Shown piece after piece: positions 1 through 64,000 of a stretch of 64,000 nucleotides of DNA; position 1 is the first letter of the stretch, and each line of letters starts with the position of its first letter. Below the pieces are notes generated by a model. It worked only from the letters and a program-made list of their open reading frames with translations. It ran no database searches and was not told the DNA's origin. The position numbers were made by a program, and so were the translations under genes. This DNA comes from Candidatus Sulfotelmatobacter sp. (GTDB lineage Bacteria > Acidobacteriota > Terriglobia > Terriglobales > Acidobacteriaceae), in NCBI GenBank assembly GCA_036522075.1, contig DATDGM010000140.1:4004-68003 (forward strand), given 5' to 3'.

Positions 1-2838
1 CACGACACTGGTGACATTGCATCCAGTGCCAGGGTTAGCGTTGGGATTGCTCATCCGGCCACAGGGTACCTGGTTCGCAACATTGGCGGCGCTCTGATTT
101 ACCGTGATCCACGGAGGCTGTATGTCGAAGCCATCAAACCCAACCGGACCAGTTCCCGAGACGGCGCTTCTCGGCGCATCGTAAAAAATGCCATAGCCAC
201 CCCTGAAGACCATGTTATGCGGCAATTGCCAGGCCAGCCCGAAGCGCGGTTGAATGCCTTTGTAGGAGGGATTGTAAGTGTACCGACTGGCTCCATTTAC
301 GCCGGCAAAGACTTCGGCCCCATGCAAAACGGTTGGGCTGGGGATCCCCAATGCATTTGGCGACTTTGGTCCCCCAAGCACGCCGGTCACCAGATCGGTG
401 TTATTGAAAGTGTTGATCATGGCCAGCTGCGCCGGGTTGTATTGAATTGCAGCGAGCTTGTTGGGGTCCAGCGATTCCATGCGATTGTAGCGCTCGGTCC
501 GCGGCAGCGACAATTCATACCTCAGGCCTAGATTCAGCGTCAGCTTCGGAGTGGCATGGAAGCTATCGTTGACAAACCCGGCATAGCGCCAATTTTGCGT
601 GGACACGAAATTGTTGAACCCACGGAAACACCCGCCCGTGCCGTTGAAGCAGCCGGAGGGAGGCGGCGTGCCGTTGGTCGGATCGCCCACTCCAGCCAGC
701 ATGCTCGCCAAGTCGTCCCCTCCGTCAGCGGGAGCGCCGTTATTGTTGGTGCCGTCGATGTTCCCTGCGTCAGAGAACTCGGCTGTGCCGTTATAGCTGA
801 AGTTAAATTGCCCGGCGGGCGCGCCGGGCTGAACGTAGTTGTCGCGGGCTACGCGCGTCTCGCCGCCGAACTTGAACTCGTGCTTGCCGTGCAGCCAACT
901 GACGGTGTCGGCCACGCTTTCTGTGTCTTGCCCTTGCCTTATAACGAAAAACGTTCCTGAAAGACCCATGGAGCTGTAGGTGCCGGCCAGAACGATGTTG
1001 GGGACAGCGTTAAACAAGGTTCCGGGCTCTTCCAGACCCGCGGCGCCAAAGCACGCAGTAGCGGAGGGAGTAGCGATGCTGCAGCTCTGCCCCGGGAGGC
1101 TAAACAGATTATTCAGATCTGTTTGGAATTTACTGAAACCAATGTTCGCGCCAATACCCTGGCCGCCATAAGCGAAATTGCGGCTGCCGCCGTAGGTGAG
1201 GTTCATCAGAAGGTTGGAAGTGAAGGTTTTCGTATAGTTCACAGCGAGCAAGTGCGTATGCGAGAGCGTAGGGCCAGAGACCGAACAAGGATCGGCAAAA
1301 TTGCCGTAGCAGTTAGGGCTGTTTCCGCTACTGTAGTCCTGGCTATATTTAACGCTCACCAGGTTGCGGTCGTTGAAGTGGTGATCAACTTTAATGTCAA
1401 AAGTGTTGTCGGAACCAGGATTTACCCCCGCAAAAGAGAAATTTACTCCTCCCTCGTTCGTAGGCGTCGAGGTAGCCAGGTTGGGCTTAGCAAACAATAA
1501 GAAGAGCTTCGCCGACAGTGGATCAATCAGATTGCCCGCCCCGCCCGTCAAGCCTGCAGTTGTATAGGTGGACAAGTTGTTGAAGGGGATGGGCGTTTGG
1601 CGCGTCGAGAAGCGGCCCGTTGTATTCGCCGTCGAAAGCCCGGAATAAGGATCCCAGAGCTGACCAGACGACAACAAGACGCCGCCAGACTGGCACACGT
1701 TTGCAAAGGTGTTTCCGGTCGCAGGGTCCGTGCCAGTGCCGAATGTTCCCCCTTGCTGAGTGCAGGTTTCTTCAAAGTCGCCCAAGGCATTTCCGCCATG
1801 AGCAGCCGCAAAGGGACAGTTGCCCGAAGAATCGCCCCTCTCACACAGTGTAGGGACCGCACCGCTGGAGGAAGTAAATGATCTTATTCTGGTGGCGTCG
1901 TAATCAAAGAAGAAAAACGTCTTGTTCTTTATGATGGGCCCGCCAACCGTGCCTCCGAATTGATTTCTGCGCAACGGTACGATGGGTGACCCGGTTGCGT
2001 TCGAAAACCAGTCGTTCGCGTCCAGGATCTGATTGCGCCAGAATTCGTGCAGGCTGCCGTGAAATGCGTTCGAGCCGGACCGGGTGACGGCATTGATCAC
2101 GGTGCCGCCGGCAAAGCCGAATTCCGCGCTGAAGTTGGTTTGCTGCACCTTGAATTCCTCGATGGAATCCACCGGGGGGTTGCGGAGCACGTTATTTGTG
2201 CCGCCATTCTGCTCAATATTGGTGATGCTGGTGCCGTCCATCACGACATCCGCCGTACCATTGCGCCCGCCGTTGCCGTTGAAGTTGACCCCCGTAAACC
2301 CTTCATCGTTATGCGCGGCCTCGGCCACGGGGACGATGCCGGGAGCCAGAAAAGTTAGTTGCAGTACATCCCGGCCGACGAGCGGCAAGTTGTTGATGGC
2401 CCTCCGGTCAATCAGTTGGCCGGTCACGGCGTCCTGGGTTTGCAATTCAACGCCGCTGGCCTTCACCTCGACGGTCTGGGACGCTGCACCCACGCTCAAC
2501 CGGAAATTCACCGTCGCATTCAGATTGACGGTGATGATCAAGCCATCTTTGCGCTCATTCTCGAACCCTGCCGCCTCGGCCGATACGCTATAGGTGGCCG
2601 GCGGGATGCTGCGCAGAAGATAGTGACCCGCACCGTCCGTGGTCCCCGGGAAAGCGAATCCTTTGTCCACGTCGGTCGCGACGATATGCGCTCCCGGTAA
2701 CACTGCGCCCGAGGGGTCAGTCACGGTGCCCGCAATAGAGCCGGTGTAGAGTTGCGCGTTGGCAGAGACCGCGAAACCCATAAGCGACGCGCAAATCACG
2801 ACCCAGGGGTACACCGACAATGCGGAACATTTGCGCAT
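1..2838 (-). CDS. TonB-dependent outer-membrane receptor with N-terminal carboxypeptidase-regulatory-like domain (Oar-like); 3' end runs off the window
   Basis: The minus-strand frame is open from ATG at 2836-2838 (GGAGG 5 nt upstream) to position 1. It is missing from the ORF track only because no stop lies in the window. My translation starts MRKCSALSVYPWVVICASLMGFAVSANAQLYTGSIAGTVTDPSGAVLPGAHIVATD..., i.e. a signal peptide followed by the same SIAGTV.D..GAV.P.A domain as the 7088..10648 receptor. A later ...FHGSLHEFWRN... stretch resembles that receptor's FHGEGFGFYRD region. Confidence 0.85.
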   Translation of the reverse strand, partial: MRKCSALSVYPWVVICASLMGFAVSANAQLYTGSIAGTVTDPSGAVLPGAHIVATDVDKGFAFPGTTDGAGHYLLRSIPPATYSVSAEAAGFENERKDGLIITVNLNATVNFRLSVGAASQTVEVKASGVELQTQDAVTGQLIDRRAINNLPLVGRDVLQLTFLAPGIVPVAEAAHNDEGFTGVNFNGNGGRNGTADVVMDGTSITNIEQNGGTNNVLRNPPVDSIEEFKVQQTNFSAEFGFAGGTVINAVTRSGSNAFHGSLHEFWRNQILDANDWFSNATGSPIVPLRRNQFGGTVGGPIIKNKTFFFFDYDATRIRSFTSSSGAVPTLCERGDSSGNCPFAAAHGGNALGDFEETCTQQGGTFGTGTDPATGNTFANVCQSGGVLLSSGQLWDPYSGLSTANTTGRFSTRQTPIPFNNLSTYTTAGLTGGAGNLIDPLSAKLFLLFAKPNLATSTPTNEGGVNFSFAGVNPGSDNTFDIKVDHHFNDRNLVSVKYSQDYSSGNSPNCYGNFADPCSVSGPTLSHTHLLAVNYTKTFTSNLLMNLTYGGSRNFAYGGQGIGANIGFSKFQTDLNNLFSLPGQSCSIATPSATACFGAAGLEEPGTLFNAVPNIVLAGTYSSMGLSGTFFVIRQGQDTESVADTVSWLHGKHEFKFGGETRVARDNYVQPGAPAGQFNFSYNGTAEFSDAGNIDGTNNNGAPADGGDDLASMLAGVGDPTNGTPPPSGCFNGTGGCFRGFNNFVSTQNWRYAGFVNDSFHATPKLTLNLGLRYELSLPRTERYNRMESLDPNKLAAIQYNPAQLAMINTFNNTDLVTGVLGGPKSPNALGIPSPTVLHGAEVFAGVNGASRYTYNPSYKGIQPRFGLAWQLPHNMVFRGGYGIFYDAPRSAVSGTGPVGFDGFDIQPPWITVNQSAANVANQVPCGRMSNPNANPGTGCNVTSVV

Positions 2839-3293
2839 GACGACCTCCCTAATCACGTCGTTCGGGCCCTCAGGCCGAAGCAGCAAACAGCCGCAACGGC
2901 CCGAAAGGCCAATATTAAAACGGTTCATTATGCTCTTTGAGCAGGCCCTATCGTCAAGTACGTTTTTTGTAATATTCTGGCCCGCGAACCCCTCGACAAC
3001 GAGCTTCAGGGAAAGTTGAACCTGACGGGGTTCGTAGGCGGCGTTGTGGGAAGTTGCAAAGGGGGCTCCGCCGGATAGCTCAGTTGGTAGCCGAATCGAG
3101 TGCTCAGGTCACTCCGGTTTGATCATGGCCCGCATCAACTGATTCTGGGCAAGCCTTTTGTCCCGATGTCTGGAATTGTACTGCTGCCAGCTTGTCCAAC
3201 CACCAGCTGTGTGATCTTGGCGAGAGTTGTGGGGTCGGCACCGTAAAACGTCCGCGACTGCTAAGATTGTTCGCTGTCCGATAAAGACATCCT

Positions 3294-5546
3294 ATGGCTA
3301 GTTCGCGTCGTACTTTTTTGGAGATGACCGTCGGCGCGGCCGCGTTGACGGTGGTTCGTCCTCTGGCGCACGCAATCGCGCTGACTGGTCAAAATGCAAC
3401 TTCGCCTGCAGCGGATGCGGCGGTAGCCTGGGTACGCGCAGCGCCCGCCCAGGTCGTCAACTCTTTCGATCCCGATCAGGCCCTCGCGACATCGATGGAC
3501 ATTCAGTCACGCGCCTCGATCAATAAGATATACACCCCCGAAAATGTAAAGGTTTGCTTGTCTGCAGGCTGGGGACCGATCAGCTATCGGCTGCATACTC
3601 CGGAGACCATCGATTATTGGCACTGGAATCCCAACGGCCGTTGGACCGACGAAACTAACCAGCGCGGATATTTCGTGGGCAGCTCGGAATTGGGCGAACC
3701 CATTCGCGATTCATTCGGCTACAGTCTCCCCCACCGCGGCTGCACGCACAATGGCGGCACCGACAGCGGCTATTCTCGCCTCACGGATGGTGATGCCAAG
3801 ACTTTCTGGAAGAGCAACCCTTACTTGACGAAAGGGTTCACCCACGAAGACGACGCTTTGCATCCGCAGTGGATCATCGTTGACCTGGGGGAATACTACG
3901 ACGTGAACGCGGTCCGTATCGACTGGTGCGAACCCAGCGCCACGGAGTACGAAATACAGTATTGGGTCGGCGCCGATCCCATGAACTGGGAAGAGCCGGC
4001 CATGGACTCCACGGGTCAGGGTGGCGAGTACCTTCCTGTCGCCGATCAGGCCATGGGCAACTGGCTTCGTTTCCCCAGCGGTGCTGTTCACGCGGGCAAA
4101 GGTGGAAGGGTAACGCTAAAACTTGCGGACAAGCTGATTTCAGCGCGTTGGGTTCGCATCGTGATGACGCAATCGTCGAATCAGCCAGGGCCGCACGGCA
4201 ACGATGACGTGCGGCACCGAGTGGGATATGCAATCTATGAAGTTGGCTTGGGCAGAGTAGAGACCGATGGCAAGTTTGCCGACTTCGTGAAACACGCGCC
4301 GGACGGCCGTAAACAGACCGCGACGTATTGCTCTTCGACAGACCCATGGCACACAGCCGAAACCCTGAGTCCGCGCGGAGACCAGACCGGCTGGGACATC
4401 TTCTTTACCAGCGGCATTACCAACGATCTACCTGCGCTCATAACGGTCCCGCTGATTTACAGCGTTCCCGAAGATGCCGCGGCTATGGTGGAGTATCTGA
4501 AAAAACGAGGCTATGCCATCAGCTGGGTCGAAATGGACGAAGAAGCCGATGGGCAGTACTACATGCCGGAGGACTATGCGGCCCTCTATATTCAATTTGC
4601 GGACGCCATTCACAGGGTCGATCCCGCCCTCAAGTTAGGCGGGCCCGTGTTCCAGGGCATTAATCAGGATGTTTCGGTCTGGCCCGATGGGCGCGGGAAC
4701 AAATCCTGGTTCGGCCGCTTTTACGATTATCTGAAATCGCACAACCGCCACGGGGACCTCACGTTCGCTTCTTTTGAAATTTATCCTTACGACGCCTGCA
4801 CCATGAAATGGGAGGATTTGTACCGTTGCCGCGAGCTGACGCGCAAGACTCTGCAGGCCTTTCGCGATGACGGATTGCCGGCTGCAATTCCGCTCATGAA
4901 CACCGAAAGCAATCTCAGCGGTTCGCTTTCCGTCTACATGTCAGATATTTTTTCGGCCCTATGGCTGGCCGACAATGTGGGCAGCTTCTTCGCCGAGGGT
5001 GGCGCGCTTTACATTCATTCGCCCATCGAGCCTAGCCTCATCGAGCATGGCTGCCAGGGTTGGGCAATCTGGGGCAACGCCCTTTGGGACCACGACGCAA
5101 AGATCATTGGCTATACCGCTTTCTACCACGCCAGCCGCCTAATCAATGATGAGTGGGTGACGCATCGCAGCGGTACTCATCATCTTCATTCTGTCGATGT
5201 GGGACTCGAGGATGCCGCCGGGAATGCTCTGGTCACAAGCTATGCGGTTCGGCGCCCAGACGGTCAGTGGGCCCTGCTGCTCATCAACAAAGATAGAGAT
5301 AATGCGCATCCCATTCGAGTTGCCTTTGAAAGCAGCGGCGCGACCGGACATTTTTCCGGCGCAATTCGCATGGTCACATTTGGCAGCGAACAGTACGTTT
5401 GGCACGGGTCGGATGCGACCGCTCACGCCGATCCAAATCTGCCGCCTGTGGTATCGTCCATCGACGTCTCTGCACAAACTGTGTTCACGCTCCCCAAAGC
5501 TTCCGTCACGGTTTTGCGCGGCGCAATCGCAGGCCTCACGGCCTAG
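3294..5546 (+). CDS. TAT-signal secreted protein with discoidin (F5/8 type C) domain and a glycoside-hydrolase-like TIM-barrel region
   Basis: 750-aa ORF. The N-terminus SRRTFLEMTVGAAALTV is a twin-arginine signal. DGDAKTFWKSNPY...WIIVDLGEYYDVNAVRIDW...YEIQYW matches the discoidin-domain pattern. The C-terminal half has hydrolase-like acidic motifs (FEIYPYD, MNTESNL). Confidence 0.75.
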   Translation: MASSRRTFLEMTVGAAALTVVRPLAHAIALTGQNATSPAADAAVAWVRAAPAQVVNSFDPDQALATSMDIQSRASINKIYTPENVKVCLSAGWGPISYRLHTPETIDYWHWNPNGRWTDETNQRGYFVGSSELGEPIRDSFGYSLPHRGCTHNGGTDSGYSRLTDGDAKTFWKSNPYLTKGFTHEDDALHPQWIIVDLGEYYDVNAVRIDWCEPSATEYEIQYWVGADPMNWEEPAMDSTGQGGEYLPVADQAMGNWLRFPSGAVHAGKGGRVTLKLADKLISARWVRIVMTQSSNQPGPHGNDDVRHRVGYAIYEVGLGRVETDGKFADFVKHAPDGRKQTATYCSSTDPWHTAETLSPRGDQTGWDIFFTSGITNDLPALITVPLIYSVPEDAAAMVEYLKKRGYAISWVEMDEEADGQYYMPEDYAALYIQFADAIHRVDPALKLGGPVFQGINQDVSVWPDGRGNKSWFGRFYDYLKSHNRHGDLTFASFEIYPYDACTMKWEDLYRCRELTRKTLQAFRDDGLPAAIPLMNTESNLSGSLSVYMSDIFSALWLADNVGSFFAEGGALYIHSPIEPSLIEHGCQGWAIWGNALWDHDAKIIGYTAFYHASRLINDEWVTHRSGTHHLHSVDVGLEDAAGNALVTSYAVRRPDGQWALLLINKDRDNAHPIRVAFESSGATGHFSGAIRMVTFGSEQYVWHGSDATAHADPNLPPVVSSIDVSAQTVFTLPKASVTVLRGAIAGLTA

Positions 5547-5561
5547 AAGGAATTCATCGAG

Positions 5562-6908
5562 ATGAAGAGTTCCAAGCATCCTGATAATCAGTCTTCTTAC
5601 TCTCGTCGCTGGTTTCTTCGTGCTTCACAGGCCGCGGTTGCCGCCCTGAGCGCTGTGCCCATGCTGGGTAGCGCGACGAACGTCCTCGCGGCTGCCGGCT
5701 CGCGTGGTTCGGCGAACAAGCCTCCGGACTACTACGACAGGCTCGGCGTGACGAAGCTGATCAACGCTGCCGGCACCTACACGGAACTCACATCGGCGGT
5801 GATGCCTTCTCCCGTGCGTGCGGCGGTCGCGCAGGCTGCGTTGCATCCCGTGCATCTTGATGAGTTGCAGCAGAAAGCAGGAGCTTATATCGCGGAAAAG
5901 CTAAAGGCCGAAGGCTGTTGCATCAGTTGCGGCGCGTCTTCAGCGATTACGCTCGCCACCGCAGCTTCGGTTATGGCCGCGAACAATTGCCATCCATTGG
6001 ACATTCCAAGCCTGATCGGCACTCCACAGTTTCCGAAGAACGAGGTCGTCGTCCAGAAAATTCATCGCTATGAGTACGACGTGGCCATGCAGATTTGCGG
6101 CATCAAGATCGTAGACGTGGTCACATTGGACGACTACAAGCAGGCGCTCGGCCCGAACACCGTGATGACCAACTATTTCAATGCGGCGGAGGACGTGGGC
6201 ATCAGCCGCGAGGATTGGATCGCCGTTGCCCACAGCAAGGGCGTCCCATGTCACCTGGATGCCGCTGCCGATATGCCCCCGATCTCAAATCTCTGGAAGT
6301 ACACAGGAATGGGATTCGACGTGGTGTCGTTCTCAGGTGGGAAGGACATCCGCGGACCGCAGAACGCCGGTCTGTTGCTGGGCAAGAAAAAATACACCGA
6401 TCTCGCTCAGCGCAATCTCTGCCCGGCAGACTCAGTCGGCCGCGGTATGAAAGTAGCCAAAGAGCAGCTTGTCGGGATGGTGGCCGCTGTGGATTGGCTG
6501 CTCACGCAAACGGATGAAGGAATGGAGAAGGAATCGCGGGAACGCATGGCAGTGATCATCGCCGCGCTAAAAGACATTCCAAACGTAAAGACCAGCATCA
6601 TGGTGCCGGAGTTGGCCAACCATGTCCCTCACCTGATGATCAATTTCGATCCGGACATCATCGGGGCTTCGGCGCGCGAGCTCAAGGTTCGCCTGCGCAC
6701 GGCAACCCCTTGCATCGAAATAAATCCTCATACCGGAAGCCAGAACCCCTCCCAGGGCGTTCCGGCGCAACCCAACGCTCTCGTGGTCACCACGTTCCTT
6801 CTGAATCCGGGAGAAGAATTCATCGTCGGCCGACAGATTCGCAAAGTGCTGAAAAATCCCAAATCCGTAGGCACGTACCCGCCGGCGCCTTCCTCGACCG
6901 CTGCCTGA
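5562..6908 (+). CDS. TAT-signal SelA/DgaE-like PLP-dependent enzyme (aminotransferase class V fold)
   Basis: 448-aa ORF starting 16 nt after the previous stop. SRRWFLRASQAAVAALSAV is a twin-arginine signal. FSGGKDIRGPQNAGLLLGKK resembles the PLP-lysine motif of the SelA/D-glucosaminate-6-phosphate ammonia-lyase family. Confidence 0.75.
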   Translation: MKSSKHPDNQSSYSRRWFLRASQAAVAALSAVPMLGSATNVLAAAGSRGSANKPPDYYDRLGVTKLINAAGTYTELTSAVMPSPVRAAVAQAALHPVHLDELQQKAGAYIAEKLKAEGCCISCGASSAITLATAASVMAANNCHPLDIPSLIGTPQFPKNEVVVQKIHRYEYDVAMQICGIKIVDVVTLDDYKQALGPNTVMTNYFNAAEDVGISREDWIAVAHSKGVPCHLDAAADMPPISNLWKYTGMGFDVVSFSGGKDIRGPQNAGLLLGKKKYTDLAQRNLCPADSVGRGMKVAKEQLVGMVAAVDWLLTQTDEGMEKESRERMAVIIAALKDIPNVKTSIMVPELANHVPHLMINFDPDIIGASARELKVRLRTATPCIEINPHTGSQNPSQGVPAQPNALVVTTFLLNPGEEFIVGRQIRKVLKNPKSVGTYPPAPSSTAA

Positions 6909-7030
6909 TTCGATCCGGTATAGACCGCGCACAGGGCAAAAGCTGAAGCAGATCGAGAAGCTCTCCAAACGGCTGCAGAGTCAAATCAACCAGTAATTGT
7001 CTGGAACGCCTCGGGCTGCTCAGGGCCACC

Positions 7031-7066
7031 GAAAACAAAAGAGCCACCAGCCGGGGCCGGTGGCTC
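7031..7066 (-). terminator. Rho-independent terminator downstream of the TonB receptor gene
   Basis: GC-rich hairpin GAGCCACC...GGTGGCTC (7041-7066), 22 nt past the minus-strand stop at 7088. On the minus strand it is followed by TTTTGTTTTC (7031-7040). It lies between convergent genes. Confidence 0.6.
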
Positions 7067-7087
7067 GAAAGACGATCACAGCAGCGT

Positions 7088-10000
7088 CTAGAAGGTGAAA
7101 CGCAGACCCCACTCAATAGCGCGAGGGGAACCGAGACCAAACACGCCAGTCCCGTTGCCCACGCGGAATACGTCGCTCTCCGGGCCGGTTTCCCCAACCT
7201 GAGTTTGCGTGTGGATGTGGTTAATCGAACTGCCAGCGTCCAGCCAGCCGTTCATTGCGCCGGGCGGCAGATTGAAGTTGGCGAAGTTAAAGAGGTTGAA
7301 GATGCCTACGCTCGGCTCGATCTTGTAACGCTCCTTGAAAGTGTGACTCCAGCTAAATTTGAAATCGAAGGCCCTGACCCACGGGAAAGTTAACTGGTCA
7401 GACGGAGCCGTAGGGAGCGTTGGAGCGACCGCGCCGATCTGCGCTAGTTGTCCCGCTGTGAACAAGCCGTTGCTCACTAGCGCTTGTCCTGCGGGCGTGG
7501 GCTGACCCGCCACGCTTGCGTTGTACCGGCCAATGGCGGCATTCAGCCCGCCCAGGCCGAAGTCACGCATGTACGAGCCGTTCTTGGTCCCCGGCATTGG
7601 CTGGCTATCAAAACCGCTGCCGCTGAAATCAGTTTGGAAGATTTGCCCACCGCTGCCGTTGCTGCCCACAATCGTGGGACTGGAGAGCGGGCTGTAAAAG
7701 TGACCGATCAGGCCAATGCGGAACTCGTACGGAATCTGGAAGCTTCCCCCAAACGAGATCTGGTTGGTGCGGTCCAACAGCGAGGGTCCCATGAATTTCA
7801 GCGGATTGTCGTTGTCCGCTGCCTGCAACACGAAATCCTGGTCGTTGGCTGACACCGGATTTGAAGGAGGGGTATTCCCTGCAAATGCTAAAGGATTCAC
7901 AAAGCGAGACAGAGAGTACGAGACTTGAAAGTTCGCTGTCTTCACTCCGCGCGTGAGATTCGTAACATTCTCCACCAGTTTCATCTGCAGCCCGTTGTAC
8001 ACCGAGCGGCTGATTGGCTCGAGGAAGAGCATTTGGCCAAAGGCGGGGTTGATGCCGCCGAAGGCACAACCGGGAGGGGGACAGGCCGAGCCGAAGTCGT
8101 TCGGGGTGCCTAGACCGTTATTTGTAAAGTTAGAGATGGTGGCTCCGGCTCCGGCGCCGTTCAACGCGGAGCAATCGTTGATGGTAGCCTGCAAGTTCCC
8201 CGAATGGCCGCAAGCGGCTTCGGTGGCTGCGATGGCCGCCGTCGCGCCGGCCGCATTAAAATGCCGCGCGGAACCGGCTTGGTTGACATCAATACCCAGC
8301 AGGGCGTGGGTCTCGATATTCCGCAGGAAGTCCACGCTTAGAACCATGCCGTGGCGGATTTCATGCTGAATTCCAACGTTCATCTGGAGTGCGCGCGGAG
8401 ACCGGTAGTTGGGGGCAAACAGGCCGATGGCAGGATTAAGCCCAGAAGCCAACTGCGAACCAATGAACGCTGGATTCTTGGCGGTCAAACTGAACGGATT
8501 GTCGGCCTGATAGGTATTCTGGAACGCAGCGAGAGCCGCAGCCGAATTGGCAATGGTGTCATTACAATAGCTTCCGGTAGGGCTAGTGGGGTCGATCCCC
8601 TCGATCCCATCCACCGTGATGTTCCCGGCAGTGAGCGTTGGAGTTGGTAGCTTCCCCTTAGTCCCGAAGCAGACAGTAGGCGTTTGCAGGAATGCTCCGG
8701 TCCGCAACCGCAGCGGCCGATCGAAGAGAACGTTGTTGTAAATAACGTTCTCATAGTACAGGCCCGCGCCGGCTCGGATCACGGTCTTGCCATTGCTCTT
8801 CGGGTCCCATGCAATTCCTAATTGGGGCGCGAAGTTTTTATTTGGTTGCTGCACTTGATTCCCAAAGCCCGGAAAAGCTGCGTTCAGCTCTGGAATCGCG
8901 GGCAGGTCGCTGTCGGTACGGCCTGTGTCGCGTTCCCAGCGCAAGCCCGGGGAAATCGTGAGGTTGGGAAAAAGTTTCCAAGTATCGCCAATGTAGAAGG
9001 CGGTGCGGTTGTCAGGTCCCAGGCCGCCGGCAGGATAGCCGAGGGCTGGTGAGGTCGTGGAGAAGCCTTGCCCATTGCCAACGATCACTTCTCCGTTGCC
9101 CACAGACGCGCTAGTCGGGTCGCTATTAGGGCCGGGGCCGAATTCGAAGACCTGGGGCGCGATCTTGAAGAAACTGGCAAAACCTCCACCTTGGATGTGG
9201 TTCCATCCAAAACCGAAGCGCAGGATGTGTTTGCCGATAACTTTGCTGCCGTCATACTTGAACTGGTGATCGCTCTGCGGAGTGGCTTGAGGAGCCAGTA
9301 AGTTGGGACCAACGGTGAAGGTTCCGATGTTGATGGCGACAGGGTAGTTCGCAAAGGGCAGGCTGCTTCCACGTACCGCATCCAGGATCCGGTTCTGAAA
9401 CTTCAAGTACGAGAAGCGGATCGAATGGGTAAACCCGCCGGTGTTGAAGTCCACACCGGCGACGTCGTTCCGTGTGTAATCCAGGTTGTTGTAAACCTGG
9501 AAGCTCGACGGAAAGAAGGTGGCGTCTACGGAATTCTTGAAATAATTGAAGCGGCCAAAGAGCCGGACATTCTTCGTGAGCGAGTAATCGACACGAGCCT
9601 GTAGCTCATCCTCTTTAAAAGGAGCCGGGAATGTGCCCGAAAAAGCGTCGTAAGGTACCGTCTCTGCTATCGGTGCAGCGAGATGCTGCAAAGTGCGTTC
9701 GCCGTCGAGGAAGAAAAACAGCTTGTCCTTAACTAGCGGGCCACCCAGGCTCCCGCCCTCCTGGTTGCGCTGATAGGGAGTCTTTATGAATGTGCCGGTA
9801 GCAGTGTCAAAGGGCTGGAGCAGCTTTGCGGCGCCCACTCGGCTGTCGCGATAAAAACCGAAGCCTTCGCCGTGAAATGCATTGGTACCAGACTTGGTGG
9901 TCACGTTCACCGCGCCGGACGACGTCAAATCGTTGGAAAGGTCAAGTGTGGATTGCGCCAGAGAGAATTCCTGAATTCCGCTAGCGGGGATATCTTCGGT

Positions 10001-10648
10001 AGTTGTGCCTACGGTCTCGTCGCTTACATCGACACCGTCAACGTTAATCCGGGCCGTGCGACCAAAACGGCCACCGAACGAAATCGACGAATAGCCGACC
10101 TTGGTGGGGTCAAAGTTTTCGCCGTCCTGGATCTGCACACCGGGCTCTAGCTGGGCGAGATCAAGAAAGTTGCGGCCGTTCACCGGCAGGTTCTCGATCT
10201 GATTCGAGGTCAAGACACCCTGCACCGTGGCCTGTTCGGTGTTGACTTGAATTTCACTGCCCTGCACCTCAATGACGGTGCTCTCCTGGCCGATTTCCAG
10301 CTTGACGGATCCGTTGGCCGCGGTGTCGACCTTCACGTCCAAGGTTAGCTGCGTGGTCTTGAAACCCTTGGCCTCGACGCGCACGCTGTAGACGCCGGGA
10401 ACTAGGTTTCCTGCCGAATAACCGCCGGACGTGTTCGAGGTGGCGTGGATGATCTGGCCGGTGGCCGCGCCAGTGATGGTGACTTTGGCGTTGGGTACGA
10501 CCGCGCCGGTGGCGTCTGCAACGGTGCCCGCGATACTGCCGGTCGCAACCGTTGTCTGGGCCAGCGCCACAGACGAGAACAGCAGGGCAAGTATGGTGAC
10601 CAGCGCCAGCAAACTAAATCGCAGACGGGGAGAATGTAAGCTCAACAT
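7088..10648 (-). CDS. TonB-dependent outer-membrane receptor with carboxypeptidase-regulatory-like N-terminal domain (Oar-like)
   Basis: The long ORF is 7088..10780. I prefer the internal ATG at 10648 (MLSLHSPRLRFSLLALVTILALLFSSVALAQ is a signal peptide, with AGGTGGA upstream). SIAGTVADATGAVVPNAKVTI is the CarboxypepD_reg-like domain, followed by plug and barrel regions. The C-terminus ends in ...WGLRFTF, typical of a beta-barrel terminus. Confidence 0.9.
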   Translation of the reverse strand: MLSLHSPRLRFSLLALVTILALLFSSVALAQTTVATGSIAGTVADATGAVVPNAKVTITGAATGQIIHATSNTSGGYSAGNLVPGVYSVRVEAKGFKTTQLTLDVKVDTAANGSVKLEIGQESTVIEVQGSEIQVNTEQATVQGVLTSNQIENLPVNGRNFLDLAQLEPGVQIQDGENFDPTKVGYSSISFGGRFGRTARINVDGVDVSDETVGTTTEDIPASGIQEFSLAQSTLDLSNDLTSSGAVNVTTKSGTNAFHGEGFGFYRDSRVGAAKLLQPFDTATGTFIKTPYQRNQEGGSLGGPLVKDKLFFFLDGERTLQHLAAPIAETVPYDAFSGTFPAPFKEDELQARVDYSLTKNVRLFGRFNYFKNSVDATFFPSSFQVYNNLDYTRNDVAGVDFNTGGFTHSIRFSYLKFQNRILDAVRGSSLPFANYPVAINIGTFTVGPNLLAPQATPQSDHQFKYDGSKVIGKHILRFGFGWNHIQGGGFASFFKIAPQVFEFGPGPNSDPTSASVGNGEVIVGNGQGFSTTSPALGYPAGGLGPDNRTAFYIGDTWKLFPNLTISPGLRWERDTGRTDSDLPAIPELNAAFPGFGNQVQQPNKNFAPQLGIAWDPKSNGKTVIRAGAGLYYENVIYNNVLFDRPLRLRTGAFLQTPTVCFGTKGKLPTPTLTAGNITVDGIEGIDPTSPTGSYCNDTIANSAAALAAFQNTYQADNPFSLTAKNPAFIGSQLASGLNPAIGLFAPNYRSPRALQMNVGIQHEIRHGMVLSVDFLRNIETHALLGIDVNQAGSARHFNAAGATAAIAATEAACGHSGNLQATINDCSALNGAGAGATISNFTNNGLGTPNDFGSACPPPGCAFGGINPAFGQMLFLEPISRSVYNGLQMKLVENVTNLTRGVKTANFQVSYSLSRFVNPLAFAGNTPPSNPVSANDQDFVLQAADNDNPLKFMGPSLLDRTNQISFGGSFQIPYEFRIGLIGHFYSPLSSPTIVGSNGSGGQIFQTDFSGSGFDSQPMPGTKNGSYMRDFGLGGLNAAIGRYNASVAGQPTPAGQALVSNGLFTAGQLAQIGAVAPTLPTAPSDQLTFPWVRAFDFKFSWSHTFKERYKIEPSVGIFNLFNFANFNLPPGAMNGWLDAGSSINHIHTQTQVGETGPESDVFRVGNGTGVFGLGSPRAIEWGLRFTF

Positions 10649-11144
10649 CGTCCACCTACCTTTCGGAGTCAACTGATCTTGAAATCGGAACTTTGAAATC
10701 AGAAACCTGAAGAAATGAAAGACCGTGGCCTGAGACTTCGGAGTCCTCGAAGCTGCTTCCATCGCTCCCGAACGCGTCACCTCCGGAGAGAGACACAGAC
10801 ACCCGCCTCAACAGCGGAAGCATTTTAGCCGTGTATTGACTAAGTCCAGACCGTAACTGTTACTTGTTCAGACCGTCAGTAACGCAATTTTCCAGCCAGC
10901 CTTCTGAGACGGCGACAGTATGCGCGTATCGTCTATTGTTGTCAACTGTTTAGAGGCGGTTTGTATTGGTGCCGGGTGGAGTTCCAGAGCTAGCGAAACG
11001 CAGGATAACATTCCAAATTACGTATTTAAACTCTGGGAAATCGAATGGAGAGATGCGATGTTATCGATCTGCATCATTGATGTTCTGTTATTGCCAGATC
11101 TCGGAACGATGCCTTCCCGTTCGCCTGCATTTACTCGACTAGCT

Positions 11145-11414
11145 TCATGCCCTCTGCCGTGAAGTGACTGAACCTGCCATTGCGTTCAACATCGTTTTGA
11201 CAAGTTCGATAAGAGGCACGCTGGCGACAGACTCATCTGCCTTCGCGGTTCCGACGATCGATTGCCACGCCGAGCGATGAATGAGAATCGAGCTTAACAG
11301 CAGCTGATCATTCCACTCGATGTCCTGCCATTTCGACGCACTGATTTCTCCGGGCCGCAGACCCCTGAAAGCGGCAGGAGGATTGTCGACCGGAGCGTGG
11401 CTAATCTGGCGCAT
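11145..11414 (-). pseudogene. Tyrosine recombinase (phage-type integrase) internal fragment
   Basis: The 89-aa ORF contains GLRPGEISASKWQDIEW (box-I Arg motif) and ...SVASVPLIELVKTML. It has no N-terminal domain and no HxxR/Tyr motifs. Integrase-like residues seem to continue in another frame toward ~11020. Confidence 0.5.
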
Positions 11415-11693
11415 TTATCCGGTCCACGACGCCGGCGGCGAAAGTCTGGACGGGTTTGCAAGTTGTGCTACTGGTGGCCGTTGCCTGGGAGCACAGACGT
11501 TCGCAACCTTTGCAAGCGTTTAGGCTGGTCGCCAACTATCTCGGTGGTGTAATATCGCACATGAAATGCCCTGTGTTGCTAAAAGACGTGCCCGCGTTGA
11601 TACCGTCCCAAGTTGGCGTCCAGACAAGCCATCCTAGGTATTATGCAGCGTCTGCGCAACACATGCGTCTGCAAGTGATTGATTAATAAGGTC

Positions 11694-11787
<94 letters not shown>

Positions 11788-11947
11788 GCTCACTCATCGT
11801 TCGACACTTAGCTCGTGCTACTGAAACGAACCGATTCCGGAGCGCGATCTGGAGCACAAGTGGAGCAGAATAAGGCTTTCGAAAACTGCTTCATCGCTGC
11901 GATCGCATCGGGCGATGCGGTCTTGATGTAGTGGGTCTGTGTGGTCG

Positions 11948-12205
11948 CTAGCTGTGCCGCAAAATTCGCTGGATCACCGAATCATCAACACCCAAGCGGG
12001 TGAGATTCGAAGCGAGGCCCGGGCGGAAGCCATGCCATGCATGCCACGAGATCCCAGAGCGCTTGAGCACATCTTTCATTTCCGCTGGTAGCATCAAAAC
12101 CTCCGAGACGCCGACTTGTCGGAGTAATCTCCCACAAGCCGGTTTCTGGACAACATCGGTTTGCCGATTCTCCTCCTCATGGACGCGGATGATCGGTTCT
12201 GGCAG
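11948..12205 (-). pseudogene. Tyrosine recombinase C-terminal fragment, truncated before the catalytic Tyr
   Basis: My minus-strand translation reads ...MLPAEMKDVLKRSGISWHAWHGFRPGLASNLTRLGVDDSVIQRILRHS followed by a stop. This is the HxxR / LRHS box II region, ending where the Tyr-containing segment should follow. The frame is closed upstream at 12206-12208. It lies immediately 3' of tRNA-Ser. Confidence 0.6.
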
Positions 12206-12331
12206 CTATGGGTACTTCGTCAATCGTCGTATTAAGACGCCGCAACTCGCCACTTCCATGAATGGGTTTTATCCAGTGATCACAATGGTTTGAATCCTCC
12301 GCGTGCAAGCGAAGGTCGCACAGCGCCTTAC

Positions 12332-12708
12332 GGTAGTGGGCTACTTTGAAAACATGTGCCAAATGGCCGCAAGAAATATAAGAGCGAGCACAAGTCTAGC
12401 TGGGGTTTGTAGTTCCTCTGGCAGCGGGCCCCCTCCGGTCCTGCCAAAATTGATTGGCTTCGGAGAGAGGATTGCCCATAAGGCGCATCCCAGGAAGACG
12501 ACCGTGAAAACCTTGTTGATTTCACTCATGCCGCTCTTTTCGCCCTCTCGCTCTTCGTAAGCTTCCCAGAGGCCAGCGGCCATAGCCGGGGACCAAGACC
12601 AAGTGTTCCGAAACCTGCACAGCAAGCGGCTTCAACTCGATGGGTCAAGGATGACATCTTTGCTTGACCGGTTCAAGCTGCCAACAAATTCAAAGTAGCC
12701 CACTACCC
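12332..12708. mobile_element. MITE-like element with 19-bp perfect terminal inverted repeats
   Basis: GGTAGTGGGCTACTTTGAA (12332-12350) is the exact reverse complement of TTCAAAGTAGCCCACTACC (12690-12708). The 8-mer CGCCTTAC occurs directly outside both ends (12324-12331 and 12710-12717), as expected for a target-site duplication. Confidence 0.45.
12341..12529 (-). CDS. Hypothetical small two-helix membrane protein carried inside the MITE-like element
   Basis: An internal Met of the 94-aa ORF gives MSEINKVFTVVFLGCALWAILSPKP...ARLVLALIFLAAIWHMFSK, with two hydrophobic helices. I recognise no homology. Start choice is uncertain. Confidence 0.3.
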   Translation of the reverse strand: MSEINKVFTVVFLGCALWAILSPKPINFGRTGGGPLPEELQTPARLVLALIFLAAIWHMFSK

Positions 12709-12772
12709 CGCCTTACAGCCCTCCCGCAACTAAGTCAATGTTCCGGTATACTTTCAAGCCGTTAATTCGATT

Positions 12773-12808
12773 CACAGGTGGAACTCCGCTCACAGGTGGA
12801 ACTCCGCT
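12773..12808 (+). repeat. Perfect 18-bp tandem direct repeat (2 copies plus a partial third) just upstream of the kinase RBS
   Basis: CACAGGTGGAACTCCGCT occurs at 12773-12790 and again at 12791-12808, followed by CACAAAAGGAGC (RBS) and the ATG at 12830. Confidence 0.8.
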
Positions 12809-12829
12809 CACAAAAGGAGCCCGGCCCAT

Positions 12830-15412
12830 ATGCCCTTTCAAGACGATCTTCGGAAAGACGCAATCAGCGCGAGCGATGTCGGGCTTGCGATTAATGCAGG
12901 CGCGGACGCGGCCGAGGCGGCAGATGTCATCATCGGGCCATATCACCTGGGGCGCAGGCTGGGCGAAGGCGGCATGGGCGAGGTGTGGCTGGCCGAGCAG
13001 AAAGAGCCGGTGCGTCGCCGCGTCGCGCTCAAACAGATTAAAAGAGGATTCGCTACGCGCGAGGCCATCGTGCGCTTCGACTCAGAGCGGAAGGCGCTGG
13101 CGCTGATGGATCACCCCGCGATTGCCAAGGTTTTCGACGCGGGTACGACGCCGGAGGGCGCACCGTATTTCGTGATGGAGTACGTTGCCGGCATTCCCAT
13201 CACCGACTACTGCGATACGCACCGGCTCAGCACGCGCGGGCGGCTCGATCTTTTCCGGCAGGTTTGCGAGGGGGTGCAGCACGCACACCAGAAGGCGATC
13301 ATTCACCGCGACCTGAAACCGACCAACATTCTGGTCGCGGAAGTCGATGGCAAGCCGGCGCCGAAAATCATCGACTTTGGTGTGGCCAAGGCGCTCACCA
13401 CGCAACTGAGCGAAGAAACCATGTTCACGCGTGCCGGGGCTCTGGTGGGAACTCCGGAATACATGAGCCCTGAGCAGGCCAGCTCCGAAGGCGAGGACAT
13501 CGACACGCGCACGGACGTGTACTCGCTTGGCATCATCTTTTATGAGCTCCTGGCGGGAGCACCGCCGATTGAGCTGAGAAAAATTGAGCTCGCTGAGTTT
13601 CTGCGGCGGTTGCGCGAGGATGAACCCCCGAAGCCAAGCACGAAAATCGGCAACCACGCTCCCGCCACCTCGACCAACGTCGCGCGCAACCGCCAGACCG
13701 AACCGATAGCACTGGCCAAGCAGATGCGCGGCGAGTTGGACTCGATCGCGCTGAAGGCCTTGGAAAAAGACCGCTCGAGGCGCTATTCCTCGCCGTCCGA
13801 TTTTGCCGCTGATATCAGGCGTTACCTGAATAACGAAGCAGTGCTGGCAATTCCACCGTCGTTGGCATACCGTGCCCGCAAGTTCGCACGCCGCTACCGT
13901 GGGGCTTTGATCACGGCGTGCGCTTTCGCTCTGGTGCTGATCACCGCCGCCGCCATCAGCATCCGGCAGAGCATTCGTGCGAATAGAGAGGCTGCGATTG
14001 CCCAGAGGCAGGCGGCAATTGCCCAGGCGGTGAATGATTTTTTGCAAAACGATCTGTTGGCACAGGCTAGTGCGGCCACACAGTCTGGGCCGAACGCCAA
14101 GCCCGATCCGCACCTCGAAGTGCGCACAGCCTTGGACCGCGCAGCAGCGCGCATCCAGGGCAAGTTCGCGAACCAACCGCAGGTGCAAGCTGCTATTCGG
14201 AGCACCATCGGGCAAACCTACTACGAGCTCGGGCTATACCCAGAAGCAACCAAGCAGCTGGAACAGGCGCTGGACTTGCGGCGCCGCCTGTTAGGTCCCG
14301 AGCACCCGGACACGCTGAGGTCCATGAACAGGTTGGCGAACGTCTATGACGATCAGGGCAAGTACGCCCAGGCGGAGGCGCTCGACAGCCAAACTTTGGA
14401 AATCCAGCGTCGCCTCTTAGGTCCTGATCACCCGGACACGCTTAGGTCCATGAACAATCTGGCCATTGCTTACAGACATGAGGGAAAGTACGCGCAGGCC
14501 GAGGCGCTCCTTAGCCAGGCCTTGGCGATCAAGCGCCGCGTATTGGGTCCCGAGCATCCCAACACGCTCAAGTCCATGGGCAACCTGGTGAACGTCTACC
14601 ATGATGAGGGCAAGTACTCCGAAGCTGAAATCTTGATTAGCCAGACCCTTGAGATCCAGCGCCGGGTATCGGGCCCGGAGCATCCCGACACGCTGACGTC
14701 AATGGATAATCTGGCTAATATCTACGAGGATGAAGGCAAGTATGCCCAAGCCGAAGCGCTCCATAGCCAGACTTTGGAGATCAAGCGCCGCGTCTTAGGC
14801 CCCGAGCATCCCGCCACGTTGGAGTCCATGATGAATCTGGCTCTCGCCTACCAAGACGAGGGCAAGTATGCCCAGGCCGAGGCGCTTCATAGCCAGACCC
14901 TGCAGATCAAGCGCCGGGTCCTGGGGCCCGAGCATCCCAACACTCTTGAGACTATGTCGGCTTTAGCCGCCATGTACCAACGACAGGGCAAGTACGCGCT
15001 GGCCGAGACTTACGCTGCGCAGACTCTGGCGGGGCGCCGACACGCTTTGGGCTCGGAACATCCGGATACGATGGCGTCGGCCGCCGATCTTGCGCTGGCC
15101 GAAGTGTCAGAGCGGAAATTCGCCGAGAGCGAGCTCCTCGCACTTGAAGCCATGCATACCAATTCCCAGATACAACCGGATAATTGGCAACGATTCCGCG
15201 CCGAGAGCCTGTTGGGCGCCAGCCTCGCGGGAGAGAAAAAGTACGCCAAAGCCGAGCCACTGCTGCTCGAAGGCTATCAAGGATTGCTGGCCCGGAAAGA
15301 CCGAATTGATATGCCCGATCGCTATCACTTGGAACTGGCCCACCAGTGGCTGATCCAGCTGTATAAGGATTTGGGAAAGCCCGACAAAGAAGTGGAACGG
15401 GAGAAAAAGTGA
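12830..15412 (+). CDS. Serine/threonine protein kinase with transmembrane segment and C-terminal TPR array
   Basis: 860-aa ORF. Hanks kinase motifs are present: GEGGMGEVW, VALK, HRDLKPTNIL, DFG, TPEYMSPE. A TM helix follows (ALITACAFALVLITAAAI). Then come seven 42-aa repeats of the form LGPEHPDTL.SMNNLA.VY.D.GKYAQAEAL..QTLEI.RR. Confidence 0.95.
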   Translation: MPFQDDLRKDAISASDVGLAINAGADAAEAADVIIGPYHLGRRLGEGGMGEVWLAEQKEPVRRRVALKQIKRGFATREAIVRFDSERKALALMDHPAIAKVFDAGTTPEGAPYFVMEYVAGIPITDYCDTHRLSTRGRLDLFRQVCEGVQHAHQKAIIHRDLKPTNILVAEVDGKPAPKIIDFGVAKALTTQLSEETMFTRAGALVGTPEYMSPEQASSEGEDIDTRTDVYSLGIIFYELLAGAPPIELRKIELAEFLRRLREDEPPKPSTKIGNHAPATSTNVARNRQTEPIALAKQMRGELDSIALKALEKDRSRRYSSPSDFAADIRRYLNNEAVLAIPPSLAYRARKFARRYRGALITACAFALVLITAAAISIRQSIRANREAAIAQRQAAIAQAVNDFLQNDLLAQASAATQSGPNAKPDPHLEVRTALDRAAARIQGKFANQPQVQAAIRSTIGQTYYELGLYPEATKQLEQALDLRRRLLGPEHPDTLRSMNRLANVYDDQGKYAQAEALDSQTLEIQRRLLGPDHPDTLRSMNNLAIAYRHEGKYAQAEALLSQALAIKRRVLGPEHPNTLKSMGNLVNVYHDEGKYSEAEILISQTLEIQRRVSGPEHPDTLTSMDNLANIYEDEGKYAQAEALHSQTLEIKRRVLGPEHPATLESMMNLALAYQDEGKYAQAEALHSQTLQIKRRVLGPEHPNTLETMSALAAMYQRQGKYALAETYAAQTLAGRRHALGSEHPDTMASAADLALAEVSERKFAESELLALEAMHTNSQIQPDNWQRFRAESLLGASLAGEKKYAKAEPLLLEGYQGLLARKDRIDMPDRYHLELAHQWLIQLYKDLGKPDKEVEREKK

Positions 15413-15454
15413 ACACGAAAGTGAGAGATGTGGGAGACCTGTTCCTGCCGCCAG

Positions 15455-18400
15455 CTACTGCAGCTTCGCATACTCAACTTTGGCTGCTTTGAGGATGGGG
15501 ATGTCAGGATCGGCATTTTTCCAGAGCGTCAGAAACTCTTTGTAAGCGGAGAGCGACCGAGCACGGGCAGCGTCGGCATCCGCTCCTTGCGAGGTTCTTG
15601 CCTGTACGGCATTGGCACGAGCCACTCCCAGGTGCGCCAGCGCCCCCGTCCAACAGTTCCAGACGATGCCGCTATGGTCAAGAATCTTCTGAAACTCGGC
15701 GGCGGCGGCGCTGCCCTGCCCAGCTGCCAAAAATGCCTCGCCGCGAATATAAGTGGGATAAAGGCAGGAAAGATTGTTTAGAAATGAGATTTGACCCAAC
15801 TCCAGGGCGCCAAAATTTGGCAAATCTCCGAGGGCTGTGGCAGGATTCTTCCGGTCCAGCGCCAATTGCGCTTGAATCGCTGACAACCAAAGTGACTGCA
15901 CCTGGGTATCCAGTGGAAAGTGTTGCTTGACTTCTGTCGCCAGCGATACGGGTCGTGTGGTGTCGTCAGCCATCGCCAATGCGAGCGCTGCTTCCACCTG
16001 GACGCCCTGGCTCGCAGGGGCGAGTCTTAGTCCTTCCGTTGCTGATCTCTTGGCCTCAATAGCATTGCCGAAGGCAGCCTCGCGTAGCGCTGCATTCTCC
16101 TCCCAAACGGCCCCGGACTCCCGGCTGTCCGTGCGGATGGCGGAGTCTACAGCCTGCCGGGTGAGTTCTCGCGCTTTCCTGAGATGCCCGGAGTAGGCCT
16201 CAGTATCGGAGGCAAGAGAAAGTCCATTGTGTTCGACCTCAGGGTGGCTGGCAAACCATTGCTGCTGTTCCGCCATGCCCGGAGAATCCACTGCGAGAAA
16301 GGCCAAAGCGTAAACCTGCAAGTGAAGAATGTAATCATCCACCTTTCGTGCCTGCGCATCCAGGATTACCTGTCTCGTTTCCTGGAAGCGTTGCAAGGCC
16401 ATCAGATTGTTCGCAAGGTTCTCGTAGTTCATGACACCATTGTCGAAGAGGCGGGCGCCTTCGCGATACTCATCGATGGCTTTTTCATAGAGTCCCTGCG
16501 AGGTGTACACGCTGCCCAGTCCATTATGAGGTCCGCTCGCTCGTGGATAGTTCGCAATCACGTTATGAAGGGCCAGCGCGGCCTGATCCAGTTCTCCGGT
16601 AACATAGGTGTAGTAATCGGCTGTAAAACCCAGGCTCTCGCGGCGGCTGGCATGGTCCCGGAGCTGGAATGCCTTCGTGAAACACTCGTTGCCCCGCGTT
16701 AGTTCTCCAAGACTGGTGTAGTCCGAGCCCAAGGCCGAATATGCCGCGGCAAAATTTGGATCGAGCTGGATGGCACGTTGATGGTAAGGAAGGGCCGCGG
16801 CCGAACCCTTCTGACGCAAAGTGGCCTGCCCAGTACTGTACGCCTCCAGAGCTTGGAGCGAGGAAGTGGTGGCATCTTCCAGCGGCAAATCAAACTTTTG
16901 TAGGGTGGCCAGCGACTCTCCCAGTTCGCCGCGCAACTGCCTCGCGGCGCTATCGAGTGCGCCCAGCACGTTCTCTTTCGACGTGGCGGTGACCTGTTCC
17001 TGCGCCAGGACATCTCCGCTCCTGCAATTCACCGCTTTCAAACCAACCACATACTGGTTGCCCAAGGTGTTGATGGATCCGGCAATGTAAACTCGGCTCG
17101 CCGCCCGCTGACACAGCTCGCGTGCCACTTGGGGCACCACGGAAGTGTTGGCGGGAAGCGCCATTCTCTGCAAGATCGCCGCGACTTTGGCATCAGAAAG
17201 TACATTCAAGAACGGCGACTGGTTCAGAGCAATGCTCAGCGCCTGCTTTAGGGTCGTGTCGAAAACCGCATCTCCGGTACTGTTGGCAAAATCGGCGAGA
17301 ACGATGGTGTCTTTATCGGTCAGGCGCCTGCCCTGCCGGCGCTGCCGATAGTAGAGCCCTCCCGCTAGGACCAAGGCGAGCAGGATGGGAATCGCGATTT
17401 TCCAGACAAGGGAGACTCGAACCGCAGAAGCATCTGCAACAGCCACCCCTCCCGAATCTGCTGCCGCGGTAAGTCCGCTCGAGGAGTCATGCTTCAGCTC
17501 CAGCAAATCCATTCGCATGTCGGCTGCACTCTGGTAGCGGAGCTCGCGATCTTTCTCGATCGACTTGGAGATGACTGACTGCAGAGATGAATGCTCGGGG
17601 CTGACTTGCTGTACAGGCAGTGGCGCCTTGTGCAGAATGGCGTGATGAACCACCGGCACCGTGTTGCCCGGAAAGGCGCGCTGCCCTGTTGCCATCTCAT
17701 AGAGCACCAGACCAAACGAGAACAAATCCGTGCGTGCGTCCAGCTTCTCGCCGCGCACCTGTTCGGGCGACATGTAGTGCGCCGTTCCCACGGTCGTGCC
17801 GGTTTGTGTCAGTCGCAGATTGGCGAATGCCGCTGTGGATGCTGGGGCCGCACCTTCTCTCCCATCGGACTGCCCCGCGGACGGAAGGTTGGCAATCTCT
17901 GATTCGACCTTCGCCAAGCCGAAGTCGAGGATCTTTGCTTCACGGCGGTTCGTAATAAATATGTTGGCCGGCTTGATGTCACGATGGATGATGCCTTTCT
18001 CGTGCGCAGCCTCCAAACCGGCGACAACTTGCAGTGCGAGATCAAGTACCTCGTTCGCCGGCAGCGGTCTCTCTTGCTGGCTCGCGGTTTCAATCCGATC
18101 CTGCAGGGTTTGCCCATCGAGCAACTGCATCACGATGAAAGGCTGGCCTTCGTGTTCTCCGAGTTCGTAGATCGGACAAATGTTGGGATGCTCCAGCGCG
18201 GAAGCCGCTCGGGCCTCGCGTTCCAGCCGCTCGAAAGCCCTAGGATCAGTAGCCAGCTCGGCAGGTAAGAACTTGATCGCGACCCGACGGCCCAGTTTCA
18301 GATCTTCCGCCTTGTAGACCACCCCCATGCCCCCGCCACCCAGCACCTGCAGAATCCGGTAATGGGTAATCTTCTTGCCCAGCAGGGTGTGAACAGTCGA

Positions 18401-18763
18401 GGTATCCCCCTCGGTGGCAGCCCCTGTGGTGGCGGGCATTACCTCAACCACGGCTGCAATAAACCGGTATCCCTTCCCGGTGACGGTTTGTACAAAGCGG
18501 GGCTGCTCGGCATTGTCCCGCAGCACTTGGCGAATCTTACTGACGGCGCCGTTAATGCTGTTATCGGTATCGAGAAAGACGCCCTTCCCCCAGATCCGCT
18601 CAACGATCTGTTCCCGTGTCACCAGTTCCCCTCTGCGCTCCACCAGGAGGAGCAGGAGTTCCATGGGGATTGGGTTTAGCTTCAGGGGGATTCCCGCCGA
18701 GCGGAGCTCGTAGGCGCGCAAGTCGAGTTCGAAGTCGTCCCCGAATTGGAGGCGGTCGGGCAT
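15455..18763 (-). CDS. Winged-helix (OmpR/CadC-type) DNA-binding domain fused to Ser/Thr kinase, TM segment and TPR sensor region
   Basis: 1102-aa ORF. The N-terminus has FELDLRAYELRSAGIPLKLNPIPMELLLLLVERRGELVTRE...GKGYRFIA (trans_reg_C-like). Kinase motifs follow: GGGGMGVVY, AIK, HRDIKPANIF, DFG. Then a TM helix (IAIPILLALVLAGGLYY) and a long TPR-like C-terminus. Confidence 0.95.
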   Translation of the reverse strand: MPDRLQFGDDFELDLRAYELRSAGIPLKLNPIPMELLLLLVERRGELVTREQIVERIWGKGVFLDTDNSINGAVSKIRQVLRDNAEQPRFVQTVTGKGYRFIAAVVEVMPATTGAATEGDTSTVHTLLGKKITHYRILQVLGGGGMGVVYKAEDLKLGRRVAIKFLPAELATDPRAFERLEREARAASALEHPNICPIYELGEHEGQPFIVMQLLDGQTLQDRIETASQQERPLPANEVLDLALQVVAGLEAAHEKGIIHRDIKPANIFITNRREAKILDFGLAKVESEIANLPSAGQSDGREGAAPASTAAFANLRLTQTGTTVGTAHYMSPEQVRGEKLDARTDLFSFGLVLYEMATGQRAFPGNTVPVVHHAILHKAPLPVQQVSPEHSSLQSVISKSIEKDRELRYQSAADMRMDLLELKHDSSSGLTAAADSGGVAVADASAVRVSLVWKIAIPILLALVLAGGLYYRQRRQGRRLTDKDTIVLADFANSTGDAVFDTTLKQALSIALNQSPFLNVLSDAKVAAILQRMALPANTSVVPQVARELCQRAASRVYIAGSINTLGNQYVVGLKAVNCRSGDVLAQEQVTATSKENVLGALDSAARQLRGELGESLATLQKFDLPLEDATTSSLQALEAYSTGQATLRQKGSAAALPYHQRAIQLDPNFAAAYSALGSDYTSLGELTRGNECFTKAFQLRDHASRRESLGFTADYYTYVTGELDQAALALHNVIANYPRASGPHNGLGSVYTSQGLYEKAIDEYREGARLFDNGVMNYENLANNLMALQRFQETRQVILDAQARKVDDYILHLQVYALAFLAVDSPGMAEQQQWFASHPEVEHNGLSLASDTEAYSGHLRKARELTRQAVDSAIRTDSRESGAVWEENAALREAAFGNAIEAKRSATEGLRLAPASQGVQVEAALALAMADDTTRPVSLATEVKQHFPLDTQVQSLWLSAIQAQLALDRKNPATALGDLPNFGALELGQISFLNNLSCLYPTYIRGEAFLAAGQGSAAAAEFQKILDHSGIVWNCWTGALAHLGVARANAVQARTSQGADADAARARSLSAYKEFLTLWKNADPDIPILKAAKVEYAKLQ

Positions 18764-18969
18764 TTTGATGGGGCTCGGAGACCAGGCAGCAGCCTCACGA
18801 GCAGGCAGAATTCTACCTCAAACTCTCATGAGCAGATAGCAATTCATTCCATATCAATGGCTTGCGCCCTAATACAGATTCAACACAACCTTAAGTTCCC
18901 GCCTATTGCCCGGCGGTTGAGGTTCCAGCAGTATGCCAGCGTACGAAGGCTACTTCCAAGGAGCACATA

Positions 18970-19449
18970 ATGCCTGACACGCCGCCGACTGGGTCTGTTC
19001 TTCGCAAGTTCCGTCAGCAGCTCAGTTTCGTCGACCACGGAATCCGAAAGCGATTCGTTGTCTGTATGGTCGGCCTCGTAACAATCGCCATGGGCTCCGC
19101 GATTGCGGACGTTTACCTTCGCAACCTTGATCCGAACATCGTTGCAGCGCTTCAACAGTTGAAGGCGCCGACTCTGCCCGTGTTTGAGCTGGTTTGTGCG
19201 CAGGGGCCGCTCGCCGGCGCTACCTATTACACGTCTGACCCAGGGAAAGCCCTGATTACCGGTCAATGCAGCGACATCGGCAAAGGCAAGGGTCTGATCC
19301 TGCGCGGGCTGGCAGCACGCGCTCCTTACTTCCATAACGGAGTCGCGGCCAACCTTCAGCAAGTCGTCAATTTTTATGATTAGCGCTTTCAGATCGGATT
19401 CACCGCGCAACAAATGCAGGATCTCATCAACTTCTTGCACACGCTTTAA
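18970..19449 (+). pseudogene. Remnant of a cytochrome-c-peroxidase-like (di-haem CCP/MauG family C-terminal) gene, interrupted by an in-frame TAG
   Basis: The ORF ends ...LRGLAARAPYFHNGVAANLQQVVNFYD, then TAG (19381-19383). The same frame continues RFQIGFTAQQMQDLINFLHTL to TAA at 19447-19449. This matches the conserved CCP C-terminal block APYFH.G....L..VV.FY...F...L......DL..FL..L. No CxxCH haem motif is present in the N-terminal part. Confidence 0.5.
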
Positions 19450-19469
19450 CTTTCGTAGTCGCGCATGAA

Positions 19470-20936
19470 ATGAACAAAGCTATGTCTTGCCCCTTCCACA
19501 CGCCTGAATCAGGTTATCCCTCTACTACACCGGTCTCGTTCGCGCGGTATCCCGACGAATCCTGGCTTTTCGGAGGCGCCAGCGCCGTCGCCCGGAATGC
19601 ATTGAAATTCTTTGAGCGTTGCGAACAGACCGCCGGAATCGTTCGGACGCGTTTTCTTGTGAAACGGGTTTACGTGGTCACCGATCCGACCGCGATTGCC
19701 GATGTGCTGGTAAATCATCCAAAGAGCTTCGTCAAGCCGTATGTATTGCGGCGGATGAAGGTGTTGTTCGGTAACGGCCTGCTCACCTCCAGCGGAGAGC
19801 AGTGGGCAAACCACCGCCATCTGGTGCAGCCCGCCTTTGGCGCCGAATGCATGACCGGGTTCCTCCGGCTGGTTAACGAGAATACAGAGAAAATGTTCTC
19901 GTCTTGGCGCGACGGAGACGTGCGCGATGTTTATCCGGAGATTGTTGATTTATGCATGAAAAACGTCGCGCAGACCTTGTTCGGCGTGTACGACGAAGAA
20001 ATGGGAAGCATTGTTCGGGCCCTCGCGGCAACCTGCCACGATCTTACTCATGCGGTACTCAACGTGGGCCAGTTGTTGCCCTTCCATCTCCCCGGGACGC
20101 TGAAACGGCGACTCGAGAGGGAACTCGGTGCTCTGAATAACTACCTCGGCCATTTGATTGATCAACGCCGGAACGAGCCACCGCGTCGTGACTTTCTCGG
20201 CCTCCTTCTCTCCGGTGGAGAGCACCACGCGCCTTTGAGCCGGCAGGACGTGCTCGACGAGTCGGTCACGATGCTTCTCGCCGGGCACGAGACTACAGCA
20301 TCGGCGCTGGCGTGGAGCTTGTATCTGCTGGCACGTCATCCCAAACACGCCGACGCGCTTGCTGCCGATCTCGAGTCTCACTTGGAGGGCGAAGCGCCGT
20401 CAATGAGTGATCTCGAGGATCTAACCTCGCTGCGGGCGACCCTCGACGAGACGATGCGTCTCTATCCGCCCACCCATCGGATCGGCCGCACGGTGGTATC
20501 TCCGGTTGTAATCGGTGGTCATGAAATCCCGGTTGGCGCTGACGTGCTGGTTCCGCAGTGGGCGGTGCATCGCTCTGCGCGCTGGTACGATCGGCCGCTG
20601 GATTTCCTGCCCGAACGTTGGACTCCTGCTTTTCGCCGATCACTTCCTAAGTTCGCCTACTTCCCATTCAGCGGTGGACCGCGCATCTGCGTTGGCACTC
20701 AGTTGGCCTATTCCGAGGTAGAGGCCATCCTCGGCCTGTTGGCTCAGCGGTTCCGGTATTCAATGTGCGATGACAGCCCGCTCCTGCCCTACGAGGGACT
20801 GACCCTGCTCCCCGCGGGAGGTCATCTTCGACTGAAACTCAAACGCAGAAGCATGCCCTCCGAAGTTCCGAACGAAGTTCCGAACAAAGTTCGGAACAAA
20901 GTTCCGAACAATGCGGAGCGAATGGTCTATGCGTGA
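19470..20936 (+). CDS. Cytochrome P450
   Basis: 488-aa ORF with the I-helix AGHETT, the ExxR motif (ETMRLYPP) and the haem-thiolate loop FSGGPRICVGTQLA. An unusual repetitive C-terminal tail follows (EVPNEVPNKVRNKVPNN). Confidence 0.95.
   Translation: MNKAMSCPFHTPESGYPSTTPVSFARYPDESWLFGGASAVARNALKFFERCEQTAGIVRTRFLVKRVYVVTDPTAIADVLVNHPKSFVKPYVLRRMKVLFGNGLLTSSGEQWANHRHLVQPAFGAECMTGFLRLVNENTEKMFSSWRDGDVRDVYPEIVDLCMKNVAQTLFGVYDEEMGSIVRALAATCHDLTHAVLNVGQLLPFHLPGTLKRRLERELGALNNYLGHLIDQRRNEPPRRDFLGLLLSGGEHHAPLSRQDVLDESVTMLLAGHETTASALAWSLYLLARHPKHADALAADLESHLEGEAPSMSDLEDLTSLRATLDETMRLYPPTHRIGRTVVSPVVIGGHEIPVGADVLVPQWAVHRSARWYDRPLDFLPERWTPAFRRSLPKFAYFPFSGGPRICVGTQLAYSEVEAILGLLAQRFRYSMCDDSPLLPYEGLTLLPAGGHLRLKLKRRSMPSEVPNEVPNKVRNKVPNNAERMVYA
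20861..20908 (+). repeat. Four tandem 12-bp units, each containing a GTTCNGAAC palindrome, at the 3' end of the P450 ORF
   Basis: The units are CGAAGTTCCGAA, CGAAGTTCCGAA, CAAAGTTCGGAA and CAAAGTTCCGAA, read directly from the sequence. They lie 75-120 nt upstream of the desaturase start. Confidence 0.85.
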
Positions 20937-20982
20937 ATTTTCCTTCAAGACGCGGACACTGGGCTAAAGGAGATCGGGAAAG

Positions 20983-21885
20983 ATGAGCAGCGCAACCGCG
21001 ATTCAGCCGGACGATTCAATACAAGGAATTTCACCGGTCCGCTATCGCATCGACTGGATCATGAACCTGCCCTTTCTGGGCATGCACGCCGCTTGTCTAG
21101 CGGCCTTCTGGGTGGGAATTTCCTGGCAAGCGATTGCGCTTGGCGCGGCGCTCTATGCGATCCGGATGTTCGGTATCACGGCCGGGTATCATCGATATTT
21201 TTCTCACCGCTCTTACCGCACCAGCCGCGCTTTCCAGTTCCTGCTGGCATGGATCGCCTGCTCCGCTCTGCAGAAGGGACCGCTCTGGTGGGCGGCTCAT
21301 CATCGTCATCATCACCGGCATTCCGACGAGAAAGAAGATGTGCATTCTCCTCTGCAGAGCGGATTCTGGTGGGCGCATGTGGGTTGGATCATGAGCAATA
21401 AGTACGAGGCCACCGACTTCGATATCATCAAAGACTTCCACCAATACCCGGAGCTGCGTTGGTTGAACCATTACTGGGCAGTTCCGGGAGTGCTGTTGGC
21501 TGCCGCTTGCTTGTTCTTCATGGGGTGGCCCGGCCTGGTCTGGGGATTTTTTATCAGCACAGTACTGCTGTATCACGGAACTTTTGTGACGAATTCTCTT
21601 TGCCATATGTTTGGAAGAATTCGCTACAAAACGGCAGACACCAGCCGTAACAGCTTTATCCTGGCTCTGGTCACATTAGGAGAAGGATGGCACAACAACC
21701 ACCACTATTACTCGGCTTCGGCTCGAATGGGATTCTTCTGGTGGGAGGTCGACATCTCTTACTACACATTGCGCTGCTTATCCCTCCTTGGGCTCGTGTG
21801 GGATATTAAGAAGCCAAGTAACCGAATCCTAACAATGGATGCTCCGACGCCGCGAGTTTGCGCCCAGTCGAAAGTCCAGACCTAG
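20983..21885 (+). CDS. Membrane acyl-CoA/acyl-lipid (delta-9-type) fatty acid desaturase
   Basis: 300-aa ORF with the three His boxes HRYFSH, HHRHHHRHSD and HNNHHYY. Hydrophobic segments lie between them. Confidence 0.95.
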   Translation: MSSATAIQPDDSIQGISPVRYRIDWIMNLPFLGMHAACLAAFWVGISWQAIALGAALYAIRMFGITAGYHRYFSHRSYRTSRAFQFLLAWIACSALQKGPLWWAAHHRHHHRHSDEKEDVHSPLQSGFWWAHVGWIMSNKYEATDFDIIKDFHQYPELRWLNHYWAVPGVLLAAACLFFMGWPGLVWGFFISTVLLYHGTFVTNSLCHMFGRIRYKTADTSRNSFILALVTLGEGWHNNHHYYSASARMGFFWWEVDISYYTLRCLSLLGLVWDIKKPSNRILTMDAPTPRVCAQSKVQT

Positions 21886-22412
21886 CCCGAATCGGAATCG
21901 GTTCCGCGGGCGCTGTTGACTGGATCCTTATCCATCGATTGAATCTGGTAGTGGTTTGCCGATCCATTCACCGGCGCGATAAATCGATATCCCCGCCTTA
22001 AAGCGTCTCGACAAACCGAGGAATTCTCCGAATCATCATTCAGCGCTTGCCGGAGTTTCTTGACCGCGCTATTCAGGCTGAGGTCTCAGAAGTAGCTGTA
22101 CGGTGCTCGACGCTGATTTCCAATCGCGAAAACGTCGTTCGAGCAGACGCTATTCGGAGTGACAGAAAGGAGTCCTGCGGCGCAATTCGCCGCAGAGCTC
22201 CTTGGATCACGACAGAGCGAACCGTGAGAGCCGTGGCGAATGCGACTGCTTACCAAAACGAGTTCCTCTGACGCCGGCCGCAACGGATCGCCGGGAGGGC
22301 GACCGATGCTAAGATGGCATTTTAATTCCCGCAGCATCGGCAGGGCTTGGGACAAGCGATATGGCGAGGTCGGTGATGTTTTTCTTGTTGCTTCTTGTGA
22401 CCAACGCCTCAT
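21882..22412 (-). pseudogene. Decayed winged-helix (OmpR/CadC-type) regulator remnant
   Basis: The minus-strand 108-aa ORF ends at a TGA. The same frame continues DLSLNSAVKKLRQALNDDSENS...RRGYRFIAPV. The expected PRFVETL segment is only readable in a +1-shifted frame. Together this indicates an in-frame stop plus frameshifts. The remnant is paralogous to the N-terminal domain of 15455..18763. Confidence 0.45.
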
Positions 22413-23167
22413 TGGCCCTGCTATACCCTTTTAGCCACTCCCGGCTTCTTCTTGTGGCCGTAATTTACGGCGCCGTCACACTGCTCGTCCTCTACCTGTT
22501 GTTTCATCCGCGCAACCAATGGCTGGTCGCCAACCGGTCGCGGGTCGAGGGCGCGGGTTGCCTGGCCCTGACGTTCGACGATGGCCCGGATCCGGTGGAT
22601 ACGCCAAAATTACTCGACCTACTCCGTGAGAAAGGTGTGAAAGCAACATTTTTTGTGGTGGGGAAGCGGGCGGATCAATATCCGGAAATAGTGCGCCGCG
22701 CTTGGATGGAAGGGCACTTGGTCGCCAATCACACCTGGTCGCACTATTCTTTATTTTGTTTTCTCATGCCCCGTCGGCTGCGGGCTGAGATCGAACGTGG
22801 CACGGAGAGCGTTCGCCGCAGTTGTGGTTTCCGGCCGCGCTTTTTCCGCTCGCCGGTGGGCATGCGTCACCCGCTTCTGGGGCCTTATCTCAAGGATGCG
22901 GGGCTGGAGTATGTTTCTTGGACGATTCGGACGCGTGATACACTCACTGCGAATTCCAGCGTTCTGGCCCGTCGCATCTTGAAAGCGGCAAGCGGGGACA
23001 TCATCCTGCTGCACGATCATTTGCCTGGCGGGACGGATGCCATGCTGCAAGCCCTGCCTCGGGTCATCGACGAGCTCAGGCAACGGGGATTCGAATTCGT
23101 CCTGGCCGGCCCACGCGAGGATGCCGGGGGAACACTGGAGCCGCCGGCGTGCGAATCTGTGCCCTAA
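22361..23167 (+). CDS. Polysaccharide deacetylase (NodB homology domain) with N-terminal membrane anchor
   Basis: 268-aa ORF with hydrophobic N-terminal helices. NodB motifs are present: LTFDDGPDP, TFFVVG and ANHTWSH. Confidence 0.9.
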   Translation: MARSVMFFLLLLVTNASLALLYPFSHSRLLLVAVIYGAVTLLVLYLLFHPRNQWLVANRSRVEGAGCLALTFDDGPDPVDTPKLLDLLREKGVKATFFVVGKRADQYPEIVRRAWMEGHLVANHTWSHYSLFCFLMPRRLRAEIERGTESVRRSCGFRPRFFRSPVGMRHPLLGPYLKDAGLEYVSWTIRTRDTLTANSSVLARRILKAASGDIILLHDHLPGGTDAMLQALPRVIDELRQRGFEFVLAGPREDAGGTLEPPACESVP

Positions 23168-23823
23168 TTCCGGCATTCAATGAGGCTCCTCACATCGCCA
23201 AGGTTGTGGAAGGGGCCCGGCAGCATGTTGCTGAAGTCGTCGTGATCGACGATGGCTCCGGCGATGCGACGGCGGACATTGCCCGAAACGCCGGCGCTAC
23301 TTGTTTGCAATTGCCAAGAAATTGCGGCAAGGCCTCGGCCCTGCGTGCCGGCATCGCTTTCGCGCGCGACCACAACTTTACCTACGCGATCACCCTCGAT
23401 GGCGATGGCCAGCATCTGCCGGAGGATATCCCGGCCATGCTTCGCGTCGCCGACGAAACTGGAGCGGACCTGATCATTGGCGCGCGCCGTTTCGATCGCG
23501 CCCTCATGCCTCGCTCCCGCTATTTCTCGAACATCATTGGCAGCCGGTTGGCATCGGCGCTCATTGGCTGCGAAATCCGCGACAGCCAGAGTGGATTCCG
23601 GTTATTCCGACTGGACAAACTTGGCGCGGCCAAACTGCGGAGCCGGTGCTACGAGCTCGAGATGGAAATCCTGATCAAGATGGCCCGGTCGGGCTGCACC
23701 ATTGCGCATGCTCCCGTGCGCATGATTTACGACGATGGCGAGGCGCGCTCCAAGATGAAGCCTGTCAGGGATACGGTGCGTGTCTGTCTATGGTCGTTGG
23801 CATTTCGCTTTCTGGGAGCGTGA
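23149..23823 (+). CDS. Family 2 glycosyltransferase (Dpm1/ApeJ-like)
   Basis: 224-aa ORF with a GTG start overlapping the previous gene by 19 nt. Motifs ALIPAFNEAPHI, VVVIDDGSGDAT and TLDGDGQH are present. Confidence 0.9.
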   Translation: MRICALIPAFNEAPHIAKVVEGARQHVAEVVVIDDGSGDATADIARNAGATCLQLPRNCGKASALRAGIAFARDHNFTYAITLDGDGQHLPEDIPAMLRVADETGADLIIGARRFDRALMPRSRYFSNIIGSRLASALIGCEIRDSQSGFRLFRLDKLGAAKLRSRCYELEMEILIKMARSGCTIAHAPVRMIYDDGEARSKMKPVRDTVRVCLWSLAFRFLGA

Positions 23824-23913
23824 GATGTTGCGGCGATTCAGACTGTTATGCGCTCCGCTCGCGTCCTTGATTTTTTCGGGGTTGCTGGCCGCCCAGTCCA
23901 ACGACCTTGCTGA
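23743..23913 (+). repeat. Copy A of a ~170-bp direct duplication (3' end of GT2 gene plus a truncated LolA-like signal-peptide ORF)
   Basis: It aligns by eye over its full length with 33869-34035. Shared blocks include GCTCCAAGATG, GCGTGTCTG, GGCATTTCGCTTTCT, GCGATTCAGA, TATGCGCTC, CTGGCCGCCCA and CTGCTGA. Copy A encodes a 44-codon ORF (23825-23959), MLRRFRLLCAPLASLIFSGLLAAQSNDL..., which mirrors the N-terminus of the LolA-like protein at 33948. Confidence 0.8.
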
Positions 23914-23970
23914 CCCCCATCTGGGAGGAGGCGGCACGGCGTTTGTGATGGGGAGATAGTAGCGAGCGGC

Positions 23971-25122
23971 GTGGTGTCGGCCTCATGGCCAAGCGGACCA
24001 CGGAAAGGCCACCAGGTGATCCGAGCATTTGAGGCTCAAGCCCGCAAGTTCATAACCCTCTTGCTAAAGGAGAGGCTTGACCCAGGCCGCGCTGCCGCCG
24101 CCGTATTCCTGGGAATTTTCATCGGCATTGTGCCCATCTACGGGTTTCAAACTCTTGCCGCAGTGGGCGTGGCTTTGCTCTTCAGACTTAACAAGCCCCT
24201 GACCGTGGCCGGAACCTTCATCAACAATCCGATGCTCCAGCCCCTGATTGTTGTCTCCTCAGTGGAACTGGGCTGTTTGCTCCGCGGCGGCTCATTCCAA
24301 CCTCTGTCCGCCGTGGCTATCGCGCCCACACATCTCAGCAAGGAGCAGCTTTTCATCTGGGTGATTGGCAGCGTGGCACTGGCTATCCTGGTCGGCGGCG
24401 TTGGGGCGGCGATTACTGCGGTTGTGGTCCATCTTCATCGAAAGGCGCCTGCCAATTCGCTGTTGCGGGAGCGCGTCCGCTTTGTGAACGGGATGTTTGC
24501 CCAATGCGCGCGACCGGCTCGCGGCTTCGTCCGCTGGAAACTCCGGCTGGATCGGATCTTTGAATTACTTGCCGCCGAAAACCTGGGATCGGGAACGGTA
24601 GTGGATCTGGGCTGCGGTTACGGCATGGCTCTTTGTTTTGCGGCTTTCGGCGACAACCGCCGGCGCCTGGTGGGGTGCGACTTAGATGCCCATCGCATCG
24701 CCGTCGCTCGCCAGGCACTCGGCACCCTGAACGCAGATGTGACCGTAGCCGACATCCGTCATTTCGACCTTCCGCCAGCCGGTTTAATTTTAATTCTGGA
24801 TGTCTTGCAGTATTTGCCCGCGGCTGAGCAACCGGCCCTGCTGAAACGTTGCTGCTCGGCGCTCGCGCCAGACGGAATTTTGGTTTTTCGGGTCCATGAT
24901 CGCGAACGCGGCCTCCGGTCCGCGATCACCATGGCTTTCGAGCGGTTAATCTTCGCGTGCGGGGGCGACGGCTTCCGGCCCCGAATCCTCTCCATCGCCG
25001 AGTACCGCAGCGCGCTGGAGGACGCCGGTATGAAGTTGGAAGAGCGCCGTTTCCAGAATCGTTTGCCCCTGGCCCACGTTCTATTCGTCGCCAGAAAATC
25101 TTTGGCGGAAGCTGCGCGATGA
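23971..25122 (+). CDS. DUF2062 membrane domain fused to class I SAM-dependent methyltransferase
   Basis: 383-aa ORF. The N-terminus has GIFIGIVPIYGFQTLAAVGVALLFRLNKPLTVAGTFINNP, the DUF2062 pattern. The C-terminus has VVDLGCGYGM (SAM motif I) and ILILDVLQYLP. Confidence 0.85.
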   Translation: MVSASWPSGPRKGHQVIRAFEAQARKFITLLLKERLDPGRAAAAVFLGIFIGIVPIYGFQTLAAVGVALLFRLNKPLTVAGTFINNPMLQPLIVVSSVELGCLLRGGSFQPLSAVAIAPTHLSKEQLFIWVIGSVALAILVGGVGAAITAVVVHLHRKAPANSLLRERVRFVNGMFAQCARPARGFVRWKLRLDRIFELLAAENLGSGTVVDLGCGYGMALCFAAFGDNRRRLVGCDLDAHRIAVARQALGTLNADVTVADIRHFDLPPAGLILILDVLQYLPAAEQPALLKRCCSALAPDGILVFRVHDRERGLRSAITMAFERLIFACGGDGFRPRILSIAEYRSALEDAGMKLEERRFQNRLPLAHVLFVARKSLAEAAR

Positions 25123-25228
25123 AGGTCCGTTTCCGGCGCTTCATGGACCACAAGGCCCGCTGGTTTCTGGAAAACGCGTTGCCGGTTGATCACGCACGGT
25201 CATCTATATGTTTTAAACTTTTGGCTGG

Positions 25229-26449
25229 TTGCCTCTCTTGACTGATATCCATAAAACCATCGTCGTTACCGGCGTCGGGGTCGTCAGTCCCTATGGCGTC
25301 GGGTTGGATTGCATGCAGGCGGGCATGTTATCGGGCAAGTGTTGTCTGGCGCCCACGAAGGATCTGTATCCCGGCTTCGAAGGAACGACGGCCCAGGTCC
25401 GGGGATTGCCGCTTTTGGCGGAAGACTCGAGTTCCCGATACTCGCGCACGGATCAACTCGCGACGGCGGCGGCGCAGGACGCAATGGCGCACACCGGTCG
25501 CGATGGCTCTGCCTTCCGGGAGAGCGGCGTTGTGATAGCGAACACGGTCGGGGGCTTGACCGAGATCGACACCGGAATCGCCAAAGATCCGGCGGCTTGG
25601 TTTCGGCGACCCGGCAATCTGTTGCGCGTCGCTTCATATCCGTTCGCGCACGTTGCCGACGCCGTTGGTGAGCATTTCGGGATTCGCGGACCGCGCTGTG
25701 CCATCTCTGTGGCTTGCGCATCCGGAGCGACGGCGATCGCACTGGCTGCCAACATGCTGCTCGATGGGGCCGCGCCCATTATCCTGGCAGGCGGCAGCGA
25801 CCCGCTGTGCCCGTTCACGTTGAGCGGATTTAACTCCCTGCGAGCCTTAGACCCAAACCCCTGCTCTCCCTTCGACCAGAATCGCAAGGGCCTGAACCTG
25901 GGCGAAGGATCCGCAATTCTCGTACTCGAAACCCTGGCCGGGGCCACCGCGCGTAATGCCAACGTTATGGCCGTGCTGCGCGGATGGGCCATGACCAATG
26001 ATGCATTTCATACCACCGCGCCACAGGAACAGGGAATCGGGTTGGCCGATTGCATACGCCTTTCCATGGAAATGGCGGAGGTGAGCGGCGATGAGATCGA
26101 GTATGTGAATGCCCACGGCACGGGCACACCTCTCAATGACATTGCCGAGGCCACCGCCTACGAGACCGCTTTCCGGGGACGCAAGCATCCCATTCCTGTA
26201 TCTTCGACAAAGTCATATTTCGGACACTGCCTGGGTGCGGCTGGCGCCTTGGAGGCAGCCATTACGATCATGGCCGTTCGTTCAGGAGCACTGCTTCCGA
26301 CGCTGCGGCTCGTCGATCCCATCGAGAGCCCCGGCGTTGACTGGTTGAGAGGAGAAGTGAAACGCCAGCCGCTGCCGCTGGCCATGTCGGTTTCCAGCGG
26401 CTTTGGCGGCAGCAACGCCGTGCTCATATTCGGGAGTGGTCCCTCGTGA
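25229..26449 (+). CDS. Beta-ketoacyl-ACP synthase (FabF/KAS II-like, catalytically complete)
   Basis: 406-aa ORF with a TTG start. It has the active-site block ISVACASGATAI, the His motifs HTTAP and NAHGTGTPLND, and KSYFGHCLGAAG. Confidence 0.95.
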   Translation: MPLLTDIHKTIVVTGVGVVSPYGVGLDCMQAGMLSGKCCLAPTKDLYPGFEGTTAQVRGLPLLAEDSSSRYSRTDQLATAAAQDAMAHTGRDGSAFRESGVVIANTVGGLTEIDTGIAKDPAAWFRRPGNLLRVASYPFAHVADAVGEHFGIRGPRCAISVACASGATAIALAANMLLDGAAPIILAGGSDPLCPFTLSGFNSLRALDPNPCSPFDQNRKGLNLGEGSAILVLETLAGATARNANVMAVLRGWAMTNDAFHTTAPQEQGIGLADCIRLSMEMAEVSGDEIEYVNAHGTGTPLNDIAEATAYETAFRGRKHPIPVSSTKSYFGHCLGAAGALEAAITIMAVRSGALLPTLRLVDPIESPGVDWLRGEVKRQPLPLAMSVSSGFGGSNAVLIFGSGPS

Positions 26450-27519
26450 CTCCGAATTTAGCGCCCGTCATTATTACCGGTGTCGGTTCCGTGAGTCCTT
26501 ATGGCCCGCTGGCAGGCCTAATTCCACAGAGTCCCCTGGAACCCACTACGATTACCGCCTGGACAACCGCCGGGCTGCGCCGCGCCTTTCTCGTACCGGC
26601 CTTTCGCCCTGCCAGCGTAGTGCCGGGCCTGAAGACGAGGCGTCTCGATCGCCTGTCGGCGTGGGCCTTGGTGGCCTCCGCCTTGGCTATTAAGGATGCT
26701 GGGATCGACCTAAACCAAGTGGACCGATCCCGGGTTGCAGTTATATTCGCCACCGCCTTCGGCTGTGTTGAACTCACGGAAGCGTTCTACCTCAGCGCTG
26801 CCGCCAATGGCTGGAACGGAACCGATCCCAGCACCTTCCCGGAGACTCTCCCCAGCACCCCGGCTAGTCACGTGTCTCTGTTTCACGGCCTGCGCGGGCC
26901 TAACGTCACCGTGAGTAACAAGGACTTTGCGGGCGAGAACGCCCTGATGCAAGCCGCTTCTCTGCTTCGCCATGGTCAGGCCGACTTGGCCATTGTCCTG
27001 GCGGGTGACACGCTGTCGCAAAGCCTCTATTCATGGTATGACGTGGCAGCCGTACTCTCGCCGGCGTGCTACAACTCGGATCCCGTACCGGAAGCCGGTG
27101 GTTTTATCCCCAGCGAAGGTGTAGCGGCATTGGTGATGGAATCGTCGGGCCGCGGGGATATCCGCTCCGGCGCCCGTTCTTATGCCCGACTCTGCTCGGG
27201 CCGCTGGGCAGCGGGCGGTCAACCGGCGGAGATGATCCGGCAGATGCTCGACGGATCCGTCCCAAGTCTGACAGTGTGCAGCGGGAATGGCGCGCCTTGT
27301 GCCACCAGTCCTACAACCGCCTTGGCTCGCGAGATTTCCGGCGATGGCGCCGTTATTATAAGTCCACAGACGTTTGCCCTGGGTTTGGCCGGTACGGGCG
27401 CTCTTTTTCACTTGATCCTGGCGTTAAGCAGCCGGCCCGTCCATGGGCAAGCCCTGTTCTTAGCAACCGCCGGCCATAGTGGATTTGCAGCACTTCTTCT
27501 GGAGTTGCTTGCAATATGA
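26446..27519 (+). CDS. KS-like partner subunit lacking the active-site Cys (chain-length-factor/ApeC-like)
   Basis: 357-aa ORF overlapping the KS stop by 4 nt. It has the thiolase-fold pattern GPNVTVSNKDFAGENALMQAASLLRHGQADLAIVLAGD. By my alignment to GP..TACA.G, Asp sits where the catalytic Cys should be. Confidence 0.8.
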   Translation: MTPNLAPVIITGVGSVSPYGPLAGLIPQSPLEPTTITAWTTAGLRRAFLVPAFRPASVVPGLKTRRLDRLSAWALVASALAIKDAGIDLNQVDRSRVAVIFATAFGCVELTEAFYLSAAANGWNGTDPSTFPETLPSTPASHVSLFHGLRGPNVTVSNKDFAGENALMQAASLLRHGQADLAIVLAGDTLSQSLYSWYDVAAVLSPACYNSDPVPEAGGFIPSEGVAALVMESSGRGDIRSGARSYARLCSGRWAAGGQPAEMIRQMLDGSVPSLTVCSGNGAPCATSPTTALAREISGDGAVIISPQTFALGLAGTGALFHLILALSSRPVHGQALFLATAGHSGFAALLLELLAI

Positions 27520-28514
27520 ATGTGCGCATTGCAGCCGCGGCGTATGCCGTTCCGCCCGACGATGAGGCCGTGGAAGCAGTCTTGGCGCGGGAACGAACTC
27601 GAGTGGAGACAACGCTTTCTGTGTTGAGCCCGGAGTCGAGACGAAGAGCCCTGGAAGGTCTCGGACTGAATCGCGTCCGCATCTGCGGCGACAAGAAACT
27701 TTATGACTTGATTCTCGAAGCCGCCTCCAAGGCGATAGCCGAAGCGGGGATAACCGCGCGTGACATTAATCTCATCCTCGATTACAGCACCTTGTCCAGC
27801 GAGAGCTCACAGGGTCTTTCGTTCGCGCACCAACTCAGCGCCGATCTAGGGGCTGAAACCGCGATGATCTTGAGTTTTAAAGCCGGCGGATGCGCGGCAC
27901 TTCACGTCGCCATCAAGACCGCGCTGGGCTGGATGACTACGGATGAAAGCATTCAGACAGTCTTGCTGGTCACTGGCGACGCCGCACCGCCAGGCAACCG
28001 CTCGTTGCTTCCTATCACCATGCATGGCGACGCCAGCAGTGCCGTCATTCTGCGCCGCCAGGCCACGGAGGGCCCTTCGCTGTTGGGCGTTGAAGCCATG
28101 ACGCTCGGTCACCTTCATAATGCGATTGCCCTGGTCAGAACCAACGGCCACCTCGATATTATGGTCGATGCTCTATGCATTGAGCGAGAGGTAATGCCGA
28201 TCTACTTTCTCAACATGCTTCTGGTAGTGAATAAGGCGCTGGCCGCGTCTTCCTTGAGTTTGACTGATATTGACCATTTCATCTATTCCAACATCAGCCT
28301 GCGGGACCGCGAGGGTTTCCGCAAGATGCTGGGACTGCCCAGGGGCAGCCTGCCGCCGACTCCCATGGCAGAATATGGCCATACCTTTGCCAGCGACTTA
28401 GTCATCAATTATGTGAATATGCGGCGCGAGGGGCTGATTCGTCCCGGGCAATTGTTGCTGTTCGCATCGGCTGGCGTCGGCTTCACCTGGGGAGTAACGC
28501 TTGCCCGAGCCTGA
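27516..28514 (+). CDS. KAS III (FabH)-like enzyme with non-canonical catalytic residues
   Basis: 332-aa ORF with a 4-nt overlap to the previous gene. The Cys motif FKAGGCAALHVAIKTA is present. The region equivalent to HQAN reads YSNISL, and the GNTSAAS equivalent reads YGHTFASD. Confidence 0.8.
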   Translation: MNVRIAAAAYAVPPDDEAVEAVLARERTRVETTLSVLSPESRRRALEGLGLNRVRICGDKKLYDLILEAASKAIAEAGITARDINLILDYSTLSSESSQGLSFAHQLSADLGAETAMILSFKAGGCAALHVAIKTALGWMTTDESIQTVLLVTGDAAPPGNRSLLPITMHGDASSAVILRRQATEGPSLLGVEAMTLGHLHNAIALVRTNGHLDIMVDALCIEREVMPIYFLNMLLVVNKALAASSLSLTDIDHFIYSNISLRDREGFRKMLGLPRGSLPPTPMAEYGHTFASDLVINYVNMRREGLIRPGQLLLFASAGVGFTWGVTLARA

Positions 28515-28661
28515 AGCAACCCTGGCTGCCGGACCGGCTTCTGGGTAAGGCAGCGGCCAGGCTCAATGCTTGCGCTCAAGATCGAAGATCACTGTGGCGT
28601 TAAATGCTTTTTGCGGATTTGGGCAGGAATGTTCACACGGTGCGTACCAGGCTGAGTTCCC

Positions 28662-29486
28662 ATGCGTCGCATACAGTTCATCGAACTCCATGAGCAACCC
28701 TGGTTCCCGTCATCGCTTCGAGATGACGTTACGGATGCGGTTCAGTTTGGCTTCAACCTCCTGCAGGCCTACGCGCCCATCGCCCCGCTGCTGCAAAACG
28801 TGATTGACTCCACGAGGAACGGGACAAACGCCGGCCGATCGATTATCGATATGTGTTCTGGCGGAGGCGGTCCGTGGCCGGATCTTTCTCGAAAGCTGCG
28901 ATGCCGGGACGACGGAGGGGATTCCGCGGGCCTGCAGGTTTGGCTCACCGATAAATATCCGAATCTCGAGGCTTTCCAAAGTGTTAGCGCGTCTTCTGAC
29001 CACCACATTACCTTCTATCCGGAGTCGGTTGACGCGATGAAGGTTCCGGGCGCACTGAAGGGGCTGCGTACCATGTTTACGTCGTTCCATCATTTTTCGC
29101 CGGAGGATGCTCGCGCCATTCTGCAGGATGCCGTCGATGCTGGCGAAAGCGTCGGCATTTTCGAGATCACCAGGCGCTCTCCGTCAACAATCGGAGTTAT
29201 TTTCGTCGGCATTCTCCTGATGTTTTTGCATACTCCCAGGATCCGTCCCTTCCGCTGGACGCGATTGCTGTGGACATATTTGATTCCGATCATTCCCTTG
29301 GTCCTGCTATTCGATGGAGTGGTGTCTTGCCTGCGCACCTATCGTCCACAGGAACTGCGTGAGATCGTAGAAAAACTGACCTCTTGCCAATACCAATGGG
29401 AGATCGGTGAGCTAGCCACTGGAAGGGTGCCAATTACCTATCTGATCGGATACCCCGGCGCATCGTCCTACGAATTAAGCCGATAA
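28662..29486 (+). CDS. Putative SAM-dependent methyltransferase with C-terminal membrane helices
   Basis: 274-aa ORF. IIDMCSGGGGPW resembles SAM-binding motif I. The C-terminus has hydrophobic helices (IGVIFVGILLMFL, LLWTYLIPIIPLVLLFDGVV). Confidence 0.65.
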   Translation: MRRIQFIELHEQPWFPSSLRDDVTDAVQFGFNLLQAYAPIAPLLQNVIDSTRNGTNAGRSIIDMCSGGGGPWPDLSRKLRCRDDGGDSAGLQVWLTDKYPNLEAFQSVSASSDHHITFYPESVDAMKVPGALKGLRTMFTSFHHFSPEDARAILQDAVDAGESVGIFEITRRSPSTIGVIFVGILLMFLHTPRIRPFRWTRLLWTYLIPIIPLVLLFDGVVSCLRTYRPQELREIVEKLTSCQYQWEIGELATGRVPITYLIGYPGASSYELSR

Positions 29487-29743
29487 CATTCATTCAAAAA
29501 CAACAGAGTCGGCATCGGGGCTCATTTCTCGAAGGTGCGAAAACTCAGGCGCATACGATCATTCTCCGCTACTTATTCACGATTTTGAAATCGCGGGCGA
29601 TGTTATTGCGGGCGATCATCGCCTTTGCTTTCTTGGCTTTAGTTGTCATGACACACTCGTATGCCCGCTTCCGTGATGACGTTATGTTCCTACAGGAACA
29701 TTACGCTCCGGCCGAAAACTTACGATGCGCGAAACAAACCTGC

Positions 29744-30808
29744 TCACCGAGCTAACCCTAGAGTGGAAACCAAACCCAGAAATGCGCGGCTCGCCCACCC
29801 CACCGGATCGAGCAACACTGTGCGCCGCTCCAGCATGGCGGCAACCGGCTGTCCCTTATAGCTGGCGATTTGCCGGTAGCGCGAGATGAAAAACAGCACG
29901 CGCAAAAAAAGTTTCCATTTGAGCGGGGCAAAATAATCGGGCGTCACGAACGGCACCGCGTGGCCGTCTTTCACTTCGGCAATGAAGTCCTTGAAAGTTG
30001 CCGCGCGGGAAAGAGAGGTAACGGAACTGGCGACCAGCAGATGGCTGTCTCCTCCGCCGACCACCGGTTTGCGCCACTGGCGGGCAAGTTCCAGGACGCG
30101 ATCGTTCTCCTCTCGTGGCCGCATCCCGTTTACTTCCAATGCATGAATCGCCCAGCCGTAGCGGGAGAGCAGCTCCGTCACCGGAATCGCGTCCACTTTC
30201 GGTTCCCAGGCTACAAGAGGATGGTTCAAGACGACCAGGCAGCCGCTCGCGGCGAGGGTTTCAAACAATTCGTCGTAGCGTCCACCCCGCGCAGCCGCTT
30301 GCATTCGAGAGTGCGTTTCCTCGACTTCACTCTCAGGCAGGCCACTTACTCCCAGGTGAAACAAGTGTCCCTGGAACCAGAGTGAGAGCTCCTCGCTGAC
30401 TGCGACGCGGCCATCCAGATCGGGCCGGCTGCGTAGCAGAGCGAGGCTGCCGGCAAATTCGTCGTGATCGGTAATGGCCAGGTGGACCCCATCGAAGCCC
30501 CAATTGGCCGCCGCCGCTGCCTCCATCTGATAAACCTCTTCGGGGGTATAAGGAGGATTGAACGTTATCTCTGCGTAATTCAGATCAGACACACCGCCCA
30601 GGCCAAACGCCCTTTGCAAAATGCTACTAAGAGGACGCATGTAAGCCAGCTTGACCACCTGGTTTAATGCCGCCAGCTTCTCCACGGAGTGGCAGGAGTG
30701 GTTGTGCAGGGAAACCGAGTAGCCGAACTCGCGGTCCGGGTGGGGACACTCGCGGTAGGTATAGTTCTCGATCTTCCAGGCTGACCGGCGTCTCATTCCA
30801 GCGTTCAC
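29744..30808 (-). CDS. PHP-family metal-dependent phosphoesterase
   Basis: 354-aa ORF with PHP-type His/Asp motifs: SLHNHSCHS, LAITDHDE, VVLNHP and GGGDSHL. Confidence 0.8.
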   Translation of the reverse strand: MNAGMRRRSAWKIENYTYRECPHPDREFGYSVSLHNHSCHSVEKLAALNQVVKLAYMRPLSSILQRAFGLGGVSDLNYAEITFNPPYTPEEVYQMEAAAAANWGFDGVHLAITDHDEFAGSLALLRSRPDLDGRVAVSEELSLWFQGHLFHLGVSGLPESEVEETHSRMQAAARGGRYDELFETLAASGCLVVLNHPLVAWEPKVDAIPVTELLSRYGWAIHALEVNGMRPREENDRVLELARQWRKPVVGGGDSHLLVASSVTSLSRAATFKDFIAEVKDGHAVPFVTPDYFAPLKWKLFLRVLFFISRYRQIASYKGQPVAAMLERRTVLLDPVGWASRAFLGLVSTLGLAR

Positions 30809-31011
30809 GGGGAATGCGTCAGTGTAATTTCACTCCGCGACACCCGGCAAGAGAAGTTGTCGCATAAGAATGTGATCTAATACTCTTCGACGACTGGGCA
30901 GGCGGTTGGACCTGCCTGGTGTGATCTAGCGGCCATCAATATGAATGGCGCCAAGTTGATCTGGGAACCGACTGCAGCCGTCCAGGCGGAACTCAACGAA
31001 GGAGAACTTGG

Positions 31012-31452
31012 ATGAAGCGGCTGAACATCACGGCGACACTATTGCTGCTCTGTATTTCCTTCGCAATTCCTGTTACCGCCGCCAAGGTGGAGGTAGAAGG
31101 CAAGGCATGGCTTGAGGCCCAGAAAGATTCCGCTGCCATCAACGTGAACGGCGCATGGGACTCGGACGAATGGGGTGATTTCCATCTTCTACAGGCCGAG
31201 GGAAGCCGGGACGTGAACGGCAACGGCGGGGGATATGATGTTACAGGTGTAGTCAGCGGCAAGCGTCTATTCATGCTTTTCTCCACCAACCACACTGTAG
31301 AATATTGCGCTACCCTCAGTCCTAACGGCGAAAACAGCTTGATCGGGACCTACTCAAACCGAAAGTCGCGGCTGCACTCCGGCCTTTGCCAGGAGAAGAC
31401 CAGGCCGATGAACATGACGAAGAAAAACAGCGCGCCGGGCCCCGCTCGATAG
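31012..31452 (+). CDS. Hypothetical small secreted protein
   Basis: 146-aa ORF preceded by GGAGAA. It has a signal peptide (MKRLNITATLLLLCISFAIPVTAAKV). I recognise no domain. Confidence 0.55.
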   Translation: MKRLNITATLLLLCISFAIPVTAAKVEVEGKAWLEAQKDSAAINVNGAWDSDEWGDFHLLQAEGSRDVNGNGGGYDVTGVVSGKRLFMLFSTNHTVEYCATLSPNGENSLIGTYSNRKSRLHSGLCQEKTRPMNMTKKNSAPGPAR

Positions 31453-31568
31453 AGGTTCTAAGGGAAACAGGGACGACGATCGGGTGGATATCTTGGGCGT
31501 TCTTCAAAATCGTTGGTTCCAGCAAGTAGACGACAGAGTGGCCGGCTCAACACGGAGCGTCAAGGCAA

Positions 31569-33668
<2,100 letters not shown>

Positions 33669-33676
33669 GTTGATCA

Positions 33677-33811
33677 GGATTTTCGGTAGTGGTGCAGTTT
33701 GGCTTACGCGCCAGGCCAGCTAAGCGGGAGATCCTTCACTTCGCCTGAAAAACGGCTCCGTTCAGGATGACACCGCAAATAAAAACCCAACTGAACCACT
33801 ACCGGATTTCC
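33677..33811. repeat. REP/MITE-like intergenic element: ~26-nt imperfect inverted repeats around an 83-nt spacer
   Basis: GGATTTTCGGTAGTGGTGCAGTTTGG (33677-33702) pairs with CCCAACTGAACCACTACCGGATTTCC (33786-33811), matching at 22 of 26 positions as reverse complements. The same arm motif (GGAAAT.CCGGTAGTGGTTCAG) recurs at 53560-53609. Confidence 0.7.
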
Positions 33812-33868
33812 ATCTCAGTCCGTGGCACCATCGCGCATGCTAGTCTGTAGCATTATGACGATGGCCGG

Positions 33869-34035
33869 GCGTGCTCCAAGATGCCGGTACGAGACACGGC
33901 GCGTGTCTGGTTCCGGTCCCCGGCATTTCGCTTTCTACCCGCGGGATATGGTCCCGCGATTCAGATTGCTATGCGCTCTGCTTGCGTTTTCGATTTTTCC
34001 GGGAGCGCTGGCCGCCCAATCCGACGATCTGCTGA
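33869..34035 (+). repeat. Copy B of the ~170-bp direct duplication (GT2 3'-end remnant plus start of the intact LolA-like gene)
   Basis: See copy A. In one frame copy B reads MPVRDTARVWFRSPAFRFLPA, mirroring the GT2 C-terminus MKPVRDTVRVCLWSLAFRFLGA. It then runs into the true LolA-like start at 33948. Confidence 0.8.
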
Positions 34036-34577
34036 ACCGAGTTTGGGAGGGCGTGCAGCAGGCGCAGAGAAAATACACGAGCAGCTGCGGGACTATTACG
34101 GAAACCCGCATGTCTAGCCTGATGGTGAAACCTCTGGTGCTCCGTGGCAAGTTTTGCTCCGAAGGCACCACCCGATTCGCGCTGGACTACTTCGAACCGT
34201 CGAGCATGCGCATACGCTTCAACGAGAACTACCTGAACGTTACGACTGGCGGCAAGACCGAAGTGATGGAAATCGGAAGAAACGTTCGCCGGGCGCAGTC
34301 TTATTTCGGCCGGGAGAGCTCCCTCGGGAACCTGAAAAAAAACTTCACGATCACCGTGCAAGAAGACAGCCGGGATTACCAAATGAAGCTGGTTCCGCGG
34401 TCGGATACTTTCCGCCGCAGGCTGAATTACCTGGTCGTGAAGCTGGACAAAGGAGACTTCTTTCCTCGGTCGCTGGAGGTGGACGGCAAGAGCGGCGTCA
34501 ACAGTGTATTCGTCATCGACGTGAGCTCGCTGAATCCGAAGATTCCGGCGGATAAGTTTGAGGTATATAAACCGTAG
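33948..34577 (+). CDS. LolA-like outer-membrane lipoprotein-carrier fold protein (ApeM-like)
   Basis: I prefer the internal ATG at 33948 (MVPRFRLLCALLAFSIFPGALAAQ is a signal peptide) within ORF 33822..34577. The body and the C-terminal ...NPKIPADKFEVYKP resemble LolA-family proteins. Confidence 0.8.
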   Translation: MVPRFRLLCALLAFSIFPGALAAQSDDLLNRVWEGVQQAQRKYTSSCGTITETRMSSLMVKPLVLRGKFCSEGTTRFALDYFEPSSMRIRFNENYLNVTTGGKTEVMEIGRNVRRAQSYFGRESSLGNLKKNFTITVQEDSRDYQMKLVPRSDTFRRRLNYLVVKLDKGDFFPRSLEVDGKSGVNSVFVIDVSSLNPKIPADKFEVYKP

Positions 34578-35026
34578 TGATCAAGCCCAGGGTGATTGAG
34601 CGGAGTGAAATCGAGACGCTGATTCCCCATCGCCCTCCGTTCTTGTGGATCGACCGTGTCGAAGAACTGGAGCCGGGAGTTCGTTGTGTTGCGGTGAAGT
34701 TTGTCGATCCGGCGAACCCGATTTTTGCCGGGCATTTTCCTGCCAAGCCCATTCTGCCGGGGGTTCTTCTGATCGAAGCGGTGGCCCAGACCGCTGGAGT
34801 AATGCTGGGATCATCCGCGCCGCAGGTGACTGCGGGAAGCGGGGGAGGAGTAGCCCTGCTCGCGGCCGTGAACCGCTTCAAGTTTCTCAAGCCCGTGACT
34901 CCGGGGCAAACACTTCGCGTTGAAACCAAAAAGCTAACCGAGGCTGGCCAATTGGTATGCATCGGCGGCACGGTGTGGGTAGACGGCGAGGTGGTAGCGA
35001 AGGGCGAGTTGTCGGTGTCGGCTTGA
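34577..35026 (+). CDS. FabZ/FabA-like 3-hydroxyacyl-ACP dehydratase (hot-dog fold)
   Basis: 149-aa ORF with a GTG start overlapping the previous stop by 1 nt. HRPPFLWIDRV...FAGHFPAKPILPGVLLIEAVAQ carries the catalytic His and Glu context. Confidence 0.9.
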   Translation: MIKPRVIERSEIETLIPHRPPFLWIDRVEELEPGVRCVAVKFVDPANPIFAGHFPAKPILPGVLLIEAVAQTAGVMLGSSAPQVTAGSGGGVALLAAVNRFKFLKPVTPGQTLRVETKKLTEAGQLVCIGGTVWVDGEVVAKGELSVSA

Positions 35027-35094
35027 TGGACGAGCGGTGAGCGGGCCTACGATGGAAAGCGCCACCCGATGATCCGAACATTTCAACCACGCGT

Positions 35095-37704
35095 GTGGGC
35101 GTTCGCATGATGACCCGTTGCATGCGCTGGGTGGGCGGCCTGGTGGTAGGCCATCCGGGGTTGGTTACAGCCCTGAGCCTGGTCGTTACCTTATTGTTGT
35201 ATGCGAACATCCACAACCTGCGAACCGGCACCGACCTGACCGATTTGTTTGGGAATCGCGACCCACAATGGCGAGCCGCGAGCCAGATCGGCAAAGAACT
35301 GGGTTATGGCAATCAGCTCTTCGTGCTGATCGAGGCTCCGGCGGGTCGAACGGAAAATGAAACGGACGTCACCGGCCAAATGGAAGACATGGCCGACCGT
35401 CTGACCGCCGACATGCAAGCCAGCGGGCTGTTCCTGGATGCGCGCTGCGGCTTGCAGGACGAAGAACTGCTCAACATGGTGCGGTTCTTTACCTGGAACT
35501 TTCCGTCATTCGCGCTGCCCGAGCAAACCGAAGATTTGAAGCGGCGGCTGGATCCGCGACAGATTCATCAAAGCGTTCGCCGCGCGGGAAGCGAACTGGT
35601 CACTCCATTCTCATCATTGGGAACCAATTACTTCGTCGCCGATCCTTTGGGCCTGATGGAAGTGGAGGGAAACCGCCAGGGATTTTCGCAGTTTGCCAAA
35701 TTCGACCTCAACTGGGGGTCTGGAAACCGGTTCTTCAGTAAAGATCACAAGGCGCTGCTCATCATTGCCGAACCTCGCCAGTCGGCTATGGATTACAAGT
35801 TCGCCGAGCAAGTGATGCGGTGGACGCGGGAGCACATCCAGTCGATGACGGCGCAACCCGACTTGCGAGACTCCGGAGTGCGGGCGATTGCAGCGGGGGC
35901 TTACGTTTACGCGGAGCAGGAGCACAAGCTCATCGAAACAAATATCCGCCGAATTTCCCTCATTTCCATCGTGGGAAATCTGCTGTTGTGCCTGCTGATC
36001 TATCCGAGGATTCCACTCCTGCTTTTATCGCTGCTGCCCGCCAGCCTGGGCATTGTTTGGACTACGGGCGTAGCCAGTTTCTATCCGGGAGAAGTAAATC
36101 TGATCAGCCTGTCTTTTATTGCGATCCTGGCGGGGCTGGGCGACGACCAGGTCGTACATTTCTTCAACCGGGTTCCGCAGGAGTGGGCCAAGGATGAATT
36201 CACGAATGAGCGCACGCTGAATGATGCGGTGCTACGCACCTACGAAACCACCGGGCTTAGCGTTGTCCTCTGCATAGTAACGGCGGCCACCGCAACCGCC
36301 TCACTGGCCACCGCCAGTTTCAAGGGACTGGCGGAGTTCGGGTTCATCCTGACGGTGGGAATGTTCATGATGATGGTCCATACGCTGCTGACGGTTCCGG
36401 CGCTGATGCGGCTGTGGTGGCGAGTTTCGAAGCCGCGCGCGCCGCAGACCATTACCTTCCGGTTGCTTCCCTGGGTGGCGCAGAAATCGGTTGATTTTGT
36501 GGGCCGGCACGCCCGCCTTGTAGTCGGCTTGGGCTGCGGAATGTTCCTGCTGTCATTAATGTTTCTGCCGGCCATCAAAATGGGAAAGCACTTCGAGATC
36601 GCTGGCGCCGATAACCCTGCCGTGGCGGCGCAGAACCTGCTTTCCGCAAGGTTCGGCATCGAGGGCAGTCCGAACGTGCTCCTGATCTCCGGCGGCGAGC
36701 AGGAAGCACTGGGTAGAGCCGAAGAATTGACGGCCGGGCTGGAAGCCTATCAGCATCGCGGGGTCATCAAGTCCATCTTCTCACCGACAACGCTGCTCCC
36801 GTCAGTTCGAACACAAAGTGAACGAGCCCGTTCGTTGGCCGGCGTCAATCTGGCGGCCTCGGCTCGTGCCCTCGAGGATTCGCTGCGCGAGAATGGTTTT
36901 CGAACTGAGCAGTTCCAGCCCTTTATCGATCGGTTGCGAAAGCTAGGACAAGGGCTGGGACAAGGCGGTGATGCGATTACCCTGGAAACTGCCGCCAAGT
37001 TCCTGCCGCCAGGAGTGCTGGACAACAGCATTCGCAAGACCGGGGACGGTAGCTACGTGGCGGCCATCACCTTTTATGGTGCCGATCCCGATGCTGTCGA
37101 CGTAGTTCCGGAAAGTGTCATCCAGTCCTGGCAAAATCAATTTGGCCGGTTCGTGGAGTTCTCCTTCGACAAGATGAACCGCGACCTGCAGAGGCAAGTG
37201 CTTCATGACAGTAGCAGAGCATTAGTGTGGACGGCGGCTGGCATTCTGTTGGTTGTCTACCTTTGTTTTCGCAACCTCCGCGTGTCATTCATCGTGCTGA
37301 TCCCGATCGCATTCGGCATTGTTACAACTTTCGGCCTGCTGCTGTTGGTGAGGCACCGCTTCAGTTTCATGTCGATTACGGCGATTCCGCTCATCATCGG
37401 CATTGGCATCGACAATGGCATCCATTTGGTGCGCCGATACCAGGAGAACGAGCGGAACGAAATCCTCGCGATCGCCAAAGCTTCGGGCGCGGCGCTGATT
37501 CAATCGAACCTGACTACGATCGTTGGGTTCGGGGCGCTGATGACTTCCAGTTTCGCGCCGCTTGTGGAAATGGGCCTGGTGACTTCGTTGGGGGTCGCGC
37601 TCGCACTGGCCGGTGGCTTGTTGTTGATTCCCGCTGTTATTCTGCTTGGGGAACGGCGCCGTACAGCGACGGCCTTGCCAGCAACGAGTGCGAGCGAGGG
37701 TTGA
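35095..37704 (+). CDS. MMPL/RND-superfamily lipid exporter (ApeL-like)
   Basis: 869-aa ORF with two blocks of multiple TM helices, each preceded by a large soluble loop. This matches MMPL/HpnN-type transporters. The start may instead be ATG 35107. Confidence 0.85.
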   Translation: MGVRMMTRCMRWVGGLVVGHPGLVTALSLVVTLLLYANIHNLRTGTDLTDLFGNRDPQWRAASQIGKELGYGNQLFVLIEAPAGRTENETDVTGQMEDMADRLTADMQASGLFLDARCGLQDEELLNMVRFFTWNFPSFALPEQTEDLKRRLDPRQIHQSVRRAGSELVTPFSSLGTNYFVADPLGLMEVEGNRQGFSQFAKFDLNWGSGNRFFSKDHKALLIIAEPRQSAMDYKFAEQVMRWTREHIQSMTAQPDLRDSGVRAIAAGAYVYAEQEHKLIETNIRRISLISIVGNLLLCLLIYPRIPLLLLSLLPASLGIVWTTGVASFYPGEVNLISLSFIAILAGLGDDQVVHFFNRVPQEWAKDEFTNERTLNDAVLRTYETTGLSVVLCIVTAATATASLATASFKGLAEFGFILTVGMFMMMVHTLLTVPALMRLWWRVSKPRAPQTITFRLLPWVAQKSVDFVGRHARLVVGLGCGMFLLSLMFLPAIKMGKHFEIAGADNPAVAAQNLLSARFGIEGSPNVLLISGGEQEALGRAEELTAGLEAYQHRGVIKSIFSPTTLLPSVRTQSERARSLAGVNLAASARALEDSLRENGFRTEQFQPFIDRLRKLGQGLGQGGDAITLETAAKFLPPGVLDNSIRKTGDGSYVAAITFYGADPDAVDVVPESVIQSWQNQFGRFVEFSFDKMNRDLQRQVLHDSSRALVWTAAGILLVVYLCFRNLRVSFIVLIPIAFGIVTTFGLLLLVRHRFSFMSITAIPLIIGIGIDNGIHLVRRYQENERNEILAIAKASGAALIQSNLTTIVGFGALMTSSFAPLVEMGLVTSLGVALALAGGLLLIPAVILLGERRRTATALPATSASEG

Positions 37705-37710
37705 TTGGGA

Positions 37711-40700
37711 ATGACGGCTTCACTCAGGCTGCTCTACCGATTGGCGAGGTGCAGGCGAGTGGGGCCGATTCTGCTGCTTCTGGCCGTTCTGCTTTTACCG
37801 CTGACAGCGGAAGCCGGCCTGCCGCGAGTCGCGATCTCGATTCCGACGGACCAGAACCTTGCCGTGGGATTGAAAGCCGCCGAGCAGTGTAACGTTCCGG
37901 AAAAATTGATCGTGCTGCCACCGCTGTCTTTCGATTTCGCGGGCGGGGAAAGCTCCGCCAGCATTCTTGAAGAGCCAGCCGTGCAGAGCGTGCCCGAAGG
38001 TGTCGAGATCTGGCTGCATGTAGTGGTGGAAGCCGGTTTACTCGCTGGGGGGGAATCCGAGCAGGAAATTACCGAGCGGGTTGATGCGTTTGTGAAATCG
38101 CTGCCTCTCTCGGCGACCGCGGTGCGTGGGCTTTTGGTGGAGATTAAAGGAGCGATGGGGGCGCCCGACCTGTTCGCGTTCGGGTTGGTGCGCCTGGCAT
38201 TAGCCGCGAAGGGCGACAACGCCGGCTTGCGGCTCGCGTTTGTTTTTCAGCCTGGGTTTGTCGGAAGTCACGGCGATATTGTAAAGAGGCTTGCCGTCTA
38301 TTCCGATCTGCTGGGAACTACCTATGCCGAGGGCTGGCGCCAGGATGCTGCGTGGATTGCCGAGCGGGCGCTGAATAAACCGGTCATTCTTAAATTAGAT
38401 GCCGGAACGTCCGCGACACCCTCGCCTTTCTTGACGGCGATGCTCGCTGCCGGCGGGACCTCGGTAGAAATTGTCTGGGCGCAGCCACCCGACGGCAAGG
38501 CCGCCGCTGCTTTGTGCGCGGCAAACACCTTCATGAGCCGTTTCATCACGAGCAATATGTTTGCGGAGGATTCCGCGGCTTCCCCGTTCAGTGTCGCGGT
38601 GGAAGGCGTGGGAAACAATGAGCACCGATGGTTCAGCGGTCCCGCGGATGTGGTGATTGTGGCGCGCGTGAATGCGAGCCCCGACTCACCGAAGACGGTC
38701 AGGTTACAGAGCGCTAAGCCGGGACCATTCGAGATCCGGTGGTACGACCCCGCGACCGGCGCCGAACTCCCGGCAGGCGAAGTGACGAAGGCTGAACATG
38801 GTTTCGCGCAAACCTGCGCCTGCACCAGCGAATACGCACTGATTTCCATCCACAAACAGAGTGAGGCCGATCAGACGCTGTACAACACAGTGGAGGTTAA
38901 GAGCGGAGTCGATCTAAGGGTGGAGGAGATTATCGCTCGCTGGCAACAGAATCGCGAAGCGCAGAAGCAGAAGCTGGAAAATTATATGGCCTCCAGTTTC
39001 ATGAGCCTCCATTTTGAAGCCACCAATCTGGGGCCGGGGTTCGACTTTTCGATGCAGCTCAAGCAATTCTTTAGCCGGAACGGCCAGATGGAACTGGCGC
39101 AAAAAGAGTTTTACATTAACGGGGTGAAGTTCGGTAAGAATCATGAGTTTCCCTTGCCGCAGATCGAGCCGGAAAAAGTGCTGACCCAGCCCCTCGAATT
39201 GAAGCTCAACGAGCGCTATGACTACAAATTGCTCGGGACCGAACAGGTGGACGGGGCCATGTGCTACGTAGTGGCAGTCGAGCCCAAGGTGCAGGACGAG
39301 GCGCTTTACAGCGGCAAGATCTGGATCGACGCCAGTACTTTTCGCGAGGTGAAGCAGTACCTGAGCCAGCGCGGCGTCAAAAGTAACGTGCTGGTAAACG
39401 TGGAGACACAGAATTTTGAGCTAGTTCGCGACGACAAGGGAAATCAATTCAACTTGCTGCACTCGATTTCCGCGCAGCAGTTGTTGAACGCCGCGGGACG
39501 TGATTTTGTGGTGCAGAGAACGGTGAAGTTTTCGGACTACGTCATCAACGCTCCGAACTTCAGTAGCAGCCTCGCGGCTGAGCATAGTTCTGAGGACCCG
39601 ATGTACCGCGACACCGACCAGGGACTGCGTTCGCTGCGGAAGAAAGCCGGCGAGCGCGTTCTCGTGGACAAGAGTGTGAAGCGCATCAAGTCTCTGGTTG
39701 CGGGCGCGATGTACGGAGGCACGTTCAACTTTCCTGTTCCATTCCTCGGCGTCAGCATCGCGGATTTTGATTTTCACCACACTGGCGCGCAACTTTCAAC
39801 CTTCTTTGCCGGGCCTATCCTGATTTCTGACTTGTCCAAGCAGTTCAGGCCCAAGTTCCGCCTCGCGCTGGATTTGTCGCTGAACGGCCTGCCCGGCCAG
39901 AACCGCATTTACGGCAATAACACGGAATTGGTGCAAGGAGAGACCTGGACATGGGAGCAAACCACCGGGGTGCGCGCCTCGTGGCAAGCCGCCACTCATC
40001 TCAGCGTAACGGGCTCCACCTACTTCTCGTATGACAACTTCCTCCGGACTAACCTGGCGGACGAGGTATACGAACTGCCGCGCAACGGATTGAACATTCT
40101 TCCGGGCATCGAAATAAAATACAACCGCAAAGGTTATGTGTTCGATGCGCAGGGGACACGGGGCGAACGCATTGACTGGAGGCGGTTCGGCTGCACTTCG
40201 CTGGCCCCACCTCCGGGTGGGTGTGGGTCGTCATCCGCCAACCCGCCGCCCGAAAACGCTTTGCTGGTTCAGCGTCCGCAAAATGCGTTCACGCTCTACA
40301 ACGCCGATTTGAACAAGGACTACTACATCGGCAAGTTCACCAAGGGCGGATGGGATCTTTCTTACTGGGGCGGAGATCAACTGGATCGCTTCTCGCGTTA
40401 CTTCCCCTCGTTTCTTGCGTCGCCGCGTCTCCACGGCATTCCCCCCGGCACGGATTCATTTGACGCCATTGCCATGGCGAACGTGCACTACGGTTTCAAC
40501 GTGATGGATTTCATGAAGGTCGATGGGATGTACGCATATGCGCGCGCGCGCAATCTGGATGAGTCGCTTCAATTCCGCAAGTTTGACGGCTTGGAGGTTA
40601 ACTTCAACACCCCTGGTCCTATGGGGACGCTGGTGCAAGGCACGGTCTCCTATGCGCTGGACGGGAATCTCGCGCGCTACAACTCCCGTTGGGCCGCCTA

Positions 40701-40728
40701 TATTTTGATCTTCAAGCCGATGCACTAA
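37711..40728 (+). CDS. Large secreted protein: N-terminal unknown domain, central LolA-like lipoprotein-sorting domain, C-terminal putative beta-barrel
   Basis: ORF 37705..40728. I prefer ATG 37711, which has GAGGG 11 nt upstream and starts just after the MMPL stop. Signal peptide is [15 protein letters not shown]. The central [47 protein letters not shown] matches the LolA_like sorting-protein pattern. The C-terminal ~400 aa are rich in alternating aromatic and Gly residues. Confidence 0.8.
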
Positions 40729-40738
40729 GGCCGGAAAT

Positions 40739-41515
40739 ATGACTGAAACAAACGTGGCTAATCGCACCGGTGATGGTAGCGAAGATCGGAAGGTCGCATT
40801 AGTCACAGGCGCCTCGGGGATTATCGGCGGCGCCATCGCGCAGGCTCTGGGAAGCGCGGGGTTCCGCGTCGCCGTGCACTATCGTCACGGGAAAGAGTCC
40901 GCGGTTGCGGTGGTCGAGCGCATCGTGGCCGCGGGCGGAGAGGCTTCGGCAGTGGAAGCCGACCTCTCCCGCCAGGAGAGTGTTGCGCCTATGTTCGAGC
41001 GCATCGAACATCAATTTGGCCCAGTCGACTACCTGGTAAATAACGCGGGCATCAACCGCGATGTGCTATTGGCTTTTATGTCGGAGGAGCAGTGGGATGA
41101 AGTAATCGACACCAATCTCCGTGGCACTTATTTGTGCTCGCGGTTGGCCCTGCCGGGCATGATGCGCCGGGGGAGTGGAGCCATTTGCAATATCGTGTCA
41201 CCCGCCGGAATTCGCGGCCAGTCCGGTCAGTGCAATTACTCGGCATCCAAAGGCGGCATGATCGCGTTCACCAAGGCTCTTTCTCGCGAGGTGGGACCGT
41301 TCCACATCCGAGTAAACGCCATCTGCCCGGGTGTGATTCCGAGCCCTATGTCCGCAAAATACATTGAGAAAGAGGAGAAGCGACTGCTTTCCGAAATCCC
41401 GCTGGGGCGGTTTGGCAAGCCTGAAGAAGTGGCTCCGCTGGTAGCGTTCCTGGGGTCCGAGGAGGCAAGTTACATCACCGGACAGGTGATCTCTGTGGAT
41501 GGGGGACTGCTGTAG
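40739..41515 (+). CDS. 3-oxoacyl-ACP reductase (FabG-like SDR)
   Basis: 258-aa ORF with the cofactor motif [16 protein letters not shown] and the catalytic YSASKGG (YxxxK). Confidence 0.95.
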
Positions 41516-41661
41516 CTTGGGTTCTTGCGAGGGACGAAAGATCACGGTCATCAGGGAGACGAAGCCACACGAAGGGCAGCTTCCAGAGGGCCTTTCAGGA
41601 GAGTTCGTGTTGATTTCGCCGGTGAGCTTTGTGGTATTCTGGGGCGTTGCAAGTGAACGAT

Positions 41662-41928
41662 ATGGCAAGCGTTAAGGAGCAACTCAAGGCCATTATATTG
41701 AAGAGCTTGCGGATCACCGACTTGACCCCCGAGGATCTGCGCGACGATCAGCCGCTGCTCGGAGGAGAACTGGAAATCGACTCCATCGACATACTCCAAC
41801 TCATTCTGGAGATTGAGAGGCATTTCGGCATCAAGCTGGTACAGGCCAACTTCAACCAGAAAAACCTCGAAAGTGTTAACGCTTTGGCGGCGATCATCGA
41901 ATCCAAAGTAGCGGAAGCAAAGACCTGA
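41662..41928 (+). CDS. Acyl carrier protein
   Basis: An internal ATG at 41662 gives an 88-aa protein with the phosphopantetheine attachment context LGGELEIDSIDILQLILEIE. Confidence 0.9.
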   Translation: MASVKEQLKAIILKSLRITDLTPEDLRDDQPLLGGELEIDSIDILQLILEIERHFGIKLVQANFNQKNLESVNALAAIIESKVAEAKT

Positions 41929-41995
41929 CATCCCAAATCTTTGGGATTGAATCCCCCCTTATCCAAGCAAAAGTTCTCCAGATCGCGGGCGGAAA

Positions 41996-42907
41996 GTGAC
42001 GCGCTGGTACGAGCACCGTTTTCATAACCCAACGGCGCTGCGGATGATATTTGTCATCATGCCGAGGCTGCCGCGCTTTCTCCATCCTCCGGTTGCGGCG
42101 GTGGTGGCGCTGATCTTCTTTTTGATCATGAAGCGGGAACGGCGCGCGGTAACCGGAAATCTGCGCCGGGTCTCGGGGAAGAGCGGGCTCGCACTGCAGC
42201 GAAAAGTTTATTGGGTTTTCTATTCTTTCTGCGACCTCATGGTTTCCTATTGTTTTGTCCCACAGGCCACACCTTCGCAACTGCTGGGCATGCTGGTGGA
42301 TTCGGAGGGGGGCGGCGCCAAGATCGACCAATGCCTGGCGGCAGGCAATGGGGTCATTGTGTGGACCGCGCATGTAGGGAATTGGGAATTCGCGTCGCGG
42401 CTGCTGGCAATTTACGGCCGGGTTAACGTGGCGCGGGTGGTTGAGGACAATCCGGCGGAGATCACACTGCGGAATTTGATGGCTAGCGAACGGTTGAAAA
42501 TTGTGGATCTCAAAGGGGGTGTGACGGCTACGATAGAACTCTTACAGGCCTTGCGTCGAAACGAGATCGTGGCGATCCAAGGAGACCGCGTTTACCAGCG
42601 TCACACTTTCGACGTGCCGTTTTTTTCCCAACCCACCAGCTTTCCGCTTGGCCCTTTTCTGCTTTCGCGGGTCTCGGGCGCGCCGGTGCTGCCCGTTTTC
42701 GTGATTCGCCGGGGTTGGCTGCGCTACCAGACTCTGATAGGAGATTTGATCCCGGCGGTTCCGTCACGGGTCACTAGCGGTGACGACGATGCCGGCTTGC
42801 ACGAGGCTATGCGCCAGGCGGTCAGCTTTCTGGAAAAAACATTGACCACTTATTACGATCAGTGGATGAATTATTTCGATTTTTGGCCGGTTGCCTCTCG
42901 GGACTGA
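41996..42907 (+). CDS. LpxL/HtrB-family lysophospholipid (lipid A-type) acyltransferase (ApeD-like)
   Basis: 303-aa ORF with a GTG start and an N-terminal hydrophobic anchor. It has the WTAHVGNWEF (Hx4E/D) motif and IQGDR. Confidence 0.85.
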   Translation: MTRWYEHRFHNPTALRMIFVIMPRLPRFLHPPVAAVVALIFFLIMKRERRAVTGNLRRVSGKSGLALQRKVYWVFYSFCDLMVSYCFVPQATPSQLLGMLVDSEGGGAKIDQCLAAGNGVIVWTAHVGNWEFASRLLAIYGRVNVARVVEDNPAEITLRNLMASERLKIVDLKGGVTATIELLQALRRNEIVAIQGDRVYQRHTFDVPFFSQPTSFPLGPFLLSRVSGAPVLPVFVIRRGWLRYQTLIGDLIPAVPSRVTSGDDDAGLHEAMRQAVSFLEKTLTTYYDQWMNYFDFWPVASRD

Positions 42908-43079
42908 TCCCAGGAAAAGTATCGTCGTCCCAGATCGTTTCGGAAGCTCGGCGATCCGCGTCGCGACACAGCGGAAAGCGGCTGCGACAAAACTGAAGCA
43001 TCGACCAGCAGAGACGCTCCCGGGGAGTAGTATTTCCTATAACCAATTTAAGGAAAATTGATCAGAAATGGAGTGACCA

Positions 43080-45902
43080 ATGTCCCAGTCGATTGAGTGG
43101 CCCCCACCGCGTCAGGCGCGGCCGGGCCGCCGTCGCCGATTCCTGCTGATTCTTCTCGGGCTCGGCATCCTCTTCTTCGGCACTCAGGCCGCCTTGTCCT
43201 ATTACGTAGACGTGCTCTGGTTCAACTCGTTCGGCTATGGGGACGTGTTCTGGAAGACGCTAAGCCTACATTGGGGCGTCTTCGCGGCAGTGACGGCGGC
43301 CACTTTCCTGCTTCTCTTTGGCTCCTTCCTCGCCCTGAAGCGGGCGCATCTTGATGATTTGCCAGACGGCCACACCATCTTCATCGGCGCACAGCCGCTG
43401 AAACTGCCGGTGGAACCTGTGCTGAAGTTTGTCGGGCTTGCTATTTCGGTCGCCATTGCACTGGTAAGCGGTGCCGCCGTGAGCGCTGAGTGGCAAACCC
43501 TCGCCCTGTTTTGGTACGCACCTCCGTCTTCCCCCGTGGTCGATCCGATCTTTGGGAAGCCGCTGAGCTTTTATCTTTTTACTCTGCCGGCCTGGCAGCT
43601 CGTCCTCGGCTGGCTGCTGACTTTAGCGGTCATTCTCTGTTTATTCGCCCTCTTCTTTGTCTTCGCCAGCGGCGGAGCGCGCATGCTTGCCGGTCGTCTC
43701 AGCCGCCAGGTGAAGTTGCCTTGGCGTGGGTTCTCCATCATCTTTGGATTTCTGTTGCTGGTGCTCGCCGCGAATACCTACCTGAGCCGGTTCGAACACC
43801 TGCTTGACGATCACACTCTCTTCAGCGGAGTGACCTACACCGATGCGCATGTCACCCTGGCGGGGCTGCTCTTCATCTGCGTGGCGCTGGTGATCGGCGC
43901 GTTTATGGCCTTCGCCAATGCAGCGCGCGAACCCCGCGGTACATGGCTGGTCGCGGCGGTAGTTCCGGCGGTCGTCTGCTTTGTCGGAATGCAAGTGGTT
44001 GGCTGGTATGTCAGCAGTTTTATCGTGAAGCCCAACGAACTGGTTCGCGAGAAACCCTACATTGCGTATAACACTGATTTCACTCGACGGGCATACGGGT
44101 TGAACCGGGTAACGCAGCACGAATTTCCCGCCGAAACCACAGTCGAGGCAGCGGATGCGGCGAACAATCAGGCTACCCTTCAGAATGTCCGGCTGTGGGA
44201 CTGGCGCGCCCTGCAGGACACGCTGCGTCAGATTCAGGAAATCCGCACCTACTACGACTTCCCCGACATCGACATTGATCGATACAGCATCAACGGTACA
44301 ACTCGAGAAGTGATGCTCGCGGCGCGCGAGATGAACGTTGACAAACTCCCCGAGAGCAGCCAGAACTGGATTAACGAGAAGCTCATCTACACCCACGGCT
44401 ATGGACTAACCATGAATCCAGTGAATGGATTTACGGTCGAGGGCCTGCCGACCCTGATCCTCAGCAACATGCCGGTACAAACCACGGTTCCGAGCCTGAA
44501 TGTCACGCGCCCCGAGATCTACTTTGGTGAGCTGACAAATACGGATGTCTACGTGAAGACCCGCCAGCAGGAGTTCAACTATCCTCAAGGCCAGGCCAAC
44601 AACCTGAACTCCTACGAAGGCACGGGCGGCATCGTGATCGGAGGTTTTCTGCGCCGCGCCATCATCGCGTTCGATCGCGACGATCTCGGCAAGCTGCCGT
44701 TCAGCGACGACGTAACCCCAAACAGCCGCTTGCTTATGCGCCGCAACCTGCGCGAGCGCGTATCCACGCTGGCGCCCTTTCTGACCTACGATCCAGATCC
44801 GTATATCGTCCTGGGCGACGACGGCCGCCTTTCCTGGATCATGGATGCCTTCACCATCTCCGATAACTATCCCTATTCCACCCACTATCCGCTGGGCGGT
44901 GGCGTCGTCAATTACATGCGCAACAGCGTGAAGGTGGTCATCGACGCCTACGATGGCACGACCAAGTTTTACGTTTTCGATCCCGAGGATCCGATCATCG
45001 CCGCCTATCGGCGGATTTTCCCTGACCTCTTCAAAGATGCCTCGGCCATGCCACCTGGACTACGCAAGCATGTGCGCTATCCTGAGTTGTTGCTCAAGCT
45101 ACAGGCGAATGTTTACGGTCTCTACCACATGACCGATGCGGAGGCGTTCTACAACCGTGAGGATCTGTGGACGGTGGCATCCGAAGTGGGTATGAGCGAG
45201 AACGGTGAGCAAGTCACACGGACGATGGAGCCGAACTTCGTGCTGATGAAACTTCCCGGAGAAGATGGCGAGGAGTTCGTGGAGATTCTGCCCTTCGTGC
45301 CGGCCAACCGCAACAATCTCATCGGCTGGATCGCGGGGCGGAGCGACGGGGAACATTATGGGACGTCGGTTGTTTACAACTTTCCCAAAACCAGGCTGGT
45401 CGACGGACCGCTGCAAATTGAGGCGCGTATCGATCAGAATGCCCAGCTTTCCGGACAGCTGACACTATGGAATCAGCAAGGCTCGCATGTGCGACGAGGA
45501 TCCCTGCTGGTGATTCCGACCGGCAAGGCGCTCCTGTATGCTGAGCCCATCTATTTGCAGGCCGAGCGCAGCCCCATGCCGGAGTTGCGGCTCGTCGTGC
45601 TCGCGCTGCAGGATCGGCTGGCGTACGGCCCAACTTTTGAATCAGCAATGACGTCGCTGTTTGGTGGAGCAGTTTCATCGCTCACCGCAAACTCGATCCC
45701 CGAAGTACCCCCATCTGAGTCGCAGCATCCGCCCGCGGGTGCGGCTCAATCCGCGCCGAACCTCAACGCGCAGATCGCAGAAGCCGCCAAAGACCTCGCC
45801 GACTACCAACGCTTGACCGCAGAAGGCAAACTCGGCGAGGCGGGACAGAAATTGGAAGAACTGAAGCGTGCTCTCGACAAGCTGAACGCGGGGCGAAAAT
45901 GA
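43080..45902 (+). CDS. UPF0182-family large membrane protein
   Basis: 940-aa ORF. The N-terminal ~300 aa contain about seven TM helices after RRRRFLLILLGLGILFF and YYVDVLWFNSFGYGDVFW. A large soluble C-terminal region follows. This architecture is typical of UPF0182. Confidence 0.85.
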   Translation: MSQSIEWPPPRQARPGRRRRFLLILLGLGILFFGTQAALSYYVDVLWFNSFGYGDVFWKTLSLHWGVFAAVTAATFLLLFGSFLALKRAHLDDLPDGHTIFIGAQPLKLPVEPVLKFVGLAISVAIALVSGAAVSAEWQTLALFWYAPPSSPVVDPIFGKPLSFYLFTLPAWQLVLGWLLTLAVILCLFALFFVFASGGARMLAGRLSRQVKLPWRGFSIIFGFLLLVLAANTYLSRFEHLLDDHTLFSGVTYTDAHVTLAGLLFICVALVIGAFMAFANAAREPRGTWLVAAVVPAVVCFVGMQVVGWYVSSFIVKPNELVREKPYIAYNTDFTRRAYGLNRVTQHEFPAETTVEAADAANNQATLQNVRLWDWRALQDTLRQIQEIRTYYDFPDIDIDRYSINGTTREVMLAAREMNVDKLPESSQNWINEKLIYTHGYGLTMNPVNGFTVEGLPTLILSNMPVQTTVPSLNVTRPEIYFGELTNTDVYVKTRQQEFNYPQGQANNLNSYEGTGGIVIGGFLRRAIIAFDRDDLGKLPFSDDVTPNSRLLMRRNLRERVSTLAPFLTYDPDPYIVLGDDGRLSWIMDAFTISDNYPYSTHYPLGGGVVNYMRNSVKVVIDAYDGTTKFYVFDPEDPIIAAYRRIFPDLFKDASAMPPGLRKHVRYPELLLKLQANVYGLYHMTDAEAFYNREDLWTVASEVGMSENGEQVTRTMEPNFVLMKLPGEDGEEFVEILPFVPANRNNLIGWIAGRSDGEHYGTSVVYNFPKTRLVDGPLQIEARIDQNAQLSGQLTLWNQQGSHVRRGSLLVIPTGKALLYAEPIYLQAERSPMPELRLVVLALQDRLAYGPTFESAMTSLFGGAVSSLTANSIPEVPPSESQHPPAGAAQSAPNLNAQIAEAAKDLADYQRLTAEGKLGEAGQKLEELKRALDKLNAGRK

Positions 45903-45932
45903 TCTAGAAACTTTCCCGCCGCCTTTCAGCGG

Positions 45933-46646
45933 CTAGCCAGCAGGCAGCAACATTCCTTTTTCAAGATGCCGAGTGACGTGTGCGTAGGAAGCGGCGTGCG
46001 GATCGTGCGTCACCATGACGATGGTCTTCTGGAAATCTTCGTTCAGCCGCTTGAGGATTTCCAGCACTTCGGTAGCGGAGTGGCTGTCGAGGTCGCCGGT
46101 GGGTTCGTCGGCGAGGAGTAGGGTTGGATCACTGACGATCGCGCGCGCAATGGCGACGCGCTGTTCCTGGCCGCCGGAGAGCTGCTTGGGCAGATGGTTT
46201 ACGCGCTCCTCGAGTCCCACGAGCTTTAGCGCGGTCATCACGTGGTCGCGGCGTTGGTGCGGATTGAGCTTAGTCAGCAGCAGCGGCAATTCCACATTCT
46301 CGAAGGCGGTGAGAACCGGGATCAGATTGAAAGTCTGAAACACGTAACCGATGTGTTCGTTGCGCCAGCGGGCGATCTGCGAATCGCTGAATCGGAAAAT
46401 GTCCTGGCCCTGCACCAGCAACTCCCCGGCAGTCGGCCGGTCGATGGCTGCAATCATATTCAGCAGCGTGGTCTTGCCCGAGCCGGAGGGTCCCATCAGA
46501 GCCAGGAATTCTCCTTTGGCAATGTCGATGGAAACATCGTCGAGAGCTTTTACTTCGAAGGCATCGCGCTTGAAAATCTTGCTGACGCCGCGGACTTGCA
46601 CCACTTTGGTGGCCGTGGCAACGTTGGGTGCGACTACTGTGCTCAT
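45933..46646 (-). CDS. ABC transporter ATP-binding protein (MacB/LolD-type)
   Basis: 237-aa ORF with Walker [13 protein letters not shown], signature [14 protein letters not shown] and Walker [13 protein letters not shown]. Confidence 0.95.
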
Positions 46647-48028
46647 GCTTGCCCCTTGATTTTAATTTTGTCCCCGTCTTTCAAAGTCGGCGGCGCGGTG
46701 GTAATCACGTCTTCTCCGCCGATCAGTCCACCGACTAAAGCGCCATCGCTGCGTTGCGCCAAAATTTGCACTGGCCTGGCCAGGGCCTTGCCGTGGAATG
46801 CGATCAACACAATCCTCTTGCCGTCGACGTCGCGAATTCCGGTTGCTGGTACGAACACGCCCGCGGGCTGGCTGGCTCCTTTCGCAGGCTCGCTAGCCAG
46901 AAACTTCACGGTGGCGTTCATCTCGGGCCGTAACTGAACACCGGGATACCGGTCAGGCTTCAGCACTTGCACCTTGACCTGAACCGTGGCTTTCTGTCGA
47001 TTCGCTTCCGGCGAGATTTGTGCGATGACTCCGTCATATTGTTTATCGGGATAGGCGTCTGTTGTCACGATCGCCTTCTGGCTGGGGCTAAGCCGCGCGA
47101 AATCCGCCTGCGCGATATCGAGTTCCACCTGCAGATCGTTCAAGTCCGCCAGAGAAACCACCGATCCTTGCGGGCCGCCGGCGGCCGCACTGGCAAATTG
47201 CGCGGTAATCAATTCTCCCTTTTCGGCGGTGCGGTCGAGAATAGTGCCGGTCACTGGAGCGCGAATCACGGTGGCGTCCAGTTGCGACTTGGCATAATCA
47301 AGTTGGCCCTGAGCTTGCGTTAGGGCGCCCTGCGCACGGAGGATTTCTTCGGGTCGTGGCCCGATTTTCATCAGCTGAAACGCCTTTTCTAGCGAATTCG
47401 CTCGCTGCTGATCTGCTTCGAACTTGGCGGTAGTGTCGTCCAAAGATTGTCGCGAAACCACACCGCCTGCCGCCAGTTCTTTGGTGCGGTCGAGGGTCAG
47501 CTTGTCATTGGCCAGCGTGGCGCGGGCTTCGTCGAGATTGTGCTGTGCCTGCTGGATTTCCTCGGGCCGGGACCCATGCTGCAGTTCCTCCAGATAGGCG
47601 CGGGCGTTCTCATACGCGCCTTTTGCTTGTTCATAGGAGGCGCGAAATTCCTGGTCCTCCAGACGGACCAAGACCTGGCCTTCTTTAACCTTGTCTCCTT
47701 TTTCCACGCCAATCCAGTCTAAGCGGCCGGTGACCTTGGAATTTACATTGATGGTGTGATGAGCCACGATGTAGCCGGTGGCCGAGAGCACGGTGGCGCC
47801 TGCGTCATTGCCGGTGTCCTGGGCGGAAGCGCGAACTACTTCAACTTCCGGCACGCTGGCGGAGAACGCGCGATACGCCAGAGCGGTAAGACTGAGGATC
47901 ACCACAATCGCGATCCCGCCAAGGATGTAGCGGCGGGCCCACGCCGACGGCTCTCCGCCGGATTCGCCGCGCTGCGTGCGGTCGATGCGCAGGCTCTGCA
48001 GGTCTTCATGTTTGGCGTCAATGGGCAT
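46643..48028 (-). CDS. Efflux periplasmic adaptor (HlyD/MacA-type membrane fusion protein)
   Basis: 461-aa ORF with an N-terminal TM anchor, a lipoyl-like motif ([12 protein letters not shown]), a long coiled-coil region and a beta-barrel domain. It overlaps the ATPase gene start by 4 nt. Confidence 0.9.
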
Positions 48029-48121
48029 ACTTAAGATTACGTTACCGGTCGATGCTTAGTTTCGTCAGTCGCGCTCCCGTCCCTTCGACTCCCCACCAAT
48101 CGAGATGCCGGCGCTAGGAAT

Positions 48122-49285
48122 CTAACTCCGCAGGGCGCTCAGAATATTCTGCCGCGCGGCGTGCCATGCGGGAGCAAGTCCTCCGAACAGGCCCATGATC
48201 AAAGCGAACAGGATTGCGGCCCCGGCGACCTCTGGCGTGATGCGCAACGCGAAAACCACTTCGCTGAACGTCACTGCGTTCGACGTGCCAGTCTGCATTC
48301 CATTGAAAGGCAACATCAGTAGAATTCCCGCCGCCGCCCCCAGCAGCGCGAGCAGCAAAGACTCCAGCACAAACGAGGTCAAGATTGCGGGCCGCGAAAA
48401 TCCAATCACACGCAGAGTCGCAATCTCCCGTCCGCGGTAAGCCACCGCAGCGTACATGGTATTCATCGCCGCAAAACTCGATCCAATAGCCATGATGACG
48501 GCAACCACAATCCCGATGTATTTTATTGGCGCGCCCGAACTGGTTTGCTTGGCGTAATAATCGGTTTCCAGCATGCCTTCGAGCTTCAGCCGCTGATCGT
48601 CACTCACCCGGTTCTTGAGCGCCTCTGCAGCCGCGGGATCGGTGGCACGCAGATACGCCGAGGAGTATCCTCCCTGGCGATCGAAGTCGGATGCCATCTG
48701 ATTCACGTCGCCCCAAATTTCCGATTCGTAGGCCGATCCGCCAGCGTCGAAAACACCCACCACTTTCCACAAACCTTTGCCGAACGCCATGGTGTCACCG
48801 ATGTTGGCATGAGAGAAGCGGTCGCGAATCGATTTGCTGACCACAACCTCACGTTGCCCCGTCCGGAACCAGCGCCCTTCGATGAGTTTCGTGTTGGAGC
48901 GAAGTTCCAAACCATCCGGCATCATGCCCCGCACCGTCACGTTGACCTCGCCGGTGCCATCTTTGCGAGGCAGAATGATCACTACTACCCATTCTCCGGA
49001 AGCCATGGGCTGCCCATGACTATCTTTCGCGATGCCAGGCAACGTCGTCAAAGTCGGGTACAGCGATGCGTCAAACCCGCCGGAGAGTTCCGCCTCCGAC
49101 CCTTTGCGCAGCACCAGCACGTTTAGCGGATTGCCGCTGCTCACAAAGGCGCGATGCAGGCCGGCCAGTAGCGCCATCAGAAAAATCGCCGTTGTCACCG
49201 TGAGCGCAATGCCCAACGCCGTCATGAGCGTGAGTCCCTTGCGGAGTTTCAAGTTGCGTATGTTGTAACTGATCGGTATCGCCAT
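48122..49285 (-). CDS. ABC transporter permease, FtsX/MacB-type
   Basis: 387-aa ORF. TM1 is followed by a large periplasmic domain and then three C-terminal TM helices (FtsX fold). Confidence 0.9.
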   Translation of the reverse strand: MAIPISYNIRNLKLRKGLTLMTALGIALTVTTAIFLMALLAGLHRAFVSSGNPLNVLVLRKGSEAELSGGFDASLYPTLTTLPGIAKDSHGQPMASGEWVVVIILPRKDGTGEVNVTVRGMMPDGLELRSNTKLIEGRWFRTGQREVVVSKSIRDRFSHANIGDTMAFGKGLWKVVGVFDAGGSAYESEIWGDVNQMASDFDRQGGYSSAYLRATDPAAAEALKNRVSDDQRLKLEGMLETDYYAKQTSSGAPIKYIGIVVAVIMAIGSSFAAMNTMYAAVAYRGREIATLRVIGFSRPAILTSFVLESLLLALLGAAAGILLMLPFNGMQTGTSNAVTFSEVVFALRITPEVAGAAILFALIMGLFGGLAPAWHAARQNILSALRS

Positions 49286-49325
49286 AGTTACCTCTTAATC
49301 TCATCGCACCGACACCGCGCTACCC

Positions 49326-50477
49326 TTAGCCGATGTGGCGCAGCCCCTCCACTATGTTCTTGCGCGACGCGTTATAGGCCGGCAAGTAGCCGCTGACCAA
49401 TCCCAGGATCAACGCCACCGACAAGGACAACGCTGCGGTAGTCCATCTCACTTTCATATCGAGCGGAATGCCCAGCCCAATGAAGCGGTGGGTCAATCCC
49501 GTGATCACGGGAATCGCGACCAGAACTCCAAGCAGTCCGCCGGCGACGGCCAAAGCCACAGACTCGCTCACGAAGATCGAGAGCACGCCCTGACGAGTAA
49601 ATCCCAGCGTCTTCAGCAACGCCACTTCGCGCGTCCGGCTGCGCACCGACATCGCCATGGTATTGGCCGAAACCAGCATGATGGTAAAAACCACTGCACC
49701 GCAAATGCTCAGAATGAAGGCCTTCACATTTCCCAGTGAAGCAACAAAGCCGAGTTGAAATGCCCTCTCGCTTTCGGTTTTTGTCTGCAGCGGAGAATTG
49801 CGGAACATGTCGTCGATTTCCCGAGACGCTCGCGACACATTTTCAGCGGAGTCGATCTGCGCCGAGTACCAGCCCGCCTGCCCCTTGAACCACGGCACCG
49901 CCTCTTCCAGATACTTGGTGTTGAAATACAGCGCGTTCTGTGGAGGATCGCGGTGGTAGATGGCGCGAATCGTCAGATCGAGATCCACGGGAAAAATGTT
50001 GGCCTGCAGCGTGACCCGGTCGCCGATCTTCCAGCCGTACTTGTTCGCCAGCGTGACGTCGACCAAAGCGCCGGCGCGGTCGCGCTGCCAAGCCTTCAAC
50101 TGATCGGGCGGAACGATCTTGTCGGACGCCACTTTCAGGTATTCGTCCGGATCGGTTGCGATCTGTGCGAAGAAGTGTGATGGCCGGTCGTCAATATAAC
50201 GGCCTCCGAACCAGGTGAGCGGCGCTACCGCGGTCACTCCCTGCACGCTGCGAATCTTGTCGCGGTAATACGCGGGCAGAAAAAAAGCGAGCGAGACCCG
50301 GTCGCGGATAATCAAGCGCCGCGACGCCTCGGGCGACGCCTGATCCACATAGAACGAGCGCCAGATGCAGATCATCAGCGTGAGCAACAACAGCGAGAAG
50401 CTGATGCTGATCAAAGTCAGCATGCTGCGCCGCTTATTGCGGAAGGCGTTGCGCACGATGAAACCGCTCAGGGTCAT
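49326..50477 (-). CDS. ABC transporter permease, FtsX/MacB-type
   Basis: 383-aa ORF, clearly paralogous to 50485..51633. Shared blocks include FRNKRRS.LT..S..FSLLLLTLM, VKAFILSIC and REVA.LKTLGFTRQ. Confidence 0.9.
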   Translation of the reverse strand: MTLSGFIVRNAFRNKRRSMLTLISISFSLLLLTLMICIWRSFYVDQASPEASRRLIIRDRVSLAFFLPAYYRDKIRSVQGVTAVAPLTWFGGRYIDDRPSHFFAQIATDPDEYLKVASDKIVPPDQLKAWQRDRAGALVDVTLANKYGWKIGDRVTLQANIFPVDLDLTIRAIYHRDPPQNALYFNTKYLEEAVPWFKGQAGWYSAQIDSAENVSRASREIDDMFRNSPLQTKTESERAFQLGFVASLGNVKAFILSICGAVVFTIMLVSANTMAMSVRSRTREVALLKTLGFTRQGVLSIFVSESVALAVAGGLLGVLVAIPVITGLTHRFIGLGIPLDMKVRWTTAALSLSVALILGLVSGYLPAYNASRKNIVEGLRHIG

Positions 50478-50484
50478 GAACTCT

Positions 50485-51633
50485 TCATCCGATGTGGCGT
50501 AAGCCGTCTACGATGTTCACTTGCGAGGCGTGATAGGAGGGGATGGCCGCGCTGAGCAGTCCCACCACGCCAGCCAGAGCCAAGGCTACAGCCCACATGC
50601 TTATAGTCACCCTCAAGTCGTAGAAGCTGACCATTTGCGGCGAATGGGTTGCGGCATTCACCAGCAGGTAGGCCAAGCCAACCCCGATTACCCCACCGAC
50701 GAGAGCCAAGGCCACCGCCTCACTCACAAATAACCCCAGAATGCTTTGCCTGGTAAAGCCTAATGTCTTGAGCACTGCCACTTCGCGCGTCCGTTCGCGG
50801 ATCGACATGGCCATGGTATTCGCCGAAACCAGCAATGTGGCAAACAGCACCGCCGAGCAGATGCTCAAAATAAACGCTTTCACGTTTCCCAGCATGGCTA
50901 CGAACTCCAGGCCGAACGCTTTCTCGCTCTCCGCCTTCGTGGGTTGAGGAGAGTTGCGGAACATGTCGTCGATGGCAGCCGTAACTTTGCTCACATCCGC
51001 GGGTGTGGCCGCGAGAACGGTAAACGTTCCCGCCTGTCCTTTGAAGAACGAAACCGCTTCTTCCACATATTTCGTATTGAAGTAGACGGACTTGTTGTCT
51101 GGATTGGCATGGAAAATGCCCCGAACGTAAAGCTCCAGATCGACGGGATAAATATTTCCCTTGAGAACAATCCGGTCGCCCAACTTCCAGCCATATTTCT
51201 TGGCCAGAGTGTCGTCGACGATTACTCCTTGGCGATCCCGCTGCCACGCCTTCACTTGGTCTTCCGGCATTTCGAAGTCCCGGTAAACCTTGAAGAACTC
51301 ATCGGGGTCGGTACCGAACTGGGCGAAAAAATTCTCCGGCTTGTCGTCTTTGTAAATCCCGCCGAACCAGGAGACGGGCACAACCGCCACGACTCCCGGG
51401 ATGGCACGAATCTTGTCGCGGTAGAATCCCGGCAGACTAAAGGTAAGGGAAACACGATGCCGGACCACAATCCTTTGCGACGACTCGGCACTGCCCTGGT
51501 TCAAATAGAAGGCGCGCCAGATCGTCATCATCAGCGTGAGCAACAGCAGGGAGAATGCCAGGCTCAGCACAGTCAGAATGCTGCGGCGTTTGTTGCGGAA
51601 GGCGTTTTTGGTGACGAACCGGGTCAACGTCAT
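50485..51633 (-). CDS. ABC transporter permease, FtsX/MacB-type
   Basis: 382-aa ORF, first gene of the minus-strand operon. It has the same architecture as the two downstream permeases. Confidence 0.9.
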   Translation of the reverse strand: MTLTRFVTKNAFRNKRRSILTVLSLAFSLLLLTLMMTIWRAFYLNQGSAESSQRIVVRHRVSLTFSLPGFYRDKIRAIPGVVAVVPVSWFGGIYKDDKPENFFAQFGTDPDEFFKVYRDFEMPEDQVKAWQRDRQGVIVDDTLAKKYGWKLGDRIVLKGNIYPVDLELYVRGIFHANPDNKSVYFNTKYVEEAVSFFKGQAGTFTVLAATPADVSKVTAAIDDMFRNSPQPTKAESEKAFGLEFVAMLGNVKAFILSICSAVLFATLLVSANTMAMSIRERTREVAVLKTLGFTRQSILGLFVSEAVALALVGGVIGVGLAYLLVNAATHSPQMVSFYDLRVTISMWAVALALAGVVGLLSAAIPSYHASQVNIVDGLRHIG

Positions 51634-52148
51634 GGGCTAACTCCAAAAAGAACCAGAAAACGACGAACCACGAACGTGGAACCAGACTTCAGGCGCAGAA
51701 AGCAGACACATCCCAGCACTTCAAGAATAGACGAAGTAGCGCGCCCTTCACAACCGAGCTGGGAGCGATTTCTTCGCTGCCGTTCATTTCTCTGCACATA
51801 ACAATGTGTGCGTAACTATGTCTGCAGATCATGTCTGCCGATCACGACCTGCACTGATTCCTCATAACGACTGTCTTCATAATAAAGTTACGCATCATTT
51901 CGGCCACGAGTTCCCTTCGCAGAGAAAAGGCGCCGAGCGGCGACCGTTCGCCCTTGCTGCGGCGCTCCCAGGTGCGTAACATGGCCGACGGTCGCAAAAG
52001 GCTTTCCTTTTGACGATGCGCAGTTGACGATGAGCAACCACTCCCAAGTGCGGGCTGACAGCCGGATCAAGATGTTGCGCGCGGTGGCTACCGATGCCCA
52101 GTTCTTGGTGCCCACCGTTGTCCTGATCGGTGGCTTAATTCTCTTGAG

Positions 52149-53471
52149 GTGGATCTCCTGACGGCGTATCCGCCGACCACCGCCGTTCCCGCCAAGGCCG
52201 GTGGGCCTGTGGCCGAGGAACGGCTACGTGTGCTGCAGCGCCTGGGTGTGCTCTGCGGCGTAGCTGCAGGCGCGTGGCTGGGGGCAGCCGAAGTTCCCGC
52301 CAAGCTGGTCTCTTCTGGGCTATCCCCTGTCCTGGTTTCCCTGGTCATGGTGCTGGGCGTCTTTCTCGGCCGGTGGACCCTGCCGGCCATAGTTCGCGGC
52401 ACTTCTCAGACGCGAGCCGACTTTCTGCAGGCGCCGCACTTGGTCATCTGGGCGATTCTCGCTGGTTGTTTGTGGGCCGTCGCCAATACGCTCACCATCT
52501 TTGCCATCCGCGATCTCGGCCTCAGCATTGCCTTTCCTTTATGGAATACCAACGCGATTATCGGGATCGCCTGGGGAGTGCTTTTCTTTGGCGAACTAAA
52601 GAATGCGGGATGGGCGCGCTGGAGCGCAGTGAGCGGCGGCGCTGTTCTCATGTTTTGCGGCGGAGTCATCTTGGCGCGAGTCTCTGCCAATCAGATCTCA
52701 TCCCGCATGGTCATTCAGGGTGTCGCCGCCGCACTTGGCGCCGGAGTGCTGTGGGGCACGATGTATATCCCGTATCGCAAGGCATATCTTTCGGGCATGA
52801 ACCCGCTGTCGTTCGTGTCATTCTTCACGATAGGAGAGCTCGGCATGATGGCGGTGCTGTCCGCCCACTACATTGGCGGCGCGATGGCGCTCTGGCAGCA
52901 ATTGAGAGACGCCCGGCACCTCCTGTTTTGGCTGCTCGGCGCAGGTTTCGTGTGGGTGATTGGCGATATCTTTCAGCAGTACGCGGTGAAATACATCGGC
53001 GTAAGCCGCGGCATCCCGCTCTCCAATTCGAACCAGCTCTGGGGGTTGCTGTGGGGCGCGCTGGCTTTTGGAGAACTGAGGGCATGGAGCCATTCCGGAG
53101 TGGCCAGCGCGATTTACGGATCTATCCTGATGGCAGGCGGATTGGCCGCGATCTCGTTCTCCGTGGCGGGCCGCTCGGAACATGAGCAGTGGCGGCAAGC
53201 GGCCGAGCGTGAGGGGAAACGCTACCGCCTTGATGCCCAGTTTGTCAGCTCTGCGCTGGAAGGAAAAGGGGCCGCGCCCACCCAGGCAAGAACCTGGTTC
53301 GACTGGCTTTTGGTTGCTGTGGCCACTGCGGCATTTGTCGCAACCGGAGTCGTTGCCCGTTGGCCTTCTCAGGATCTGAATTGGCAGACCGCCGCTGCTC
53401 TGTCTGGAATCAGCCTGCTGTTATTTGCCATCACGGCGGCTTGGTTGTGGAAAGCAACCAGGTTCAATTAG
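52149..53471 (+). CDS. DMT-superfamily (GRP/EamA-like) multi-pass membrane transporter with C-terminal extension
   Basis: 440-aa ORF with a GTG start (position uncertain). It has about 10-12 TM helices. Two related half-motifs are present: WNTNAIIGIAWGVLFFGELK and SNSNQLWGLLWGALAFGELR. Confidence 0.6.
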   Translation: MDLLTAYPPTTAVPAKAGGPVAEERLRVLQRLGVLCGVAAGAWLGAAEVPAKLVSSGLSPVLVSLVMVLGVFLGRWTLPAIVRGTSQTRADFLQAPHLVIWAILAGCLWAVANTLTIFAIRDLGLSIAFPLWNTNAIIGIAWGVLFFGELKNAGWARWSAVSGGAVLMFCGGVILARVSANQISSRMVIQGVAAALGAGVLWGTMYIPYRKAYLSGMNPLSFVSFFTIGELGMMAVLSAHYIGGAMALWQQLRDARHLLFWLLGAGFVWVIGDIFQQYAVKYIGVSRGIPLSNSNQLWGLLWGALAFGELRAWSHSGVASAIYGSILMAGGLAAISFSVAGRSEHEQWRQAAEREGKRYRLDAQFVSSALEGKGAAPTQARTWFDWLLVAVATAAFVATGVVARWPSQDLNWQTAAALSGISLLLFAITAAWLWKATRFN

Positions 53472-53559
53472 TTAGGGAGTCGGCGAGCTCCATGCTCCGT
53501 GCGCGGGTTGGTTTCGCATCACGGCTGAGAATTCTGTCGCTCAGGAGTGCCGGCCGTCG

Positions 53560-53609
53560 GGAAATTCCGGTAGTGGTTCAGTTTGAGCCTGAACCACTAG
53601 CGAAATTCC
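53560..53609. repeat. Hairpin copy of the GGAAAT.CCGGTAGTGGTTCAG repeat family (possible terminator)
   Basis: GGAAATTCCGGTAGTGGTTCAG, then loop TTTGAGC, then CTGAACCACTAGCGAAATTCC. The inner 11 bp pair perfectly. It lies ~90 nt downstream of the transporter stop and has no clear T-tract. Confidence 0.6.
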
Positions 53610-53830
53610 TTTGCGTTTGCGCGGGCCACTCTCGAAGGAGTAGAATCACGCGCAATCCAGCCCCTGTATGGGATTAAAGCGTCCAGCGTGTCGTGCGCAT
53701 TCTTGCAGTATCCGATCCGGAAAAAGAGGTATGATGTTTTGCGAAACTTGTGCGCCGAAATATCCGGCGTAGTGTTCTCACTGGAGCGTTACCTCAAGTC
53801 GTGCGCGGTTTGCGACCTTGGAGTCTGAAA

Positions 53831-55951
53831 ATGAACGAAAATGTGGGACGTTTTGTGCGTCTCGGGGTGGGCCTCTTGAGCTTGGTGGTTTTGGGATGTG
53901 TGCTCACGGGATTTGCAGCCAAGCCCGCTCAACACGGCATCCCGCTGCCCACCGATTGGAGTCACAGCCATCTCATCTTCTCGCGGCCGGCTTCGGTCGA
54001 GCAGGCCATGCGCTTGCAAAAGGATCCGCGCTTCGAGCAGCAACTCTATCGCCGCGCCCAGGCGTTGAGGCTTCCTTTCGCCGGGACGGACGGTGGTGAC
54101 CTAATTTCTTCCCAACTACGGCTCCCGCTCCGCCGCGGTGGCTTGAAGGGGCTTTGGGAAGAGAGTCTGGGTGCCGGCGCAACCGTTGGAGCGGTTAACT
54201 TCCCGGCCAAATTCTCGTTCAACAGCAGCGTGGCCAACTGCGGCGGTGCGACGACTCCAGATTTCGTTGTCTACAGCACCGGCTTGGCTGGTTCCGGAAC
54301 CCAAGCCAGCATCATTGCCTACGACAACCTCTATGTTGGGTGCACCGGGATTGTGCCCTCCACCTATTGGGCATACAATACCGGCGGCCAGATCTTGACT
54401 TCGCCAGACTTCTCCTTAGATGGTACGCAGGTGATGTTCGTCCAGGCCACTGGCGGCATCGGAAGCTTTGTGTTGTTGAAGTGGAAGGCCTCCGCGACTG
54501 AAACCGTAGGCGCCCCTGGCGTTCCGACGAGTGTCTCTAACGCTTCGTATTCAGGGTGCGCAGCCCCATGCATGACGTCGATCCAACTCCAGGACACCAG
54601 CCACGTTCCAACCAACGACGTAACTTCTTCCGTGTACTATGACTTTTCTGGCGACACCGCATGGGTGGGCGATAGCCGCAACTGGCTCCACCGTTTCAAC
54701 CCGGTTATTAAGGGGACTCCGGCAGAGGTAGTATCCTCCTGGCCCGTGCAACTGAACCCAGGCAATGCCACGGCTCTAGCCAGCCCAGTTTATGATCAGG
54801 TTTCGGGGAACGTTTTCGTCGGTGACGCGGGCGGGTTTTTCTATCGCGTAAGCGCGTCTACCGGCGCCGTGACTGCGTCCAGCCAAATTGGTCACGGCAC
54901 GGGTGCCGGCGCGGGCATCGTGGCGGGTCCGATCGTCGATTCCACAGCCGAAGTGGCTTACGTGTTTGCGTCGAATGACGGCGTTGCGCCCTCCGCCGCC
55001 GTATACCGGTTCGCTTCAGGTTTCGCTACGGGAACCGCGGGTGCAAAGGCAATCGTTGGAACGAGTGCGGCCGCTCCCGAGCCGCTTTACGAAGGAGCTC
55101 TCGACAGCGCCTACGAGAACTCAGTCAACGCCGCAGGCAATCTCTATGTCTGCGGACACACGAGCGGCCGTCCCTTCTTATACCAGGTGCAGATCACGTC
55201 CGGCGGCGTCCTAGGGACGGTGACTACCGGTCCGCCCATTGCCACTGCTGGCACAGGGTGCTCTCCTGTCACCGATATCCTCAACCGCAACGCGACGGGA
55301 GGGCGAACCGAATGGATCTTCGCCGGGGTCCAAAACAACGGCAGAGAAACCCCTTGCGGCGGCGGCGGCTGCGTGATGAACTTTAAAGACACCCCCTGGC
55401 AGCCCTTGACTGCATATAGCGTCGGTCAAGAGATTGTCGACAGCAACTTTCATGTCCAAATGGTGATCACGGGGGGAACCTCGGCGGCAGCCGCCCCCAC
55501 TTGGAGCGCGAGCTTGGGCGCCCCACCCTTGGACGAGACCGCAGACGGCGGGGTCACGTGGGTGAACCTGGGCCTTACAGCCGGGACGACGCCCGTGGCC
55601 TGGGTGCCAGGTCATAGGTACGCTGTGGGCAACTTTATCGAAGACACGAACTCTGCGATTGAAGTCGTGACGGCCATATTCGGTGCTAGCCACTCCGGCG
55701 GGGTCCAGCCGACATGGAATACCACCTTCGGACAGACCACTGCTGATAGCCAGGTCACCTGGACCAACGCGGGCCCGGCGACCGGCGCCCTTGCCTCTGC
55801 AGGCGGAAGCAGCGCCATCATTGTCGACAACACCGTTACTAGCGGTGTGTCCGGCTCTCAGATCTATTTCTCAACACAGGCCAATCAGACGTGTGGGGCA
55901 ACGCCAAATGTTGGCTGTGCAGTGCAAGCGTCGCAATCGGCGTTAAAATAA
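53831..55951 (+). CDS. Large secreted protein, beta-propeller-like (PQQ/BamB-type repeats) with two C-terminal Trp-rich ~60-aa repeats
   Basis: I prefer ATG 53831 (GGAG upstream), giving MNENVGRFVRLGVGLLSLVVLGCVLTGFAA as a signal anchor. Motifs such as GNVFVGDAGGFFYRVSASTGAV resemble propeller blades. The tandem C-terminal repeats end in VTWVNLG and VTWTNAG. Confidence 0.75.
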   Translation: MNENVGRFVRLGVGLLSLVVLGCVLTGFAAKPAQHGIPLPTDWSHSHLIFSRPASVEQAMRLQKDPRFEQQLYRRAQALRLPFAGTDGGDLISSQLRLPLRRGGLKGLWEESLGAGATVGAVNFPAKFSFNSSVANCGGATTPDFVVYSTGLAGSGTQASIIAYDNLYVGCTGIVPSTYWAYNTGGQILTSPDFSLDGTQVMFVQATGGIGSFVLLKWKASATETVGAPGVPTSVSNASYSGCAAPCMTSIQLQDTSHVPTNDVTSSVYYDFSGDTAWVGDSRNWLHRFNPVIKGTPAEVVSSWPVQLNPGNATALASPVYDQVSGNVFVGDAGGFFYRVSASTGAVTASSQIGHGTGAGAGIVAGPIVDSTAEVAYVFASNDGVAPSAAVYRFASGFATGTAGAKAIVGTSAAAPEPLYEGALDSAYENSVNAAGNLYVCGHTSGRPFLYQVQITSGGVLGTVTTGPPIATAGTGCSPVTDILNRNATGGRTEWIFAGVQNNGRETPCGGGGCVMNFKDTPWQPLTAYSVGQEIVDSNFHVQMVITGGTSAAAAPTWSASLGAPPLDETADGGVTWVNLGLTAGTTPVAWVPGHRYAVGNFIEDTNSAIEVVTAIFGASHSGGVQPTWNTTFGQTTADSQVTWTNAGPATGALASAGGSSAIIVDNTVTSGVSGSQIYFSTQANQTCGATPNVGCAVQASQSALK

Positions 55952-55965
55952 ATGGGGTAAGCCTA

Positions 55966-56136
55966 ATGTCTATAGATCATCCAACTTCCGAACAGCCGTG
56001 CGCAGCGGCCAACCCAAAAAAGCCATACGAGAAGCCAGCCTTCCGCCACGAACAGGTTTTTGTCACTACCGCCTTGTCCTGCGGCAAAGTCGGGTCGGGG
56101 ACGAGCGCGTGCAGCATACACAGCAGTGCGTCATAA
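55966..56136 (+). CDS. Candidate RiPP precursor peptide (56 aa)
   Basis: MSIDHPTSEQPCAAANPKKPYEKPAFRHEQVFVTTALSCGKVGSGTSACSIHSSAS. It starts 14 nt after the upstream stop and ends 2 nt before the peptidase ATG. It has a leader-like YxxPxF motif and a Gly/Ser/Cys-rich C-terminal core. Confidence 0.65.
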   Translation: MSIDHPTSEQPCAAANPKKPYEKPAFRHEQVFVTTALSCGKVGSGTSACSIHSSAS

Positions 56137-56138
56137 AA

Positions 56139-56681
56139 ATGCCAAGACACACTGCGGCCGAATTGCACGTTCTAAAATGTGAACTGGCGGGTGAGGTTTT
56201 GCGCTCGTCGGGAAGTTTGCGGCTCCGCGTGACCGGATGGAGTATGTTGCCCACGATTTTTCCTGGCGATACGCTGATGATTGAACAAGCTGACAGTGAT
56301 CGCGTCGTCAAGGGCGATATCGTGCTATTCCGCTGGGATCGTCGGCTTTTTGTCCATCGGGTTTGTGGGAAGTGCGGCAGCGCTGGAGATATGCAGATCG
56401 TCACCCGGGGCGACGGTATGTCTCAGCCCGATCCGCCGGTCTCAAGCTCCGACTTGCTAGGCAAAGTTTCTTTCGTAGTCCGAGACGGGCGCTGTGTCGA
56501 GCCCGGCAAGCGTCTCGGCCTTTCCGGAAGCGCAGTAGCGGCTCTGGTCCGCCGTTCCTCGTCAGCCGCCCGGGTAGTTGTGGGAGTTCACAAGATGAGC
56601 CGACGTTCACCGACGCTGGCTTTACAGGAGCTGGGATCAAACGAACTGGTCATCCAGGAGCCTCATCCTTGCCAGAGTTGA
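56139..56681 (+). CDS. S24/S26-family serine peptidase (signal-peptidase/LexA-like)
   Basis: An internal ATG at 56139 of ORF 55998..56681 gives 180 aa. The motif is RVTGWSMLPTIFPGDTLMIEQADSDRVVKGDIVLF (nucleophile Ser in GWSM). Confidence 0.8.
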   Translation: MPRHTAAELHVLKCELAGEVLRSSGSLRLRVTGWSMLPTIFPGDTLMIEQADSDRVVKGDIVLFRWDRRLFVHRVCGKCGSAGDMQIVTRGDGMSQPDPPVSSSDLLGKVSFVVRDGRCVEPGKRLGLSGSAVAALVRRSSSAARVVVGVHKMSRRSPTLALQELGSNELVIQEPHPCQS

Positions 56682-57487
56682 CCACCGCCGTCGATTGCTA
56701 CCACCTCACCATTGAAATTGGAGGCATGCCGGTTCGCGTCAACACCACCGACGCGGCTTTTCTAGGCATGCTGCAGGATCGCTACGCAGGCTTCTTAAGT
56801 TCTTCGCAGTGTGCAGCGGTCGAATTTGACGTGGATTTGACCAGGCAGGGCGTCGGCGACCCGGATGCGGCAGTTCGTGTGAGTCAGCGCTCGGGGGAGT
56901 GGGCCCTCGATCGCGGCGATTTTCGCGCCGAATGGCGGCCGGCGTCGCGCACCGGCAGAATTCGCCAAACTGCCAACCCCTATTCGATCGATGCGGTTCT
57001 CCGCATCCTGCACACCCTCGTCCTGGCGCAAGAGCGGAGCGGGTTTCTGTTGCACGCCGCCAGCGCCATCCGCAACGGCAAGGCGTTTCTGTTTGCCGGA
57101 GTTTCCGGAGCAGGTAAGACCACGATTTCAAGACTTGCCCCTCCTGACACAACTCTTCTTACCGATGAAATCTCCTACGTACGGAAGCAAAATTCCGCCT
57201 ACATCGCTTTCGGCACTCCATTTACAGGGGAACTCGCCAAGCTAGGCGAAAATGTTTCCGCTCAGATTTCGAGGCTATATCTGCTCGCTCAGGGCCCGGA
57301 GAATCGGATCGACCCGGTACCTGCTGGCCAGGCTGCCCGTGAATTGCTCGCCAATGTACTTTTCTTTGCCGAAGACCAGGAATTGGTACAGAAGACATTC
57401 CATGCGGCTTGCGAATTCGTGAGCCGCGTGCCGGTCTCCAGACTGACCTTCGTTCCCGATGCCAGAGTATGGGAGTTGATCGCATGA
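56678..57487 (+). CDS. HprK-related P-loop kinase
   Basis: This frame of ORF 56363..57487. The likely start is TTG 56678, in a TTGA overlap with the peptidase stop. HAASAIRNGKAFLFAGVSGAGKTTISRL carries an HPr-kinase-like Walker A. Start is uncertain. Confidence 0.75.
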   Translation: MTTAVDCYHLTIEIGGMPVRVNTTDAAFLGMLQDRYAGFLSSSQCAAVEFDVDLTRQGVGDPDAAVRVSQRSGEWALDRGDFRAEWRPASRTGRIRQTANPYSIDAVLRILHTLVLAQERSGFLLHAASAIRNGKAFLFAGVSGAGKTTISRLAPPDTTLLTDEISYVRKQNSAYIAFGTPFTGELAKLGENVSAQISRLYLLAQGPENRIDPVPAGQAARELLANVLFFAEDQELVQKTFHAACEFVSRVPVSRLTFVPDARVWELIA

Positions 57488-57843
57488 GCAGACTTTACAT
57501 TGCACGCAATACTCGAGTAGCAGCCCGGAACCTCGACGGCGAGATGATGATCATGTCCGGCAAGGATTCGACTCTTTTTACGCTCAACAAAACCGCTACC
57601 ATTATCTGGCAGGCCGCCGACGGCGCCACTCCCCTTGACGAGATTGTCGAACGCCGGATTTGTCCGGAATACGAAATTGAACCGGCCGCCGCGTTACAAG
57701 ACGCGGAAACCCTGGCACTCGAACTCGCGTCCCACGGCATAGTAGATGTTTCGGAGAAGCCGATCGTTTCCGGAAGTGCGGATGGAAAGCCGCCTGCTGG
57801 GGGGCAGCGATCTGGAGAGCAACGATCTGGAGAGCAACGATGA
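57484..57843 (+). CDS. PqqD-family peptide-binding protein (RiPP recognition element)
   Basis: ATG 57484 is in an ATGA overlap with the kinase stop. ARNLDGEMMIMSGKDSTLFTLNKTATIIWQAADGATPLDEIV...DAETLALELASHGIV fits the PqqD pattern. The C-terminal tail is repetitive (GGQRSGEQRSGEQR). Confidence 0.85.
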   Translation: MSRLYIARNTRVAARNLDGEMMIMSGKDSTLFTLNKTATIIWQAADGATPLDEIVERRICPEYEIEPAAALQDAETLALELASHGIVDVSEKPIVSGSADGKPPAGGQRSGEQRSGEQR

Positions 57844-58964
57844 GCGGCTTGATGGAAGAAGTCACCACCAAGGCTCTCGCCCTCGGCATTCCGATGAGCG
57901 TGCAGCTCGACATTACCTACCGCTGCAACGAGCGATGTGTGCATTGCTATCTCGATCATGACGATCATGGCGAAATGACCACTGCAGAAATCAAGCACTT
58001 GCTCGATGAAATGGCCGATGCGGGCGTTTTCATACTTACCATCAGCGGTGGCGAGATTCTCATGCGCAAGGACTTCTTTGAGATTCTGGAACACGCGCGC
58101 CGCCGCACCTTTTGCATTAAGCTCAAGACCAATGCCGTGCTTATCCGCCAACGCGAGGCGGTCCGCATCCGTGATCTGGGCGTGGAGTCTGTTCAGATCA
58201 GTATTTACTCGCATCGGCCTGAAGTCCATGACGCCATCACCCTGGTTCCAGGCTCGCTCAAGCGCTCTCTCGACGCTATTCGTTTCCTCAAGTCTCAGGG
58301 GCTGAAGGTCAGGATTGCCAATGTCCTGATGATTCAGAACATGCAGGACTACAAGGGCGTGCGTGCGCTCGCCGAAGAACTGGGTGTGGAATTCACCATG
58401 GATCCGACCGTCACCCCCATGATGGATGGCGACCGCTCCGTTCTGAAACTTGGCATTGACACTGCCGCACTACAACGCGTGTTTCGCGATGAAGCGCTGG
58501 TGGGCGACGCGGAGGAATTCTGCGCTGTCAAGGGGCCCCCAGGCGACGATGAACTGCAATCTCTGCCGTGCAGTGCCGGGCATACTGCCGCCTACGTCTC
58601 GCCTTACGGCGACGTCTATCCCTGCGTTCAGTTCCCCCTCAGCTGCGGCAATGTGCGGCAACAGCGCTTCGTGGACATCTGGCGGGATTCCGAACAGCTG
58701 AAAGAAGTCCGCGCAATCCGCTTGAAAGATCTCTCTGGCTGTTCGCAATGCATGCACGGTACAAGTTGCTCACGCTGCCCCGGCCTGGCATACATGGAAG
58801 GCAATATGCGCGGTCCCTCCACGCAGGACTGCGAGAGGTCGTTCGCCAGAACTGGAATCCCCTCCGTCAATCTGCAAGCGAAGATGTTGCAGTCGAAAAA
58901 GCCCTCCGCCGCCAGCCTCGTCCAGATACGCATGCAGCCTGCCGTCGCAACAGTATCGGCGTAG
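57840..58964 (+). CDS. Radical SAM / SPASM-domain peptide maturase
   Basis: 374-aa ORF in an ATGA overlap with the PqqD stop. It has DITYRCNERCVHCY (CxxxCxxC) and ISGGE. The C-terminal Cys-rich block CSAGHT...YPCVQFPLSCGN...CSQCMHGTSCSRCPG is typical of SPASM auxiliary clusters. Confidence 0.9.
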   Translation: MSGLMEEVTTKALALGIPMSVQLDITYRCNERCVHCYLDHDDHGEMTTAEIKHLLDEMADAGVFILTISGGEILMRKDFFEILEHARRRTFCIKLKTNAVLIRQREAVRIRDLGVESVQISIYSHRPEVHDAITLVPGSLKRSLDAIRFLKSQGLKVRIANVLMIQNMQDYKGVRALAEELGVEFTMDPTVTPMMDGDRSVLKLGIDTAALQRVFRDEALVGDAEEFCAVKGPPGDDELQSLPCSAGHTAAYVSPYGDVYPCVQFPLSCGNVRQQRFVDIWRDSEQLKEVRAIRLKDLSGCSQCMHGTSCSRCPGLAYMEGNMRGPSTQDCERSFARTGIPSVNLQAKMLQSKKPSAASLVQIRMQPAVATVSA

Positions 58965-59150
58965 AGAATGCTCGTGTGGAGGCAACCGCCTCGGCTCCCC
59001 CCTGGGCGAAGCCTGGCGGATCGTCCACCGAACCCCGCTCTAGCCCTGCGACGGCGAAAGCGCCATTCGACGAGAAACTCGCATATGGAAGCGATGGTGT
59101 CGCGCACTCATCCCACCCGCTTCAGGTAGACTGCCCCCCGAGGCTCAGCT

Positions 59151-60347
59151 GTGCCCGAGACCGTTCCCGAAATCGCGAGTACGCCAGGCGCGCAATGCGA
59201 CGTGGAGTGGACGCTGCTGCAGGCCGCCTGTTCCGCAAACGCCAGCCTGGAAAGCTCTAGTCAGCAGAAAAACCGCCTCCGTGGCCTGCTTGAGAATCGG
59301 TTAAACTGGGAATCTCTGCCGCAATTGGCCGAACGGCACGGCGTTGGACCCTTGCTCTACAAGGCCGTGTCGTCACTGGGCAGTGACGCGCCAGCCGGCC
59401 CCTCTTTACTGCAACAGCACTACCAAACCAATCTGCACCGCACTCTGTTTCTCGCTCGCGAACTGATCCGCATCCTCGATCACTTCGATTCCCTGGCCAT
59501 CGACGTCTTGCCCTACAAGGGCGTGGCCTTGGCCGAGATGCTCTACGGTGACATTGCGATGCGCCAGGCCGGCGACATCGATCTGCTGATTCGGCCGCAG
59601 GATTTGACCCGCATCAGGCACGCGCTGGCGGAACTGGGATACAAACCCCACGAGCAGTTTTCAGAAGCCGAGGAGCGCGCCTATCTCCGCTCTGGATATG
59701 AATGCGCCTTCGATAGCAACCTGGGACGCAATCTTCTGGAAGTCCAGTGGGCGCTGCAGCCGCGCTTCTATGCCGTCGATTTCGAGATGGAATCTCTGTT
59801 TCGCCGCGCCGTCACGGTCTGCGTCGCGAGTCGAAATATGAAAACACCCTCGCTGGAGGATCTTTTCCTCATCCTCTCTCTGCACGCGGCCAAGCATGTG
59901 TGGGGGCGGTTGATCTGGCTCTGTGACATTTCCCAGATTCAAAAATTGCCGGCACTCAAGTGGGATTGGATCGGCGAGACGGCGCACTCGCTCGGAATTG
60001 CGCGCATTCTGCAGGTCACGCTGCTGTTGACGAAGATAGTGCTGGGGGCGCCAATTCCGGCCCCTGCCGAAAAACTTCTGCGTCCCGATCAGGCAGCTGT
60101 CGCACTGGCGAACGAGATTGCCCCCAAGCTCGGCAACCGCTCGCCGCACGATGTGGAGTCTTTCTCTTACTTTCACCTCATGATGCGCTTGCGGGAACGA
60201 AAAGCAGATCGCGTTCGCTTTCTTAAACGGCTTGCTTTCACACCAGGGCCTGGCGAATGGAAGTCAATTCGTTTACCGGCACCGCTGTTTCCCATGTACC
60301 GCCTGGTTCGGTTGGCGCGCCTGGCCGGCAGGGTGGCTAAGCTGTAA
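59151..60347 (+). CDS. Nucleotidyltransferase-family protein (NTP_transf_5-like)
   Basis: 398-aa ORF with a GTG start. YKGVALAEMLYGDIAMRQAGDIDLLIRPQDLTRIRHALAELGY matches the uncharacterised nucleotidyltransferase family that often sits beside PqqD/HprK-like genes. Confidence 0.75.
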   Translation: MPETVPEIASTPGAQCDVEWTLLQAACSANASLESSSQQKNRLRGLLENRLNWESLPQLAERHGVGPLLYKAVSSLGSDAPAGPSLLQQHYQTNLHRTLFLARELIRILDHFDSLAIDVLPYKGVALAEMLYGDIAMRQAGDIDLLIRPQDLTRIRHALAELGYKPHEQFSEAEERAYLRSGYECAFDSNLGRNLLEVQWALQPRFYAVDFEMESLFRRAVTVCVASRNMKTPSLEDLFLILSLHAAKHVWGRLIWLCDISQIQKLPALKWDWIGETAHSLGIARILQVTLLLTKIVLGAPIPAPAEKLLRPDQAAVALANEIAPKLGNRSPHDVESFSYFHLMMRLRERKADRVRFLKRLAFTPGPGEWKSIRLPAPLFPMYRLVRLARLAGRVAKL

Positions 60348-61533
60348 CCCGCCGAGCGCTCGCGTTCCAATTCATCAAGTACAAAGTGCACATCGCCCCG
60401 CTGGCCAGCAAAGGGACCACCATGCCAACCCGCACGCTGCCTGAGTGTTTGGAGAAGTAGCCAACCAGCTCCGGCAGTAAAGCGCCTCCAAGATTTGCCA
60501 CAGCGAACATGACGGAACCCACCCGCGATGCTGCCTCGCCAAATTCCCGCGATAACAGGGAAATCGTGATGGGATAGACGGCCGCCAGGCCGAAACCAGC
60601 CAGCATAGCGCCTCCCAAAACTCCGAGCACTGCATGGGACAGGAGCAGCCACGTGATTCCCGTGCAAGCCATCAGAAGTCCGGCACGGGCCAGCGCGATC
60701 TCCTCAACCCTCTTGAGCAGCCGGGATGCCAGCCACCTTCCGACCATCAGTGCGGAATAAAAAAAAGACGGACTCATCAAAGCCATGGCGAGCGACAACG
60801 TTCCCAGGCTTTTGGCATACGAGGCGATCCATCCACCAAATGAATTTTCCACTCCCACGTAAAGGAAGAAAAGTGTTGCCAGCAACAAGACAGGGTTGCT
60901 TCTCCAATCGACCGGCGCAGCCATGCTTGCGCCTTTCCCGCCGCTGGCTAACGGTTCGACGATGCGACGAGGCATCGCGGCAATGCCAGCAGTGACCAGG
61001 AACAACACGGCCGCGAAGGCTGCCAATAGCGATGGCACAAGGTGTTCCCGCGCCGCTGCGGCCACTAAAAACGGACATGCTACCGCGCCTGCGCTCCAGG
61101 AAAAATTCAGCAGGTTCAAAGCTGCGCTGCGCCGCAGCGGATGCACCTCGGCGACCAGCAAATTTGCGGCCGGCACTGCAACGCCAAAGCCGAAGCCGTA
61201 AAGCCCAATGCAAGCCGCCCCCAGGACTCGTGCACTGTAAGGCAGCCCCGCGACTCCCACCGCCATTGCCAGCAGGCCGGCTTTCATGGCAAAGCGATAT
61301 CCCCAGCGCGATACGCTAAAGCCAGAGAGCGCCACCCCCACCGTCGACGCCAGGAATTGCACCGTGAAGAGTGAACCCGCCTGCGCATAGTCCAGCGACC
61401 ACCTCGCCGAAAGCGTTGGCAGAAGCGGCCCCAACAGCACCGTTACAGTTCCGATGGGAACAAACGCGGCATGGGCTGCCAGCGTGAGAGGTCGTGAAGA
61501 ATCCGCGCCTTCCGGCGTCTGAGAAGGGTTCAT
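60337..61533 (-). CDS. MFS transporter
   Basis: ORF 60337..61608. The likely start is Met at 61533 (MNPSQTPEG...). It has ~12 TM helices. It is convergent with the nucleotidyltransferase gene and overlaps its 3' end by 11 nt. Confidence 0.85.
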   Translation of the reverse strand: MNPSQTPEGADSSRPLTLAAHAAFVPIGTVTVLLGPLLPTLSARWSLDYAQAGSLFTVQFLASTVGVALSGFSVSRWGYRFAMKAGLLAMAVGVAGLPYSARVLGAACIGLYGFGFGVAVPAANLLVAEVHPLRRSAALNLLNFSWSAGAVACPFLVAAAAREHLVPSLLAAFAAVLFLVTAGIAAMPRRIVEPLASGGKGASMAAPVDWRSNPVLLLATLFFLYVGVENSFGGWIASYAKSLGTLSLAMALMSPSFFYSALMVGRWLASRLLKRVEEIALARAGLLMACTGITWLLLSHAVLGVLGGAMLAGFGLAAVYPITISLLSREFGEAASRVGSVMFAVANLGGALLPELVGYFSKHSGSVRVGMVVPLLASGAMCTLYLMNWNASARRVTA

Positions 61534-61664
61534 TCGTTGGTCTGTCACTCCGAGCGGTGCGATGGAAACCTTGCACGCCCGCGCTACTAGCGCGCCCTGA
61601 AAACGCACCTCTATAACAACAGAGGAGTTTCACCCCGAGCGGTAGCGCACTTAATCAGAGTACT

Positions 61665-62711
61665 CTAGCTGCCAGCCGCTCTCGCGGTAGACTCCCTGAT
61701 CACCAGTTCAGGCTTAATCGCAATTTCTGACGGACAGTCGTCTCTCCCTGCGATTCGTTCCAACAGAGTCTGCGCCGCAACTTGCCCCATGCGTGCGAGA
61801 GGTTGCCGCACAGTGGTAAGAGTCGGAGTGTTGAAGGCCGCGCTCGGAATGTCGTCGAAGCCCATCACCGACACGTCCTCCGGCACACGCCGGCCCAGCT
61901 CCTGCAATGCGCGAATCGCCCCAATCGCGGAAATGTCATTGTACGCAAACAGGGCGGTGAAAGGCTTGTTACGCGCCAAAAGATGCTTCGCAAAAGGATA
62001 ACCCAGCTGCGGCGTCGGATCGTCAATATCAATCTGCACGGTCAATTCCGGGTCAATCGGCACTCCGATTTTCTTCGCGACCTCGCAGATTGCATTCCAG
62101 CGGTCCTTCGAGTCCGAACTGAGTGGATTGCCCCTCATGAAGGCGATTTGCTTGTGTCCCAGGCTGGCCAGGTGAGTCAGCGCCAGGGTAGCAGCTTGTA
62201 CGTGATCCAACACTACATTCGTGACTCCTTTGATTTTCTGGTGCCCAGCAACCGCCACCGTCGGCAGAGAAGGAGCCTCATGCACAGTCGTATCCACCGT
62301 AATGAACCCCTCGACGCCTCTCTGCAGCAAGAGTTGGGAATACTGGCTCAGCAAATTCTCATCATGGCGATGCGCCACGGTCAGGAAGAAATAGTCCATT
62401 TTTCTCAAGTGAGCCTCAATGCCGCTGATCACCATCGATCCGTAAGAGTCGCCGATTTCCTCGGCGATCACTCCGATCGTATAGGTCCGCTTGTTGCGCA
62501 GGGTGCGGGCAAAAAAGTTGGGGCGGTAATTCAGTTCTTTTGCTGCGGCATGAACGCGGTTCTTGGTCTCCTGGGGAATGGAACGCGCAGAAGGCGAATT
62601 ATTAAGAACGGCGGAAACCGTGCCGGGAGTCAGCCCCACATACGCAGCCACGGCTTTAAGCGTAACCGTCGTCGTTTTGGGGCCGAAGCCGGGTCTCTTG
62701 GTTGGGACCAT
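61665..62711 (-). CDS. LacI-family transcriptional regulator
   Basis: 348-aa ORF with an N-terminal HTH ([24 protein letters not shown]) and a periplasmic-binding-protein-like sugar-binding core ([18 protein letters not shown]). Confidence 0.95.
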
Positions 62712-62801
62712 GAGTCCGCTCAGATCTCGGAGTCTAGGTTTCGGCGCATCTTATTTTTTCTCATCTCGAGCAAGGCTCCGACCCCGTCCGCCGCCCCGAT
62801 T

Positions 62802-64000
62802 TTATGCCTTCGCATACCGCTCGCTGTTGGGTTTCGATCCGCTCAACGCGAAATACAGAATATAGAGATAGCAAATGACAGGCAGAAAGAAGGCGTGATG
62901 GATACCGATTCGGTCGGCAATCGCACCCTGCGCCACCGGAATAATCGCTCCGCCCACAATCGCCATAATCATGATGCCTGACCCGTCTCCGGTGAGCGGG
63001 CCCAGTTCAGCCACTCCCAGCGTGAAAATGCTGGGGAACATAATGGAATTAAAGAACCCGACCAGGATGATGCTCCACATAGCGAAGTGTCCGGTCGTCA
63101 GCATGGAGATTGCAACCAACACGCTCGTGGATATGGCGCAGATGCCGAGCAACATTCCAGTATTCGCAATGGCCTTGCCTCCGCGCAGCGCAGCCACTCC
63201 GGCGATCGTCGCCGCTGCGATCGCCACAAGTATAAACAGCGGTCGTCCTGCCACCACCAGCCACGCAAGCCAGGTCAGATTCGGCACCCCCGGCTGATAT
63301 CCCGGGGGCATATGGCTTTCGATTGGGTAGGAGAGCAAAATCAAGGCGATACTTAGGGCGGTTACCAGGGCCATATATTTTGCCTTCGCGCCCCCCAAAA
63401 AATTCGACCCAATAAAGCGTCCCAGCATGGCGCCGCCCCAATAGAAGGCGACGAAACTCGCGGCAACTTTTTCAGTCAGCCCGCCAATGTCCGACTGGCT
63501 GAAGTAGTTGACCAGAAAACTGCCAATCGAAACCTCGGCTCCTACATACACGAAAATGGCGATAGCGCCGAAGATCAAGCTGGGATGCTTCCAGATGGAA
63601 TCATTCACCTTTTCGCCCACTTTGCGCTGAGCGTGTTCGATTTTCGGTAACTTGAAACTACCGATCGCGACGGCCAACACGACCAGAGTAATGCCAAGGC
63701 CTACATAGGGCGTCTTGACGGTCGCGGCCTCGTGCAATCGATAAGCCTGCAGCGCGTTCGGCGCCAGGGCGCGAATCTCGTCGATGGCCTTAGGAGCCGC
63801 ACTCAAAATAAAGACGCCGCCGAAAAAAGGTGCCAGAAAGGTACCAAAGGAATTGAAGGCCTGTGTCAAATTCAGGCGGCTTGATGCAGTCTCAGGTTTC
63901 CCCAGCACCGTGACGTATGGATTAGCCGCCACCTGTAAGACGGTGATGCCTGCTGCAAGAACGATGAGCGCACCCAAGAACAACGGATAGGACGGCACAC
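62802..64000 (-). CDS. FucP/GluP-type sugar:H+ symporter (MFS); 5' end beyond the window
   Basis: The open frame reaches the window edge. LQVAANPYVTVLGKPETASSRLNLTQAFNSFG is the conserved fucose/glucose-galactose permease block, which normally sits ~100 aa into the protein. It lies downstream of the LacI gene on the same strand. Confidence 0.85.
   Translation of the reverse strand, partial: VPSYPLFLGALIVLAAGITVLQVAANPYVTVLGKPETASSRLNLTQAFNSFGTFLAPFFGGVFILSAAPKAIDEIRALAPNALQAYRLHEAATVKTPYVGLGITLVVLAVAIGSFKLPKIEHAQRKVGEKVNDSIWKHPSLIFGAIAIFVYVGAEVSIGSFLVNYFSQSDIGGLTEKVAASFVAFYWGGAMLGRFIGSNFLGGAKAKYMALVTALSIALILLSYPIESHMPPGYQPGVPNLTWLAWLVVAGRPLFILVAIAAATIAGVAALRGGKAIANTGMLLGICAISTSVLVAISMLTTGHFAMWSIILVGFFNSIMFPSIFTLGVAELGPLTGDGSGIMIMAIVGGAIIPVAQGAIADRIGIHHAFFLPVICYLYILYFALSGSKPNSERYAKA

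Follow-up and report, generated by a model that had tools for sequence, protein, structure and literature searches.

Does the 56-codon ORF that precedes a radical-SAM/PqqD gene pair in the genome of Candidatus Sulfotelmatobacter sp. encode a genuine precursor of a modified peptide, and if so, what kind of peptide do its neighbouring genes produce? The window, i.e. the whole stretch of 64,000 nt that was analysed (assembly GCA_036522075.1, contig DATDGM010000140.1, positions 4,004 to 68,003), contains an ATG at 55966 and a TAA at 56134–56136, and translation of this frame gives exactly 56 aa. The same frame is also present as the tail of an 81-aa GTG ORF (55891–56136), however the first 61 bases of this longer ORF overlap the 3′ end of the upstream gene, which ends at 55951. 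Most homologues are 52–57 aa in length and Met1 is at least 90 % conserved; additionally, an independent metagenome gene caller places a 56-aa gene at the same position in a close relative. The ATG is thus the real start.

The ORF is a real, strongly conserved gene. A word search returned 160 homologues, and a profile search of 1.84 billion representatives returned 566 clusters (50 % identity) at E<=1e-3 and 267 at E<=1e-10, nearly all within Acidobacteriota. The top profile hit, P0121 (3397 aa, 39 matched stretches), is a translated tandem repeat and a chance match. A total of 136 species-level genomes carry the gene, and of the 80 loci (of 136) that were compared, all but two are from Acidobacteriota MAGs. 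In a codon alignment of 74 sequences, the invariant amino-acid columns (K18 K19 P20 Y21 E22 K23 P24 F26 R27 V31 F32 T34 A36 C39 G40 K41 C49 S56) have zero entropy at codon positions 1 and 2 but up to 1.9 bits at position 3, with summed entropies of 43.5, 35.6 and 78.8 for positions 1, 2 and 3, respectively. Invariant residues are encoded by every synonymous codon, so the ORF is under purifying selection as a protein. The peptide itself matches no Pfam or NCBIfam family. The gene and its neighbours, all on the forward strand, are as follows.

53831–55951 (+): 706-aa secreted protein with a signal peptide, a low-confidence linker, a predicted beta-propeller, C-terminal small beta repeats and 10 invariant Cys; ends 14 nt before the peptide gene
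55966–56136 (+): precursor peptide gene, 56 aa plus stop
55966–56067 (+): predicted leader, M1–T34; residues 1–17 are variable and residues 18–34 (KKPYEKPAFRHEQVFVT) are conserved
56017–56043 (+): K18–F26 (KKPYEKPAF), putative binding motif for the PqqD recognition protein, of the [Y/W]xxPx[L/V/I/F/A] type
56059–56067 (+): F32-V33-T34, predicted cleavage motif
56068–56133 (+): predicted core, T35–S56 (TALSCGKVGSGTSACSIHSSAS)
56080–56082 (+): Cys39, invariant, within the invariant C-G-K
56110–56112 (+): Cys49, invariant
56131–56133 (+): C-terminal Ser56, the best candidate phospho-acceptor
56139–56681 (+): archaeal-type signal-peptidase-I-like (S24/S26) leader peptidase, an LppS homologue, starting 2 nt after the peptide stop; no transmembrane segment is evident by eye
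56669–57487 (+): HprK-like P-loop protein (Pfam ScmC family), an LppK homologue, with a TTG start that overlaps the peptidase stop
57484–57843 (+): discrete PqqD-type RiPP recognition element, an LppB/lasso B1 homologue, with ATGA overlaps on both sides
57840–58964 (+): radical-SAM/SPASM enzyme
59151–60347 (+): PF14907 nucleotidyltransferase, an LppN/PsmN homologue

The family pattern is KKPYxKPxF...F-[V/E]-T before the predicted cleavage site and x-A-L-[S]-C-G-K-x7-C-x6-S(COOH) after it, or in more detail for the core x-A-L-[S/A/T]-C-G-K-[IV]-x-x-T-Q-x-x-C-x-x-N-x-K-x-S (n=186). Within the leader motif Y and P are 100 % conserved, F 89 % and K 95 % over 186–262 sequences. In the predicted cleavage motif F and T are 100 % conserved, whereas position 33 is V in 53 % and E in 46 %. 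Exactly two Cys are present from Y21 onward in 248 of 262 members (the peptide of the window also has a non-conserved leader Cys, C12), with a loop of 7 residues in 210 of 262 (80 %) and a tail of 7 in 219 of 262 (84 %). Ser is the last residue in 258 of 262 members and in 61 of the 62 loci that have the kinase, whereas Ser38 is present in only 46 of these 62.

The first-pass annotation had read the ORF as a precursor with a lasso-style YxxPxF leader motif, a Thr-Thr pair at the leader–core junction, two Cys as candidate thioether donors, no acidic residue for macrolactam formation, and a Ser-rich S-S-A-S end as a plausible target for the kinase and nucleotidyltransferase. Every element of this reading that could be tested by comparison was upheld: the small ORF is conserved next to homologous radical-SAM/PqqD pairs in 66 of 80 loci, and the YxxPxF motif, the Thr junction, both Cys and the terminal Ser are invariant or nearly so. 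Two details require correction. The S-S-A-S tail belongs only to a subgroup, and it is the terminal Ser alone that the family conserves. Likewise, of the Thr-Thr pair only T34 is invariant, with position 35 being T in 59 %, M in 16 % and S in 15 %. In addition, by alignment with LPP leaders the core would most likely start at T35, one residue earlier than proposed, and the S24/S26-like gene at 56139 was not mentioned.

The enzymes that follow the peptide gene, with the exception of the radical-SAM enzyme, are direct homologues of those of the ‘linear polyphosphorylated peptides’ (LPP) of Bacillota (lppA-K-B-S-D-N of Paenibacillus alginolyticus DSM5050; Popov et al., Nat Commun 2026, PMC13381572). 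The peptidase scores 53.4 bits against TIGR02228, above its cut-off of 51.85, a model that matches 126 of 126 cluster-1 LPP peptidases in the domain table of that paper, and 1e-8 against Pfam S24. It has 32 % identity (E 6e-16) to an LPP cluster-1 peptidase, a homologue from P. contaminans rather than the characterised LppS itself, and S35/H73/D98 are conserved in 50 orthologues with spacing 38/25, against 39/25 for LppS S29/H68/D93. The PqqD protein (Pfam PqqD 3.3e-11) has 28 % identity (E 2e-5) to LppB, with N35 and D73 aligned to LppB N33 and D70, the residues that hold the Pro and Tyr of the leader; both are at least 97 % conserved in the 42 aligned sequences. By sequence, however, it is closer to actinobacterial lasso B1 proteins than to LppB, and its best matches among solved structures are the lasso proteins TfuB1 and TbiB1. 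The nucleotidyltransferase (Pfam NTP_transf_5 8.9e-54) has 24 % identity over 222 aa (E 6e-13) to LppN, covering the metal-binding DxD region, with a conserved GDIDL motif; it is present in 60 of 80 loci and absent from about 6 of the 66 enzyme-bearing loci. A sequence search of solved structures with the transferase gave nothing useful.

The kinase has 28 % identity over 212 aa (E 7e-25) to the characterised kinase LppK, including the Walker A motif, LL[ST]DE and the C-terminal WELI motif. GVSGAGKTT (Walker A) and LLTDEISY are conserved, and PF27840 is found on all homologues, whereas the NCBIfam hits ScmC (4.9e-10) and HprK_rel_A (1.8e-6) are both below cut-off. Its assignment rests on this homology, as the AF2 model (pLDDT 45, from a shallow alignment at 76–85 % identity) was too poor for a fold search and solved structures gave only a weak PEPCK P-loop match. 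The radical-SAM enzyme (Pfam Radical_SAM 1e-22, SPASM 2e-11) has no counterpart in published LPP clusters and reaches the cut-off of no NCBIfam family, the best being AhbD, NirJ2 and MftC. Its CNERCVHC motif (C29xxxC33xxC36) and SPASM Cys are conserved in 61 orthologues, and its best solved relative is the thioether-forming SkfB (1.5e-12).

The leader is of a similar type to that of LPP. In a MAFFT alignment with published LPP precursors, Y21, P24, F32 and T34 are invariant in both families, and T34 aligns with LPP T-1, after which cleavage (F-3 E-2 T-1) has been shown experimentally. About half of the acidobacterial family reads ‘FET’ exactly as in LPP. However, the leader is two residues shorter between YxxP and FET than the LPP consensus YxxPxVLxHQxIxFETxxS, and V-L is replaced by F-R. 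A profile of the peptide family gave only chance matches among solved structures and retrieved no peptide chain at E<=10, although the leader chain co-crystallised in 9x8z may not be long enough to be in that library.

Taken together, the ORF probably encodes the precursor of a ribosomally made, post-translationally modified peptide, matured by the five genes that follow it in an acidobacterial relative of the LPP pathway with a radical-SAM/SPASM enzyme added. Confidence in this reading is reasonable, though not full; the chemistry is inferred throughout. From the conserved RRE residues N35 and D73, the discrete PqqD protein is inferred to bind the leader through Y21 and P24. The bound precursor would be presented to the radical-SAM/SPASM enzyme, which would install one or two crosslinks in the core, most plausibly thioethers from C39 and/or C49. 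This step is inferred only; the two Cys could simply form a disulfide. By homology, the LppK-like kinase would phosphorylate a Ser, possibly several times, with Ser56 the best candidate and Ser38 the second, and the PF14907 transferase would then elaborate the phosphate with a hexose or nucleotide-derived group as in pseudomycoidin. Finally, the Ser/His/Asp protease is inferred to remove the leader, most likely after T34. The product would be a peptide of about 22 residues, crosslinked and carrying a C-terminal phospho-modification.

Published experiments on the homologues show the following: LppK polyphosphorylates a core Ser, LppS cleaves after FET and needs LppB, PsmK phosphorylates the C-terminal Ser, and PsmN is needed for hexose addition onto the phosphate. 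The order propeller protein–peptide–peptidase–kinase–PqqD–radical-SAM–nucleotidyltransferase is colinear in 60–66 of 80 loci from different species, and in the window the stop and start codons of the peptide and enzyme genes overlap or nearly abut. A scan of 53300–60600 for promoters and terminators found no more sites than in shuffled sequence. Several points sit less easily with the model. In LPP the acceptor is core Ser3 rather than a C-terminal Ser, and the equivalent Ser38 is here at +4 and missing in 24 % of members. A second cleavage site is possible, as A36-L37-[S/A/T]38 fits the classical signal-peptidase -3/-1 rule and would leave an N-terminal Cys; a lipoprotein reading of A-L-S-C was rejected because the leader has no hydrophobic signal segment. 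Additionally, about 13 of 80 loci have the peptide and the upstream protein but none of the enzymes nearby; either the enzymes act in trans or the peptide has a role that does not need them. Only one genome appears twice among the loci, and both of its loci lack the enzymes.

Apart from the added radical-SAM enzyme, which the LPP paper and its supplements never mention, the locus differs from LPP in several respects. No ABC exporter lies between 53831 and 60347, whereas LPP clusters contain the MsbA-like LppD. The MacB/FtsX transporter upstream (45933–51633) is conserved only in 5–8 close relatives of 80, and a convergent MFS gene downstream, although syntenic in 56 of 80 loci, lies next to a syntenic LacI gene (54 of 80) and a second MFS transporter gene (53 of 80), possibly a sugar permease. 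LPP was stated to be restricted to Bacillota, and the dataset of the paper contains no Sulfotelmatobacter or Terriglobia entry. The core is short, with Cys spacing fixed in most members and a near-invariant C-terminal Ser, whereas LPP cores are highly variable, the one characterised core being 45 aa and full precursors ranging from 35 to 200 aa; some Bacillota LPP cores nevertheless also contain two Cys. No macrolactam cyclase is found in either case, within the limits of the ORFs scanned here. Protein identities are only 24–32 %.

Other known systems share parts of this arrangement. In the phosphorylated lasso peptides of the paeninodin/pseudomycoidin type (PadeK, PsmK, PsmN), an HprK-like kinase and an NTP transferase act on a peptide ending in Ser, the kinase adding 1–3 phosphates, and the leader is recognised by a discrete PqqD/B1 protein through a [Y/W]xxP motif. 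Here, no cyclase or B2 cysteine peptidase was found among the ORFs scanned, leader removal is assigned to a serine peptidase, and a radical-SAM enzyme is present. The SynChlorMet cassette of NCBIfam/TIGRFAMs likewise contains a ScmC-like P-loop protein, a PqqD homologue and radical-SAM/SPASM proteins as adjacent genes, however all scores are far below the equivalog cut-offs (ScmC 39.2 vs 125, ScmE 103.5 vs 400, ScmF 68.5 vs 400), and there is one radical-SAM enzyme rather than two, accompanied by a signal-peptidase-like protease, a PF14907 transferase and an identified precursor. In sactipeptide and ranthipeptide maturation (SkfB-SkfA, CteB) and in the QhpD-QhpC thioether system of quinohemoprotein amine dehydrogenase (QHNDH), a SPASM-type enzyme also sits next to a small Cys-containing peptide with a leader, yet evidence for a thioether is lacking here, a discrete PqqD is used rather than a fused recognition domain, and the additional kinase and transferase chemistry is unknown in those systems. 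No description of the acidobacterial cluster, and no paper on the SynChlorMet cassette or joining HprK with SPASM, was found in the literature searched.

Noticeably, the most faithful neighbour of the peptide gene is the secreted protein upstream. By tblastn it lies directly upstream in 75 of 80 loci, with a gap of about 12–40 nt, including the roughly 13 loci that lack the enzymes, and it also accompanies distant family members. More than 1743 homologues exist, some carrying PF13570, which is probably a PQQ-like beta-propeller domain, or an inserted Ice_binding domain. No Pfam or PDB sequence hit was obtained for the protein of the window; its AF2 model has a mean pLDDT of 61.8, with a confident propeller at residues 180–470, and Foldseek returned only generic BamB/WD40/TolB propellers.

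This raises the possibility that the modified peptide is not a free natural product but a small crosslinked partner (a subunit, covalent ligand or lid) of the upstream protein, by the logic of QHNDH, in which a small Cys peptide is thioether-crosslinked by a radical-SAM/SPASM enzyme, trimmed of its leader by a dedicated serine protease, exported and assembled with periplasmic subunits. Such a reading would add a destination to the model above rather than exclude it. The upstream protein is exported, and the conserved chromosomal position of the cluster, with its downstream MFS/LacI/MFS genes syntenic in 53–56 of 80 loci, suggests vertical inheritance and a physiological role, unlike the patchy, transfer-driven LPP clusters. 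However, the core loop and tail are hypervariable, which is unusual for a fixed structural subunit, no exporter is present to bring the peptide to a secreted partner, adjacency alone can reflect co-regulation, and the propeller shows no specific similarity to any enzyme. The partner reading is tentative and less likely than not. More speculative still, and unlikely on present evidence, is that the peptide founds a RiPP class merging two chemistries never seen together, radical-SAM crosslinking of a two-Cys core and LPP-type phosphorylation and phospho-glycosylation of a terminal Ser, with the mature product being a dedicated, covalently stapled partner of the propeller protein, akin to the QHNDH gamma subunit, rather than a diffusible antibiotic. 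The pair would then be a conserved extracytoplasmic module of soil Terriglobia.

A precursor of a peptide-derived redox cofactor, in the manner of PQQ or mycofactocin and with a nucleotide-like handle added by the kinase and nucleotidyltransferase, is very unlikely. The PqqD and radical-SAM/SPASM genes overlap by 4 nt as in pqqDE, MftC is among the best NCBIfam hits (137.6 bits, far below its cut-off of 265), and PF13570 occurs in some homologues of the upstream protein. However, cofactor precursors have invariant reactive residues in an invariant context, whereas most core positions here vary freely; there is no Tyr, Glu or Trp in the core of the kind used for known quinone or mycofactocin chemistry, no dehydrogenase genes are linked, and the generic propeller matches do not point to a cofactor-binding enzyme.

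A lasso peptide precursor is essentially refuted, within the limits of the ORFs scanned. The leader motif, the lasso B1-like PqqD protein and the kinase and PF14907 transferase, which also occur in paeninodin-type lasso clusters, would favour it, yet the core of the window has no Asp or Glu for ring closure, the invariant Thr aligns with LPP T-1 rather than marking a Thr at -2, and leader removal is assigned to a serine peptidase. Neither an asparagine-synthetase-like macrolactam cyclase nor a transglutaminase-like B2 peptidase was found among the ORFs scanned against Pfam/NCBIfam, which comprised the cluster itself, 52149–53471 and nine of the twenty ORFs of 250 aa or more in 1–40000, but not 40739–51633 or the region downstream of 60337, where close relatives have ABC/FtsX and MFS/LacI genes. 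A chance ORF or non-coding spacer, suggested only by the short length, below usual cut-offs, and the absence of a family model, is refuted by the 566 sequence clusters, by substitutions confined to synonymous sites in 24 conserved codons, and by the conserved length, start and stop.

LPP peptides, whose final structure and biological role are unknown, were described only in 2026 and were thought to be confined to Bacillota. Homologous recognition, peptidase, kinase and transferase machinery exists in Acidobacteria, one of the most abundant and least cultivated soil phyla, where the precursor is carried by at least 136 species-level genomes and synteny suggests vertical inheritance. It is coupled there to a radical-SAM enzyme and to a short core with geometry fixed in most members, which should be far easier to characterise by mass spectrometry than the long glycine-rich LPP cores. 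The peptide is also a candidate substrate for the ScmC-type P-loop proteins, the cassettes of which appear to have had no known precursor. The pairing with a secreted beta-propeller protein gives a concrete, testable lead to the function of this whole group of phosphorylated peptides.

The sequence at 55966-56136 (+) opens with ATG, ends with TAA and translates to the 56 residues given in the first-pass annotation. A GGGG run lies about 10 nt upstream. In the mechanical ORF list it appears only as the tail of an 81-aa GTG ORF, 55891-56136, the first 61 bases of which overlap the end of the upstream gene, whose stop is at 55951. The short form is the real one: homologues are mostly 52-57 aa, Met1 is at least 90 % conserved, and in a closely related metagenome contig a gene caller independently reports a 56-aa gene at the same position.

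A word-indexed search found 160 homologues, none of which is named and none of which carries a Pfam domain. A profile built from 52 of these, searched against 1.84 billion representatives, found 566 clusters at E<=1e-3 and 267 at E<=1e-10. The top profile hit, a 3397-aa protein (P0121), is made of 39 copies of a repeat containing ‘ERVFLTVxQALSCG’, and is a chance resemblance to residues 29-40 of the peptide in what looks like a translated tandem repeat. A scan of one genome per species found relatives in 136 species-level genomes; of the 80 loci kept, all but two are from Acidobacteriota MAGs (Ca. Sulfotelmatobacter, Acidobacteriaceae, Terriglobia). In a codon alignment of 74 orthologues, the invariant amino-acid columns have zero entropy at codon positions 1 and 2 and up to 1.9 bits at position 3, with summed entropies of 43.5, 35.6 and 78.8, respectively. 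The ORF thus encodes a protein under purifying selection and is not a spacer, and it passes the conservation test that the first-pass annotation had set for it.

The anatomy of the family was derived from 262 members and from 186 members of the main length class. Residues 1-17 are variable and hydrophilic, whereas residues 18-41 are almost fixed (K-K-P-Y-x-K-P-[A/S]-F-R-x-E-x-V-F-[V/E]-T-x-A-L-[S]-C-G-K). A variable 7-residue loop follows in 80 % of members, with a preferred T-Q, then an invariant Cys and a tail of 7 residues (84 %) ending x-x-N-x-K-x-S. Exactly two Cys are present from the motif Tyr (Y21) onward in 248 of 262 members; the window's own peptide has a third, non-conserved Cys at leader position 12. 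F32 and T34 are invariant, while position 35 varies (T 59 %, M 16 %, S 15 %). The last residue is Ser in 258 of 262 members, but Ser38 is Ser in only 76 % (A 13 %, T 6 %). The ‘S-S-A-S’ ending, described in the first-pass annotation as a Ser-rich C-terminus, belongs to a subgroup, and only the terminal Ser is a family feature.

Downstream of the peptide gene on the same strand lie five genes, mostly with nearly abutting or overlapping stops and starts:

56139-56681 (+), S24/S26-type peptidase (Pfam S24, 1e-8; NCBIfam archaeal-type signal peptidase I, TIGR02228, at 53.4 bits, above its cut-off of 51.85)
56669-57487 (+), P-loop protein with weak hits to ScmC and HprK-related kinases
57484-57843 (+), PqqD protein
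57840-58964 (+), radical-SAM/SPASM protein
59151-60347 (+), PF14907 nucleotidyltransferase, after a gap of about 190 nt

Comparison of these proteins with the 80 loci by tblastn shows the same order in 60-66 of them. Catalytic motifs are conserved across orthologues, namely GWSM/HR/GD...D in the peptidase, GVSGAGKTT and LLTDEISY in the kinase, CNERCVHC plus the SPASM Cys in the radical-SAM protein, and GDIDL in the transferase. No lasso cyclase or B2 peptidase was found among the ORFs scanned against Pfam/NCBIfam, which comprised the cluster itself, 52149-53471, and nine of the twenty ORFs of 250 aa or more in 1-40000, but not the ORFs at 40739-51633 or downstream of 60337. Loci that lack the PF14907 transferase (L048, L056, L060 and L076 of the loci compared) have a SET-domain protein (PF00856, 3.4e-20) and a 190-aa protein with no domain hit following the radical-SAM gene, e.g. 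at L056:11855-12334. Residue 38 is mostly not Ser in these loci (G, N, N, T in 4 of 6), and the core has an invariant Lys41. A further locus (L062:8001-9561) is degenerate: the peptide is intact, only a remnant of the peptidase gene remains, and the kinase, PqqD and radical-SAM genes are deleted, with the PF14907 gene directly following, which looks like a recent loss.

The key comparison is with the ‘linear polyphosphorylated peptides’ (LPP), defined in Bacillota in 2026 (PMC13381572). The LPP core genes encode a signal-peptidase-I-like leader peptidase, LppS (catalytic S29/H68/D93), a discrete recognition protein, LppB, an HprK-like kinase, LppK, an uncharacterised NTP transferase, LppN, and an MsbA-like exporter, and the precursor leader consensus is YxxPxVLxHQxIxFETxxS. 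It has been shown experimentally that LppK puts several phosphates on core Ser3, that LppS cleaves after F-3 E-2 T-1 and needs LppB, and that LppB residues N33 and D70 hold the Pro and Tyr of the leader. Sequences printed in the supplements of that paper were compared directly with the proteins of the window.

Pairwise comparison of the window's proteins with LPP proteins (window protein; compared with; identity; E-value)
P-loop kinase; LppK; 28 % over 212 aa; 7e-25
PF14907 transferase; LppN; 24 % over 222 aa; 6e-13
PqqD; LppB; 28 % over 71 aa; 2e-5
Peptidase; LPP cluster-1 peptidase (P. contaminans homologue, not LppS itself); 32 % over 108 aa; 6e-16

In the PqqD comparison, N35 and D73 align with N33 and D70 of LppB. 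The S35/H73/D98 spacing of the peptidase is 38/25, against 39/25 in LppS, and the LPP peptidase set all matches TIGR02228 (126 of 126), the model that the window's peptidase passes. An alignment of the present family with eight LPP precursors leaves Y21, P24, F32 and T34 invariant across both, although this family is two residues shorter between YxxP and FET. Nearly half of the family reads ‘VFET’ exactly.

Several mechanistic steps can be inferred from these homologues. The PqqD protein most likely binds the KKPYxKPxF segment, and the peptidase most likely cuts after T34, giving a 22-residue core, TALSCGKVGSGTSACSIHSSAS, one residue longer than the core proposed in the first-pass annotation. 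An alternative cut after A36-L37-[S/A/T]38 fits the classical -3/-1 signal-peptidase rule and cannot be excluded. The kinase most likely phosphorylates a Ser. In LPP that residue is core Ser3, whereas in the lasso peptides paeninodin and pseudomycoidin the homologous kinases phosphorylate the C-terminal Ser one to three times, and the NTP transferase PsmN is needed to add hexose onto the phosphate. Among 62 loci that keep the kinase, residue 38 is Ser in 46 and something else in 16, while the C-terminal residue is Ser in 61; the terminal Ser is therefore the better acceptor candidate. The radical-SAM/SPASM enzyme reaches no curated family cut-off. Its closest solved relative is SkfB, which makes a Cys-to-Met thioether, with SuiB, CteB and PqqE further off. 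Given two invariant Cys at mostly fixed spacing, a thioether crosslink is the most economical guess, yet a disulfide plus a different radical reaction is equally compatible with the data.

The cluster differs from LPP in several respects. No radical-SAM or SPASM protein, nor PF04055, was found in the text and supplements of the LPP paper, although one supplement was searched only in part. There is no exporter in the conserved cluster. A MacB-type ABC export system at 45933-51633 (-), with three consecutive FtsX-family permease paralogues, a membrane-fusion protein and an ATPase, is annotated from the syntenic genes in close relatives (loci L088 and L089); it is conserved next to the cluster only in the closest relatives (5-8 of 80 loci), and is probably not part of the system. 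At 60337-63998 (-), a convergent MFS transporter, a LacI-family regulator and a second MFS transporter, probably a sugar permease, are syntenic with the cluster in 53-56 of 80 loci, and the first MFS gene overlaps the 3′ end of the transferase gene by 11 nt. This synteny points to vertical inheritance rather than the patchy, transfer-driven pattern reported for LPP. In addition, the PqqD protein is closer in sequence to actinobacterial lasso B1 proteins than to LppB. Elsewhere in the window, a run of same-strand genes at 19470-40728 (+) includes a cytochrome P450 (19470-20936), a second radical-SAM protein with an HMPTM-type zinc ribbon (31569-33668), an MMPL/SecDF-like transporter (35095-37704) and a 1007-aa LolA-like protein; this may be a membrane-lipid pathway, and is unrelated to the present finding. 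Two large Ser/Thr protein kinases are encoded at 12830-15412 (+) and 15455-18763 (-), one fused to many TPR repeats and the other to an OmpR-type DNA-binding domain.

An unexpected genomic partner is encoded just upstream of the peptide gene. The gene at 53831-55951 encodes a 706-aa exported protein with a signal peptide and 10 invariant Cys, and no Pfam or solved-structure sequence match. Its predicted structure contains a confident beta-propeller and C-terminal beta repeats, with only generic BamB/WD40/TolB fold matches. It precedes the peptide gene in 75 of 80 loci, and also precedes distant ‘VFET’ members. In close relatives (L088 and L089, 6001-8700, and about 20 homologues) the protein is 899 aa, with a PF11999 ice-binding-like domain of about 200 aa inserted after residue 175, and is otherwise 64 % identical to the window's protein.

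About 13 loci carry this protein and the peptide (at about 8001 in most) but none of the five enzymes. These loci share their own synteny, with an ECF sigma/anti-sigma pair upstream and an OmpA-like protein and a PAS/sigma-54 regulator downstream, as well as their own, unusually conserved core, ...SCGKTGTQAQCSLNIKVS; their leaders and terminal Ser are intact. Either the enzymes act in trans or the peptide-propeller pair has a role of its own. A documented precedent is quinohemoprotein amine dehydrogenase, in which a small Cys peptide with a leader is crosslinked by a radical-SAM/SPASM enzyme, trimmed by a dedicated protease, exported and joined to periplasmic subunits. The peptide could likewise be a stapled small partner of the propeller, although this reading is tentative and, on present evidence, rather unlikely.

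The first-pass annotation, which had read the ORF as a precursor with a YxxPxF leader motif, a two-Cys core offering candidate thioether donors and a terminal Ser region as a plausible kinase and nucleotidyltransferase target, is supported in all comparatively testable respects, with small corrections to the leader-core boundary and to the ‘Ser-rich’ tail; it missed the peptidase gene and the upstream partner. On the basis of homology and conservation, in the absence of direct evidence for the chemistry or biological role, the system is best described as an LPP-type pathway in Acidobacteriota that has acquired a radical-SAM/SPASM enzyme and acts on a short, two-Cys, Ser-terminated core. The authors of PMC13381572 state that LPP is restricted to Bacillota. 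However, SSN cluster 3 of their own dataset (Supplementary Data 1) holds signal-peptidase-like proteins from Acidobacteriota, Myxococcota, Chloroflexota and candidate phyla, which were not analysed further; some of these are next to ‘other’ recognition proteins, and one is 34 % identical to the window's peptidase. The dataset contains nothing from Sulfotelmatobacter or Terriglobia. The presence of these proteins suggests that related peptide systems are spread well beyond Bacillota.
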